This document shows positions 1 through 64,000 of a DNA stretch of 64,000 nucleotides, piece after piece. The DNA is taken from the NCBI GenBank assembly GCA_951406725.2, contig OX597830.1:22010001-22074000 (forward strand), in the 5' to 3' direction. A program made the position numbers and the translations under genes. This DNA comes from Octopus vulgaris (Eukaryota). Below the pieces are notes generated by a model. That model worked only from the letters and a program-made list of their open reading frames with translations, was not told where the DNA came from and did not search any database. How positions within the stretch are numbered: the first letter of the stretch is position 1; each line of letters starts with the position of its first letter.

Positions 1-910
1 TGCTCCCGCCTTCCCTTGAAATTCCTTTGCTATCCTTAAAAGCTCAGACAGACGTTCAATTGCCAGGCCCACCTCATACTCCTCTTCCTCTGGATCTGAC
101 GCTTCCTCCTCCTCTTTGTTGGCAAACTTCATTAACTCCAACAAATCTTTGTCTATCGGGGTTTCAAAGTGGGCATCCATGAGGTCGTTGACCTCATCTT
201 CTGTGATGTCAAAACCTTTGCCAGTTTCACCACATTGTTAACAGCCTCATGCTGAATATCTTCAGGTGAGAAGCCCTCGTAGTCCTGGACATACTCTGGC
301 CACACCTTCTTCCAGCAAACAATGAGGGTTTCTTTGCTGTCAATGGTCTTGGTTGCAGTTCTTCAGTACCTTCTGTTCTGTCTCCTCTGTCAAACTGCTG
401 GTATAATTTCCGAGCTTTCTCACAGATGATTTTATCCCTCAGGGAGATGTTTTTCTTCTTGCAGTCACTGATCCACAATGCCAAGGCAGATTCCATCCTG
501 ACGAAGTGCTTATTTCTCACTATCATTATCTTTTTGGCAGTTTCACAGAAACTTACTGCTACGATAGTCCTGATCGCCATCTCGTTTGTCTTTACATAGC
601 GTATGATGCTTTTGTTGACAACATAATAGTGACCAACTGCAGCATAACTTTTACCTTCTGGGAACATACCCAGCAGTTGTGCCTTCTCATGGAGCGTCAT
701 AACCTTTTTCTGGTGCTTAGGTTCACTGCCAGAAGTTTTAGAAGGTGTAGGGAATTTGGGCAACATCTTAAGGCTTTAATAACACATTGTGAAAAACACA
801 GACTCAACAAAATACTGGAGAAAGCTACTGGACGCAGTCTTTCCAAACAAAAAAACTTCATTGCATCTAATATTGCGCTTACCACCAATGGGAAATTGAG
901 CAGAGATTAA
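1..910 (-). mobile_element. Tigger/pogo-type DNA transposon fossil (CENP-B-type HTH N-terminus; DDE domain apparently deleted)
   Basis: ORF 227..766 reads KKVMTLHEKAQLL...SYAAVGHYYVVNKSIIRY...MESALALWI...IICEKARKLY, typical of Tigger/pogo HTH_psq plus CENP-B HTH. It is followed directly by an acidic C-terminal-like segment (1-230). Boundaries approximate. Confidence 0.8.
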
Positions 911-1239
911 AAATAATCATGGTTTTGAAAAATTTAGTTTGTATTACCAATAGATATAGTAATCTATACTATAATAATAAGAGAGAGAGGGGGACCAGCA
1001 AGTAACCTAATTTCAATGAGGCTATATTGGCTCACAACCTTAAAAATTATCCTGTTGAAATAAATGTTGTGTATTCATGGCGTTAGGAAAGACATCCAGA
1101 TGTAGAAACTCTGCCAGATCAGATTGGAGTCTGGTGCAGCCATCTGGTTCGCCAGACCTCAGTCAAATCATCCAACCCATGCTAGCATGGAAAACGGACG
1201 TTAAACGATGATGATGATGATCTATATATATATATACAT

Positions 1240-2822
1240 CATCAGCATCGTTTAATGTCCATTTTCCATGCTGGCAAGGGTTGGATGGTTTGACTGAGGT
1301 CAGGAGAGCCAGCAGCTGTACCAGGCTCCAATCTTATCTGGCAATGTTTTTACAGCTGGATACCCTTCCTAACGACAATCACTCTGAGAGTGTAGTAGAT
1401 GCTTTTTATGTGCCACCAGCACAGCAGCCAGTCAGGCCGACCTGGCATCGACCACGTTCAGATGGTGCTTTTTATGTGGGAGACAATCAAGCGGACCTGG
1501 CATCAACCACGTTCAGATGGTGCTTTTTCTGTTCCACCGGTACGGGAGCCAGTCTGTGGGAATTGACCACAGCTACAATATTGGTTTTATTTGACTTAAC
1601 AGATCTTCTCAAGCATATCATATCGCCCAGCACATCAGGGGTATTCTTTACAGGGCCAGACATGCATGGCTGCGATATCACTTTAGTTGCTGGTTCTTCT
1701 CAATCACAGCATAGCTCCAAAGGTCCCGGTCTCCTGTCAATGCCTCTGCGAGGCCCAATCTTCAACGGTCATGCTTCACCACCACATCCCATGTCTTCCT
1801 GGGTCTACCTCTTCCACAGGTTCCTTCTACAGTTAGGGAGTGACACTTCCTCACACAGCTGTCTTCATTCATATGTAACACATGACCGTACCAGCGCAGT
1901 TGCCTCTCTTGCACACCACATTTGATGCTTCTTATGCCCAACTTTTCTCTCACGGCACTTACACTGTCGTGTATGTACACTGACATTACACATCCAGTGG
2001 ATGATACTAGCTTCATTTCTTTCAAGCCTATACATGTCCTCAGCATTCATGGTCCATGTTTCACTGCCGTGAAGCATGGCTGTTTGCACACATGCATCAT
2101 ACAGTCTACCTTTCACCCTGAGTGAGAGGCTCTTGGTCGTCTAGGTAGTGGAAGCTATTAACTACTTCCAATTTCTCCCCCTGGCATGTGATGGAATCTG
2201 TCTTATGTACATCTTCAGTATTTATTGCCCCTGTACATCTGCCACACATAAAAACTATTTTCCTGGTTAACCTTCCTTTTATGTATCCATAGCTTACACC
2301 AGATACATCGTATGGGGTTTCTACCCACGCCTTTTCCACAGATTGAGCAGGGCCATCTACCTGAATGGGATTGTGATTTGACAGCTTTCCTACTTACTAA
2401 GACCCTGGTTTTTGCTAGCTTAACCCTAAGGCCCTTCAATTCTAGACCTTGCTTCCACACTCTAAATTTCATCTCCAGTTCTGGCAGTGACTCAGCTATT
2501 AGAATAAGGTCATCCGCATAGAGGAACTCCCGGGGGCAGCCTGTCTTGAATTCCTCTGCTATTGCCTGGAGGACTATAATGAATAAGAGGGGGCTGAGGA
2601 CTGATTCATGGTGAAACACTACTTCTACTCGGAATTCTTCACTATACTTGTTGCTAACCCTCACCTTACTGACAGCATCCCTGTACAGGGCTTGTACAGC
2701 TCTTACCAGCCACTCGTCTATCCCCAGTTTCCGCATTGACCACCAGATAAGGGAGGGGTGGACCCTGTCAAAGGCTTTCTCCAAGTCAACAAATGCCAAG
2801 TACAGAGATTTATCCTTGACTA
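1240..2822 (-). mobile_element. 5'-truncated RTE-like non-LTR retrotransposon (RT core, C-terminus, 3' UTR, (GAT)n tail), frameshifted
   Basis: ORF 2215..2871 has AFVDLEKAFDRV, VLSPLLF and LYADDL. ORFs 1865..2116 and 1762..2046 give MLHGSETW, RQLRWYGHV and RGRGRPRKTW. The 3' end, read on the plus strand as catcatc..tttaacgtcc, is shared with many short copies in the window. Confidence 0.9.
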
Positions 2823-3183
2823 GGTATATAATATAGATATACATATGTTGTATATATGCACACACATACATACATACATATGTTTATATACATTCATGCA
2901 TATATATATATATATGTACATGTGAGTGTATATCATGTATATAATATATATATCTATATATATTGATAGATAGATAGATAGATATGAGTTTAACAAAAAT
3001 TTTGATTCAGATGAATATGGTACAAAAGACGAAGACAGGTGGTGTACAAAACAAACAGTTGAGGCACCAGAATTTAGTATGGTATTATCCATACAATTTC
3101 AAAATAAGCAACAAGGGTATCCAATAGATGTATACATATATATAAATATAAATATATATTATTTATATATATATATATATATA

Positions 3184-3521
3184 AAGGTAAAGACCCCCCT
3201 TCGGTCATGAATGACCATGGGATTGCACCTAGAAAGTTACCCTTCTAGACACAAGTCCGGGCAAGGTTGTTTATGGAAGACCAGCAGTCGCCCATGCATA
3301 CCAGCCTCCCCTCTCCATGCCACCAGTGTTATCCAAGGGAAAGACAAAGGTCGATACAGCTTGGCACCAGTGACGTCGCAACTCATTTCTACAGCTGAGT
3401 GAACTGGAGCAACGTGAAATAAAGTGCTTTGCTCAAGAACACAACACGCAGCCCGGTCCGGGATTCGAGCTCACAACCTCACGATCGTAAGCTCGACGCT
3501 CTAACCACTGAGCCATGCGCC

Positions 3522-3524
<3 letters not shown>
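3184..3524 (-). mobile_element. tRNA-derived SINE, family B (second long copy at 49209..49533)
   Basis: Minus-strand head GGCGCATGGCTCAGTGGTTAGAGCG...GAGCTCGAATCCC has A/B boxes. The body is near-identical to 49209..49533. Confidence 0.8.
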
Positions 3525-3567
<43 letters not shown>

Positions 3568-3764
3568 TGCAGGAATGGGTGTGTGAAAAGAAGCTTACTT
3601 CCCAACCATGTGGTTCTAGGTTCAGTCCCACTGCGTGGTACCTTGGCCAAGTATCTTTGGGCCAACCAAAGCCTTGTGTGCGGATTTGGCAGACGGAAAC
3701 TGAAAGAAGTCTGTTGTATTAGCCACTACACACATTTTTTTTCTCTCCTTGTTTTTTCTGTGTA

Positions 3765-3802
3765 TCTTTCTGTAGAAGAGCGTAGGCTCGAAACGTAAAA
3801 GA
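3765..3802 (+). ncRNA. Minimal type I hammerhead-like motif (core CUGUAGA variant) in a short repeat; inverted copy at 3970..4007
   Basis: TCTTT-CTGTAGA-A-GAGC gtag GCTC-GAAA-CG-TA-AAAGA: helices I and II, palindromic ACGU helix III and a GUA site. A6 is U. Confidence 0.5.
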
Positions 3803-3894
3803 CTTTTTCTATTCCTGAGCGTTATACTAATATATCTGTTTGCTTTGTACACCACCTGTCTTCGTCTTTTGTTTTTTTCGTAAACTCCCCCTAC

Positions 3895-3926
<32 letters not shown>

Positions 3927-4064
3927 ACAAAAACAGATGTATTAGTATAACGCTCAGGAAAAGAAAAAGTCTTTTTACGTTTCGAGCCTATGCTCTTCTA
4001 CAGAAAGGGACACATATATGCGCACACACACATGTATGCATATATATATATATATATATATATA

Positions 4065-4314
4065 CTTGCTGCAAGTATAGATGGGCTGGACACGTCGCCC
4101 GGCTCACCGATAATTGGTGGACGCATGCAGTTGTCGAGTGGTACCCGCGTGAGCGGAAAAGATCACCCGGAAGACCTCCACGACGGTGGAGTTGCGATTT
4201 CAGGGGGACGATTGGGGTCACGTGGATGAGAAAGACGCGATCCAGAGAGGAGTGGACAGCATGCTGTGACCAGCAGTGTCAAATGGACGCCTGACGGACT
4301 GGTCGGTCAAAGTG

Positions 4315-4315
<1 letters not shown>
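4065..4315 (+). mobile_element. 3' fragment of a second RTE-clade LINE
   Basis: KYRWAGHVARLTDNWWTHAVVEWYPRERKRSPGRPPRRW matches the RTE ORF C-terminal motif. Confidence 0.75.
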
Positions 4316-4356
<41 letters not shown>

Positions 4357-4504
4357 TGCATATACAGATACATAGGCAGAAGACAGAATTTAAAAAAATT
4401 GTGAAAATTCGTAAAAATAAAAAGTTATGAGGGGTTTTAGTAAATGCTTACATCATAACTTCGCCGATATATATGTATGTATATACATACACGTGTGCTT
4501 AGAT

Positions 4505-4560
<56 letters not shown>

Positions 4561-4756
4561 GTGTACAAATACAGATACATACATATATATATATATATAA
4601 ACACACGCACACACATAAACTCATGTATATATATATATGTGTGTGTGTGTATATACATATATATATATATATATATGCATGTGTATACACTCACACAAAA
4701 CCGAAACTATGCCAAGATATGAATTTAACCATATACACATCGATATATACATTTAT

Positions 4757-4801
<45 letters not shown>

Positions 4802-5128
4802 CATACCTACTGAAATGCTCTACACACACATATAAATAACATAGTGTAATCTTGTGTGTAAAATGGGGACGTTCCTCATCTATTTGTGTGTATACACCTT
4901 TTTATTTATCTATAAGTGTAAATATTCATGACGTGTAGCATACATTCTTTCGTAAATGTTTTTTACCTAAACTGATTCGAATTGTGAGTATATGTGAGTT
5001 TTTCATAAGCAAACAAGTGACGTACAAACCACCAAGTAAATTTCTTTTGAAAACCCTTCAGACCTCCCCGCTGTTTTCGATTCCAGAGAAAACGAAGAAG
5101 GTCCGTCCAATGGGCTGTTTTTACTTAC

Positions 5129-5233
5129 CTTCTCGCAAACTCCGTTGTTCTTTCTACTCGATTCTTCTGGTGCGTTTTCACATCTTAAACGTTTCCCTTC
5201 AACATCTCGGTCAGCTAAATCCATGTGAAGAAA
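5129..5233 (-). CDS. Candidate coding exon of an unidentified gene continuing left of the window
   Basis: Pyrimidine-rich ...ttgtccag acceptor, then 105 nt open frame (FLHMDLADRDVEGKRLRCENAPEESSRKNNGVCEK) and a perfect AG|GTAAGT donor. Non-repetitive and relatively CpG-rich. No homolog recognised. Confidence 0.35.
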
Positions 5234-6777
5234 CTGGACAATGTTGAAATTCGGAGAAATACAGAGAGTCGGGGGATAAGAAATGGTGTAAGTAAGGTGG
5301 GGGGAAAAAATTTGAGAAAATGAAAAGAAACAAAAATACTAAGCTAATGATTTATGCAGAGAGAGATTCAGTGAAAAACAAAAAAATGGAAACTATAAAT
5401 AAATTAAGAAGAATAAATTATATATATATACTTATATATACAAATATATATATATATATATATTTATATCTTCACACAGATATAAATATTACTTAAAACA
5501 ACAACAAAACTAAGCCGAACAGAAGAGAAGAGAAATCCCGCAGCCAAATACATACATGAAATAATTTTCTCAAAAGAATAATTGCAAATTAATGTTTTAA
5601 AATATTGTTAATAAATGTAGAAATAACTAAAATAAAATAAATGTTTTTTCAATGAAAAACATTGACGTAATCAAATTTTATATTTCGACATTTTTTTATT
5701 GTTATCTGTGTCGCTTGAAAACTTGTGGAGTGATGTGTATGAATCGGGTATGTACACACATGAAAATAATGTGTGTATATATATATATTATATATATTTA
5801 TATATAACCTGGGGAAAATGCCCAAAATATAGAAAAGAATTCTTATATCTATAAACATTAAATGATTAGATTCATTTTTAAATTGTATTAAATGTAAACT
5901 AGAAAAATGTAGAAACCTTTACAAAATTTGACTGAATAAGCAGTAGAGAGATAAATAAAGTATAAGACAGTCGATAACTACAATAGCAGTAATTCCAGTA
6001 AACAGTTAAAGACTGGAGAATTTGGAAGACGCGCCAATACTTGAGGAATGGGAACCCGAAAATACACTATCACTTTTCGAGATTAGTTTTTGTTTATGTC
6101 ACTTTCTTTATTTTTAACTGTTTATTTTACCTTCTCTTTTAGATGTAATTTAAATATGACGTCTGAAACTGAATTTAAAAAAGGAAAGATATATTTAATG
6201 GATTTTTCAAAATGAACCTCTATTCAAACTAGATTATCTGCCCTTGACTACATTTTCCTTTTTTTTTTTTTTTTTTTTTTTCAAGGTTAACTTTAGTTAA
6301 ATCTGGGACGTAGTTAAGGGAAAACTGTCAGGTGTATAATAATACCTTTATCGATTATTATTATTAACAATAATAGTAATATTGCATTAGGGCGGAGAAA
6401 GGCCTGAAGAACGTGTAAGGTGTCATACTAAGTTTCAAATAAGATAACAGAATGGTGAAACCAAATAATAGACGCAACATGCATTTTCTGCACATACCGT
6501 ACTATATTCGATATATATGTGTATGTATGTATGTATATATACATATATATATATATATGTATGTATCTATGTATGTATATATACATACAAACTTACATAC
6601 GTATGTTTTAATATCTATTTCTACATATATTTTCAATAATAAATCTCAGACCGAGTTATAATTGATTAACCCTACAGTCTCTTATGTGGTGGTTTAATAA
6701 AGTATGTGATTGAGTATTATCTGGTAATCGATATTTGATTTTGATATATTTCTCCATTTTCTTATCTTGTATATATA

Positions 6778-6832
<55 letters not shown>

Positions 6833-7132
6833 GCATAAATTTTCATATATAAATATATATATATGCATACACATATATATGGAGAGAGAGAGTGCTTCTC
6901 CGGATTTATGCTTTCTACACACGATATATATATATATAATCGTTTGTAGAAAACATAAATATGAAGAAGAAGCATGCTCTTAGATGTAGAGCAGTTTATA
7001 TTTTACTCGGGAAGGCCAGTGTATGGCATTACCTTGAGTTTCCCATCCATAAAGGGAAACCAGGATAATCCCATAAACCAGCCTTCCCCAGTTATATATA
7101 AGTATATATATGTGTGTATATATACATATATA

Positions 7133-7344
7133 CAAGGTAGCCCAAAAGTAGGTTTACAGTTATTTGACTATCCCTTTCGCATTCATAAATTAACAGTTTA
7201 GATCTTAATTATAAAAAAATATGAAATCATTATTCTATGCTAATTTAGTTGATTGTAAGATAGAAATTTAAATGTAATAAAATGTTTTAAAAGAAATTTA
7301 AAGTGCCTACATAATAACTGTAAACCTACTTTGGGGCCACCCTG
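7133..7344. mobile_element. Tc1/mariner-type MITE
   Basis: Inverted termini CAAGGTAGCCCAAAAGTAGGTTTACAGTTATT / AATAACTGTAAACCTACTTTGGGGCCACCCTG, embedded in (TA)n. Confidence 0.7.
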
Positions 7345-7345
7345 C

Positions 7346-7380
<35 letters not shown>

Positions 7381-7663
7381 TAATGAAAATGGGGATGAAA
7401 ACATAGAATCTTTCACTGGCTTCACTGTTTAGCATCCGTTTTCCATGCTAGCATGGGTTGGACGATTTTGACTGAGAGCTGGCAACCAGATGGCTGCACC
7501 ACGCTCCAGTCTTGATCTGGCAGAGTTTCTACTTATGATGATAAAACTAGATGAAGTATTATCGAGATTGATACTGCTGTTGTTAAAGATTAATCAATGC
7601 AAATTATTTGTGCAAGTTGTTAGTTCAATAAAGATGTGAACCTTTTCATGATGCTTGTTATCC

Positions 7664-8000
7664 TTTACCTTACCTCACTATATCATCATCATCTTTTAAC
7701 GCCCGCTTTCCATGCTAGCATAGGTTGGACGGTTCAACTGGGGTCTGGGAAGCCAGAAGGCTGCACCAGGCCCAGTCTGATCTGGCAGTGTTTCTACAGC
7801 TGGATGCCCTTCCTAACGCCAACCACTCCATGAGTGCAGTAGGTGCCTTTTACATGCCACCGACACAGGTGCCAGACGAGGCTGGCAAACAGCCACGATC
7901 GGATGGTGCTTTTTACGTGCCACCGGCACGGAGGCCAGTCAGGGCGGTGCTGGCTACAGCCACGTTCGGATGGTTCTCTTACGTGCCACTGGCACAAGAC
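7664..8000 (-). mobile_element. RTE-like LINE 3' UTR fragment (same family as 1240..2822)
   Basis: Shared catcatcat..tttaacg..ttccatgctagcat..ctggatgcccttcctaacgcc block. Further copies at about 10165-10500, 12730-13080 (opposite strand), 24745-25080, 27700-27860 (opposite), 36090-36460, 59085-59380 and 61435-62190. Confidence 0.8.
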
Positions 8001-8148
8001 AATATACTAATGTAGTACCTCATACGTTTGAAGGTAGATATTAAGCTTGAAGTCAGCTCTTACTGAACAGACCTGGGTGATCCAGTAATAACTATCCCAG
8101 CTTTCGTTTTTCTAGACATACTGTACCAAAACTACATTATCAAAAATA

Positions 8149-9370
8149 TCAGGTCATCGAGAATGAAATGTCAAATTTTGAACTGAAAGTTTATTTTACT
8201 TTATCTCAACAAAAAGCAATGCAGTTAATCAAAGTATGCATCTGAGTTATCAATACAATTTTGCCATTTTATCAGTAGCTTACTTATGCTGGCAATAAAG
8301 AATTCTGGAGAGCAAGAGGTGATGAAATCACAAGAGGCTGTTTTTGCATCTTCTTCAAATTTGAAGTTTTTTACTTGCTAAAAGTTGTCTAATGCTTGGA
8401 AAACGTGATAGTCAGTTGGTGTAAGGTATGGTGGATGACAGAGTACTTCCAAGTTCAGTTCCTGTAACTTGAGCAAAGTTCTTTGTGCAACATCTGGTCG
8501 AGCAGTGTCTTGCAAGAGAATTGGCATGTCTCTATTGACCAATCTCGGTTATTTAATTGCAAGTTCACTCATCATTTCATCCAGTTGGTTGATGTATACA
8601 TCTGCTGTAAGTGATTTACCAAGTCTCATGAAAAAGTAATGGATGACACCAGCAAACAGACACCATTAGCTTTTTTTTGGTGAATATTCTTTTTTGGATT
8701 GCATTTTAGCAGTGTCCCTATCCAACCACCATGGAGAACGCTTGCTATTGTTGAAAAGAATCCATTTTTCATCACACATAACAATACAATGCAAAAATGG
8801 TTTGGTTTTACGCTGAGACAGCAAAGAACAGCAAGTTTCAAGACGACGTGTCATTTGATACTCGTTCAGTTTGTGCAGTAACCACTTGTCCAGCTTCTTT
8901 ACCTTGCTGATTTGTTTCAAATGGTCCAATGCAGTTGGAATCGAAACATCAAACCTTGCTGCCAACTCAAGCATAGTTTCCAGCTCATCATTATCCATCC
9001 TGATCTCAGGTCTGCCATGGGGCTGATTTTCAAGAGAAAAGTCACCAGACCAGAACTTCTTAAACCATGATCGTACAGTGTATTCATTCGCCATATCTTC
9101 ATCAAAAACCTCATTGATGTTTCAAGCTGTTTAGGATGAATTGATTCCACGATGGAATTCATATTCATAAACAACACAAATTTTTTATCTATCCATGGGT
9201 TCACAATAATTGATTTACAAGAGAAAACTCACACCATGAATTGCATTTCAAAAAGGGATGATGTAACCCTTCAATGTTGTAAAACAAAGAATTGTCAGGA
9301 TAAAACATTAGAGTTGACGACTGTCAAACTTGGTGCATAAGAAAATCAGACATTTCATTCCTACAAGAAC
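8149..9370 (-). mobile_element. Degenerate mariner transposon (about 1.2 kb)
   Basis: ORF 8666..9094 has TVRSWFKKFWSGDFSLENQPHGRP, WLLHKL (a WVPHEL derivative) and IVMCDEKWI. Imperfect TIRs GAATGAAATGTC / GACATTTCATTC. Confidence 0.85.
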
Positions 9371-11399
9371 AAAAGGCAAGTAATTTCAAGAAGACTTCAC
9401 AACAATTTTTAGCAGCTCAAGTAACCACAGAAAGGCTTCCATGCTGGTTCATTGTTTGAAAGCTATCATGGTATATTCTGCCTTGATTATGGTAGTTACA
9501 GCTTTATTGTTTACTAACACCAGTAAAAGAGATGATGTTTCTAAGAGTATCATAGAGAACTGGAGTAACTGAGTAATGCTTAAATGTGATGAGGACAATG
9601 TTCCAGAAGAATGACCACTTGATAGGAGCTGGGAGTTCCATGCTGGTATGGGTTGGATGGTTTGACAGGAGCTGGCAAGGCCAGAGAACTGCACTGGGTT
9701 CTGCTGTTGGCTTTGACATGGTTTCTACAGCTGGATGCTCTTCTTAATGCCAACCACTTTAGAGTGTACTGGGTGCTTTTTATGTGGCACCAACACCAGC
9801 AGGTTGCCAAGTAACTTGCAAGACAAAGATCTCCTCAGCTGAGATGGAATGGTTCTGAAGGAGGTGGCTTTGTGCTGGTTGAGAGGTTGAGAGGGATAGA
9901 GATAGGGGGTCTTACTATAGGGAAGATATTTGGTTACCCCAGTAAGAAAAGAAGGAAAGAGAAATAGTGCTTGAAATGCATCTGAACCTACCCACAAGGT
10001 AGTGGGGGAGGGAGTATAGGTGGTATAGAGGGGGATGTTTCATAAGAATATGAGGGGAGATGCTTAGAGATGGAGAAAGAAGTGACTATAGTAAGTGATG
10101 GTGAGAGAAATTGGATTATATAAACATCATTCCTGTTTGAGAATAGTATACATATATATATATATATCATCATCATCATTTAACATCTGTTTTCCATGCT
10201 AGCATGAGTTGGACGGTTTGATCGGGGTCTGGAAAGCCAGGAGGCTGCACCAAGCTCCAGTCTGATCTGGCAGTGTTTCTACAGGTAGGTGCCCTTCCTA
10301 ACACCAACCACTCCAAGAGTTTAGTGGGTGTTTTTTACGTGCCACCGGCACAGAGGCCAGGGGTGGCTGGCAACAGCCATGATCGGTTGGTGCTTTTTAC
10401 ATGCCACTGGCACGGGTATCACAACTACAATTTCCATTTGATTTTTATTTTGATGTTGATGTACTTGACTCAATAAGTCTCCTCAAGCACAGTAGGTCAC
10501 CATATGATCCAAACTATTCTTAAATGGGAATGATGTTGACAGTGACTTCGAAGTTTCAGCTATCATAGCTGGCCGAAACTTCAGTCACTGACTGCAACAA
10601 CATTTCTGTTTAAGGATAAAGCATTTGTACTCTATAAAAGTATAAATTAACCCAATCAGATTAATGTAAAATTGTTTTTATTATAACTGAACATAAAAAC
10701 AAATATTAATATGTGTGTATTTATATATGTGTGTACGTGTGGAGGAGAGAGATCGGCCACAGTGCACGAATTCCACTCCATTGCTCTTTAAACCCCAGGT
10801 GGTGGTGCTTTCTGTGAACATCTACGGAAAGCAAGGCTCAACTTATCCCAGGAGAATCAACTGTAGTAATATTAAACTTAAGGCATTAATCACGCCTGTT
10901 AACAGAGTGCCCTAGATTTCCCTTTCAGATTACCCTAAAGAGGTGAATACCATATTTTAACATGTATAAGGAACCCCCTAATTTTGGGGACTTAAAATTT
11001 GGAAAAAAGGTTTTGTAAGAGATTATAATACTATAAGAAACTCCCATATTTTTTTAACCTAATATTTGACAAAAAAGGGTTCTTTATACATGTTAAAATA
11101 CAGTACATGGCTTGCCCATCTGAAAAAATAGAGAAAGAGCTGAGGTCAAGGTTTTTCAAGATGAATATGAAAGACAATAGAATAGAGAAACATCTAGAAA
11201 TTATTAACTTATCTCACTTCACCTGTTACATATTCTTTACTCTTTTACTTATTTGTCAGTTGACTGTGCCCATGCTGGAGCGCCGGCTTTAGGATAAAGA
11301 TTCATGCGCTTGCTTTAGCTCTGAAGTTCTCAATCTATTATAACCCATGCACCCTTTTCTCTCTTTTTCTAGATCCTTTTCTTTCTTTTTTTTTTTAAA

Positions 11400-12222
11400 T
11401 AATTGGTTAACCATTGTGAGCTGTCAACCCAGCCAGATGCACAATGAAGAGAACATGGTAACCCATAATCCTGCAAAGCATCCTGGTACCAAAGAACTTC
11501 TGGCAGCACCTAAGGGCCCCAGACAGTGCCCAAATCTTGCAACTATAGAGCAGGGTAAGGAGGACTAGTGACTTAAAGACCTGAACTTTTGTCCTCCTGC
11601 ACAGATATCGGCAGTGCCAAACACCCTTGTCCAATAAGTCCGTGAATCCACCAGCTCACTCAAGTCTTTTCAGGGCTTCAGACTTGGAGCTAACACTGTT
11701 ATGAATCTCACTGCTGAGATAAGTGAAGTGGTTAACAACTTTGACAGTCTCACCTGCAACAGAGACAAATGAGATGGAGCCCTCCAGGAAGCTGGCAGAC
11801 TAGATCTTTGTCTTGACCCAAGAGACTCTAGGGCCAAGTGGTCCCGTTTCCTCTGTCAGTGAAAGGGGAATGCTCCTTAAGATATCCAGTGATTCAGCAA
11901 GAATAACTGCATCATCAGCAAAATCTGAGTCTATAATCTTAGTTTCGCCAATGAGTGCACTATATCTCAATCAAGCCACCATTCAGCTGAGTATCCAATC
12001 AATGCAGGCATTGAACAGAGTGGGAGCCAAAACACAACTCAGATGAATCCCAGATCTAATTAGGGAAAAGTCAGATGTTGAGCTCCCAATCAAAACTGCA
12101 CTGATTGTTCTGGTATACAAAGCCATCATCAGCCCAATTAGTTCAGGAGGTATACTTTGTAGATCCAGCATCGTATAAAGCACATCCCTGTCCACCAAGT
12201 CAAACACCTTGCAAAGGTCATA
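11400..12222 (-). mobile_element. Degraded RTE-clade RT remnant (third LINE family)
   Basis: DLCKVFDLVDR, VLAPTLFN, DFADD (near 11910-11925) and RRTKVQVFKSLVLLTLLYSCKIW, broken by stops and frameshifts. Confidence 0.75.
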
Positions 12223-13861
12223 CATGTGTGTGTGTGTGTACTTTTAGCACTTTGCATCTGTGTGAGAGGTTCTCTCAGGAAGACTACTGAAGTATTGGAC
12301 ATTGTAACAATTTGTCCACATTGATTAGGTAATATACAGGATGCAGTGAATAAACTGTCATCTAAATTACGTAAAAATGAAAATATCACTGACACGGACG
12401 TTAAACGATGATGATGATGATGATGATCTCATTTTAACAGATATGTTTACCAAAGTAAAAGATAATAAATAAAAGGAACATTTTACTTGTAATGGTCTTT
12501 TACAAGTTTAATAGCTACAGAAAAAGTTTATGGATACTAAAATTTGAATAAAGAGGTTATTTTATATTCATAAGTAATAACTTAATACACTAAAGTTACA
12601 GAAGCCTATTTCAGGTGATTGATTTCTCAGCAAACATTTTTTACTCCTGAATCATTCTTCAGTGCCAGGAATACATTTTGACAAACATCATAGCTGTTTC
12701 CTGCACCAGCTTCACATAGCAGCCCCAACCCATCCAAAGATTATGGATCGTAGGGCGACCTGCTGTGCTTGAGGAGACCTATTGAGTCAAGTACATCAAC
12801 ATCAAACTAAAAATCAGATGGAAATTGTCATTGTGATACCCATACCCGTGGCATATAAAAAGCACCGATCATGGCCGTTGCCAGCTTCCTCTGGCCCCTG
12901 TGCTGGTGGCACGTAAAAAGCACCCACTACACTCATGGAGTGGTTGGCATTAGGAAGGGCATCCAGCTGTAGAAACACTGCCAGATCAGAGTGGAGCTTG
13001 GTGCAGCCTCCTGGCTTCCCAGAACCTGGTTGAACCATCCAACACATGCTAGCATGGAAAACGGACGTTAAACGATGATGAAGAGAAGAAGAAGAAAACC
13101 CTACAAATGATCCCAAACAGAACAAAAGTCAACGAAATTCATACCTGCCTTAAATTGTCATCATTGTGGACTCTAGTTAAAAATAACCAATCTGCCTACA
13201 ACTCTATGAAAGTCCATTGTTTTGGGGATTAGTTGTATGGTCAGTGTACCAAAACTTTGTTACAAACTGGAAAGGAAAGATTTCCTTCCAACAATAATGG
13301 TACTATCGATCCAGCTCCAAGAAGCATTGTGATTAAGACAGTAGAGAAATTGATATCAAATGTGTTTCCGTAACCTACAATATCAATATTTAACACACAA
13401 GTAGCTGTGTGAAAGAGATATACTTGTGCCCAGAGCACTAAAATATTAGTCAACAGCAACAACTAGCAGCTGTTGCAGGCACCTCCAGGAAACAGTTTAC
13501 CTGCAAACCAATAGGTACAGGGTTAGGGTCTGGCGTTTACTGAATTTTCTTGAGAACAATCTTTTCTTGGTGGTCAGACCATATGGGGTCTACATTTAGC
13601 ATATTGGATGTCCACCTAGTGGTCATCTCTCTTATATCAGATTTTTTCTATATGCTAAGCCACTGGTTTAAATTGATATTAATCAGGAAGATTAATATCA
13701 ATTGTGGATCAGGAAGAAGTAATTCACTATCTTGCAGGATTTTAAACAATTCTTGGAAGTTGCTGCTGTGTAATTTAGATCTGTCACAGCTGTACAATGT
13801 CAGAAGTGTAATAGAAGCAATAATTAAGAAGCTTCTGCCACATGTTACACCAGAGGAGAAG

Positions 13862-14672
13862 ATCATCATCATCATCATCATCATCATCATCGTTTAACGT
13901 CCGTTTTCCGCGCTAGCACGGGTTGGACGGTTCGACCGGGGTCTGGGAAGCCAGGGGATGCACCAGGCTCCAGTCTGATCTGGCAGTGTTTCTACAGCTG
14001 GATGCCCTTCCTAACGCCAATCACTCCGCGAGTGTAGTGGGTGCTTTTTACGTGCCACCTGCACAGGTGCCAGGGGAGTCTGGCATCGGCCACGATCGGG
14101 TGGTGCTTTTAACGTGCCACCGGCACGGAAGCCAGCCAAGGCGGTGCTGGCATCGGCCACGTTCGGATGGTGCTTTTTATGTGCCACTGGCACAGAAGCC
14201 AGTGGAGGCGGCGCTGGCATCAGCCACGTTCGGATGGTGCTTTTTATGTGCCACCGGCACAGAAGCCAGTGGAGGCGGCGCTGGCATCGGCCACGTTTGG
14301 TTGGTGCTTTTTATGTGCCACCGGCACAGGTATCACAACTACTATTTCCATTGATATTTGTTTCAATGTTCATGTACATGCACTTGACTCAACAGGTCTC
14401 CTCAAGCACAGCGAGATGTTTTGGGATTCAAGGTACTTTGAATGGGCAGGGGCTATGCGGAACTGGTGCCAGAAGCATCCCGGGTCTTTGCAGTCACAGC
14501 ACATCTCCAGAGATCTCGGTCCTTCGCCATTGCCTCAGTGAGGCCCAACGCTCTGAGGTCATGCTTGACTACCTCATCCCATGTCTTCCTGGGTCTACCT
14601 CTCCCCCTGATTCCTTCAACTGTTTGGGAGCGGCACTTCTTCACACATCTCTCCTCATCCATCCGCAGTACA
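13862..14672 (-). mobile_element. RTE-like LINE 3' end with internal ~60-bp tandem units in the 3' UTR
   Basis: ORF 14453..14722 has RGRGRPRKTWDEVVKHDL...DRDLWR. Repeated GGTGCTTTTTATGTGCCACCGGCAC units at about 14040-14330. (GAT)n tail at about 13862-13890. Confidence 0.85.
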
Positions 14673-14690
14673 TGACACACAGACATGCAT

Positions 14691-14726
<36 letters not shown>

Positions 14727-15488
14727 TCATATTGTATTATTCAGCATTCTATTCCTACCAACAGATGTGCTCTTTTGATTTAGAAGACTTTGGTTGTCAG
14801 TACATCTCAGCTTTACTGTGTCACTTAATAAATCCCAACAACAAACATTTACCAATTGTTGGGCTTCAGGAATCCTGCTTTAATCATGACTAATTTTATG
14901 TGGCACATTCAAGAGTTAAAAATATCCTGTAATTTCATTAGGTTCTTGCTTGTAACATCAAAAGCATTGTGCATCCTTAGATGCTTACTTAAGTGTTCAG
15001 AATTCCCAAGGCTTTATCAGATACATTTCTAAGCTGGGGCTCATCGCAATTCTTAATATCATTTCTTTATCATTGCATGTATTGTAGTTCCAATTTGGAT
15101 AAGCATAGGGTATCTTGTATTGTTCCTAATCAATTTTGAAAGAACTTCTTCATAACTTTCATATCCAGGTCAAACATGTGTGTGTGTGGTTATATGGTTT
15201 CAAAATGCTTAGCAGCATTTTGTCTGGCATGCTAACGATTCTGCCAGCTCGTCACCTTACACACACACACACACAGATTAATAGTAATAATCCTCTGAAA
15301 TTCAGGGGAGGGTACTAGTTGATTATATCAACCCCAGGGCTCCACTGGTACTTAATTTATTGACCCTGAAAGGATGAAAGCTAAAGTTGATCATGGAGAA
15401 ATTTTAACTCAGAATGTAGCGATGGGCGAAATACCGCTAACCATTTCATCCAGCATGCTAATGGTTCTGCCATCTTGCCACCTTACAC

Positions 15489-15573
<85 letters not shown>

Positions 15574-16022
15574 CTGAGCAAAAGATCTGGAAATAGAAAT
15601 TAGCAAAATGTGGAACCTGAAGACTAAAACAATACTTATTGTCGTAGGTGCCCTAGGAATGATAGCAAAAGGGGCTGATTGCTACCTAGCTCAGATACTA
15701 GGAAACCCCAAAATGGCAGAAATTCAAAAGATAGTGCTCATGGGAACTGCCCATATTCTACGTAAAATACTGTCTATGTAATCTCAAATTTTAAAACAAA
15801 CACAATTTTCTTATGGTTTATTAGACATTCTCTAGAACAACACTATGTACAAAACCAAATATATGGCACCCTAGGCATAACACCAACATGAACTTCCAAC
15901 TTGTTGCCTCTTGAGGTCTCTGGGTGAGACTTGGAGCCAACTTGTACAAATGTAAAGCAAAAGTCAAACATAAAAATAATAATAATAATAATAACAATAA
16001 TAATGATAATAATAATAATAAT
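15489..16022 (+). mobile_element. 3' end of an RLE-type (R4/Dong-like) non-LTR element flanked by (TAA)n
   Basis: Translation DLEIEISKMWNLKTKTILIVVGALGMI...IQKIVLMGTAHILRKILSM* resembles the restriction-like endonuclease C-terminus. (TAA)n lies on both sides. Confidence 0.7.
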
Positions 16023-16710
16023 CATCCAACATACATAATTCAAGCAGGCATAATATTTTTCTTTTTAGTAGCAGCAACAGAACATGATTTTTATTATAAT
16101 AATTTCTGTTATATATAATTATATGACAATAAAAGTATTTATACATATAATTTATAGAAATATTTTAATCGAAAATTTTGAAGTTAGTTAATTTATTTAA
16201 TTAACTGTAATAGGGTTGCTGCTTTGATATCAAAATTTCCTAAAATAAAAGTAAAGTGAAAATTAACCCTTGGTTAGATGACAACTAATTCATTTGGTGA
16301 TTTGACAAGCATGGCAGCCACAGTACCACCAAGCGATTGCAATATTCATATTCAAAATAAGCGTTCCATTGTTTATACGTTACGTCTATTTTTGATAATG
16401 TATAGCAATTAATATCGGTTGTGTTGTATCCTCATAAAAACCCCTTCTTTGCTTGTTTTTTATAGTATATGTGTGTGTGTGTGTGTGTAAAGAGAGAGAG
16501 AGAAAAGATGTGAAATTGTGTGTGTTTACATGTTGAATTCTGAGTATTATGAAGCATATAGAAATATGTGTTGATATATGCACCTGTGTGTGTGTGTGTG
16601 TGTGTATGTGTGTGTGTGTATGTGTGTGTATGTGTGTGTGTGTGTATGTGTGTGTGTGTGTGTGTGTACCGGGCAACCCATTGACAAATCACACAAGAGT
16701 GCTGAACTAG

Positions 16711-16927
16711 TTATTGATAACCCTGTAAACGCAGCACTGTAGGGTAGCGTTCTCGCATTGGAAGGCATTTCTGCCTGTCGATAAAAATGGAATTTATCTT
16801 GTTTGAAATTTCTTTCTCTAAACACATCCTTGTGTCTTGCAGGTTCTTGAGAGAATTCTGAGCTTCCATCAGTTTCTTTTTCAGGGTTGTAATGGAAGTG
16901 TTAATTTCATCAACTTCTTGGATTAAT
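16711..16927 (-). CDS. TEKT4: Tektin exon 7 (last coding exon, TAA stop)
   Basis: tatctag acceptor; LIQEVDEINTSITTLKKKLMEAQNSLKNLQDTRMCLEKEISNKINSIFIDRQKCLPMRERYPTVLRLQGYQ*. Confidence 0.92.
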
Positions 16928-18242
16928 CTAGATATAAAAAAAGAGAGAGAGAAAAAATTAGAAAAATTCTGAATTTATACTATTATCATTATCATCATCA
17001 TCATCACCATTGTCATTGTTATGTCTTCGGTGGTTTGAGTTCCTCATCACCAATAATGTTGGGGTGTGCACAAGGGTTGAGGAATAGTATTATCCAAATA
17101 AATATTTGGACATGGTTATCTAGCAGTAACTATTTGACTATGAGTACATAAAGTACACAAGCGGCCCTCAAAAGACTTTCTGTGATTAAAGTGGCTTGCA
17201 ATGTAATTTGAGTTGGCCAGGTCTGGTTTAGTCAAACAAATCAACCGCAGTACTCATCATTTTAAAGCCTGGTACCTATTCTATCAGTCTCTTTTGTTGA
17301 ACTGCTATGTTATAGGGATGTAAGCAAACCAACACCAGTTGCCAAGTGGTGGTCGCAGACAAATACAATCACAAAAAAAGCACAGACAATGAACTTCTAC
17401 AGCTGGTGACTGTAGTGGGTGTACCCCGTCTGACCTGTTTACTTCAGAATTCGTTGAAGATAGTCATGCCTGAGATGTATTATGACCCAGCCTTGGCATC
17501 TGCAGACTGAATAGCAAAATAAGTCCAACATCACCATGCACATCTCCTTCCCCATATAACTACCATTCCTTCCTCTCTTTCTATCGTCATCTCCACTTCC
17601 TCCCCACCAAATACACACAGAAAATACCCACATAACTCAGCCAAAAGGAATAAACATTTCTCTAGTAAACATCCATTAATGTTGTATCACCTGAAGAAAT
17701 GAGTCCATGAAGATGACCAACCTGATGTCCAAAGATGCTATGGACTACACTGTAATCATGCCAGGAATATGGACCGTGATCTTAAGAGACATGAACTTAA
17801 GAGATTTGTGGAAACATGAATAACAATGCATTAAATGTTTATAAATTCCAACCAAAGATTATTGTTATTATTGCTATATGTATGTGTGTGTGTGTATATC
17901 AGCCGAAATTGCATGGATGATCCGGTTCTTGACTGTAGATTGAAGGCTTCGAATGTCCCATCCGTGTTTTTTGTGTCGTCATCAAAATGTTTTGCGTTCT
18001 TATCCCAGTTTGTAATATTTATACATATATATATTCTTTTTCTTTTCTTTTTGCTTGTTTCAGTCATTGGACTGCAGCCATGCTGGAGCGCCACCTTTAG
18101 CCGAACAAATCGACCCCAGGACTTATTCTTTGTAAGCCTAGTACTTATTATATCGGTCTCTTTTGCTGAACCACTAAGTTATGGGGACGTAAACACACCA
18201 GCATCAGTTGTGAAGCGATGGTGGGGGGACAAACAGACACAA

Positions 18243-18331
<89 letters not shown>

Positions 18332-18532
18332 TACAATGGGCTTCTTTCAGTTTCCGTTTACCAAATCCACTCACAAGGCTTTGGTTGACCCAAGGCTATA
18401 GTAGAAGACACTTGCCCAAGGTGCCACACAGTGGGACTGAACCCAGAACCATGTGATTGGTAAACAAACTACTTACCACACATCCACTCCTGCATTTTAT
18501 ACACATATATATATATATATATATATACATAC

Positions 18533-18566
<34 letters not shown>

Positions 18567-18944
18567 GGGACAAGAACGCAAAACATCCAGCGAGATGACA
18601 CAACAAAGGGACAAGGAAAAACACGGACATCCGGAGTTTTGTTTTGTCAGTCAAGTTAGACTTCTTTCTGTTTCTGTCTACCAAAATATACAAAGCTTTG
18701 GTCAGCTCAGGACAACAGTACAAGACACTTCCCCAAGTGAGACTGAACCCATGACTACAATGTTGGGAAGCAAGCTTCCTAATAGTACAACCACAGCTGT
18801 GTCTATCTTGCATGTGATGTGCAACGTACCAAATGAAGTACATCATTCGAAAAGTGTGAGCAATATTTTAGAGAAGTGAATGTGCTTTTTTTCTTTTTCT
18901 TTCTTTCTTTCTTTCTTTCTTTTTTGTTGTTGTTATACTCCTTA

Positions 18945-19321
18945 CTCTTTTACTCTTTTACTTGTTTCAGTCATTTGACTGCGGCCATGCTGGAGCACCG
19001 CCTTTAATCGAGCAACTCGACCCCGGGACTTATTCTTTTGTAAGCCCAGTACTTATTTTATCGGTCTCTTTTGCTGAACCGCTAAGTAACGGGGACATAA
19101 ACACACCAGCATCGGTTGTCAAGCAATGCTAGGGGGACAAACACAGACTCATATATATGACGGGCTTCTTTCAGTTTCCGTCTACCAAATCCACTCACAA
19201 GGCTTTGGTCGGCCCGAGCCTATAGTAGAAGACATTTGCCCAAGGTGCCACGCAGTGGGACTGAACCCGGAACCATGTGGTTGGTAAACAAGCTACCTAC
19301 CACACAGCCACTCCTGTGCCT
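18945..19321 (-). mobile_element. tRNA-derived SINE, family A (most abundant SINE in the window)
   Basis: Head GGAGTGGCTGTGTGGT...GGTTCAGTCCC (A/B boxes), internal (CA)/(TA) tract and GTAAAAGA-type tail. Copies at about 18051-18493, 32380-32815, 33565-33943, 46375-46790, 48767-49165, 51050-51430 and 57915-58285, plus fragments. Confidence 0.85.
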
Positions 19322-19644
19322 ATGGATTTAAAAATTTATTTTTCATTGTAAAGTGTAAATATATCAATAAAGAACTTTGATACAGTAGCAGATTCGAAAC
19401 TGAACTGACAAATTGCCAAGGAAAAGCCACAGTTTAGTAATAGCCAGTCACGTAATCAGTTAACTAACCAATCAGCATCAAAACATCACATGATGCAACT
19501 TTCTATCTAGAACCTTCTAGGATGCACTCATTGCTTGAGAATACAAACACTTTAAAAAACAAGGTATTTGAATATAGATTTAGAAATATTTGAGAAACAT
19601 CAAATACCTTGGGACAGAAGTAATTTAACTTTTAACAAACATAC

Positions 19645-19799
19645 CCAATTTGGATGCCATCTCTACACAGCTCAACTCCTGGACGGCGAGACCTTGCATC
19701 AAGGCGGGTTTGAGCAACTTTTAGAGGATCTTCCTTGTCTCTGATAGCCTTCAGCAGACCTTCAATATTTTTCTCTTCATCAGAAATTTCTTGACATAC
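19645..19799 (-). CDS. TEKT4: Tektin exon 6 (contains tektin signature)
   Basis: ttttccag acceptor, GTATGT donor; VCQEISDEEKNIEGLLKAIRDKEDPLKVAQTRLDARSRRPGVELCRDGIQIG. Confidence 0.93.
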
Positions 19800-20068
19800 C
19801 TGGAAAAAAAAAAAAATCAACACCATTTTTCTAGTTTAGTTAAAAATTTAAGAAGATCGCATGTCTCTTTTACTCTTTTACTTGTTTCAGTCATTTGACT
19901 GCGGCCATGCTGGAGCACCGCCTTTAGTCGAGCAAATCAACCCCAGGACTTATTCTTTGTAAGCCTAGTATTTATTCTATCGGTCTCTTTTGCCGAACCA
20001 CTAAGTTGAAGACAATAACTACACCAACACTTGAGTTACCAAATATTTTATTAACTTGCATCATTATA

Positions 20069-20278
20069 ATACAGTTCTATATTTAAGAGATTAAGAATTA
20101 TGTACATTATTTACATTTGATGGATATTTGTCCTCATCTTGTTTGTTGTTCACACAACATTTCAGCTGTTATACCCTCCAGCCTTCATCAGGTGTCTTGG
20201 GGAAATTTCGAACCTGGGTTCTCATTCCTAAGGTATTTTTTTATGTTGTTGTTGTTGTCATTATTATTATCATTATTA

Positions 20279-20323
<45 letters not shown>

Positions 20324-20419
20324 TCACTGCCTGGAATTGAACTTGGAATCTTAGGGTTTGTAGTGGTTAAGAGCATGGGCTACTAACCCCAAGATTCCGA
20401 GTTCGATTCCAGGCAGTGA

Positions 20420-20491
<72 letters not shown>

Positions 20492-20658
20492 CAACAACAA
20501 CAACAACAACATCGAAAAATACCTTAGAAATGAAAACCTAGGTTCGAAATTTCCCCAAGACACTGATGAAGGCTGGAGGGTATAACAGCCAAAACATTAT
20601 GTTAACAACAAACAAGATGAAGACAAATATCTGTCAAATGTAAATAATGTAAATAATC
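20069..20658. mobile_element. Head-to-head inverted dimer of the tRNA-head/hammerhead SINE (family D) with 12-bp target-site duplication
   Basis: About 20077-20357 (-) and 20361-20657 (+) are reverse complements of each other and match 34021..34275. TGCATCATTATA flanks both sides (20057-20068, 20659-20670). Confidence 0.85.
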
Positions 20659-21320
20659 TGCATCATTATATTTACAAATGCACATTCAGTAAATTAATGG
20701 TTCAATGTTCAATGAATATAATGTTTAACTTACTAGGAAATCAATGTGTTACAGGACGCTAGAACTAAAGACTAGTGCTTGTTTTCTACTACAACATAAG
20801 CATGTTACTTAAAAGTGAAAATGGAGTAGAGAACAACTCATTGCAATAAGTGACATAGATTGGCCCTAAACGTCTTAGCAACTCTCTGGCCTGAGGTTGA
20901 ATTAGCCAGAACAGACGAGAGAATATCATATAGGGGGGAAAAGAATCATGACTTATATAAACCTGAAGTAGCTTTGTTCAAAGTTGAATTTGCTTGCCTA
21001 TTTATCACTGCTGACCTAAAACCTACAATCTTCCATAGACCTTTTGGTAGGAAGATTTCAGCTCGCCAATCAATCTGATTGGCTGAGCCACAATTGTGTG
21101 AGCTTAATGGCTTTTATACTAGCCATGGTTCAAAGCTGAGAAATATGAATGCAATGGTTCAAAGCTGAGAAATATGAATGCAATGGTTCAAAACTCGGCT
21201 GGGGTCTTGCTATACTGGTAACAGAATTGTATTTTTAACATTATTATGCAGTCAAAATCTCTTTGGAAATAAGAGCCACTTAATGGACTTTCCACTGAGA
21301 GAGGTAAAATGAATAAATAC

Positions 21321-21543
21321 CTTCTTCAAATGGCTTTCATGTCTAAATTTGGCATCATCAAGTTCTTGCAGACGTTTCTGGAAAGCAGACTGTACGATAT
21401 TATTCTGCTCAAACAGGTCTCTGGAAGTATCCTCCAAGATGTTCTTTGCACATTCTCGCAACTGAATGGATGACTTTCGCTCATTTTCAGCCAGAATTAT
21501 GTTGTCATGGGTGAACTGTGCCCAAGATTCAGGAGTTGATTGT
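21321..21543 (-). CDS. TEKT4: Tektin exon 5
   Basis: cattgaag acceptor, GTATTT donor; QSTPESWAQFTHDNIILAENERKSSIQLRECAKNILEDTSRDL...HESHLKK. Confidence 0.92.
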
Positions 21544-21613
21544 CTTCAATGAAATAAAAATGTATATATTTATATGTATACATACATATATACAAAATTA
21601 TATAATAGAGAGA

Positions 21614-22827
21614 TTGGGTCATCCCATAAATAATGCAGTTTTTTCAATGCATGAACTAAAAGTTGGAGGGGAACAGAATAAACTACCTGCATCAACATGC
21701 TACAAAGGCAGGTAGTAATTTCACCTTGTCCTTATTCTTAATGCAAATTTTGAAAAATGCAGTTCAATTTTAACAGTTATTTTTTCAAAGCTTTAATGGA
21801 AGTGACAAAGGAGCATATTCGGCATATTTTGCTTTATGAGTTTAAAAAAGGCAACAATGCAACGGAAAGTGCAAGGAATATTAATGCAGTATATGGGGAT
21901 CAGACAATAAGCATAAGCCAGTATCAACGGTGGTTCCAGAAATTCTGAGCTAGAAATTACACTCTAGAAGATGAGCTTCATCCTGGAAGATATGTAGAGT
22001 TCAACGAGGACGTCCTGCAAACCCCGGTGGAACAAAATCCCATTGTAACTGTTGAGGAACTAGCAGAGAAGCTTGAATTTGGTCATTCAACTAGCCATTG
22101 ACACCCATGTGCCATTGGAAAAGTCAGTGAATTAGGTCACTGGGTTCCTCACAAATTTTCTGAGTTTAATCATGTGCAGAGAGTAAATATGTGCTCTTCT
22201 TTGCTGTCACATCTCGAACAAACCATTTTTGGACCAAATAGTGACTGGTAACAAGAAATGGGTTCTCTATAAAAATGTCAAGTGCCAATGACAACGGGTT
22301 GGGAAAGGAGAAACACTGGCACCACAGGCTAAAGAAGGTCTTCATCCATGTAAGTTGTTATCTGTTTGGTGGGATATGAAAGGTTTAGTCCACTTTGAAC
22401 TTTTACATCCAAGCCAAATGATAACAAAGGAGATCTACTGTGAGCAGCTTGAGTGGCTTAAGTCAGCGCTAGAAGAAAAACAACCATCTTTGGTTTCAAG
22501 ATGAAAGCTGTTCTTCCATCAGGATAATGCTCAGCCACATACAGATATTGCCTCATCTGATCATCATTTATCTCACTGTCTTCGAAATCATTTGGACAAA
22601 AAAAAATATGAATTCTGTTGATGAGGTCATAACAGTATTCAAGGAGTATTTTTCATCATGGACAAGGGAATTTTGGAAGAGGGGGCCTTGCAAGTCTACC
22701 AGATAGACAGAAGAGCATTGTAGAAAATGACAGAGAGTATATTTTAGAATAAAAAAGAAATTTGTTCATCTTAATTTTGAAAAATAAAAGACGTATACAA
22801 AACCAAAATATTTATGGGATGATCCAA
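21614..22827 (+). mobile_element. Degenerate near-full-length mariner transposon in tektin intron 4
   Basis: TIRs TTGGGTCATCCCATAAATA / TATTTATGGGATGATCCAA. MEVTKEHIRHILLYEFKKG...QRWFQKF, WVPHK, IVTGNKKWV and FHQDNA motifs, with stops. Confidence 0.88.
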
Positions 22828-25238
22828 TACAAACATCATATTTATGTATTTCTCCATAGACTGGAAAAAATGGCGAACAACTTTAATTGCATTGAGATTG
22901 TTAGTGGGGGTCAGAAGTGTTTACTTCACTTGAAGAATCCCAAAGAAACTATTAATCAATCTGTTTAAATACCCATAAAATCTTGTGACTCCTGAAAACT
23001 GAGGCTGCTAATTTGCATACTATAAGTGTTTAACACTTTATATAATATCAGGGACCTGTCAACAGGGAACCCAGTCCACACAGTATCAAGTTATGATATA
23101 GTGTGTGTGTGGTGACCACTTTCTTCTGTCATACTTATAACTGTGCTTAAATTTTAACCACTTGTCCTTAAATGTCCTTTCTCACTGATGTTTACATGTT
23201 CTGAGTAGCTGACTTCCATATTACTGTAATGTTTCTTGTCCTACATAAAAAAATATATAATGTTTGTCTGTCTCTTTTGCTTATCAGAAATACTGCAGCT
23301 ATCTATAGCATTTGGACTGCAAAAAAACAATAATAATCTTCAAATTTTGATGTAATGTTGTGGATATAAATTCAAGGAAGGTTACATTCCCTGTCAATAT
23401 TGGCACTGTTCTAAGGTGGTGAACTTGCAGAATCATTAGCATGCCCAATGAAATGCTTAATGGCAGTTTATCCAACTTTATGTTCTGAGTTCAAATTCTG
23501 CTGGGATCAACTTCACCTTTCATTCTTTCGGGGTCAATGCTTAATGGCATTTTATCCAACTTTATGTTCTGAGTTCAAATTCTGCTGGGATCAACTTCAC
23601 CTTTCATTCTTTCGGGGTCAATAAAATAAGTACAAGTTGAGCATTGGGGTCAATGAAGTCAACTTATCCCTCCCCTGAAATTGCTGGCTTTGTGCCAAAA
23701 TTTGGAATCAATATTGGTATTGTTCTAAATTTTAGTTAACCCTTAACATACTGTTGGAAATATTCTACATCAGCAACTCAATCCTGCAGTGATTTTGCTA
23801 CAGAAAAGAAATGAATGATACTTTAAACAGTGCCTTACTTTCTTCAGAATGAATTGTAAACGAAGTTAGTACAATTGTTGTGAAATCATTTATTTCAGGA
23901 TTGGCTGGCTGGCCAAAACAGTTCCATACAGTCCTGTGTCATACAGGAAGTTAAAAATTAAATACACTTCCTCCAGCAGAAGTAACCAGCAGTGCTTAGA
24001 TATTGCATAAACCTAACTTGAGACAGAATGATATGATTTGAAAGAGAATTATCTAATATGTCTTGCTAACACAGAGAGGCCTTGAGTTGTTTGTTAATAC
24101 ATACATATAAACCAACAAACAGTAGGATTGCTATTTATGAGGGAAATTTGGCTGCTATTGCTCAGATTTTGAGATACTACAGAAATATGCATTCTTTGAC
24201 TGAAATAGTAATGCATGATTTAAGGAAGAATTGGCTGTTATTTTTATCAAGTACACCAACAATATATTTGGCTCTTTCATTTGCTTACGCTTGCATACAT
24301 GCATAAGCTAGTTGGCTAAGATGCAAAGGGGATTTGGATGCTAAGGCTATCATGTAGTGGCTCCAACAACATTGAGTACACTGTGTAACTACCTAACATT
24401 TAAACTGGCATTCCATTGGTTATAATGTCGAGGGTTCTAGTTGAACCAATCAACGGAGCAGCCTGCTTGTGAAATTAACATGGAAGTGGCTGAGCACTCC
24501 ACAGACACGTGCTCCCTTAGTGTAGTTCTCAGGGAGATTGAAGCATGACACAGAATATGACAAGGCTGGCCCTTAGAATTACAGGTATAACTCGTTTTTG
24601 CCAGCTGAGTGGACTGGAGAAATGTGAAATAAAGTGTCTTGCTGAAGGACACAATGTATCACCAGTTTTTGAACTTATGATCATGAGCCAAAAGCCTAAC
24701 CAACTAAGCGACACACCGTCACAACTACCTTACTATATATATATCATCATCATCGTTTAACGTCTGTTCTCCATGCTAGCATGGGTTGGACAGTTCGACC
24801 GGGGATCTGGGAAGCCAGAAAGCTGCATCAGGCTCCAGTCTGATCTGGCAGTGTTTCTACAGCTGGATGCCCTTCCTAACACCAACCACTCCATGAGTGT
24901 AGTGGGTGCTTTTTACGTGCCACCTGCACAGGTGCCAGGTGATGCTGGCAATGGCCACTATCAGATTGGTGCATTTTTCATGCCACCGGCACGGAAGCCA
25001 GTCAAGGCGGCGCTGGCATCGGCCACGATTCAGATGGTGCTTTTTACGTGCCACTGGCACGGAAGCCAGTCAAGGCGGCAAGAAAATGGAGGAACAAATT
25101 CATTTCGATCATCAACTTACGGATATTTCAATTTCACATTGTTTATTAATTATACAAATAGGAACATGAAAATCGAACAAAACAATATACATCAATATGC
25201 AAATTAATAATAAAATAAAAATAATACAAATAAACTGC

Positions 25239-25370
25239 TCCTTATAGCTGTTTCAGCCTATGGTCAAGAGACAATCCAACTTAAATTGCTTATAGATGCC
25301 ATTGTAATATAATCCTAGGCATTAAAGATTATATTTGTCTGTTTAAATAACCAAAGGCCTCGTCAGAGGA
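25239..25370 (-). ncRNA. Type I hammerhead-like motif with long helix II insert (helix III mutated)
   Basis: TCCT-CTGACGA-GGCCTTTGGT...ACCATAGGCT-GAAA-CAGCTA-TA-AGGA. The related fragment at about 59864-59885 has the intact palindrome GAAACAGCTGTAAG. Confidence 0.55.
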
Positions 25371-25510
25371 TATACATAACTATAAAATTATAATAATAAT
25401 ATTGATATATGAAAAAAACATGCTACCCATACTATCCAATAAAAACAAAAAAATAAATAATAAGACATCAGATACCCAATATTTACACCACTGTAAAACC
25501 AAATACTTAC

Positions 25511-25654
25511 ATTTCCTGGAAATTAGCTGAACCAGGAAAGAACTGCTTGTTGGTGTGGTGGTTCCTCAGTATTGCACATCGACTGTCAATCTGTAGTGCC
25601 TCCTTTTTATCACTCCAATCCATCTCCATCTTTTGCTTTGTAAGACGGTTATTC
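25511..25654 (-). CDS. TEKT4: Tektin exon 4
   Basis: taccag acceptor, GTAAGT donor; NNRLTKQKMEMDWSDKKEALQIDSRCAILRNHHTNKQFFPGSANFQE. Confidence 0.92.
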
Positions 25655-25775
25655 CTGGTAATGATGTCATCAATGATGTCATTAATTAAAATCATTTACA
25701 GAGGACATGTGAAACTGTGAAGTATATTGTGCAATAAATTTCCTGAAGTTAGCATAGTTTGAATATTCCAGATAT

Positions 25776-25866
25776 GCATGCATGCATGCATGCATGCATG
25801 TATGTATGTATGTATGTATGTATGTATGTATGTATGTATGTATGTATGTATGTATGTATGTATGTA

Positions 25867-25933
<67 letters not shown>

Positions 25934-25965
25934 ATGTATGTATGTATGTATGTATGTATGTGTGC
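25776..25965. repeat. Compound microsatellite (CATG)n-(TATG)n-(TG)n-(TATG)n
   Basis: Read directly from sequence; source of several spurious ORFs. Confidence 0.95.
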
Positions 25966-26157
25966 ATGCATGTATATATGTCATCATTGTTTAACATCTG
26001 ACTTCCATGCATGCACAGGTAGGACAGTTGACAGGAGCTGACCAGGTAGAAGACTACATCAGGCTACTGTGTGTGTTTTGGCAGGGTTTTTAAGGCTAGA
26101 TGCCCTTCCTAACTCCAACCATTCTGCAGAGTAAATATACATACATACATACGTACC

Positions 26158-26218
<61 letters not shown>

Positions 26219-26521
26219 ATTGCTTCATCTTGACAGATGATAGCCATCCCATCAACATACACATCACACCCTAACACACAGTACAATCACTCCATTGATG
26301 TGCCCTTAGATGACTTTTAAGACCAGCTACTGAGTGACAGGGTTTAAAACACAAGTTTCTTCTATATCTTTGCCCTTTGGAATCTGATTCTGAAGGAATA
26401 TTTTTGTGACCTAGCATATGTATCTGAAGTCCAGATATTTGTTAAGATATATCGTATTTTACAAGATTATTTAACTATATTTATTAATTTATCTAATTAA
26501 TTATATTATTGTTTTTATCTT

Positions 26522-26620
26522 TAACCTGAAGAGTGGCTATATTTATACTGAAGTGATTTTACTACTACTATTATTATTACTATTATCATTTCTTAAATAT
26601 AACCACGAAACACGTCGTTA
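26522..26620 (+). ncRNA. Type I hammerhead ribozyme motif with canonical core and extended helix II
   Basis: TAAC-CTGAAGA-GTGGCTATATTTA..GAAGTGAT..ATCATTTC..TAAATATAACCAC-GAAA-CACG-TC-GTTA. All core nucleotides present; GUC cleavage triplet. Confidence 0.7.
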
Positions 26621-27453
26621 TTCTACATAATATATACGTTTTATTTATTATTTTGCACATTGCTTAATCATTGTTATATGTTTTATCTTGTATTTAATCT
26701 TTCTATAATATGTAATTTTTCTAAATGGTGTAATTTAATTTTTCATTATTGAATTGATAAAAGGTGTTTTTTTTCTAATTTATATATATATATATATATA
26801 AATATATTATATTTTGTGAAATTTGATTTAGTATTTCTAAATTGAATTTTTCCCTGTAAGTTTGGAATAATATTCCCACATATTATTATTATTATTATAA
26901 TATATATGTGTGTGTGTGTGTGTATACACATACACACATTAATAAATGCATATGTACAGACATAAGTATGTATTTACATTCATACATACATACATACAAT
27001 CTCTTACAGATATTTACACATATTTGTATCTTGTCCCTCACAAGAAAGGTAGAATTGTAACCTATTATATCTTTAAAAAAAAGACAAGCCAACAGGATAC
27101 GTGCAATGTATATTGAAACAGAGATGCACACATTCCTACACACACATATCACGGTACTCACACAAACATACACACAGAGAAGCACACACACTTACACATA
27201 CACACAGAAGCACACACACTTACACATACACACAGAGGCACAGACACACATTTAAGTGCACACATACAATTTCATATAGGTGCAAACACACATATAAATG
27301 CAATACATATGCTTACAAACACATGTCGATACAAACTCACACACACTTACAAGAGGACATCCAAATGCATACAAGTGCACACTCTCGCACATATACACAT
27401 GCATATACACACTCTTTCACACATTCATGCATTGTATGTAAATAGGTACTTAC

Positions 27454-27524
27454 TCGAGTTGTTCGTCAGTTTTTGCGATTGTCTTCTTCAGAAGTTCCTG
27501 TACATTGTTAATTAACTTGACTTC
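27454..27524 (-). CDS. TEKT4: Tektin exon 3
   Basis: ttacag acceptor, GTAAGT donor; EVKLINNVQELLKKTIAKTDEQL. Phases 0/2 fit the neighbouring exons. Confidence 0.9.
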
Positions 27525-28039
27525 CTGTAACCATTGAAGACAAAACCTTTAGTAAGTCACACAAAATAACTTACTTCGAAAAACCCAACAAGCCACACAT
27601 CATCCATTAATCCTAAGGGTCATCTTTTGAATTCAGAAATAGTTGACCCTTTAGCATTCAGATTAGTTTGACAACTGTAATGCTTATTTATCCATATTTA
27701 TCCACTCTCGGAGTGGTTGGCGTTAGGAAGGGCATCCAGCTGTAGAAACACTGCCAGATCTGACTGGCCTGGTGCAGCCTTCGGGCTTCCCAGACCCCAG
27801 TTGAACCGTCCAACCCATGCTAGCATGGAAGGCGGACGTTAAACGATGATGATGATGATGATTGTCACTTTTATGGTATGCACTGCTCTCTCACTCATCA
27901 TCGTCGTCGGCGTCAGCGTCGCTGCCGCCGCAACCACCGCCACCACCACCATCATCGTCATCGTCATCAACAACAACAACAACAGCAACAACAACAACAG
28001 CAACAGCAACAACAACAACAACAACAACTACTACTACTA

Positions 28040-28780
28040 CTGGAGCACTAGGTTTTGTTAGTAAATGCTTAAAGGAGAATCTGGATAAACTGGGGTTTTC
28101 AGAAAGGGAAACTGACTGGGTGATTTGTACATTACAAGTCCAATCTGTGAATGGAACAGTAAAAATATGCAAGACTTTGTAAATTTGTCTGTGTTAACTA
28201 CACCTCAGTGATGGAGCCTTATATATTTGTTGGAAACCAGATCCCTCTTCAGTGGAAGATTTATGATAATTAAAAAAATAGAAGAGACACACATATATAC
28301 ATAAATACATACATAGATAAAAGCTAAAGATCAGTGAAAATGAAAATATCTACACTGAACTAATGAGGAATCTACAGCTATTCTATCCAGATTACAAGTT
28401 CAGGTTTATACCTGTAATTATTGGGGCATTGGGATATGTAACACACTGCCTCAATACCAATCTTGCGAAATTAGGCTTCTCAAAACCAGAAAGGAGAAAG
28501 CTGATCCAAAAGCTACAGATCCAATCCATCTCTGGAACTTTAACAGTCTGTAAAGCTGTCCAGCAGTTTATCATTTAAGTATATATGAGCATGTCTACAT
28601 GTACAACTATATGCATGAGAATACACACACAAAACAAAATATACAAGTTTGTACATATACATACATACATACAAACAAACAAAAATACCCTGCTGTTGAT
28701 GTTGAAATTCCAACGCAGGAACTTTGGATCTAGGTTAGAAACTGGCTCTTTATCGGCAAAAAATCTTGAAATAAAACTGA
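28040..28780 (+). mobile_element. Two tandem 3' fragments of an RLE-type non-LTR element
   Basis: ORF 28363..28578 YPDYKFRFIPVIIGALGYV...LQIQSISGT. The upstream fragment GALGFVSKCLKENLDKLGFS...LQVQSVNGT is homologous. Confidence 0.65.
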
Positions 28781-29518
28781 ACACACACACACACACACAC
28801 ACTCTCTCACACTCTCTCTCTCTCACTCACTCACTCACTCACACACATACACACACACACACTATTTTTACTGCATTTTAAACTAAATACATGGCACTGG
28901 TGATCAAATCGGAGCAATGACAATGAATTTCATACCGTGAACTCCCAGGGAGTATTGGTAAGGAGGTTCAATTTCTGAAGGGCTGCCACTGACCCCACTA
29001 TTCAGGAGCTAGCCTGAATGCCACCCGAGGGATGGCTTCAAGGCTAGTAAAATAGAAATTGAAGGAGTAGTGGGGACGAACGGAAGTCTTTCCGAAGATA
29101 TATAGAGTAGTCCTTAAGTTTTAGGCACTAAATCAAGTGACAAGACAAGTTATGAAAATACATAAATCGAAGCATTATTTTTCATAAATCATTTTGTCTT
29201 TGATTCCCCAAGCCTCTGTACATAAAGTAAACCATATGCAGTGAGTGTGTTTATTTAAAGAAATATTTCAAGTGATTTTAATTTCGTTATGGATTCAATT
29301 ATAATAGTTAATTCATTTTCATTATAATTGAAGTAAAAGCACGACTTAACTGCATTATTTTAATATATATATATATGCTACCCATAACACTGTAACCTCC
29401 ATTGTTATATAAAAGTATTTGAGTAACCGTAACTTAATACACCAATGCACATTCTACCAAATAAAACAAATACAAAAAAAAAAAACAAGTAAGCAAATAA
29501 CAAAATCGTCTAAGTTAC

Positions 29519-29840
29519 CTGAAGTAAACCTTTTTCAACAATATCCTCAACAAGATCAATTCCTTGTCGACGCAGCCTGCAGTTCAGGTTATCTGATGCA
29601 ATGTGTAGCGGTATCTCAACAGAACGCAGTGCATTCTCCAGTTGTCTCTTCATTGTCACTTGCAGATCTATCTCATCTTGCATGTCTTGGATAGCTCGTT
29701 CAAGTTCAAACTTCCAGAAACTAATGTCTTGTATTCTCTCTCCTAGCTTCTTGGTCATGTCATCCTGGGTTTTCTTGGTGATGGCCTCTGTGGTATTCAT
29801 AGTATTTGAGGAGTCGTTGCGGATCACTTCAGAGTTGTGT
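29519..29840 (-). CDS. TEKT4: Tektin exon 2
   Basis: aatcag acceptor, GTAACT donor; HNSEVIRNDS...KKLGERIQDISFWKFELERAI...LHIASDNLNCRLRRQGIDLVEDIVEKGLLQ. Confidence 0.93.
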
Positions 29841-31255
29841 CTGATTTAAGGAATGAAAAAAAAAAAACTATGAAAGAAATTGATAGCTACTGCATATTCT
29901 TCAGTGAGTACTTAGTCTTGCAGAAGTAACTTTAGTAGGTTTATTTAGCAAAAAAAAAAAAATCATAGAATGTAATAATTCTAATACCAAAATGTATTCG
30001 CATACATATTACAAAGGCATGACCATGTCATTAAGATGTTTGCTCTGAAGTGACGTGGTTTGGGATTTGCAGCACTTAGGATAGTGTCTTCTATCTTAGA
30101 CTATGGTTCTTCATTGCCACATCAGTGAAACTTTAGAGAAGTATGGAATTGAAGTGTAGCCAGGTTCTAAAGTTAGTGGGAGCGAGCAAGCACATACAAA
30201 AGGCACCATAATACATCAAACAATTTCAAAATCATTTCTCAATTGTTGTTGAAATGATGCCAATTTTTTTTTTAATATGCTCGAGAGGAACAGTGGTTTA
30301 TCTTGCTTCCCTATTAGCTACGCCGGTGGTGTGGAAGCCTGAATGAAGGACTATTTCTGTTGTTGGATGGTAGACGAGATGTTCATGACTTGATCATAGG
30401 TCACAACTGACCAGGGTTAGCATGGGAACTAAACAACTGAGAAACAATAACAAAGTAGAAATGAAGGAGAAAAACCAATAAAGTGAAGGCAAATTTGTAG
30501 AACATTCCTCTTGGTTTCAGTGGGAAATAATTATTTTTACTAGTTTTTTTTTTTGTTTTTTTCTTTAATGTGCTCTCAATTAATTTGACATTGGAACATG
30601 CTGAAAAAGACTTTTTTCTCTCGGAAAACATAGTGGGGTAGTCCTTTGCGGCATGTTTGGAGACCAAATTAATTGATAGCACACGTAAAATCAATGAAAA
30701 AAAGGAATTATTTCCCACCAAACGCAAAAGAGGAGTTAGATCTGCGAAATTCCGATGAGCTTATCCACCCCTCTTATACCCTCTTTTTCTATAAAGCTAG
30801 TTGTTTCTGATTGGTTTGGAAGTCATATTCATTGATAACACACACACATAAATGGTCAGGGAAACTCCAGGGATGAGGAATCTAAGGTTTCCATCAGCCT
30901 CCTTCATTACCGAGAAGAAGTCCTTTGTGGCATGTTCGAAGGTCAGATTAATTGATAAGACACGGGAGAAAAGGGGGTAAATAATTAGTTCACCAAAATC
31001 GGGAAGGGTGTTCTTCTATAAATTTACCGAAGGGAATGAAGAAATTTCAGTAAAAATATTATTCTGGATTTCATGGTTGCATTGTGTTGCATAAACTTAC
31101 ATTTGATTTTGAGAAAAACTGGAGACAATCAAAGAAGATGCGACTTGTTCTAAAGAGTTTATAGCAAAAGAGTATTTCACTCCAATCAAATCTTTTTTCT
31201 TTCTTAGTCAGATGATAAGACAAATACACATGAATCTTTACATGGTCTCTGAGAC

Positions 31256-31298
<43 letters not shown>

Positions 31299-31732
31299 CA
31301 CAAAACTTGGCCCAGATGCTTGCAACAGAATGAAGTTCGCTGAAGGACCAAGTAACAGTGTTGAATAAGGCGATGGATTAAGTTTACCATCCAAATAGTC
31401 CATGGCAGGATTTGAACGCAGAATGCCAAGCGCCAGACCAAATACCACAAGTACATCAGTTCAACATTCTTGCAGTTCGGAGAATCCACTGCCGTCGATT
31501 GGCATTTCTTTTAATGGATCTTGAAATGATGAAAAGTAAAGTTGCCCTCGGTGGGATTTGAACCTGGAGCGCAGAGTAGGAACAAATACAGCAAAGCATT
31601 TGAAAAGATGCTCTAACGACCATGCCAAGTCACCATGTCGTTGTCGTAATAGTACATGTTAATTAGTCTCTGTAGCATGAGTGATTCTATTGTGGCCGAG
31701 GAAAGATTGTAATTAATCACTATAAACTGATG

Positions 31733-32149
31733 GGATATTTTCGGTTTGAACGGCAGTTTTTTCTAGCGGTGTCATATGAAATTGTCACCCATAATCATGA
31801 CCCTAGTATCGATCTATTGCATTTCAATCTCTTTTAGGGTTAGGGTTAGGGGTGGGGGGAAGGGTATCTTTTTTTCTTCACAAATGTAAATAAATCCAAT
31901 CTGTTTCTTAAATGAGGGATATTCATACGGCACAGAATGTTTTTTTACCTCAATGGACGTCAGTGATTGGTTGAAATTGCAGAAATTGTAGAAAAAAAAC
32001 TACAAATATCTTACAAACTATAGAATTTTCTCAATAAAGCCAAGAGAAAAAGATGTTTTATAAACACATTCTACCAGTATACGAAGTTTAAAAGTGTTTA
32101 GTTACGTGGAAATTATTTTTAAAAACTGCCGTTCAAACCGAAAAGATCC
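31733..32149. mobile_element. MITE with ~29-bp GG-starting TIRs and 8-bp TSD (Merlin-like), containing (TTAGGG)n
   Basis: TIRs GGATATTTTCGGTTTGAACGGCAGTTTTT / AAAAACTGCCGTTCAAACCGAAAAGATCC. TSD AACTGATG at 31725-31732 and 32150-32157. Confidence 0.85.
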
Positions 32150-32168
32150 AACTGATGAAATATTCGTT

Positions 32169-32900
32169 AACCTCTGACACCGACCACCTCTTTTGTCACC
32201 TGGCAATGTTTCCGAAACATTGCCTCACCTTTAACTCCCTCCCCCCGTCTTCCTCATCTATTTCCAACGTTTATATCTTCTGTCTTTTACTTGGTTCTGT
32301 CATTTGACTGTGACCATGCTGGGGCAGCGTTTAAAGAATATTTGTAGTAGATTGGAAAAACCATTAAAACCGTTGATTAAGGTGCTGGCGTAGCAAAAAG
32401 CTTGCTTCCAAATCCCCATGGCCCCAGATTCAGTCTCACTGCATGGCAACTTGGGCAAGTGTCTTTTACTATAGCCTCGGACCGATCAAAGCCTTGTGAG
32501 TGGATTTGGTAGATGGGATCTGAAAGAAGCTCATCATATGCGTGCTGTGTGTGTGTGTCTTTGTGTTTGTCCCCTAGTGCTGCTTGCAACAGTGTTGGTA
32601 TGTTTACGTCTCCGTAACATAGCGGTTCGGCAAAATAGACCGATAGATAATAAGTACTAGGCTTGAAAAAAAAGTCCTGGGTTGATTTGTTTTTCCTAAA
32701 ATCCAGGGTTTTTATAACTGCTCGACTTGACTTTGAAGAATCGAAATTACATACAAATATTCTTTAAACGCTGCCCCAGCATGGTCACAGTCAAATGACA
32801 GAACCAAGTAAAAAACAGAAGATATAAACGTTGGAAATAGATGAGGAAGACGTGGGGAGAGAGTTAAAAGTGACAAAAGAGGTGGTCGATGTCAGAGGTT
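32169..32900. repeat. Long inverted repeat (arms 32169-32346 and 32752-32900) in tektin intron 1
   Basis: The arms are near-identical reverse complements. The left arm has an extra 29 nt. Confidence 0.9.
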
Positions 32901-32911
32901 TTTAAGTTTAC

Positions 32912-33183
32912 CTGTCAGAGGCAGATTGAAAATATTTGGCGTAGTTATTGTTATTCCACTCCATATCGTTATATTTGTTGCTTCGGTAACCTTGGGTCGA
33001 GATACCCATATCATTTCCAGTGTTAGTCATCAGCACTGAATCTTCGAATGTCTCTCTCTTGGTCCTACAGTCAAGTTCACCTTTTGGTCCACATTCCACC
33101 GGTGGGTGTATGATACTCGCTTCACCCACATCGCCCGCCGGTTGGCAAGTATTTAGGTTCGGGCCCACGACACACGCAGCCAT
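32912..33183 (-). CDS. TEKT4: Tektin exon 1 (ATG)
   Basis: aaaATGG start; ...GISTQGYRSNKYNDMEWNNNNYAKYFQSASD; AG|GTAAAC donor, phase 2 matching exon 2. Confidence 0.88.
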
Positions 33184-33324
33184 TTTGAAGTTTTATCCTT
33201 TTCTGTTACGAATGTACTTATATGAAGTAAACGTAGAGAGGAGATGGGAGTTAAAAAGAGAGAAAGAAATGTATATAAAATAAAGAGAGGAGCAAAGTGA
33301 GAGAGCGATGTTTTCATCAGTAGT

Positions 33325-33360
33325 AGCGTCCTAACAACACGGGATGGTTGCTATGGGGCC
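33325..33360. promoter_or_regulatory. RFX X-box-like motifs in the tektin promoter
   Basis: AGCGTCCTAACAAC (33325-33338) and GTTGCTATGG (33347-33356), about 140-175 bp upstream of the ATG. They match X-box half-sites found in ciliary gene promoters. Confidence 0.55.
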
Positions 33361-34020
33361 AAGCGAGATAAATATAAATAAATAATAACGAAGGGAGGTA
33401 ACCCTACTCGAACTCTTGAAAATTTAATTGAAATAGTCTGGTTATGTGACGAAGACTGGATTTGATAACTGCCCGCTTCCTCAGCCCTACTTCGTTAATT
33501 CCCTAAATCTGATGAATCGTCAAGTATAGCCAAGTGTAATTGTAGACACGAAACCAATACTCTCTCTTTACTCTTTTTTTTGTTTCAGTCATTTGACTGC
33601 GGCCATGCTGGAGCACCGCCTTTAGTTGAGCAAATCGACCCCAGGACTTATTCCTTGGAAGCCTAGTACTTATTCTGTCGGTCTGTTTTGCCAAACCGCT
33701 AAGTGACGGGGACGTATACACACCACCATCGGTTGTCAAGCGATGTTGAGGTGACAAACACAGACACACACATACATATATACGATGGATTCTTTCAGTT
33801 TCCGTCTACCAAATCCACTCACAAGGCTTTGGTCTGCCCGAGGCTGTAGTAGAAGACACTTGCCCAAGGTGCCACGCAGTGGGACTGAACCCGGAACCAT
33901 GTGGTTGATAAGCAAGCAACTTAACACACAGCCACTCCTGCACCAATAGTAATTTCTAACCAGTTATATGCCATAACTAGGAAACGAGGAATATACTACT
34001 CGATTAAAGGTAATACAAGT

Positions 34021-34275
34021 CTATATTTAAGAGATGAGGAATTATGTACATTATTTACATTTGACGGATATTTGTCCTCATCTTGTTTGTTTTAACACAA
34101 CGTTTCGGCTGATATACCCTCCAGCCTTCATCAGGTGTTTTGGGGGAAATTTCGAACCTGGGTTCTCATTCCTTAGGTATTTTTCGATGTTATTATTATT
34201 CAGGTCACTGCCAGAAATCGAACTCGGAATCTTAGGGCTAGTAGCCCGCGCTCTTAACCACTTCGCCATATGCCC
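34021..34275 (-). mobile_element. tRNA-headed SINE (family D) carrying a hammerhead motif
   Basis: A box TGGCGAAGTGG (34258-34268), B box GAGTTCGATTT (34215-34225), (AAT)n linker, HHR, then an AT-rich 3' end. Three copies in the window. Confidence 0.8.
34094..34139 (-). ncRNA. Minimal type I hammerhead ribozyme motif (intact core)
   Basis: AACAC-CTGATGA-A-GGCTG gagggtatat CAGCC-GAAA-CG-TT-GTGTT. Confidence 0.75.
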
Positions 34276-34829
34276 GTAGGTTTTTTTTTCCTTCAGAGAT
34301 TCCTAGATGTCGACTACTTACATTAATTACTGCTTTTGAAAGGTGGGCGACGGACTTCAGTCTCCATTCTCTGAGCTTCGAGTTTCATAAACCTCTTAAT
34401 CTGGCGAGTCTTCACCATTTCAGATTCTTTCATGTATGACTTTTCTAGATCTTGTTGGATTCTCTTTCTATCATCATCTCTGGTTATTTTCCTAATTAAT
34501 GAAGATAACCTCTCTTTGATTTCGTTATTTAGTTGATGTCTTTTTCCAACGGTTGTAATGAATCCTCTCACGGACGAGGGCATGTCCTGTCCTTTCCTCT
34601 ATTATTCTAGCTTTATATGAATCCACTGGTTTCGTGCTTGACTAATTCAAATCAATGAGAATAAATATTACACTTGACAAGAGAAAACCGAATGCTAAGG
34701 AGTTAATCAAATGAAATTCTACACATAATTACTGAAGCAATCTAGACACCAACTTCTTACCACCACATCCACAACGTAACTATTTGTGCAAGTATGAAGC
34801 AATGAGCATACATCTAAACGTGGACTGTG

Positions 34830-35050
34830 ACGATTGGCAGAATCATTAGCACGCCGGGAGAAATGCTTAGCGGTATTTCGTCTGTTGTTACGTTGTGAGT
34901 TCAAATTCCGCCGAGGTCGACTTTGCCTTTCATCCTTTCAGGGTCGATAAATTAAGTACCAGTTACACACTGGGGTTGATGTAATCGACTTAATACCTAT
35001 GTCTGTCTTTGTTTCTCCCCTCTATGTTTAGCCTCTTGTGGGTAATAAAG
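34830..35050 (+). mobile_element. tRNA-derived SINE, family C
   Basis: TGGCAGAATCATTAGCACGCCGG...GAGTTCAAATTCC...TTTGCCTTTCATCCTTTC. Related copies at about 15300-15485 (-), 23415-23710, 31500-31630 (-) and 54170-54385. Confidence 0.75.
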
Positions 35051-37449
35051 AAATAGATATCTGTACAGGAACAACATCCTATATATGTCCCTGATCATTC
35101 TACATATGGAGATGCTTTTGCCTGCCATGTTTGATCTAAACATTGGTCTTTTCTGTTTAGTTTTCAATTTTGTTCCAATTGATTTCAAATTTGGTGTATA
35201 GCTGTAGCTTTGTATGCTAATTATGGAAATTAAATTCATTTTTGCCAGAAATTAATAGCTTCTTAAAGTTTGCAAATTTTAGGTAGTTATAGATAATTGA
35301 AAGCCACAAACATATTGGTGCCTGTTTCCATAGATAATAATCTAAGCTGTTGTGTGCTCTGCTTACCCATCTGATATGTTGTGTTTTCCTGCTTTCACCA
35401 ATCAGTAGCTGTCACTGTGAGGCCCACAATTCTATGGTTGAATTTTATCTCTGTGGGTTTCTGTGGCACAGGAGATATAAAAAATTGTAATTTGTTTGAC
35501 AAACTCCTTGAGTGCATTGCAAGCTTTCCTTGTTTAATTTTCACAACAAAATATGTATTGTCTGTATGAACTGAACTGTTTTTTTTTTGTAATATAATGT
35601 TCAGTTTCAGTTTATTTTCCATTTTTTAAAATAATTTTTTGCATTACATGTCTCTTCCAACATTTCACATAACTTTATTCAATAAAACTTATTAAAACTT
35701 CTATTTTGTCATCATGCTTCTGAATCTTGTTTTCTGACAGGTAAAAATGATCAAACTTTAAACCTCTGTAACATTTTACTAATCTTTTTAGAACAAATGA
35801 ATAACAACACCAGATTCGACATTAAAAAATTACATCAATGTACCAAATTTGAAAATTTTCATCTAAATTAAAATTTTAAAAAGTGAAGCCAAACAGAAAA
35901 AAACTTGACTTTGTAAATCAGTTGATCTTAAAATTCACCTCAGAGCAATGGACGTGTCGACATTGAGCAGTTTGAGAAAAAAACTGAATAAGGCAGCTAT
36001 CACCTTTCATGATAAAGTAATCACCATAAAGTTGCAAATTTATCCATTTCTGGCAATTGAGCAACTACAAAGCTACATTAGCAACTTATCATTTAACGCC
36101 CATTTTCCATGCTAGCATGGGTTGGACGATTCAACCAGGGTCTGGAAAGCCAGGAGGCTGCACTAGGCTCCAGTCTGATCTGGCAGTGTTTCTACAGCTG
36201 GATGCCCTTCCTAACGCCAACCACTCCACAAGTGTAGTGGGTGCTTTTTATGTGTCAAAGGAGGCTGGCAATGGCCACAATCGGTTGGTGCATTTTATGT
36301 GCCACCGACATGGAAGCCAGCCAAGACGGCGCTGGCATCGGCCATGTTCGGATGGTGCCTTTTACGTGCCACCGGCATGGGTATCACAACTACAATTTCC
36401 ATTTGATTTTTATTTTGATGTTGGTGTACTTGACTCAATAGGTCTCCTCAAGCACAGTCCCGTTTTGCTGGCATTAGTAATAGTATGACATATGCATATA
36501 TATATGAGGAAATGACAATGGACCAGGAGATGTGGCAATTTGTTGTACTTGATAAGACATGTGAGGCTCGGTAAAATCGCTGTCATCCACATGTACAGGA
36601 TTGTCCTTTCAAGTGTTGGAGCACTTAAAAAAGCATCCATGCTGCTGCTATGTAAATGTGTCTGTGATAGTGACATGTAAAAAGCACCGAGCATACTCTG
36701 TTAAGCAGTTAGCATTAAGAAGGGGCATCCAGCCACAGCAGACAGTTGGAGTCCAGACAACTCCATGTGAAACCACCCAATCCATGCCAACATGGAGAAT
36801 GGACATAAAACAATGATGAATGAAATTTTGTTTTAAGGCTCAAATGCTGTAAATACAGAAAACACAGGCGAAATAAATTTACAAGAAAATTAAACATTAA
36901 ATGGTTTTTATTTGACTAATGATGGACAAATTATCAATTATCAGTAAATGTTTATACAGCATGTGGGGTGAGCAATGTCCAGTATTAGTAGCCATATCTT
37001 TATTTATAAACTACCTTCCATATTGACATCCAAGACCCAGTTGGTGTTCATCCTTTCAGAAATGTCCTTGTCACCTAATTGTTCTTCTGCCTCTAACTAC
37101 ATATCAACAGTCTCATTCCCAATTATTTCAGATTATCAGTTAGTTCCCTCCATCTACCTACAAAAAAAAGGTAATCTTACCTGGCTGTCTAAGACCACTA
37201 TCCATGAGCTCCATTGGTAACTATTAGTAAACTAACCCCCACACACACCTCTCTAGGACACCATGAAAGTACTTATTCCTTCTAGCCATAAACTCACTAT
37301 AAGACCCACAAGCTGTGTTCCCCATATCTTACAGATGTGAACTCTCTTGGGCTATCATGTTAGCCATAAATTCAAATCACTTAAGTAAATGAGTTCACAG
37401 CAAACAAATCCGAGAGTATATGTTTTTTAGCATAACACTGCTTAATGCT

Positions 37450-37455
37450 TTTATT
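37450..37455 (-). promoter_or_regulatory. Candidate polyadenylation signal of the SAFB-like gene
   Basis: AATAAA on the minus strand about 96 nt after the TAG stop. Confidence 0.4.
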
Positions 37456-37550
37456 GCTTGGACAAAAAAGATCATATGATGTTTTTCCTTTTCTCCATCA
37501 GGAATTAAAATATAAAAGAAATTAAAGTGTATCTCAGACTCCATCTCTTT

Positions 37551-38302
37551 CTAGTTAAACAACCTGTTCTGACTCCCAACTGTACTTGATGGAAAGCCTT
37601 CATTTTGGTATCCTGTGTTGTAAGCACTGAAATAAGGCTGTTGCATTTGTCCATCATTACCACCACCATATGTATTCATCGTGATCCCATCCTGTGCCTG
37701 AGAATTGTCAAACATGTTAGTAGATGTCTGGTTGTACCCCATCCCTTCACTGTTAGTGGGTACCTGGTTGTACCCCATCCCTTCACTGTTAGTGGATCCC
37801 TGGTTGTACCCCATCCCTTCACTGTTAGTGGGTCCCTGGTTGTACCCCATCCCTTCACTGTTAGTGGATCCCTGGTTGTACCCCATCCCTTCACTGTTAG
37901 TGGGTCCCTGGTTGTACCCCATCCCTTCACTGTTAGTTGTTCCCTGGTTGTACCCCATCCCTTCACTGTTAGTAGGTCTCTGGTAGTACCCCATCCCTTC
38001 ACTGTTAGTAGGTCTCTGGTTGTACCCCATCCCGTCACTGTTAGTGGATCTCTGGTTGTACCTCTTCCCTTTACTGTAAGTGGGTCTCTGGTTGTACCCC
38101 TTCCCTTTACTGTTAGTTTTTCTACTACTGTCAACAAATGCTCCAGTAGCGTCACGCCCTGTTGAGTTCACGGGGTTACCAAACCACTGGTCATTGGGTT
38201 GGTTCATGCTACTGTTGCCAATGTCTCCATATGTGTGGGACCAGCTGTCCCCTTTCCTATCTGCACTGCTGGAATCCCAAGATCTCTGGTTAGATCCACC
38301 AC
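37551..38302 (-). CDS. SAFB-like gene, last exon (G/S/N/Q/Y-rich low-complexity tail)
   Basis: ccttttag acceptor, phase 1; GGSNQRSWDSS...QNRLFN*. Confidence 0.85.
37722..38117 (-). repeat. Coding minisatellite, 11 x 36 bp (TNSEGMGYNQGP)
   Basis: Units counted in ORF 37551..38354. Confidence 0.95.
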
Positions 38303-38572
38303 CTAAAAGGAAGACAGAGAAAAGGTGCACAAATATAAAAACTGAAGATTCCAATAAATTAATATTAAAACAGAATAATGAGATATGTAAAGAATAGGAT
38401 TCAAGGAAGAAAGGGATTGTATTGAAAGAGGGATTGCTTCAGAAGGCAGAGAAACAGTGAAAATACTATATTGGGAAATAGAGCGTACAAAATTTCATCT
38501 GTCGGTGAGTGAGTGAAATGGAGAGGGGGAGAGAGCTGGTCAAAAACATCGAGTAAAACAATAGAAACTTAC

Positions 38573-38700
38573 CATGAGAACTTCTCATTTGACTCATTCT
38601 GTTATAAGATGATACAGAATCTTGTTCTCGATTAGGGCCACTATATCTTCTTTCAGGTCCCCTACTTCGACCAATATCTCTTCTTGCATCAAAGCCTGTC
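38573..38700 (-). CDS. SAFB-like gene exon (R/G/S-rich)
   Basis: tttccag / GTAAGT; TGFDARRDIGRSRGPERRYSGPNREQDSVSSYNRMSQMRSSH; phases 2/1. Confidence 0.82.
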
Positions 38701-39088
38701 CTGGAAACAGAAGTAAATCTGACATAAAAAGAGCAAATTTACTTTGTTATAGAAGTGTTTAGAAATATACCTGCACAAAAGGCACTTTGATATTTTGACC
38801 TGGCTTAAACACATGGTTCTGTATAGGTCATCTTGTTAAAACAAGATTGACCTGTATAGAACCATGGGTATATGCCAATACTAACCTATATAGAGGATGT
38901 TGTTTAGACTAACACTCGCTTTTATGGTAGCTTGTTTAGCTCAACAGTGATCTGTAAAAAGGTAAGATCATCATCACTTAAAATCTGCTTCCCATACTGG
39001 CAGAAGATTGCATCAGGCTCTGCCATCTGTTTGGACTGGTTTCTAAGACTAAAAATTCAGATAAAAAAAAAAAAAAAAAGGAAATTAC

Positions 39089-39223
39089 CAGTTTTCATCT
39101 GTCCGAGACCAGTCATTGTATCTGCCTTGGAAATCTTGCGAAGGACCCATTTCCCAACTCCTCATTCCTCTTTCTTTCTGATCGGCCCGTCTTCCATAAT
39201 CTGTATTCTCATATTCATTATAG
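39089..39223 (-). CDS. SAFB-like gene, type-B duplicated exon (copy 2)
   Basis: ctgtcag / GTAATT; YNEYENTDYGRRADQKERGMRSWEMG...; 135 nt, phase 2-2. Confidence 0.8.
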
Positions 39224-40426
39224 CTGACAGAGAAAAAGAGAAATGACATAATATATATGTAACCATGTACCTCCTCTATAACAAAACACCCGTTTTTGCC
39301 TATCTGTTTCTCTGTCACACTCTAACCTTTCATCTGACACAAGATCACCTCCTCCAAAATTCCTTGTCTTGCAAGTTACTTGGTGACCCTGCCAGTGCTG
39401 GTGCCACATAAAAAGCATCCAGTTCACATTGTGAAGTGGTTGGCTTTTGGAAGGGCATCCAGCTATAAAAACCACACCAAGACTGACCTCACCTGTGCTG
39501 GGGTCATGTAAAAAGCACTCAGTCCACTCTGTGGGTCAGTTGGTGTTAGGAAGGACATCCACCTGTAAAAACCATGCCAAAACAGACACAGTAGCCTGGG
39601 GTAGTCTTCTACCTGGCTGGCTCCTGTCAAACCAGCCAACCCGCACCAGCATGGAAGGCAGACAATAATGATGATATATATCATAAACACAATCATTATC
39701 AATTTAACATCTTTTCCAGGTTTACATGGTCTGACGGAATTTATTGAGGTAGATTTTCTACAGCCAGATGCCCTTCCAACTGCCCCCCCCCCCTCACTTG
39801 CTTCCAGGTAAGGTTATATTTCCCCCCTAGCTGGACAAGTTTACACCTGCAACTGGAAATGATCGACACCACTTGTGTGATTGTGAGGCTTATTTACAAC
39901 TATCATGCAATGACAAGGAGACACAAACACACAACTATATACATATGACAGGCTTATTTCAATTCCTGTCTATCATATCCACTCACAAGGTTTTGGTCAG
40001 CCTGAGGCTATAGAAGATACCTGCCCAAGGTGCCACACAGTGGGACTGAACCTGAAAATATATGGTTATATCATCATTGTTTAATGCCTGTTTTCCATGC
40101 TGGCATGGGTTGGACAGTTTGACAGGAGCTGACCAGCTGCAGAGCTGTCCATACTCCAATTGTCTGTTTTGGCATGATTTCTACAGCTCAATGCCCTTCT
40201 TAATGCCAACCATGTTACAGTGTGCTGGATGCATTTTTATGTACCAGCAGCATGAGTGCATTTTACATGGCATCGGCATAAGTATACACACACACACACA
40301 CACACACAAGTGCAAGAGGTCAAAGGCTGAGAAAGGCAAAAAGAAAAAGAAAAACCTAATGAAAAACCACACAGTTCCAGTAAATATGAAGTCAGGAAGG
40401 AACTGTCTCCATCTTGCGAAACTTAC

Positions 40427-40558
40427 TATGATTCATTCTGGAATGGGGGTTCATATCTAGAAGTGTTGTTGTTATAACCACTCATCCTGGATCTTCTGGG
40501 TCCGTTCCAGGGTTCGTCCCCACGAGGTCTCTTCATAGAATGACTCATTTCCCCCATC
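40427..40558 (-). CDS. SAFB-like gene, type-A duplicated exon (copy 6)
   Basis: aaaatag / GTAAGT; MGEMSHSMKRPRGDEPWNGPRRSRMSGYNNNTSRYEPPFQNES; 132 nt, phase 2-2. Confidence 0.8.
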
Positions 40559-43315
40559 CTATTTTAAACAATAAACAGCAAAATAAAGTTAACAGAAGTA
40601 AACAACTATAGCACTGAATGCTAAGCAAATAGAGAATAAGATAGTGAATAGTCTTAACTCCAAACAAGTGCTTCCTATGTGGTTGTTCAAGCAACTAGAA
40701 ACAGCAGCCAAATCTTTAAATCCCTCTTTGCTGTCTTATAAACATAAAAAATAGATAATGTAGGTCTACATTATCTATTTTTATTAGTATTAGATAATGT
40801 AGACCTATATATTATATCTGAAAAATACATAGAATGATCATGGACGGAATACTTTTGATCAAAGGTCTGCTGTATCTGATCTGATTTAGTGCAGAACAAC
40901 ACCACCAGGGAGTTTGTAACCACAGAACAAAAACAACTGAGGCTGTTGTGTACTCTGTAGAGAAGCTGGTATATGCTCCAACAGTGATGTAAATAGAAGT
41001 TGTCGCTAACAAGAACTCTGACCTATTAGTGCACCTGCCAACATTTGGATCAACACTGACCTGTACAGAGCCAAAATCAAAGTTAAATATTATACATCAT
41101 TACTATTCTGGACCAGTCATCAGTTTGTTACTGATTTAACATCTCAGACAGGACTCTTCCACAAATACTTTATCATTTCTTATTTGTTATGTTCATCAAA
41201 GCAGCCTTCAACTTCCAGTTCTGCTTTCCCTACTCTCATGATGTCATTAATAATCTGTAACCAAATAGTCATTTTTTTTCTTTTATACTTAATGGGTCTG
41301 GAGCAAGTGGCAGGACCCATAGCTTTCACAGGCCTTCTTGACAGGTGAGACTGGTAACATCAACATTCTTCTTGAATATTGTTTCAAGTCAACATTTGTT
41401 GGAAAGATATGAGCAGTAAAGAAATTGCAGAATTTTCTGGGGGGGAAAAAAGATTGGTCATAGAAATCAATGAAGGACCTGGGGCAGGGGTGAATGAAAC
41501 AACATGTGTGATCAGATGAGAAGAGGTAAGTGGAATTGGAATGTCTGGAAGTGGGTGGCTTAAAACAACTATTTCCTGAGGAGCAGAGGCTATTATAGCA
41601 ACGGTAGGAGACAATGTGCTTGTGGACAAGGGGCTGGAACACATCTGTAACTTCATGCCAATCAATCGGCCTTTTCTGGATAGGGTTTCAGATGTTTGTG
41701 CAGATGTGGAATTTTTAGATAATTAGTTTTCTTTCTGTTACAAACCCATCTACTACTACTACTACTACTACACACACATCTACTGCTATCAGTTCTTCAC
41801 TATACTATAGACATTCCTTCCTCTCTGGACTTTGTACATCATCATCATCTTATCATTTAATGTCTGTTTTTCCATGCTGGCATGGGTTGGACAGTTTGAC
41901 AGGAGCTGGTAAAGCCCGGGAGGGGGGCACACCAGGCTCCTTTGTCTGTTCTGGCATGGTTTTTACAGCTGGATGCCCTTCCTAAAACTATTTTACAATG
42001 TACTGGGTGCTTTTTACATGGCATCAGTACAGGTATCAATTCTGCAGTGGTGGATGGGTCTTCTTGATTACAGCAAGATGCCGATATCTCAGTCCTTTGT
42101 CATATCCTTCATAAGGCTAAGTGTCTTGAGATTGGCTTTCAGTACTCCATCCCATGTTTTCCTGGGTCTCCCCCTTCTACAAGCCCCATCCACTTTAAGG
42201 GATTGGCATCCAATGACCAAACCAACACATCTTGTCTTGCACACTACATCTAATTCCTCTTATCTCAAACTTTTCTCACACTACATTAGCACTCCATTGC
42301 ACAGCCAGCAGAGCATAATAGCTTCATTTCTCTCTAGCCTTCACATGTTCTCTGCATTCAAGGCCCACATCTCACCACCATGTAGCATTGCTGTTCATAT
42401 ACATGCACCAGTTGTACAACTTCTCTAGACTTTTTAAATTAGTGTTTTACTGTGTTGTTTTTAAAACTTAACATTTTTTGTTACGTCAACATCTCTTGCC
42501 TTTAACGGTCCTGATTACTTCACTATTTCCTCTTCTCGCCTCAAGAAATGTTTTGATTAATATGTCTCTAAATCCCTGACTGTTCACTGCATCTTAAAGC
42601 CTTTATATCTTCCTTTTTCATATTGATTTGTGTCTGTAAGTTCTTTGATCTCAAAGTCTGAAACCACTAACCACTAGGCTTGAATGGGTTTGATAGAGTT
42701 TACTGGGGCAGATTTTCTACAGTTAGATGCCTTTCCTTTCACCAACCTTTGTTTCTAACCAACGTAACATTGCCCATGACAGACCATGTCTTCACAGGAT
42801 ATTGCCTAGCCTTCCTTCTGGCTCCCTGATACAATGCTTTGCTTCCACCGTTTTCCCAGTCCTTCCAAGCCTGTCTCTTTGCTCTTATAGCACTGTCCAC
42901 CTCCTTGTTCCACCACCAAGTCGCCCTCGGCCTAACTGAGACTTTGCATCAACCACAGATTTGGTCAGCAGTACCCAGTAAACAATATATACTATGTAGA
43001 TACGTAAGGGAAAAGTGTATCTGTTTATTCCACTGTTAGTTTATATATATACACGCACACACACAAACATACATACACGTGTGAGAGTAAGTATGTATAT
43101 ACACAAACATAATACATGCATATATGTGTGTGTGGGTGAGAGTGTGTACACACACAAATAGACATATAATGCAGATACTTATATAATTACACACAAGAAG
43201 ACAAAACTGAGAAAAGAAAAAGAAAAGGAGAAACTTTAATGTTGAACATCACAATTTCAATGAATAAGAAATCAATGAAGCCCTACACACAGGGTTTCCA
43301 GTACACACAGCTTAC

Positions 43316-43447
43316 CGAGATTCATTCTGGAATGGAAGATCAAATCTAGAAGCGTTGTTATAATTGCTCATGCTGGGTCGATTGGGTTCCTCGTGTTGTT
43401 TCCTTTGATTCAGAGGCATCTGTATGGAATGTACCAGTTCTCTCAGC
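43316..43447 (-). CDS. SAFB-like gene, type-A duplicated exon (copy 5)
   Basis: aaaatag / GTAAGC; LRELVHSIQMPLNQRKQHEEPNRPSMSNYNNASRFDLPFQNES; 132 nt. Confidence 0.75.
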
Positions 43448-44019
43448 CTATTTTAAAGAATAAGCAACAAATGAAGTTAACAGAAGTAAACAATTGCTGT
43501 ACTGAATGATAGCAGGTAAGGGAAAAGATAGTAAATAGCCTTAAATCTCAATAATACACAACTAAGCTAAGGAGCGTACTTCTAGGTGATTACTCAATGA
43601 AAATCAACAGCCAAATCTTTGACAAATCACTATTTATTGGCTTAAAATTTTAAATGGATGCAACAGATAATGTAGGCCTACATTATGTCTAAAAATAGAT
43701 GGAATGATCAAGACCGGAATACCTTTGATCAAAGGTCTGCTCAATTTGATGAAACCTAGGAGTAAACAACACAAGCTGTGGATTTAGAATCACAAAACAA
43801 GAACAATTAATGACTAGCATTGACCTCTACGAAAAGCTGGTATATGCATCAACACTGACCAAGACAGAGGCTGGTGCATGCACCAACACTGATCTATATG
43901 AAGAATATTGTTTACAACAAAACTCATCTATATATCAGCTCACGTTTAGATCAACATGGATTTTATATAGTTAAAATCAAAAGTAAAAGTTAAGACGTTT
44001 AAATAACAAGCAAAATTAC

Positions 44020-44385
44020 TGTTTAAGTTTTTCTTCAATTTGTGTTTCAACTTTCTTTTGAACATCTGGGAAAGGATCTGTTCTCTGCTTCTTCATTTGT
44101 TTTTCTTCAGGGACATCAGAATGGCTTCCACCTCCCGAAACTTCAGGGACATCAGATTGGCTTCCACCTCCCGAAACTTCAGGGACATCAGATTGGCTTC
44201 CACCTCCCAAAACTTCAGGGACATCAGATTGGCTTCCACCTCCCGAAACTTCAGGAACATCAGAATGGCTTCCATCTCCCGAAACTTCAGGGACATCAGA
44301 ATGGCTTCCACCTCCCAAAACTTTCCCACTCCTCTCATTATGCTGAACTTGTTTTCCATAATCTGTGTTCTTGTATTCATTAACA
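44020..44385 (-). CDS. SAFB-like gene, type-B duplicated exon (copy 1, repeat-expanded)
   Basis: ctcacag / GTAATT; VNEYKNTDYGKQ...(EVSGGGSQSDVP)x6...IEEKLK; 366 nt, phase 2-2. Confidence 0.75.
44105..44320 (-). repeat. Coding minisatellite, 6 x 36 bp (EVSGGGSQSDVP)
   Basis: Unit CTTCAGGGACATCAGA(A/T)TGGCTTCCACCTCCC(G/A)AAA on the plus strand. Confidence 0.95.
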
Positions 44386-44508
44386 CTGTGAGAAAAAGAG
44401 ATAAAAAATGATACACACACGCACTTGTAAGATGCCAACATTAAAAAAGGTGAAAGAAATTTTAATTTAGAACATCACATTTCCAGTAATCTCTATCACA
44501 CTGCTTAC

Positions 44509-44655
44509 CGAAACTGACTTTGTAATAGAAGTCCTAATGCAGCGAGTATAGGGGAATTTCTCATTAGCGATCCCATGGGTCCAGCCAAGAGGGCTTCAAT
44601 TTGGGGATTGCTTCCATCTTGAGGTTTTTGCATGGAACCGATTGTGTCTTTCAGC
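44509..44655 (-). CDS. SAFB-like gene, type-A duplicated exon (copy 4)
   Basis: aaaatag / GTAAGC; LKDTIGSMQKPQDGSNPQIEALLAGPMGSLMRNSPILAALGLLLQSQF; 147 nt. Confidence 0.72.
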
Positions 44656-45662
44656 CTATTTTAAATAGTAAACAACAAAATGACATTAACAAAAGTAAAC
44701 AACCCTCTACTGAATGATAAGCAGATAGATGATAAGATGATAGGCTTAACTCTGAACAATAAACAACTAGGACACCAGTTGTGCCAACAAGAGTGTCTTT
44801 ATGTGACAGCTAAGGCAACTAAAAAATGGCAACCAAATTTTTGTCAAATCATTCTTTGTTGCCATGAAAATTTAAATGGCAGTGCCCCAGCATGGCCACA
44901 GCTCATGAGCTGAAACTGGAATCAATCAATCAATCAATCAGATAATGTAAGCCTATATTATGTCTAAAAACAGATGGAATAATCAAGACTTAAATACCTC
45001 TGATCAAAGATCTGTTCAGTATGGTGAGACATAAAGGTATAACCACAAACAAGAACAATTAGTGACAGGTATGTACACTAGCACTTGTAAAAGGCCAAAG
45101 GCAAAAGTAATGTTAATTTAGAACACAGCAATTCTAGTACAGTAACCACTCGCCATATCATGGTTCATCTATCACACCCTCAGTACATCGTAGATTTTTC
45201 AGGCTAATATATGTAAATTTACATCATGGACTCCTCAGTATATTGTGGATTTCTGAGGCCAATAGATGTTTATATTTTTTTACATTTCAATTATTTCTGT
45301 AGTAAAATAAGCATTTTCATGCCTAAAATTCAATCAATAAAAATACAGCTCTTTCTGTACTGTATAACACATTAATTAAAATATATTAAAAGAAAATACG
45401 TAGTGTACCGTAGATGAGTAAACAAAGAATTGCACACACCGTATGGAAAACTAAAGCCAGGAGGCGAGTGTGTAGTGTTGTTTTGCATTTGTAATAAATA
45501 TATACAAATTATAAAAATAATAAAATATACAGTACATTACTGTTTCTATTTCTTGGACTTTCACCTATCGAGGGTTTTTTTCAAAAGCAACACTTGCAAT
45601 AGTCAAGGGATTACTGTAAAATGAAAGCAATGGTATATTGGTGTCCATCACACACAGCTTAC

Positions 45663-45803
45663 CAAGGTTGATTGTGGAATGGAAGTTCAAATAGAGAGGG
45701 GACATGGACATTGAACCTCCTATTCCTCTTTCTCTTTGATTGTGTGGGTCCATCTCGGTTACTTTGAAATTGAGATCTCTGCATGGAATGGCTTGCTTCC
45801 ATC
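45663..45803 (-). CDS. SAFB-like gene, type-A duplicated exon (copy 3)
   Basis: aaaacag / GTAAGC; MEASHSMQRSQFQSNRDGPTQSKRKRNRRFNVHVPSLFELPFHNQP; 141 nt. Confidence 0.72.
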
Positions 45804-46039
45804 CTGTTTTAAACAATAAACAGGAAAATGAAGTTAACAGAAATAAACAATTGCTGGATCGAATGATAAGCAGTGAGAGGAAAACATTAAATAACCTTAA
45901 CCCTAAACACCAACTGAATCAACACAAGTGCCTCCATGGTACTTGACAGACAAGAAACAGCAACCAAATCTTCTGAAAAATCATTTGCTAAAGAAAAAAA
46001 AATGGATTCACTGAATTGTCTCCATCACACACAACTTAC

Positions 46040-46186
46040 TGAGATTGATTTTGGGATGGAAGTTCAAATATAGACAGAATATTGGAATTTCTCTCCTTTG
46101 ATCCTGTGAATCCACTGGAGAACTCTCCCTTACATGGGTTGCCTCAATCAAGAGGCCTTTTCACAGAACATGTCATTTCTTCCAGC
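46040..46186 (-). pseudogene. Type-A duplicated exon (copy 2) with in-frame TGA: pseudo-exon or poison exon
   Basis: Intact aaaatag / GTAAGT sites, 147 nt; LEEMTCSVKRPLD*GNPCKGEF...IFELPSQNQS. TGA at 46144-46146. Confidence 0.7.
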
Positions 46187-46817
46187 CTATTTTAAACAAT
46201 AAACAGCGAAATGAAGATACTGCGCAGAATAAGCAGCCAGAGGATAAGATAGTAAATAACTTTTTACAGAAGGGTAAATGATCAGAGTACCAAGCAAGCC
46301 AACATGAATATAGTACTCAACATACTAGAAACAGCAGCTAAATCTTCCTACTCCCCACCCCAAAAAATGTAGTCGAGCCTGTGTGATAAGAAGTTAGCTT
46401 CCCAACCATATTGTTCCAAGTTCAGTCTCACTGCACAGCACCTTGGGAAAGTGTCTTCTACTGCAGCTTTGGGTCAACCAAAACCTTGCGAATGGATTTG
46501 GTAGATGGAAACTGAAAGAAGCCTGTCACTCTGGGTGTGTGTGTGCGCATGTATATATCCATCTATATGTTTGAGTCTTTGTGCTTATCCCCTACCACTG
46601 CTTGACAACCAGTGTTGATTTGCTTACTTCCCCATAACTTAGTGATTTGGCAAATAGAGATCGACAGAATAAGCACCAGGCTTTCATAAAAAACTTAGTA
46701 ACGGAGTCAAGTTGTTTGACTAAACGTTTCACAGCAGTACCCCAGCATAGCTATAGTACAATGACCGAAACAAGATGAAGAGTAAAAGATAGATTGTCTC
46801 TGTCATGCATGACTTAC

Positions 46818-46940
46818 CAGGGTTGATTTTGGAATGGAAATTGAAACATGGAGGGGGTATGGGAACTGTTCCTCCGTGATCCCTTATTCATATTTCTTGG
46901 ATCACCAGGATTTTCTATGGCATTTCTCATCTCATTCAGC
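46818..46940 (-). CDS. SAFB-like gene, type-A duplicated exon (copy 1)
   Basis: taaatag / GTAAGT; LNEMRNAIENPGDPRNMNKGSRRNSSHTPSMFQFPFQNQP; 123 nt. Confidence 0.75.
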
Positions 46941-47446
46941 CTATTTAAAACAACAAACAGAAAAATAAAGTAAACAACTGCTGCACTGAATGATAGAGGA
47001 AAAGATAGTAAATAGTCAAGACACCACCGAGACAAGTGGGGCATACATTCCCACCAGTGGGACCTGGGAAAATTGTGGTAGGGTGTGGGAGTTAACATTT
47101 TTTTTTTTTAGTGGGATATGTAATTTTGAAAATCTTTTTACAGCAAACAGACCACACCTATACTTAGCCTAGCCAAGTTAATCCCCCCAGCCAAGCATAC
47201 AGTATGAAGACTGTTTGCTACAGTATAGCACTATTCTAATGCCCCAGTGTGGATATTTCTTTAAGAAAAGTATATAATTATGAAAGGCGTGGCTGTGTGG
47301 TAAGTAGCTTGCTTCCCAATCACATGGTTCCAGGTTCAGTCCCATTGTGTGGCACCTTAGGCAAGTGTCTTCTACCATAGTATCAAGCTGTCCAAAAAGC
47401 CTTGAGTAGATTTGGTAGATGGAAACTGAAACAAGCCCATCATGTA

Positions 47447-47494
<48 letters not shown>

Positions 47495-48440
47495 AAAGAT
47501 AAAGTTGATTTTTTTTTTCCAACTACCAGGGGGACATATATTTTTCTGGAAAGTTATAGTAGGGCCTGGGAAAAAATAGGTTGGGAAAACTGCTCTATGG
47601 CATTCAACATACTAGCAACAGCAGCCAAATCTTCCTTTAGAAAGAAAAAGAGTTTTAAAAAATCGTTCCTCACCATCTCTCGAAAAAAGAAAAAAAAGAG
47701 AGCAAAAAATCAGATACATTGGACAACATAGTTCTCAAGTCTTAAAAATAGGTTGAACGATCACAGCTTTGACTATAGGTCTACACAATCTGGACTGATC
47801 AATAGTTGATTTATAGCCAGAGAATAAGACAATAAACAGCTCCAATATCAATACAATAGCTGATATACCAATGTAGATAATGGGATTTATTCTTTGCTAC
47901 TGAAAAACAAGAGACCTTCACAGTAAATAATTTCATTTTTCATAAAACAAGGTTGCTTTATAAATATGTTGCTGTCAATCCTGATTGAGTGGAATATGAA
48001 GAAAAATATTACAGCAGAAGTGTTAAGACCCGTCCCTCTGGTGGTGAAAAGCACTTCTGGCAGTGCCATGTGAAAGCACCCAGCACACACTATAAAGTGG
48101 TTAGTGTTAGAAAGGGCATCCAGCTGAGGAAACCATGCCAAATCAAACTGAAGTCTGGTGCAGCTCCCCAGCTTTGCTCAAATTATCCAACCCATGCCAG
48201 CATGGACAACAGATGTTAAAAGATGATGATGATGATGATGAACCACAATTTTATTTAGCTTCACGTATCTTCTCAAGCACAGCTAACTGCCAAAAGTCTT
48301 GGTTCCTTGTCAAGCAAAACACCAGAAATTTCAGCCCCCAAGGGGAATAAAATAAATTAGTCAAGTTATATAAGTGATGTCAAAGACAATGATAAAAAAA
48401 TTTAAGTCGACAGAGTGACAACACAATCTGTCTCACTCAC

Positions 48441-48536
48441 CGCAACACCTCTGTCCATCGAAAATTCAGTTCAAGAAGTTGTCTTCCTATTTCAAATTTT
48501 GATAGGTTCTGATTTTGTAGTTTCATTTTCTCCCAC
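48441..48536 (-). CDS. SAFB-like gene exon (helical region)
   Basis: ttttcag / GTGAGT; WEKMKLQNQNLSKFEIGRQLLELNFRWTEVL; 96 nt, phase 2-2. Confidence 0.72.
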
Positions 48537-49208
48537 CTGAAAAGTGTGAAATAACATAAATAAAGATATCAAAAATTTAAACAAAAAGAAAACGAAAATC
48601 ATAGCCTACACACACCAACCTGCAACTAATCTGACTAGTATTACTTTACAGAATATCAAAGAAACTTACATTGGAATCCCTGGGAAAATTAAGCATTTGT
48701 CCCAAGATCACTTTTCTAACCTTAAATATTTGAAATATTAGAAGCAGCTGCAGCTATCTAAACAAATAGGTGCAGGAGTGGCTGTGTGGTAAGTAGCTTG
48801 TTTACCAACCACATGGTTCCTGGTTCAGTCCCACTGCGTGGCACCTTGGTCAAGTGTCTTCTACTATAGCCTCAGGCCGACCAAAGCCTTGTGAGTGGAT
48901 TTGGTAGACGGAAACTGAAAGAAGCCTGTCATATATATGTATATATATATGTATGCGTGTGTGTGTTTGTCCTCCTAGCATTACTTGACAACCGATGCTG
49001 GTGTGTTTAGGTCCCCGTTACTTAGCGGTTCAGCAAAGAGACTTGACAGAATAAGTACTGGGTTTACAAAAGAATAAGTCGTGGGGTCGAGTTGCTCAAT
49101 TAAAGGCGGTGCTCCAGCATGGCTGCAGTCAAATGACTGAAACAAGTAAAAGAATAAAAGAGTAAACTCTTTAACCCTTTAGCATTCAGATTACTATCAA
49201 ATGTGGCT

Positions 49209-49533
49209 GAGACCCCCTTCGGTCATGACCGACCATGGGATTACACCTAGAAAGTTACCCTCCCAAGCACAAGTCAGGGCAGGATTGTTTATGGGAGACC
49301 AGCAGCCGCCCATGCATACTGGCCTCCCCTCTCCATGCCACCAGTGTTATCCAAGGGAAAGGCAAAGGCTGATACAGCTCGGCCCCTGTGACGTTGCAAC
49401 TCATTTCTACCGCTGAGTGAACAGGAGCAACATGAAATAAAGTGTCTTGCTCAAGAACACAACATGCAGCCCGGTCCAGGATTCAACCTCACAATCGTAA
49501 GCTTGACGCTCTAACCACTGAGCCATGCGCCTT
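49209..49533 (-). mobile_element. tRNA-derived SINE family B, inserted in a TTAA-type MITE starting at about 49171
   Basis: Matches 3184..3524. It interrupts TTAACCCTTTAGCATTCAGATTACT... Confidence 0.75.
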
Positions 49534-51486
49534 CACTTTCAAATGCAATGCTTATATAAATAAGCATCACGCTGTTTGGAATTAACCATGCATTATCTAA
49601 TAGCTTTGAATGATGTGATTATTTTAGAATGCCATTGTAGGATGAGTATGAAAGACTTAATCTGGTCAGTTTGAACAAAAGAAAAATGGCAAAAATATTT
49701 CAACCTGATATGGAAGGTTTTAATAAAGCGTTTAAACATAGACAGGATAAAGAACAGCTTCTTGACATAGGGTATTTTTGAGTTGTAAGGATAATATATA
49801 AACACATTTCATTTTTCAGAAAAGAGAAGTCACATTTGGACAGAGTAACAGTGTGCCAGACAAGAGACAAACATCACTGTGAGCTGGACAGAGACATTTA
49901 AGTATCAAGCTAACATTCACATAACACTAAATATGTATCATGTAGAGGTACAGTTTAGAGAGTCTGTGTGATTGTTTGACCTATCTTTTATCTTTTACTT
50001 GCATCAGTCATTAGACTGCAGTCATGCTGGGACACGAGCTTAAAGAATTTTAGTTGAATGAATCGCCCTCAGCACATATTTTTTTTTTAAAGCCTGGTAG
50101 TTATTCTATCAATCTCTTTTGCCAAACCACTAAGTTATGGGGACATGCACACACACCAACACACACACACACATATAAAAACGGGGGTTTTTTCAGTTTA
50201 CAAACACATATAACAACGGGGGTTTTTTCAGTTTATGTCTACCAAACCCTCCACTCACAAGGTCTTGGTCAGCCCAAGGTACCATACAGTAGGACTGAAC
50301 CCAGAATCATGTTGTTAAGAAGCAAGCTTCTTACCATACATCCACGCTTGTGCCTACAAGAAATCTTGAACATATAACATCGTCATTCTCTCATCTTAAA
50401 AAATATATGTATTGAAGAAGATAGTTCTAAAGATAGCCATAAAAAATGGGATGGTTACAGCTGGAATGTCTTCAATCATATGTCTGCATAATAAGATTTG
50501 ATCTGAGACTAAGCAACAACACAAACAACAGTTCACCACAAGAATCGAGAAACTGTATGTCTGACAATCATTTCATTAAATTTCCATGCTAAGGAATATA
50601 TCCTCTTTTCATCTCTATAAAGAGTACAACATTTTCAGTGATGCCCAACCAACTAATTGGATTTTTTCCTCTTGACTTAACTCCAGCTTTTGAAACAAAT
50701 TAAATTCCAAATTCATCATAAGCCAAATATGCTATTCAAAAGATTTTAAAATGATTTATAACTTAGTCAGAAAATGAAAAGCAGTACACAAAATGTGTTT
50801 TTTCAGTGTTTCCAATCCAAGATTGATTAGAAGAAGAGAAGAAGCTATCCATAGATTAAAGACCTAGTCTGAAAGCAGCCAAGGGCCAATGTGGTGTTAA
50901 ACCAGGTGACAGGAGTATTCTTTTACCAAAAACTGGAATAGCCCCCCAGATGAGGTTTAACATAGTTTGCATCTACCAAATTTCACTGAAAAAGCATTGG
51001 TCAATCTGGGCATATGATACAAGACACTTGTCCAATGTGCTGCACAGGAAAGCATGGTTGTGTGGTAAGAAGTCTGCTTCCCAACAACATGGCTCTGGGT
51101 TCAGTTCCACTGTGTGGCACTTTGGGCAAGTGTCTTCTACTATAGCCTTGGGCCGACCAAAGCCTCGAGTGGATTTGGTAGATGGAAACTGAAAGAACCT
51201 GCTGTATGTCTGTGTCTTTATGTTTATCTTCCACCACCACTGCATGACAACCGGTGTTGATGTGTTTACATCCCTGTGATGCAGTGGTTTGCCAAAGAGA
51301 GACCAATAGAGTAAGTACCAGTCTCTTTAAAAAAAAGTCCTGGGGTTGATTTGTTTGACTAAAACCCTTCAAGGCAGTGTCCCAGCATGGCCACAGTCAA
51401 ATGACGAAAACAAGTAAAAGAATAAAAGAATACAATGATGGAATCCAGCATTAAACAATTATAATTTCAGTGGAATTTCAACAAAC

Positions 51487-51581
51487 CTTAACTGTTCACC
51501 ATGTTGAAACAATCTGAAAGACTCCTCCTGTTTTTGAGCGAGTTCGAGTTTTCTCCACAGACTGTTTTGTCTCCATCGTTT
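51487..51581 (-). CDS. SAFB-like gene exon following the RRM
   Basis: atatcag acceptor; KRWRQNSLWRKLELAQKQEESFRLFQHGEQL. The AG|GTTTGT donor gives the phase needed by the next exon. Confidence 0.65.
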
Positions 51582-52292
51582 CTGATATAAAACAACATAA
51601 AATGTAGAACAGAAAACCACATAAAACTAACAAACCATATTAAAACAATCATCATCCTCATCATTCAACATCCACTTTTTTCCATGCACAGGTCAAAGAG
51701 AATTTCTTGAGGAAGATTTTCAACAGCTAGATGCTCTTCCTGTTGCCAATCCTCAAAAATTTTCAAGCAAGTTAATATTTTCTCAAAGCTATAGGGTTGG
51801 AAGTGATTGCGTCTTCTACTATAGCCCCAGGCAGCCTAAAACCTTGTTAGTGGATTTGGCAAACAGAAACTGAAATACGCCTATCGTGTGTGTGTGTATG
51901 TATGTATGTGTGCATGCAACTGTTTCTTTGCTTTAACCCTTTTGTTACTAACCTGGCCAAAACCGGCTCTGTGGTAAAATGTCTTGTTTTCATACATTTT
52001 GATTAGTGGATTTGGCAAACAGAAACTGAAATAAGCCTATCATGTGTGTGTGTGTATGTATGTATGTGTGCATGCATGCAACTGTTTCTTTGCTTTAACA
52101 TCATATGATAGTTATAAGAGGAACGTCACCATCATACAAGTTTTATCTTGTCTCCAACCTTCCGTGAAAACATGTCTAGTCACAAGGGTAACAACTGACT
52201 AATACCTATCTAAATAGCTGATCACGTCTATCTATATCTACTTTCTTAAATAGATAACCAGATATCTATTTACTTAAACAGTTGACAACATA

Positions 52293-53143
52293 CAGTGTCC
52301 AGGCTAAACTTGACCACTTTCTTTGTCCCCCCCCCTCCAAACTGCTTGATGTATCAGTGGACAGTCAACAGTCCACAAAGTTGGAGAGCATAACTATTAA
52401 AGCTGTAGTTGAGAAAAAGTTAGCTGACATGGAACACTGGAAACCATCTAAATATTGGAAAGAAAGAGTTGCCTGTATCATGATAATTCACACTGAGTAT
52501 CAAAATACTGACATGCTGCTCAATGCTCTGTGAATACTGTTTGATGTGACATGGACAGCTGCAATGGAGACTACAAAGTCATGGCCAGTTGGAAGGGACA
52601 CAGCATGCATTCTGACTGAATCCACAAGTCAGAATCCATCTCCACATCTTTGAACATCTCAATCCCTGGCTGAAAAGAGTTGATGCTAGAAGGCCATATG
52701 TGTGGTAGCAGGATTTGGTTCTTTGTCATATTTACAGAATGAGCTGGAAGTGGTTGTCACAGAATGCCTACAACTTCACCAGCTCCAATTTCTGGCCTCC
52801 TAATTAATTCCCCTGATCGTAATCCCATTGATTACTACATGTGGGGCACAGGTGAGAAAGACAACAGCTGCTCTATTTGAAACACCAAGACTGAGCTGGT
52901 AGCCAAGATCAGGGTGGTGTTCAAATATCTTCCCAGGAACACAGTGGAGAATGCATACACCAGGTTCTGAAGCTGTCTTGAGGCTGTTGTGGAAACTGAG
53001 AGCTGCTACCTTTAAACTGTTATCTCCCAGCCATAATCTGGTTTATATATATATTTTTTATTTTTTAAATATTTTAATTTTGAATGAGATGTTTTTTTTT
53101 TCTTTTTATGCAAACTGTCAAATTTAGCCTGAACACTCGGTGT
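52293..53143 (+). mobile_element. Internally deleted Tc1-like transposon
   Basis: TIRs CAGTGTCCAGGCTAAACTTGAC / GTCAAATTTAGCCTGAACACT. Frameshifted WPP.NSPDRNPIDYYMWG motif near 52790-52850. Confidence 0.75.
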
Positions 53144-53223
53144 ATAAACATCTACCCTCTTTAAGAATTAACCATGTCAAATTTAACCCAAATACCCAGT
53201 ATATAAACGCCTATCCTCTTTAA

Positions 53224-53668
53224 CCCTTTCGTTACCAACATGGCTGAAACCAGCTCTGGATCTGTAGAACAAATGTCTTGTTTTCATAAGTTTTGAATTA
53301 AAATCTTCCATGAAACCTTAGTTACAATTTAGGTTTCTAACACTAGCTTAACCCTTAGTGTTCACATTATTCTGCCAAAATTAATGCTTTTTTTTATCCA
53401 CATTGTTTTGAACTAATCATGCATTATCTTGTAGCTATGAGATTTTGATGAGGTAGCTGTTAATTTTTAAAACGATATTGTAGGGTTGGTGTGAGAGACC
53501 GGATCTGGCCAGTTTGAACATAAAACAGGCAGAATACTTTTGGCCGGATATGGCCGGTTTAAATGCTAAAGGGTTAATGATAACTAAGCTATTTTACTAA
53601 ATTTTCTGTTATATTTTAAATAATTGAAAGAAACACAGAGCATCTCGAAATAAATAGTAACGAAAAAG
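53224..53668. mobile_element. piggyBac-type MITE (TTAA TSD) with a second TTAA MITE nested at 53352..53573
   Basis: Outer element TTAA|CCCTTTCGTTAC...GTAACGAAAAAG|TTAA. Inner element TTAA|CCCTTAG...GCTAAAGGG|TTAA. Confidence 0.75.
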
Positions 53669-53911
53669 TTAAGAGTTAACCATGTCAAATTTAGCCTGAA
53701 CACCTGATATATAAATGTCTATTCTTTTCAAGAGTTCAACATTTATACTGCAATAACCTGATTAACTCAACTTGCTCCAAAATCTATATCTATTGGAAAC
53801 GATGACCATCAATATTCCAATAGTAAATAACAATAAAGCTCATCATATATACCTAATTCAGTAGCTGACCATCTGGTCTGAAGACAAACCAATGAAGAGA
53901 GGATAACTCAC

Positions 53912-54061
53912 CTTAAGAACTTTTATCTTATGGCCTTCAATTTTAGTTTGGTTCAAAAACTTGATACATTTTTCAGCCTCTTCAGGCTGAGACATTCCTA
54001 TGCAACCACGATACTGAACACCAGTTTTTCGTTTTTTTGATAATATTTTGGCACCCAAAAT
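53912..54061 (-). CDS. SAFB-like gene, RRM second half
   Basis: ataccag / GTGAGT; ILGAKILSKKRKTGVQYRGCIGMSQPEEAEKCIKFLNQTKIEGHKIKVLK; phase 0-0. Confidence 0.88.
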
Positions 54062-54984
54062 CTGGTATGAACAGACAAAAACAGTAGAAAATAGTTAAAC
54101 TTTAAACATGAAAAATTACATGTATGTATTCAATCCAAAAGTTATCAACGTCAATATCTTGAAAAAGGCAGCGAGCTGGCAGAATCGTTAGCACACTGGA
54201 CAAATTGCTTCACAGTATTTCATCCAGCTTTGTGTTCTAAGTTCAAATCCTGCCAAGGTCGACTCTGCCTTTCATCCTTTCAGAGTCAGTAAAATAATTA
54301 CCAGTCGAGCACTGGGGACAATGTAAATGACTTTACCTATTCCTCTGGAATTGCTGGCCTTGTGCCAAAATTTGAAATCAGTATCAATATATTAAATATT
54401 TTCAGGTGTTTTTTTACTGATTCAAAGGAAAGGGCAGTGCCCGTGGTTTTTACAGGTTCTCCAAGACTGGTAAGAAATATTAGAACTATTTCTTTTGAAC
54501 AATTGAAATTGATGGCTGCAATGAAGGAATTCCAGAAAACCAACATCCAAAGAGAAATGACTGGGTATAGTGGTTATTATGGGGCAAGGGGTGGGAGGAG
54601 AAGAGAAGTGAGGAAACAAAGAATGAGTGCCAAAGTAGCGGTGGCACAAGATCAGCCTTCTTTAAGAAACAGGATATGGGCACAGCCTTTTACTCCTGAC
54701 AAAACCATTAGAAAAAAATTTTTTAATGAAAAAACAAAAAATTCCTGTAAAGAATTTTACATTTCTTCAATTTAAGATATTTCCTGTTAATGTGCAATAA
54801 TCTTTGGATACTGTACATTATTTTGAGAGAGGAGAGGATGGGAAAGACATGTTTTTGGATCAAAGGTTAGTGTGTGTTGGCAAGTGACTTCATTAGTGAC
54901 TAATTAGTCAGAAGCATCATCCATATTTCCTATAATAGCTTTACAGATGTTGGTTTGAAATGAGTATGGAATGAGTGCAAGAGC

Positions 54985-55390
54985 CAAGACTGGATTAAGA
55001 CCCATAGAGGCCCTAAACACTTTGAAGATTTTCGTACCCCCATATATATGTAATTTAAGGTATAAATAATAATAAACCATAAAATAAATTTTTATTTTTC
55101 AAAAGGAAACAAAACTAATTTAATTTTGTATATTTCCACTTTATTTGTATTCGCAAAGTTTTTCCCTACTTTTTCAATTGCAAAGTTTTTGATCTGATTC
55201 TCAAAATTAATCTTACATAACACATCTGCTTCTATACTTAATAGAGAGATAAGGCATCCCAAATATTATTTTGGTAAGTTTAAAGTGGCTTCTTTTGTGT
55301 CATAAACCATTTAGCATTTCTGTGATAGCCCCTCCTTCCTTTGATGCCCTAAGCACGTGCTTATTTTGCTTAATGGTTAATCTAGCACTA
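54985..55390 (-). mobile_element. Non-autonomous hAT element with 8-bp TSD
   Basis: TSD GCAAGAGC (54977-54984, 55391-55398), imperfect TIRs, and a residual hAT C-terminal peptide LSIEADVLCKINFENQIKNFAIEKSR. Confidence 0.8.
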
Positions 55391-56274
55391 GCAAGAGCCA
55401 AACGGAGCTGAGAGTATTGAAGTCATTGAGGTCAAGGATTTTAGAGAAGAGTTAATTCATTAATAAAAACATTACATGAATGTGGAGGAAAGGATTTCAT
55501 TCAACATAACTGTGCCTTTATGGTTAAAGAGTTGTTGGTGAGTAGAGCAAGTTTGGAGAGTAATAAGAGAAGCAGATGTACTTAGAGAGTAGTAGATGAG
55601 GAGAGACTTAGAACTTAGATAACTGGAAGTGTTTCTGCTGAGAGAGAGAGAGATAGGGGGGGGGAACGACAAGGAGAGTGAATTCAACAGATGTACAAAT
55701 ATCACCTATCAGAGCAAAGTTTGGATATTGAAATGAAGATTGAGAGATCTGGGTCTTAGATAAGAACAGAGTGTAGCTAGCCTGTTAGTAAGAGCTGCTG
55801 TTTGCAATCAAATAGAGAACTGTTAAAGAAAATTGTTTATGAGATTTAATGTTATGTTGTGTAATCTAGAGAATATACTAAGTGTTGGAGTAACAGATCA
55901 TGATGAGAGGAAGCTTCATTGTATTTTCACAAGAGAGCAAACTACCAAAAACACTTGTAGTTCAGGATGAGTGATTGGTGTGATTTACCCACCACTGACA
56001 ACAAAAGACATGAGCAAAATTTAACATACTTGCCTAACTAAGCATATACAACAACATTGTCAAATGTCATTAAGAAAACACCTCCAGCATTGTGATTCCG
56101 TCTCTCTTCTTAGCAACTATCAGTAAGGCTTTCATAAATGGGAGATACATAACATATACACATACTAGGTTGCTGTTGGTATTTTGAATATAAGTACTAA
56201 TGAGTAATTACTATCATTAATTCAATAATAAAAGCATTATGTGAAAATGAAGAACAAAATTTCATTCAACATAC

Positions 56275-56366
56275 CGTGCCATACTGGCTACAAAGCCTTT
56301 TCAGTTCATCCAAACAGGTATTTGAAGGAAGACCTGTGATCCTCAAATTCCAACGGTGGTTGCGAG
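56275..56366 (-). CDS. SAFB-like gene, RRM first half
   Basis: ttaatag / GTATGT; RNHRWNLRITGLPSNTCLDELKRLCSQYGT; phases 1/0. Confidence 0.85.
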
Positions 56367-56434
56367 CTATTAAATGCAGGAAAACATTCAATAAATAAAT
56401 AAACAAATAAATAAAATACACACACACACACATA

Positions 56435-57020
56435 TAGGGTGTGCCTAAAGTCTGGACACATAGGCAAAATGTATATTTTCACAAAATACACATAAAATTT
56501 TCAGCAATATTCTATACAATTGGAAGATTAACAAATAACATCTTCAATATAATTTCCACCATTTCTGATGCAAAGGTTGATGCATTTTGCAAGATTTACG
56601 TGAACCCGATGTATTAACTTTACACTGCCATCAATTTGAGCACATTCACTCTTATATCAAGTGTGTGTTGCATCTGTGACTTTCAGTCAGTACGCTTTCT
56701 CCCTCAGCACACCCCAGAAAAAAACAAAAGAAGTCAAGGAGGCTAAGATCTGGTGAACAAGGAGATCACTCCACATGGCCACATCTTCCAATCCAGTTAG
56801 GGAAATCGTCATTCAGCCAATCTCTTACCACTGTGGTGAAATGGGCAGGGCTGTCATCTTGTTGGAACCACTCAAAGTTCTTCACCTAGCCTTTCAAGTT
56901 GGGGCATTAACTGGTTTCTCAACATGGTGAGATAAGTCTCATCTGTTACATGTTCACTGAAGAAAAAGTGGCCCCCACCAACATGAGATTTCCTAGTGTC
57001 CAGACTTTAGGGACACCCTA
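56435..57020 (-). mobile_element. Internally deleted Tc1/mariner element
   Basis: 25-bp TIRs TAGGGTGTGCCTAAAGTCTGGACAC / GTGTCCAGACTTTAGGGACACCCTA. Remnant FQQDD and SPDL..L..F.WG motifs. Confidence 0.8.
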
Positions 57021-57172
57021 TGTGTGTGTGTGTGTGTGTATTATACATATGAAATGAACCAATAAATATGAAACACAACTCTCCTGCTTATGTTCAAATT
57101 TCAAATATCTCAAACTGTTACAATAAGCTTAGAAAGAAAGAAAACATTCAAGTAAAAAATTAAAAAACTTAC

Positions 57173-57195
57173 GTCTGTCAACGTTCGACTGATCC
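57173..57195 (-). CDS. SAFB-like gene, 23-nt micro-exon
   Basis: ttgttgtag / GTAAGT. Converts phase 2 to phase 1 as the flanking exons require; encodes (R)DQSNVDR(P). Confidence 0.65.
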
Positions 57196-58317
57196 CTACA
57201 ACAATAAAACAAATGTTTAGAAATATCAAAAAATATAACGAATTCTGAATGCTAAGAGACAGAATAGAAATGTTATTTCAGCATTCAAATAAAATAAAAT
57301 TAGAAACAAATCTATATTATGCAACTTTACATCAAGTTTCTCAATCTAAACAACCAGGTAGAGATATATTGAAGTTAACAAATAAATAAGTAGTGTATAT
57401 ATATATATATATTTGAGTATGTATGCATGTACAACATGAAATGAAGTGTTTTGCTCTAGAACACAACGCGGTGCCCAGTTCAGGAATCGAAACCACAATC
57501 TTACAATCACAAGTCCAACATCCTAACCACTAAGCCACATGCTTCCACAGTGACACCTTGAGCAACTGTCCTCTACAATACCCCTGAGCTGACCAAAGCC
57601 TTGTGAGTGGGTTTAGTAGAAGGAAACCAAAGTAAGCCTGTTTGAATAAATATATATATATATATAGTAAATATATATATATATAGTAAATATATATATA
57701 TATATAGTAAAGTTTCTTTATTTATTGTATAGGCAGTAGTCTGAAGTGCTCATATAAAAGACCCAAGATGCAAAAGTATTAAAAAATGCCATGGGGAATT
57801 TCAGATAGGTTCAACAATTGAAATAAGCATATATTCTGTCATGGATCAATGAATATTAGTCTTAAAATTAAATATACCAATGTATCAGTCATATATATAT
57901 ATAAATATATATCTTTACTCTCTTTTACTTGTTTCAGGCATTTGACTGTGGCCATGCTGGAGCACCCCCTTTAGTCGAGTAAATCAACCCCAGTACTTAT
58001 TCTATCGATCTCTTTTGCTGAACGACTAAGTTACAATGACGTAAGCACACCAGCATCGGTTGTTAAGTGATATGGGGGGATAAACAGGCACACAAATGTG
58101 CACACACACACACATATATATACGACGGGCTTCTTTCAGTTTCCGTCTACCAAATCCACTCACAAGGCTTTGGTCAGCCTGAGGCTATAGTACACGACAC
58201 TTGCCCAAGGTGCCACACAGTGGGACTGAACTCGGAACCATGTGGTTGGTAAGTAAGCTACCTACCACACAGCCACTCCTACGTCTATGTATATGTGTGT
58301 ATATATATCTATGTATA

Positions 58318-58351
<34 letters not shown>

Positions 58352-58417
58352 CCGGAATAAACACAAAAATGTGAAACAAGGTGGAAAAAAGAGTACTCAA
58401 ATACCAGAAGTAGAATA

Positions 58418-58551
58418 ATATACTTTATTTAAAAGCAGCAGAAATTTAACAAAAGCTGTTACTCGGAGTTTCACATTCCCGTTCGTCGGACACAAACGAG
58501 AACGTGAAACTCCAAGTAACAGCTTTTGTTAAATTTCTACTGCTTTTAAAT

Positions 58552-58560
<9 letters not shown>
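58418..58560. repeat. Fold-back inverted repeat (~65-bp arms) with a hammerhead-like motif at 58457..58492 (-)
   Basis: The arms pair nearly perfectly around an ~11-nt loop. The minus strand reads TGT-CCGACGA-ACGGGAATGT-GAAA-CTCCGAG-TA-ACA. Confidence 0.8.
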
Positions 58561-58587
<27 letters not shown>

Positions 58588-60068
58588 CACACACACACAC
58601 ACATATATATATTTGTTCCTCCTAGTCTTGATATCGTGATAGTTGTAAATGAGAGTCCCTGTCACGCAAGCTGTCTCACTTGTTTTCAGTATTCTGCAAA
58701 ATCATGTATGGCTAGTGGGAAATTCCACTCCTTGCTTGAAAACAGGTGAGGGTTGTCAAGTGAAAGAAAATCCGGCCAGAGAAAACCTGCCTCAATAAAC
58801 TTCCTCCGACACATGCAAGCATGGAAAAGTGGACACTAAAACAATGATGATGATACAGGTTAGCTTAAGGTTAAAATAAAACACACATGTATATACCGAG
58901 AAATGCAAAGAGGCATGGCTCAGTGGTTAGGGTGTTGCACTCACGATTGCAAGATTGTGGGTTTAATTCCCAGACCAGGCATTGCGGTGTGTTGCTATGC
59001 GATCGTTTCAACATCTGTTGCACCTGTACAGGTAATGTTGATTTGATAGAGGCAGTGAGCTTATGTCTAAACAAACATTTGATCATCATCATCATCATTT
59101 AGCACCCGCTTTCCATGCTAGCATGGGTTGGACGGTTCAACTGGGGTCTGGGAAGCCAGAAGGCTGCACCAGGCCCAGTCTGATCTGGCAATGTTTCTAC
59201 GGCTGGATGCCCTTCCTAACGCCAACCACTCCATGAGTGTAGTGGGTGCTTTTTACGTGCCAGACGTAAAAAGCACCATGGTCGGATGGTGCTCTTTACG
59301 TGCCACCGACACGGGGGCCAGGCGAGGCTGGCAACGGCCACAATCAGATGGTGCTTTTTACATGCCACCAGCACAAATCATCTGTGTGGTTGTTTGGTAA
59401 GAAATTGTTGAACCCTCATACATCATCTAACGACAGGAGAGTCCATTATTAGTCATTTTTTTCTTTTACTTGTTTTAGTCATTTGACTGCAGCCATGCTG
59501 GAGCACCGCCTTTAATACATACACACACACATATGTATATGGAGAAAAAAGTCAAGATAGAAAATGCTAAAATAATTTTATAAAAAACATTTCAGTACCG
59601 GTTTCAGTCATTGAGACTTTTTCAACTTTAAGTATGGAAAACAGTTAACTTTTGGTAAAATTAAAAGAAAAGTTTTTTAAAAGAATATTTGCATAGTGTT
59701 CAAATACAAGTGGCATTTTCCTTGTTTCTCTCTCTCTCTTGTTTACTTTTGTGGGTTCAAGTTCAAACCCACAAGAGTAAACAAGAGAAACAAGTACCTC
59801 ATTTTCAACTGCCTATCACCTCAATACACTTGACTAATATAGGCACAATGAGTTGCTATCATCTATAGGCTGAAACAGCTGTAAGTGATTTTGATAATTT
59901 ATTTTCATGTTTTTAAATAACTGCTTGTATTCTTATCTTATATGCATTGAATAATATACTATATGTATGTATGTTATTATGGTTGTCGTTTTGATAAATA
60001 AATAAGTCAACATTTTAATGTTCTAAAGTTGATGAACCAACTAATGTGCTTCTCCATTTTCTTATTTG

Positions 60069-60100
<32 letters not shown>

Positions 60101-60105
60101 TAAAT

Positions 60106-60207
60106 TAAATTAAATTAGAGATAAAACCACTATTAGGCAAGTTGTCTAATAAAATGTCTATCACTGTTTGAGTTGCCTAATAGTGGTTTTATCTCTAATT
60201 TAATTTA
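60106..60207. repeat. Perfect 35-bp-arm inverted repeat
   Basis: TAAATTAAATTAGAGATAAAACCACTATTAGGCAA (60106-60140) and its reverse complement at 60173-60207. Confidence 0.9.
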
Positions 60208-60398
60208 TATTTATACTGTGAAATTTGATTTAATCCTAAATCTAATTTCCCCCTGTAAGTTTGGACATACTCCCTAATATTATTATTATATATATATATA
60301 TATATGTATGTATATATATATATATACGGAGAAGTAAGATCATTTAACTAATAACATCTTTAAATCAAAGCAGTAGGAAAGATGACAAGGAAACCAAC

Positions 60399-60634
60399 CT
60401 TTTTGGCCTAACATGACCTTTCTTCTTTGTTTGCTCTGTTTCCTTCTTAGCCTTTTCTTCAGTTATTTTTTCCGTTTCACTTCCGCCATCTGAATCTTCA
60501 CTTCCCGTTGTGCTCATTTCTTCATTATTCGTCTCTGATGCCACAAGATCAGCTTCTAGATCACTTTGTGTGTCATCAACATGTACAATCATTGAAACAT
60601 TTTTCTCACTCTGTTCAACGGGGGAAGTTTCCAT
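60399..60634 (-). CDS. SAFB-like gene, first coding exon (exon itself probably starts at 60827)
   Basis: ttttccag acceptor at 60829-60828. First ATG (AACATGG) follows in-frame stops. METSPVEQ...MIVHVDDTQSDLEADL...KKKGHVRPK; AG|GTTGGT donor. Confidence 0.75.
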
Positions 60635-62377
60635 GTTGATTGTGTCTTTCAATGCAAATGGAGCTTTACACAGAATGCAGGTAGGTGTTGGAGATAAACT
60701 ATCTGAGAGAGCGCTGTTTTGACCACAAATTTATGCTGGAGTTGAAATTTCACTATTTTTTTCTCCTTTGGTATGATTTTCTGGAGGATGAAGATGACTA
60801 TTCAGACAATGCTACAGAAAGTCAATTCTGGAAAAAAAAAAACAGTTGACAGAAAATGAAAACTTGTTTAATCTTACTCATCAACAGACTATGCTGTGTT
60901 AATACTTTAAATCAGGGGCTCTCAACCATTTTTTTACCTATGGACGCCGTTGATTACCATTTTCTACAGTCGTATCCAAAAGTTTGGAACATTTTTTTAA
61001 AAATCAAAATATTTATGCCCAAGTACAATTTGATTCAAAACTATACAATGCATACATTTGAGCATTTAATACAAAAATTCTAATTTTCAGACTGACGTTC
61101 CAAACTTTTAGCCAAGGAATAATATATTGCAATCTTTTTTTTTTTACACTATTATCATATTGCCTGCCTTCAGTGTTTACTATTTTACAAAATTAAATTA
61201 GAAAATTGGACAAAACAAAAAGAAAAATGAAAAAAATTAAAAAGAAAAAAAAACAAAACAAACAAAACAATTCACAACCTTTTGATGAAAAGTTGAGGGC
61301 GCTGGAAAAACCCCTTTAATGGCCATTGAGGCACACCAGCATGCTTGCAGCATGGCCACAGTCAAATGACTGAAACAAGTAAAAGAATAAAAGAGAGTAA
61401 AGAGTGTGTGTGTGTGTGTGTATATATATATCTCATCATCATCATTTAACGTCCGCTTTCCATGCTAGCATGGGTTGGACGGTTCAACTGGGGTCTGGGG
61501 AGCCCGAAGGCTGCACCAGGCCAGTCAGATCTGGCAGTGTTTCTACAGCTGGATGCCCTTCCTAACGCCAACCACTCCGAGAGTGTAGTGGGTGATTTTA
61601 TGTGCCACCGACACAGGTGCCAGACAAGGCTGGCTACGGCCACTTCGGATGGTGTTTTTTATGTGCCACCGACACAGGTGCCAGACGAGGCTGGCGAACG
61701 GCCACGATCGGATGGTGTTTGTTACGTGCCCACAGCACGGAGGCCAGTCGATGCGGTACTGGCTACGGCCACGTTCGGATGCTTTTGTGTGCCACCGGCA
61801 CTGGTACCACAAAGATACAAATTCCATTGATGTTCATCTATTTTGATTTGTTTTGATTTTCACTTGCCTCAACAGGTCTTCACAAGTGTCACAAGAAGGA
61901 AGGTATGCACAGGTGGACTGACTACGTCCCAGGTAGGGGCCACGGGTTATGGCCTGACTAGTCTTGCCGGGTCTTTGGATGGTGTTTTTATGTGCCACCG
62001 ACACAGGTGCCAGATGAGGCTGGCGAACGGCCACGATCGGATGGTGTTTGTTACGTGCCCACAGCACGGAGGCCAGTCGATGCGGTACTGGCTACGGCCA
62101 CGTTCGGATGGTTTTCTTGTGTGTCACCGGCACTGGTACCACAAAGATACAAATTCCATCGATGTTCATCTATTTTGATTTGATTTGATTTGATATATAT
62201 ATACATACACACACGACAGGCTTCTTCCAGCTTCCATCTACCATATCCACTCACAAGGTTTTGGGCAGCCTGAGGGTATAGTAGAATACACTTGCTCAAG
62301 GTGCGACACTGGGACTGAACTCGGAACCACATGGTTCCGTGTTGGGAAGCAAGTTTCTTACCACACACCCTGCGCAT

Positions 62378-62408
<31 letters not shown>

Positions 62409-62694
62409 TCTTTTATTTGCTTCAGTCATTTGACTGCGGCCATACTGGAGCACTGCCTAGTATTTACCTTATCGGTCATTATGCCAAACAGCTAATTTAC
62501 GGGGACATAAACACCAATTGTCAACACAGATACAAAGACACACACACATATATATATATATGTACATACACGACAGGCTTCTTTCAGTTTATGTCTACGA
62601 AATCCACTTACAAGGCTTTGGAGTCAATATAAAGATCTTCACCCGTCATAACTTTCGGTAAAATGAATATATATTGATTTTTTTTTTCTTTTTT

Positions 62695-63323
62695 GGATCT
62701 TTACCCTTTGAACAGCAGATCGAGAAATTAATTTTTTGTAACTAAGCACTTTCAAACTTCGGACACTGGTATATAAAACATATTTTACTCTTAGTGTTGT
62801 TGAGAGAAGTTTGTATTTTCAAAGTTATTTCGTGTTAAAGTTGTCGTATTTCGGTAATTTCAACCAATCAATGACGTGTATTCAGCTTAATAAAATTACT
62901 GCTGTTGTTTGTCAACAACTTCTGGCGGTGTATATTTCGTTTTATCACTGTTATTTATGACATATTTCATCTCAGTTATGTTTGTATGAATAAACGAGTG
63001 TATCTGAAGCATGTTTACTTCATGGCACCACCACAATCATTCGTGCATTTCTACCGCTTTTAGTTTGTCTTCTTTTTTTTCCTGTTTTTCAGCTACTATT
63101 TTCGGAAAGACTTTTTCCCCCTACCCACCTCAAATTTCTTCGATTTTCACTTTTTTCTGTAATCCTAACCCTAAAACCAGTACAAACGCACGATTTTTCG
63201 TTTGTCACTGTTATTTATAACAGTGACAAACGAATAATACACCGCCGATAGTTGTTGTTGACAAACAACGCCAGTAAGTTTATATATATATATATATTCT
63301 TTCTTGAAAAAAATTGAAATTTT

Positions 63324-63330
<7 letters not shown>
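62695..63330. mobile_element. Longer relative of the Merlin-like MITE, with an internal inverted repeat
   Basis: Starts GGATCTTTACCCTTTGAACAGCAG. Shares AATTTCAACCAATCA.TGACGT and CCTAACCCTAA blocks with 31733..32149. About 62895-62960 pairs with about 63215-63278. Right end unclear. Confidence 0.5.
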
Positions 63331-63354
<24 letters not shown>

Positions 63355-64000
63355 CCCCAGACCTTCAAGCAGGCTAGCCACATGCTAGAAACAACAGTCA
63401 AATCTCACAAAACCGTGATAACATAATGTAATCAATCTACTCATATCTTTCTGCAAAGATTTCTTTCAGAATAATTTCCCGCAGTAATTGAAATTTTTAA
63501 AATGCGATTTTTGAAAAAAATTTTTTTTTCAGAATCGGATCCTCCATAACCAAAAACGTGGGATTCCGTAAAAAAAAAAATATCTCTCTCTCTCTATATA
63601 TATATATGTATACATATACATATATCCATTTTACCGGAAGTTATGACAGAAAGTGCCCTCCCCATCCACCCTCCACTGTCGTCAGCGCGGCATTTTTTCA
63701 TATTCGTTTTCTACATACTTGTTAACACCCACCAGGCTGTTTTTTTTTTAATTCCTGGGTGAAGATCTTTTTATTGAACGGCCTTAGCTTTTAGAAGACA
63801 CTTTCCCAAGGTGCCATGCAGTGGGACTGAACCTTGAACCATATGGTTAGGACGCAAGCTTGTTACCACAGCCACACACTCAAACAAAAGATATTTAAAA
63901 AATGTCATGTATTCTAATAAATTCATAAATATTAGAGTTTAACTTTTTTTTTAATGGGAAAATTTCTCCCCTCGTTTTTAAGTGCGTAGTGTCCACAAAA

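What the first reader, a model, noticed from the sequence alone, without database searches (positions are those of the whole stretch)
20057..20670. One insertion event made a ~590-bp palindrome: two ribozyme-SINEs head-to-head inside a single 12-bp TSD
Seen: two family D copies with 3' ends pointing outward and truncated tRNA heads meeting at about 20360. The direct repeat TGCATCATTATA flanks the whole unit. Known: inverted partial copies are typical of PLE insertions and unusual for ordinary LINE-mobilised SINEs. Inference: both target strands were primed on separate RNA copies, supporting PLE-type mobilisation. In tektin pre-mRNA (intron 5) this forms a stem of about 260 bp, a candidate ADAR substrate.
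Basis: partly seen in the sequence, partly recalled or inferred. Interest (0 to 1): 0.72.

Follow-up and report, generated by a model that had tools for sequence, protein, structure and literature searches.

The report
Octopus SINE hijacking Penelope insertion machinery
Two copies of an abundant octopus repeat, a tRNA-like head joined to a decayed hammerhead-ribozyme motif, sit head-to-head inside one 12-base duplication in a tektin intron, and their lopsided ends match two fixed family ends, so they were likely inserted in one step by a Penelope-type retroelement, which would make this family an unusual passenger of that machinery.

Summary
Observation confirmed. 20069-20658 is a 590-bp inverted dimer in intron 5 of Octopus tektin-4, flanked by TGCATCATTATA, which occurs only here in the window. 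The predicted pre-mRNA hairpin has 257 pairs. The arms differ at 19 places and are equally diverged from the family, so this is not an assembly fold-back.

In three DNA runs the family's two commonest 3' ends are exactly these two points (short end 36-38% of the two). An inverted truncated partner, a one-sided tail and a minimal hammerhead are the published signature of Penelope-like element (PLE) insertions; two head-less pairs of the same shape lie in this window. The geometry is therefore ordinary for PLEs.

The less ordinary part is the passenger: a high-copy tRNA-headed SINE behaving like a PLE end, which seven literature searches did not find described.

Not shown: the partner PLE, the empty site, two templates versus fold-back, ribozyme activity (both hammerheads are damaged), and editing at this locus (only a family-level A-to-G excess in one probable RNA run).

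The parts
20057..20068 (.). Left copy of the 12-bp target-site duplication TGCATCATTATA (last 2 nt may be element-derived)
20069..20096 (-). 28-nt 3' tail, present on the left arm only; ends at the family's commonest 3' terminus
   Evidence: family loose ends at 34020
20097..20246 (-). Left arm body (hammerhead region and 3' part ending in a 9-mer duplication)
20151..20196 (-). Left minimal type I hammerhead motif: core CUGAUGA/GAAA intact, but C11.1 to U and 15.2 C to U weaken it
20244..20319 (-). Left microsatellite linker, (TAA)20 and (CAA)5 in element sense
20320..20363 (-). Left tRNA-like head, truncated: no A box, B box with one change
20360..20363 (.). 4-nt GTAG/CTAC shared by both arms (junction microhomology)
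20364..20379 (+). 16-nt unpaired loop, from the right arm's head only
20360..20423 (+). Right tRNA-like head, starting inside the A box; B box intact
20424..20511 (+). Right microsatellite linker, (TAA)22 and (CAA)8
20509..20657 (+). Right arm body, ending at the family's second commonest 3' terminus (no tail)
   Evidence: family loose ends at 34041
20558..20603 (+). Right hammerhead motif, degenerate: G12 to A, 16.2 G to A, stem I broken
20659..20670 (.). Right copy of the TSD; one extra C at 20658 separates it from the arm
19802..21317 (-). Host intron between coding exons 5 and 6 of tektin-4 (boundaries approximate, from tblastn)
34013..34277 (-). Third, full-length family copy used as reference: A box, tRNA-like head, short (TAA)n, intact minimal hammerhead, tail

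Best explanation
This is an inverted dimer of an abundant octopus repeat (tRNA-like head, microsatellite, minimal hammerhead motif, 28-nt tail) inside one 12-bp duplication, likely made in a single insertion by the endonuclease and reverse transcriptase of a Penelope-like element, which would have primed copying from both cut target strands. Shown: the anatomy, the TSD, the two discrete family 3' ends that coincide with the two arm ends, and the equal divergence of the arms. Inferred: staggered nicks about 12 bp apart in AT-rich DNA; the left nick primed at the outer start site (tail included) and stopped at head position about 34; the right nick primed at the inner start site and ran to position about 14; the two cDNA ends paired through GTAG/CTAC and repair filled the gaps. 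Inferred for the family: a PLE 3' end fused behind a tRNA-derived polymerase III promoter, perhaps by inserting into its (TAA)n tract. This copy is predicted to be dead (no full A box in either arm, damaged hammerheads on opposite strands); in tektin pre-mRNA it would fold into a long duplex that ADAR could edit.
For: (1) TSD unique in the window and beyond chance. (2) Arms equally far from the family reference, 13 of 220 and 12 of 210 aligned sites; both carry A at third-copy position 34112 where the family majority in all three DNA runs has T, and both have a long (TAA)n(CAA)m linker. (3) In 3 of 3 DNA runs the two top loose-end sites are the full end (431, 334, 466 contigs) and 34041 (245, 203, 263), exactly where the left and right arms stop. 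(4) PMC8557442 describes an adjacent inverted 5'-truncated copy and a tail often at one end only; PMC11167929 shows a PLE protein cutting and extending both strands and starting at two sites whose spacing is the tail. (5) The third copy has all four published marks of PLE minimal hammerheads. (6) 4 of the 15 joints shown are strand switches, 3 of them with one side at the head's 5' end. (7) Two head-less pairs with the same shape occur in the window. (8) A cDNA primed on the left cannot fold back to give a loop in this orientation, and one primed on the right cannot supply the tail (sequence).
Against: No autonomous PLE sharing this 3' end was seen; no genome was available. The tail is 28 nt, below the published 30-40. 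The empty site was not looked for directly and this locus's own junction is not among the 15 of 140 joints shown. The short end finishes in a 9-mer duplication with variable extra units, which also resembles the repeat tails of some LINE-dependent SINEs (recalled). In the probable RNA run the second 3' site shown is 34047, not 34041. The direction (head-to-head or tail-to-tail) of the other strand-switch joints is not given. Nothing here separates two RNA templates from one reused template.
Confidence: 0.6

Rival explanations
1. Single event by PLE machinery, but through one cDNA: it was primed on the right at the full end, folded back on the 4-bp GTAG/CTAC stem, copied itself, and the right tail was then removed when the endonuclease resolved the intermediate.
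For: The loop orientation is what a right-primed fold-back gives. The arms share a minor variant and a similar long microsatellite. PMC8557442 attributes the tail to endonuclease-mediated resolution.
Against: A 4-bp stem with a 16-nt loop is weak. The arms differ at third-copy position 34046, a non-CpG variant carried by 27-29% of family depth in DNA runs, which fits two source elements. PMC11167929 explains the tail by two start sites and shows both strands extended.
Confidence: 0.22
2. Two independent insertions close together, or a later rearrangement between neighbouring copies, with the 12-mer match partly accidental.
For: Inverted neighbours that look independent exist in this window (1078-1377 and 3759-4014, separated by (TA)n). 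Up to 6 of the 12 TSD letters can be read as element sequence. The family is very abundant.
Against: No spacer DNA between the heads, a 4-nt shared junction, both outer ends at the family's exact termini, equal divergence and one shared minor variant. No second TSD pair was seen.
Confidence: 0.08
3. An ordinary LINE-dependent SINE inserted by L1-style twin priming; the hammerhead is a passenger.
For: Junction microhomology and a TSD of 12 bp fit twin priming. The short end has a short tandem repeat.
Against: In twin priming the second primer anneals internally on the same RNA, whereas here nearly the whole element is duplicated. Alu inversions are about 0.02%. Two fixed family ends and a PLE-type hammerhead are not LINE features.
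Confidence: 0.07
4. Assembly or amplification artefact (fold-back chimera).
For: Palindromes with microsatellites are hard to assemble; the junction itself was not checked in reads.
Against: The arms differ at 4 of 43 head and 15 of 149 body positions, with three CpG sites decayed on opposite strands in the two arms; only one arm has the tail; a TSD flanks the unit. Nine runs hold half or more of the sampled words of 19650-21050.
Confidence: 0.01

Closest known systems
Insertion units of endonuclease-positive Penelope-like elements (Penelope/Poseidon, Neptune, Nematis, Naiad; PMC8557442, PMC2377424, PMC11167929)
   Same: Adjacent inverted 5'-truncated copy, tail on one end only, two discrete 3' ends, AT-rich target, hammerhead near the 3' end.
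   Different: No RT or endonuclease ORF; the unit starts with a tRNA-like head with A and B boxes; the tail is 28 nt rather than 30-40.
Minimal hammerheads of metazoan PLE pseudo-LTRs (PMC4209133), including pairs 100-700 bp apart on opposite strands in Schistosoma
   Same: No helix III, palindromic 15.2-16.2 (CG), extra base between 9 and 10.1, G10.1-C11.1; the two motifs here are 372 bp apart on opposite strands.
   Different: Carried by a tRNA-headed short element; both motifs at this locus are mutated.
Sj-alpha / Sm-alpha SINE-like retroposons of schistosomes (Sj-alpha title seen in a reference list; details recalled)
   Same: Short interspersed element carrying a hammerhead.
   Different: Recalled as carrying canonical hammerheads and often in tandem; I saw no report of PLE-type tails or inverted dimers for them.
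Non-autonomous Chlamys elements such as MRC1 (PMC8557442) and metazoan non-LTR retrozymes (PMC7229834, PMC7761336)
   Same: Non-coding elements thought to be moved by PLE proteins.
   Different: No tRNA head described in the passages seen; they form head-to-tail arrays; retrozymes carry canonical type I hammerheads and PLE mobilisation is only proposed for them.
L1 twin priming (PMC2912911, PMC12016303)
   Same: Both target strands prime; microhomology at the inversion junction; one TSD.
   Different: One RNA is primed internally, so the 3' part is not duplicated; almost never seen in Alu.

Membership tests
Autonomous EN+ PLE | ORF with RT and GIY-YIG endonuclease | tested here: not met
   The unit is 590 bp with no such ORF; it is not an autonomous PLE.
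PLE-type insertion unit | Adjacent inverted 5'-truncated copy | tested here: met
PLE-type insertion unit | Optional tail at one end; two discrete 3' termini in the family | tested here: met
   Left arm only; two top loose-end sites in 3 of 3 DNA runs
PLE-type insertion unit | Tail length 30-40 bp | tested here: inconclusive
   28 nt, just below the published range
PLE-type insertion unit | AT-rich target | tested here: met
   TSD has 9 A/T of 12; family flank consensus is A/T-rich but of low agreement, 0.43-0.47
PLE-dependent non-autonomous element | 3' end shared with the pseudo-LTR of an autonomous PLE of the same genome | not testable with these tools
   No genome held; the PLE-like ORF fragment at 34290-34700 shows no match to the body
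PLE minimal hammerhead | Core CUGANGA/GAAA/UH, extra base 9-10.1, G10.1-C11.1, palindromic 15.2-16.2, no helix III | tested here: met
   All met in the third copy; left arm keeps the core with two wobble changes; right arm lacks G12; 0 hits in 20 shuffled windows
PLE minimal hammerhead | Self-cleavage (as a dimer or protein-assisted) | not testable with these tools
   Needs an in vitro assay; Rfam models give no match
tRNA-derived SINE | Internal A and B boxes | tested here: met
   A box in the third copy; B box in both arms, one change in the third copy
tRNA-derived SINE | Head homologous to a tRNA | tested here: inconclusive
   Cloverleaf only at ARAGORN threshold 80 of 100; none at default; no Rfam tRNA hit
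tRNA-derived SINE | Dispersed, high copy number, head and body linked in many copies | tested here: met
   17,694-27,009 contigs laid per DNA run; 3 of 3 window copies have both parts; one other contig bridges 34108-34243; 94 contigs end at the 5' end 34277 in X7. Depth over the head is about 0.3 of the body, so many copies lack the head.
tRNA-derived SINE | Polymerase III transcription | not testable with these tools
   Contigs give no start or strand
L1-type twin priming product | Inverted segment comes from upstream of the non-inverted segment, with little duplication | tested here: not met
   About 270 nt are present in both arms
Metazoan non-LTR retrozyme | Head-to-tail repeats of 170-400 nt with canonical type I hammerheads | tested here: not met
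   Inverted, minimal motif at this locus; one possible head-to-tail joint in the probable RNA run (table 5c) is unexplained

The most novel reading that the evidence does not exclude
Octopus carries a true polymerase III SINE, born when a PLE 3' end fused behind a tRNA-derived promoter, that is mobilised only by a Penelope-like RT/endonuclease: a SINE with a PLE rather than a LINE as partner, undescribed so far, present in many thousands of copies whose inverted dimers record two-RNA, both-strand priming by a dimeric enzyme.
Probability: 0.4. Interest if true: 0.65.

Novelty: new variant of a known kind. Interest (0 to 1): 0.45.

Why it matters
SINEs are normally paired with LINEs. A tRNA-headed element that inserts with PLE geometry would add a new parasite-partner pair. 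It would also give a short, very abundant natural substrate on which to test how PLEs integrate: the two start sites and both-strand extension were shown in vitro only in 2024 (PMC11167929), and how inverted units form is still open (PMC8557442). Such insertions create perfect long RNA duplexes in one step, which matters in an animal group known for heavy A-to-I editing (recalled). The single locus by itself is an ordinary decayed insertion.

Tried and rejected
Whole-genome counting: no genome is held. Collection scans for family copies: metagenome and genome scans each gave one bacterial chance hit, with 27 and 20 nt matching and no other part of the element; the viral scan gave none. Rfam: no match at gathering score in the window; only weak unrelated hits at E up to 10. 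ARAGORN at default: none. Single-strand folds of the hammerhead regions were not better than shuffles (z -0.07 to -1.4); two-copy cofolds formed stems I and II, in places between the copies, but say nothing on activity. The PLE-like ORF fragment beside the third copy was examined as a possible partner: retroelement N-terminal region, but no link to the family's body; left as coincidence. The share of sampled words held by probable RNA runs (0.35-0.37) was not used as evidence of intron expression, as repeats and the exon can give it. Earlier-finding look-ups by sequence and place were empty. The Luense 2017 paper on dimeric PLE hammerheads is not held. Considered and rejected: an active dimeric ribozyme at this locus (opposite strands, right core lacks G12); left-primed fold-back (wrong loop orientation); a one-off head-body chimera (linkage recurs).

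Full report
Setting. The exon next to the finding encodes a tektin fragment, 98% identical to Octopus sinensis tektin-4. The full protein maps to seven coding exons on the minus strand, and the finding lies between the fifth and sixth. No genome was available, so family evidence comes from the window and from one laying of public contigs.

Observation. TGCATCATTATA occurs only at 20057 and 20659. A match of 12 or more arose in 2 of 8,986 control pairs. Between the two copies lie 590 bp: a minus-strand arm (20069-20363) and a plus-strand arm (20360-20657), each made of a truncated tRNA-like head, a (TAA)n(CAA)m tract and a body. GTAG at 20360-20363 is shared, and 16 nt of the right head form the loop. 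The minus strand folds into 257 pairs. The arms differ at 4 of 43 head and 15 of 149 body positions. Three CpG sites decayed to TG in one arm and CA in the other, which excludes a fold-back artefact and argues against later gene conversion.

The family. A third copy lies at 34013-34277 on the minus strand. It has an A box, a near-consensus B box and a cloverleaf found only at a relaxed ARAGORN threshold; Rfam gives nothing. Its body holds a minimal type I hammerhead with all four marks listed in PMC4209133; a comparable descriptor gave 0 hits in 20 shuffled windows. I laid 4 of the 24 listed runs on this copy: 21,321, 17,694 and 27,009 contigs in three DNA or probable DNA runs and 2,104 in a probable RNA run. 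The output shows 24 of 1,193 loose-end rows, 15 of 140 joints and 40 of 157 letter differences. In all three DNA runs the two largest loose-end sites are the full 3' end and position 34041; the short end makes up 36-38% of the two. The left arm stops at the full end and the right arm exactly at the short end. In the RNA run the sites shown are the full end and 34047. Head and body are linked beyond this window, but the head has about 0.3 of the body's depth.

One event. Against the third copy read with family-majority letters, the arms differ at 13 of 220 and 12 of 210 sites; that reference may hide private changes of the third copy. Both arms carry one variant (third-copy position 34112) that is not the family majority and is not among the 40 rows shown. 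They differ at 34046, a variant with 27-29% of DNA depth. With the TSD, the flush junction and both ends at family termini, one event is far more likely than two (my estimate about 0.9).

Mechanism. PMC8557442 (passages) describes PLE insertions with an adjacent inverted 5'-truncated copy and a 30-40 bp tail often at one end only. PMC11167929 (abstract, main text and part of Methods) shows a PLE protein cutting AT-rich DNA on both strands, extending both, and starting at two sites whose spacing is the tail; it also found hammerhead cleavage dispensable in vitro. PMC4209133 (Results and Discussion) reports minimal hammerheads 100-700 bp apart on opposite strands; here the spacing is 372 bp. PMC2377424 (passages) shows inverted terminal repeats in Drosophila Penelope. 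For L1, the second primer anneals internally on the same RNA, and inverted Alu are very rare (PMC2912911 and PMC12016303, passages). I infer priming from both nicks, at the outer and inner start sites, and joining through GTAG/CTAC. A left-primed fold-back would give the loop in the other orientation. A right-primed fold-back needs later loss of the right tail; it stays the main rival. The partner element was not found.

Controls inside the window. Self-comparison found five self-palindromes of 80 nt or more, this one included. Two, at 58418-58560 and 60101-60213, are foldbacks in (TA)n with extra sequence on one side only and no tRNA head; I read them as PLE ends from their shape, and no hammerhead passed my descriptor there. 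One, at 3759-4014, is a pair with hammerhead-like motifs pointing inward. The geometry is therefore common in this genome, which lowers the surprise of the locus and raises confidence in the PLE reading.

Function at this locus. Neither arm has a full A box. The right hammerhead lacks G12 and the left has two weakening changes; they lie on opposite strands and would pair with each other in the pre-mRNA. Editing was not tested here. At family level, A>G plus T>C make up 34 of 93 listed places in the probable RNA run against 16 of 95, 11 of 86 and 24 of 127 in DNA runs (Fisher p 0.003, 0.0003, 0.005), and some sites rise from about 0.1-1% to 10-12%. But C>T and G>A variants are also enriched at some sites in that run, it comes from another individual, and its RNA status is a guess. 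This is a hint, not a result.

Comparison and novelty. It works like a PLE insertion and is not an autonomous PLE. It is probably a SINE, with tRNA ancestry only weakly shown. Searches for a PLE-dependent tRNA SINE or an octopus hammerhead SINE found no description; some searches served the mechanism. PMC6962438 (passages) only counts hammerheads and SINEs in squid; PMC7229834, PMC7761336 and PMC8969392 (passages) cover retrozymes and PLE structure; Sj-alpha was seen as a title only. Repbase, Dfam, subscription journals and supplements were not searched, and older octopus SINE papers are recalled only, so the family may already be catalogued. Earlier scan notes from other genomes show similar PLE foldbacks judged ordinary and one SINE-PLE pair judged a one-off; the latter prompted the linkage check above.

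Verdict. Real, most likely one PLE-mediated insertion, ordinary in shape; moderately interesting for what it says about the family. Interest 0.45, new variant of a known kind.

Noticed in passing
window 34290-34700 (-): Frameshifted fragment of a retroelement ORF directly upstream of the third copy; 77-84% to an O. sinensis protein of DUF8422, a domain that precedes RT in look-alike clusters. Motifs recalled as PLE N-terminal. About 830 bp upstream of the tektin start.
   Followed up: partly
window 58345-58560: Foldback in (TA)n, 88% over 143 nt, 6-nt-scale loop, about 75 nt of extra sequence on the left arm only; same shape as the finding, no tRNA head.
   Followed up: partly
window 60100-60275: Short foldback beside (TA)n with about 60 nt of extra sequence on the right arm only; part recurs at 26803-26866.
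   Followed up: partly
window 3755-4014: Inverted pair with hammerhead-like motifs (core CUGUAGA, palindromic CG) on both strands, 3' ends inward around (TA)n(TG)n; the left arm is about 40 nt longer.
   Followed up: partly
window 1078-1377: Two copies of another repeat family in inverted orientation, separated by (TA)n and flanked inside by (CAT)n; looks like independent insertion into a microsatellite.
   Followed up: no
third copy 34013-34195, run X11: Joint from 34195 to 34013 with 12 letters between and depth 448 in the probable RNA run, where most listed contigs have depth under 10: possibly a head-to-tail array or circle of a 195-nt head-less unit (table 5c; kind of joint not stated).
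   Followed up: no
third copy 34093, 34115, 34149, 34213: A-to-G type changes at 10-12% in the probable RNA run against 0.1-1.5% in DNA runs: possible family-wide editing.
   Followed up: partly
window 20637-20657 and 34041-34061: The short 3' end finishes in a 9-mer duplication, and some family copies carry extra units, as if copying slipped at the start.
   Followed up: no
third copy, CpG sites such as 34065/6, 34101/2, 34106/7, 34153/4: Strong CpG decay across the family (about 10-19% per site in DNA runs), suggesting these repeats are or were methylated.
   Followed up: no
window 32225-32346 and 32752-32873: 122-nt inverted repeat, 97% identical, enclosing a 405-nt stretch with a SINE-like repeat, in tektin intron 1.
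   Followed up: no
window 37643-38189: Tandem array with a 36-bp unit inside open frames of up to 295 codons.
   Followed up: no

Follow-up and report, generated by a model that had tools for sequence, protein, structure and literature searches.

Serial splicing of a tandem array of homologous exons in a diverged SAFB-like gene of Octopus vulgaris

Does a tandem array of homologous exons in an octopus SAFB-like gene generate alternative protein isoforms? We addressed this question for a gene, here called g1, in a window of 64,000 nucleotides of Octopus vulgaris DNA (contig OX597830.1, positions 22,010,001 to 22,074,000). An initial annotation had proposed that cassette or mutually exclusive exons in this gene produce combinatorial isoforms. 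The array does have the appearance of a mutually exclusive system, of which Dscam is an example, because its homologous exons are in tandem, equal in phase, and similar in length. The reading that we favor (probability of about 0.8) is that five of the six A copies and both B copies are spliced serially, with A6 optional and A2 skipped, and that the array likely arose by internal duplication and likely does little more than lengthen a tail that is predicted to be disordered.

All eight exons are present where they had been proposed, on the minus strand and in phase 2-2, with AG acceptors and GT donors (Table 1). In transcript order (A1, A2, A3, A4, B1, A5, A6, and B2), their lengths are 123, 147, 141, 147, 366, 132, 132, and 135 nucleotides, all multiples of 3. 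This phase is not peculiar to the array, as U0 and the single A exons of sibling genes share it. The peptide motifs described for the A exons are looser than first thought. The ending F-x-L-P-F-Q-N-Q/E is exact in one of the six copies (A5), recognizable in looser form in five, and absent from A4, and the S-M start is present in three of the six. A6 is the copy nearest to the A exon of the siblings (mean peptide identity to siblings of 0.55), and B1 holds an internal 36-nt tandem repeat whose copy number varies. Searches of 464 kb with protein and DNA profiles revealed no seventh A copy in g1.

Table 1. Positions in the window of g1, its array exons, and neighboring features
Feature	Position	Strand	Description
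g1 coding span	37551..60634	(-)	SAFB-like, without SAP; 915 aa including A6
g1 RRM exons	56275-56366 and 53912-54061	(-)	RRM is the only Pfam domain
U0	48441..48536	(-)	Phase 2-2; closes coiled-coil region and adjoins array upstream; E5-U0 and U0-A1 joints in 4/4 runs
A1	46818..46940	(-)	Exon A copy, included; 11/11 isoforms; joints in 4/4 runs
A2	46040..46186	(-)	Exon A copy with in-frame TGA; skipped; 0/11 isoforms
A3	45663..45803	(-)	Exon A copy, included; isoforms and joints
A4	44509..44655	(-)	Exon A copy, included; most diverged
B1	44020..44385	(-)	Exon B copy, included; A4-B1 joint in 3/4 runs, B1-A5 in 4/4
A5	43316..43447	(-)	Exon A copy, included; isoforms and joints
A6	40427..40558	(-)	Cassette exon; lacking in 4/11 isoforms; inclusion and skip joints
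B2	39089..39223	(-)	Exon B copy, included; isoforms and joints
Conserved 3' splice region (A6 example)	40559..40660	(-)	About 100 nt; upstream of every A copy

Spliced contigs from four runs in four studies (runs presumed to be RNA) join U0, A1, A3, A4, B1, and A5 in series. The A1-A3 joint, which bypasses A2, and the A3-A4 joint were each found in all four runs, and the remaining joints are tallied in Table 1. Likewise, A1, A3, A4, B1, A5, and B2 are present in all 11 isoforms annotated in three Octopus species, which are gene models and not independent of such RNA data. Each of these isoforms carries four or five A copies together, and the order of the array is identical in O. bimaculoides. 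Because the serial joints and the annotated isoforms agree, we conclude that g1 makes about two isoforms and that the array is neither mutually exclusive nor combinatorial. Among A1 to A5 and B1, five exons were always included (all apart from A2), and the joints listed contain none that runs from 48441 directly to A6. Furthermore, only two clusters were found among proteins of 437-2000 aa, and therefore short-skip isoforms do not form a separate cluster. Rare or tissue-restricted exon skipping in g1 could have escaped this analysis, because the runs are presumed to be RNA, contigs lose rare variants, and 78 weaker joints lie outside those listed.

Cassette behavior had been suggested for the array as a whole and holds for A6 alone. 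Inclusion joints for this exon appear in runs X1, X6, and X7, and skip joints in X1, X5, and X7 (three of the four runs in each case). The contig depths for inclusion versus skipping are 132 versus 101 in X1 and 124 versus 122 in X7. The reading frame is kept both ways, seven of the 11 annotated isoforms contain A6, and its skipping is annotated in two species. Skipping of A6 and A2 may be due in part to an A in place of G at donor position -1, which these two alone among the A copies carry. However, B1 and sibling g6 also have an A at this position and yet are included, which weakens the donor argument.

A2 had been counted among the coding exons, which overlooked an in-frame TGA at codon 14 (46146-46144). 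A2 is covered by unspliced, low-depth contigs only, and no joint into or out of this exon is present among the joints listed for the four runs. One could propose that A2 is a regulated poison exon whose occasional inclusion introduces a premature stop and thereby triggers nonsense-mediated decay, tuning the level of the gene. Its splice sites are indeed intact (AG and GTAAGT), the stop lies early in the exon, and a low-depth contig from X1 retains the stop and ends at 46041, beside the donor. This same contig, however, is unspliced through the acceptor. In addition, the upstream-intron branch of A2 (0.26) is longer than that of any other copy, its shared upstream element carries a deletion, and its omega is 0.84, a pattern expected of decay. 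Given these features and the missing joints, we consider regulation through A2 very improbable and view this exon as a dead copy that is possibly included on rare occasions as a poison exon.

As the initial annotation had noted, the intron sequence shared upstream of the A copies is better conserved than the peptides. Over 15 pairs, mean identity is 0.775 for the upstream region, 0.645 for exon DNA, 0.594 for the downstream region, and 0.33 for peptides; shuffling gives baselines of 0.59 and 0.55. In the 100 bp that precede each exon, the rate of change is roughly half that at third positions of the exons. This shared intron sequence corresponds to repeat families D4 and D9. If the A copies were per-tissue alternatives, chosen exclusively or in combination, then the conserved intron could act as a selector element, and the alternative use of A6 would be in keeping with such a role. 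However, the approximately 100-nt element also precedes the A exon in siblings g3, g5, g6, and g7, where this exon is single. No common docking site was found when the six upstream regions were compared with three introns: 3 of the 18 pairings beat all eight shuffles, where about 2 are expected by chance, and those three lie at scattered positions. Mutual exclusion through RNA pairing was therefore rejected for the three introns scanned. Moreover, the introns of the array (123-2757 nt) are too long for steric exclusion, and all of the exons are frame-symmetric. Together with the serial joints in four studies and the uniform isoforms, these observations leave selection among alternative A copies with hardly any chance of being correct. 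The conserved 100 bp is an inherited 3' splice region.

The serial array likely formed when ancestral phase 2-2 exons were duplicated repeatedly within g1. By profile searches, g1 has six A exons and each of its six nearest siblings has one; exon U is also duplicated in three siblings. In the unconstrained tree, the six A copies are not recovered as a supported clade (AU p=0.226, a value that neither rejects nor establishes one). Only one of nine inner branches of the A-exon tree is well supported, and therefore we claim no order of duplication.

The A copies are indeed fast-evolving, as had been suggested. Their omega of 0.98, based on 46 codon columns, exceeds the 0.30 of the sibling genes (p=0.0003), and omega=1 is not rejected (p=0.93). 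Under neutrality, an exon would remain free of stops with a probability of about 0.3, and five of the six copies are open. The length differences among the copies are all multiples of 3. These values suggest that selection holds the frame open and keeps the 3' splice regions working, and hardly constrains the amino acids.

An alternative is that the A copies and g1 as a whole diversify by positive selection, with g1 as a specialized SAFB paralog engaged in some conflict, for example over the control of transposon RNA. Point estimates of omega exceed 1 for A1, A3, A4, and A5 plus inner branches (1.27) and for the branch of the g1 RRM exon (1.54), and g1 orthologs are 80.5% identical compared to 92.5-93.7% for two siblings. 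Moreover, according to the accessible text of PMC10901741, SAFB proteins act as suppressors of L1 and LTR transcripts in human, mouse, and fly. Neither test rejects omega=1, however (p=0.58 for the RRM exon), and the loss of domain features described below fits relaxed constraint equally well. Some positive selection on the A copies is possible, but diversification of the copies and of the gene as a whole by this route seems unlikely. Relaxed selection on an array that probably just extends the tail remains our preferred explanation.

The predicted protein (P0001) matches the g1 exons letter by letter, and its only recognizable domain is an RRM of the SAFB type (PF00076, E=1.2e-8). Solved structures that match g1 are generic RRMs only (10 sequences). 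The domain aligns with SAFB RRMs but has lost three aromatic residues (W>R, Y>R, and F>C) at what we take to be the RNA-stacking RNP positions. The RRM exons of siblings reach up to 90% identity with their vertebrate counterparts, whereas that of g1 is much diverged. No Pfam match to a SAP domain was found in g1, and the SAP exon seen in siblings g2-g7 has no counterpart there. E5 and U0 encode a predicted helix (residues 174-240) that is homologous to the U exons of siblings, and this region is shorter and less ER-rich in g1. Nearly all residues from 241 to 915 have pLDDT values below 50, which would also follow from the shallow alignment of 13 sequences used for the prediction. The array thus unites symmetric phase, co-included copies, and low predicted order, the hallmarks of internal duplication of symmetric exons. 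Because it is without SAP and the three RRM aromatic residues, the g1 protein may work as a SAFB-derived but diverged scaffold or modulator and not as a canonical DNA or RNA binder.

Descent of g1 from SAFB is indicated by homology exon by exon and by its tandem position beside canonical SAFB genes. This genome carries eight SAFB-like loci in tandem, of which g1 is the most diverged, and three near neighbors in the cluster (g1, g2, and g6) have diverged RRMs. Protein P0138 is an RRM fragment of 77 aa that is 82% identical to g1 and has no A exons. No g1 orthologs were found outside three Octopus species. A link of the locus to the Z chromosome was considered and discarded, as the number of the contig (17) does not bear on it and the accessible portion of PMC10925132 does not mention SAFB.

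The cluster is more unusual than the exon array, because a 2024 paper (PMC10901741, in its accessible part) gives invertebrates a single SAFB orthologue. Our literature search found no report of an octopus SAFB cluster or of this exon duplication; the supplements of cephalopod genome papers, which it did not cover, could list the expansion. A broader scenario is that octopus expanded a suppressor of transposon RNA, single-copy in other invertebrates, into an eight-gene cluster whose genes exchange tail modules through gain by duplication and loss of phase 2-2 U, A, and B exons, with g1, its SAP absent and its RRM rewired, as a positively selected specialist or decoy against transposon RNAs that is tuned by the A6 switch. 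We regard this scenario as quite unlikely. The cluster opens a testable way into the question of how octopus copes with transposon-rich introns.

Comparison with known systems places the g1 array among internal exon duplications. Arrays with selector and docking sequences, as described in the available text of PMC6071210, resemble it in having homologous tandem exons of one phase and shared upstream intron sequence, but they include exactly one exon, whereas g1 includes four or five A copies and yielded no common docking site. The tandem duplications of symmetric exons described in the accessible part of PMC3632108 are like g1 in that they lie within one gene, have a product predicted to be disordered, and have one copy that is alternatively spliced. 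Those cases are human genes, whereas g1 is one paralog of a lineage-specific cluster, with an omega of about 1 and one dead copy. SAFB1, SAFB2, SLTM, and fly Saf-B, as portrayed in the portion of PMC10901741 available, share with g1 a SAFB-derived RRM followed by a helix region, and exon A matches the SAFB segment behind the ER-rich coil (vertebrate RRPY...W.E.KR). Unlike this family, g1 is without SAP, has a much diverged RRM and a shortened ER-rich region, and carries exon A six times. The array adds no new isoform-generating system, and public gene models already contain its included exons. Rather, it is a clear example from nature of splice signals and a reading frame that appear to be selected while the amino acids drift.

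All eight exons proposed for g1, a SAFB-like gene carrying the array, were located on the minus strand at the coordinates given for them; they have AG/GT ends, phase 2-2 and lengths divisible by three. Homology among the six A copies is evident at the DNA level (repeat families D3, D4 and D9), and profile searches across 464 kb found exactly six in g1. The peptide motifs described in the initial annotation occur only loosely, with the exact end motif in one of the six copies and no end motif in A4. Furthermore, A2 is not the open coding exon it was taken for, as an in-frame TGA interrupts it at codon 14.

Positions of features (window coordinates unless contig G000:C17 is named)
Feature	Position	Strand or remark
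A1	46818-46940	minus
A2	46040-46186	minus; TGA 46146-46144
A3	45663-45803	minus
A4	44509-44655	minus
B1	44020-44385	minus; 36-nt coding repeat 44105-44323
A5	43316-43447	minus
A5-A6 intron	40559-43315	minus
A6	40427-40558	minus
B2	39089-39223	minus
Last exon of g1, 36-nt coding repeat	37643-38189	minus
Coiled-coil gene between g0 and g1	16711-33192	minus
Eight SAFB-like genes	G000:C17 ~21.949-22.312 Mb (L059-L063, window, L011-L034)	~365 kb; five minus, then three plus
g0	G000:C17 21974583-21982822 (duplicated acidic exon)	
RRM exon, g3	G000:C17 22131683	
RRM exon, g4	G000:C17 22164921	
RRM exon, g5	G000:C17 22228856	
RRM exon, g7	G000:C17 22300792	
SAP exon, g7	G000:C17 22285057-22285192	

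Searching with the last exon of g1 brings up a 915-aa Octopus vulgaris protein whose annotation is scaffold attachment factor B1 and which the exons of the window reproduce letter for letter, together with an O. bimaculoides ortholog of 834 aa. In the 915-aa protein, Pfam detects an RRM but not a SAP domain. The gene is a SAFB by descent that fails the SAFB domain definition on SAP. Its RRM carries R, R and C in place of the canonical SAFB W, Y and F, which we take to be base-stacking positions. In a fold model built on a 13-sequence alignment, the RRM (residues 92-167) is confident and a helix (174-240) moderately so, and pLDDT is below 50 across nearly all remaining residues. Annotated isoforms differ in the copy number of the two 36-nt coding repeats, and O. 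bimaculoides lacks the one in B1.

Use of the copies was compared in 11 annotated isoforms (five each from O. vulgaris and O. sinensis, one from O. bimaculoides) and in contigs from four of 24 listed sequencing runs, each from a different study and presumed to be RNA. A1, A3, A4, B1, A5 and B2 appear in series in every isoform, A6 in seven and A2 in none. The contig joints coincide with predicted splice sites: those linking E5 to U0 (the exon adjoining the array upstream), U0 to A1, A1 to A3, A3 to A4 and B1 to A5 recur in all four runs, and A4 to B1 in three. A6 is included between A5 and B2 in runs X1, X6 and X7 and skipped by an A5-to-B2 joint in X1, X5 and X7, at similar contig depth where both forms occur (132 versus 101 and 124 versus 122). 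The mutually exclusive or combinatorial array that had been guessed is therefore highly improbable, since serial joints in four studies and serial use in all isoforms fail its defining test; the output is supported as two isoforms, with no combinatorial set. A straight splice from U0 to A6, named in the initial annotation as counting against its own reading, is likewise absent among the joints listed for the four runs. As a whole, that annotation recognized a real feature and mostly misinterpreted it.

Among those same listed joints (a further 78 are weaker, and contigs drop rare forms), none reaches A2, which is covered solely by low-depth unspliced sequence with its stop unchanged. It is improbable that A2 serves as a poison exon, as none of these joints includes it. 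Only A2 and A6 among the A copies have A at donor position -1, a base that could plausibly cause their skipping. Unspliced contigs also cover the A5-A6 intron in all four runs (depth ~5-18), exceeding most other array introns, possibly due to slow splicing beside a cassette exon.

The description of these exons as fast-evolving was borne out. In a branch model over 46 codon columns, omega was 0.98 for the six A copies versus 0.30 for the siblings (p=0.0003), and a value fixed at 1 was not rejected (p=0.93). A finer split of the same columns gave point estimates of 0.36 for A6, 0.84 for A2 and 1.27 for the rest. Relaxation looks gene-wide because ortholog identity is 80.5% (659/819) for g1 versus 93.7% and 92.5-93.1% for two siblings, and because the RRM exon branch has an omega of 1.54, which does not differ from 1 (p=0.58). 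The splice pattern would also fit positive selection in a specialized role, but we consider this unlikely. A neutral exon at this divergence would remain stop-free ~30% of the time, yet five of six copies are open, and all length differences between copies are multiples of three. The reading frame is thus kept despite relaxation.

The upstream intron was correctly seen to be better preserved than the peptides. Over the six copies, branch lengths sum to 1.05 (0.89-1.32) in the upstream intron versus 2.05 at exon positions 1+2 and 2.04 (1.72-2.76) at position 3, a factor of two that is approximate because gap trimming and T-rich composition both favor a low upstream value. As judged from sequence, the element most likely represents a 3' splice region inherited with the exon, because it also precedes the lone A exon of g3, g5, g6 and g7. 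An RNA pairing scan of the six upstream regions against three introns found no docking site common to the copies, and the most decayed element is that of A2.

Six further SAFB-like genes (g2-g7) lie in the 400 kb beside g1, and an eighth, the older copy g0 (59% identical), ~40 kb to the left. A single A exon is present in each of g2-g7, g0 gives one weak match (E=0.017), one A-like segment occurs in the full-length cephalopod-type SAFBs retrieved, and a corresponding stretch, RRPY...W.E.KR, is found in vertebrate SAFBs. Because the U, A and B exons are ancestrally in phase 2-2, they could be duplicated or lost freely: g3, g6 and g7 carry two U exons, and profile searches over 464 kb found no B exon in g7. 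A single clade of the g1 copies is neither rejected (AU p=0.226) nor established, so we claim no duplication order. O. bimaculoides has the same exon order, and the array therefore predates its split, given as 13-34 million years from O. sinensis in PMC10925132.

The RRMs of g1, g2 and g6 are diverged. The RRM exons of g3, g4, g5 and g7 differ at 0-3 of 150 bases and their A exons at 28-49% of synonymous sites, a disparity that suggests gene conversion may hold the RRM uniform while tails diverge. Internal duplication recurs in the family: g0 has a duplicated acidic exon before its RRM, and protein P0012 contains a tandem pair of RRMs. When the annotated proteins P0018 and P0019 are mapped on g5, g6 and g7, they begin with the N-terminal part of g5 and continue into the tail exons of g6 (O. 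sinensis) or g7 (O. vulgaris), reflecting either splicing that reads through from one tandem gene to the next or an artifact of mapping. The g7 SAP exon matches in two reading frames, and g7-like models of O. sinensis and O. bimaculoides lack SAP. The coding exons of the coiled-coil gene may belong to a tektin-like protein.

We favor, at roughly 80% probability, a scenario in which internal duplication of symmetric exons lengthened the predicted-disordered tail of a paralog that would have been freed of ancestral DNA- and RNA-binding constraints, with A6 turning optional and A2 dying. The eight loci are an exception to the single invertebrate SAFB orthologue stated in PMC10901741, and this cluster was not found in searches of the open-access literature. 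The g1 array is not a mutually exclusive exon array and differs from such systems. Rather, it fits the association, already described in PMC3632108, of disorder and internal tandem duplication with symmetric exons.
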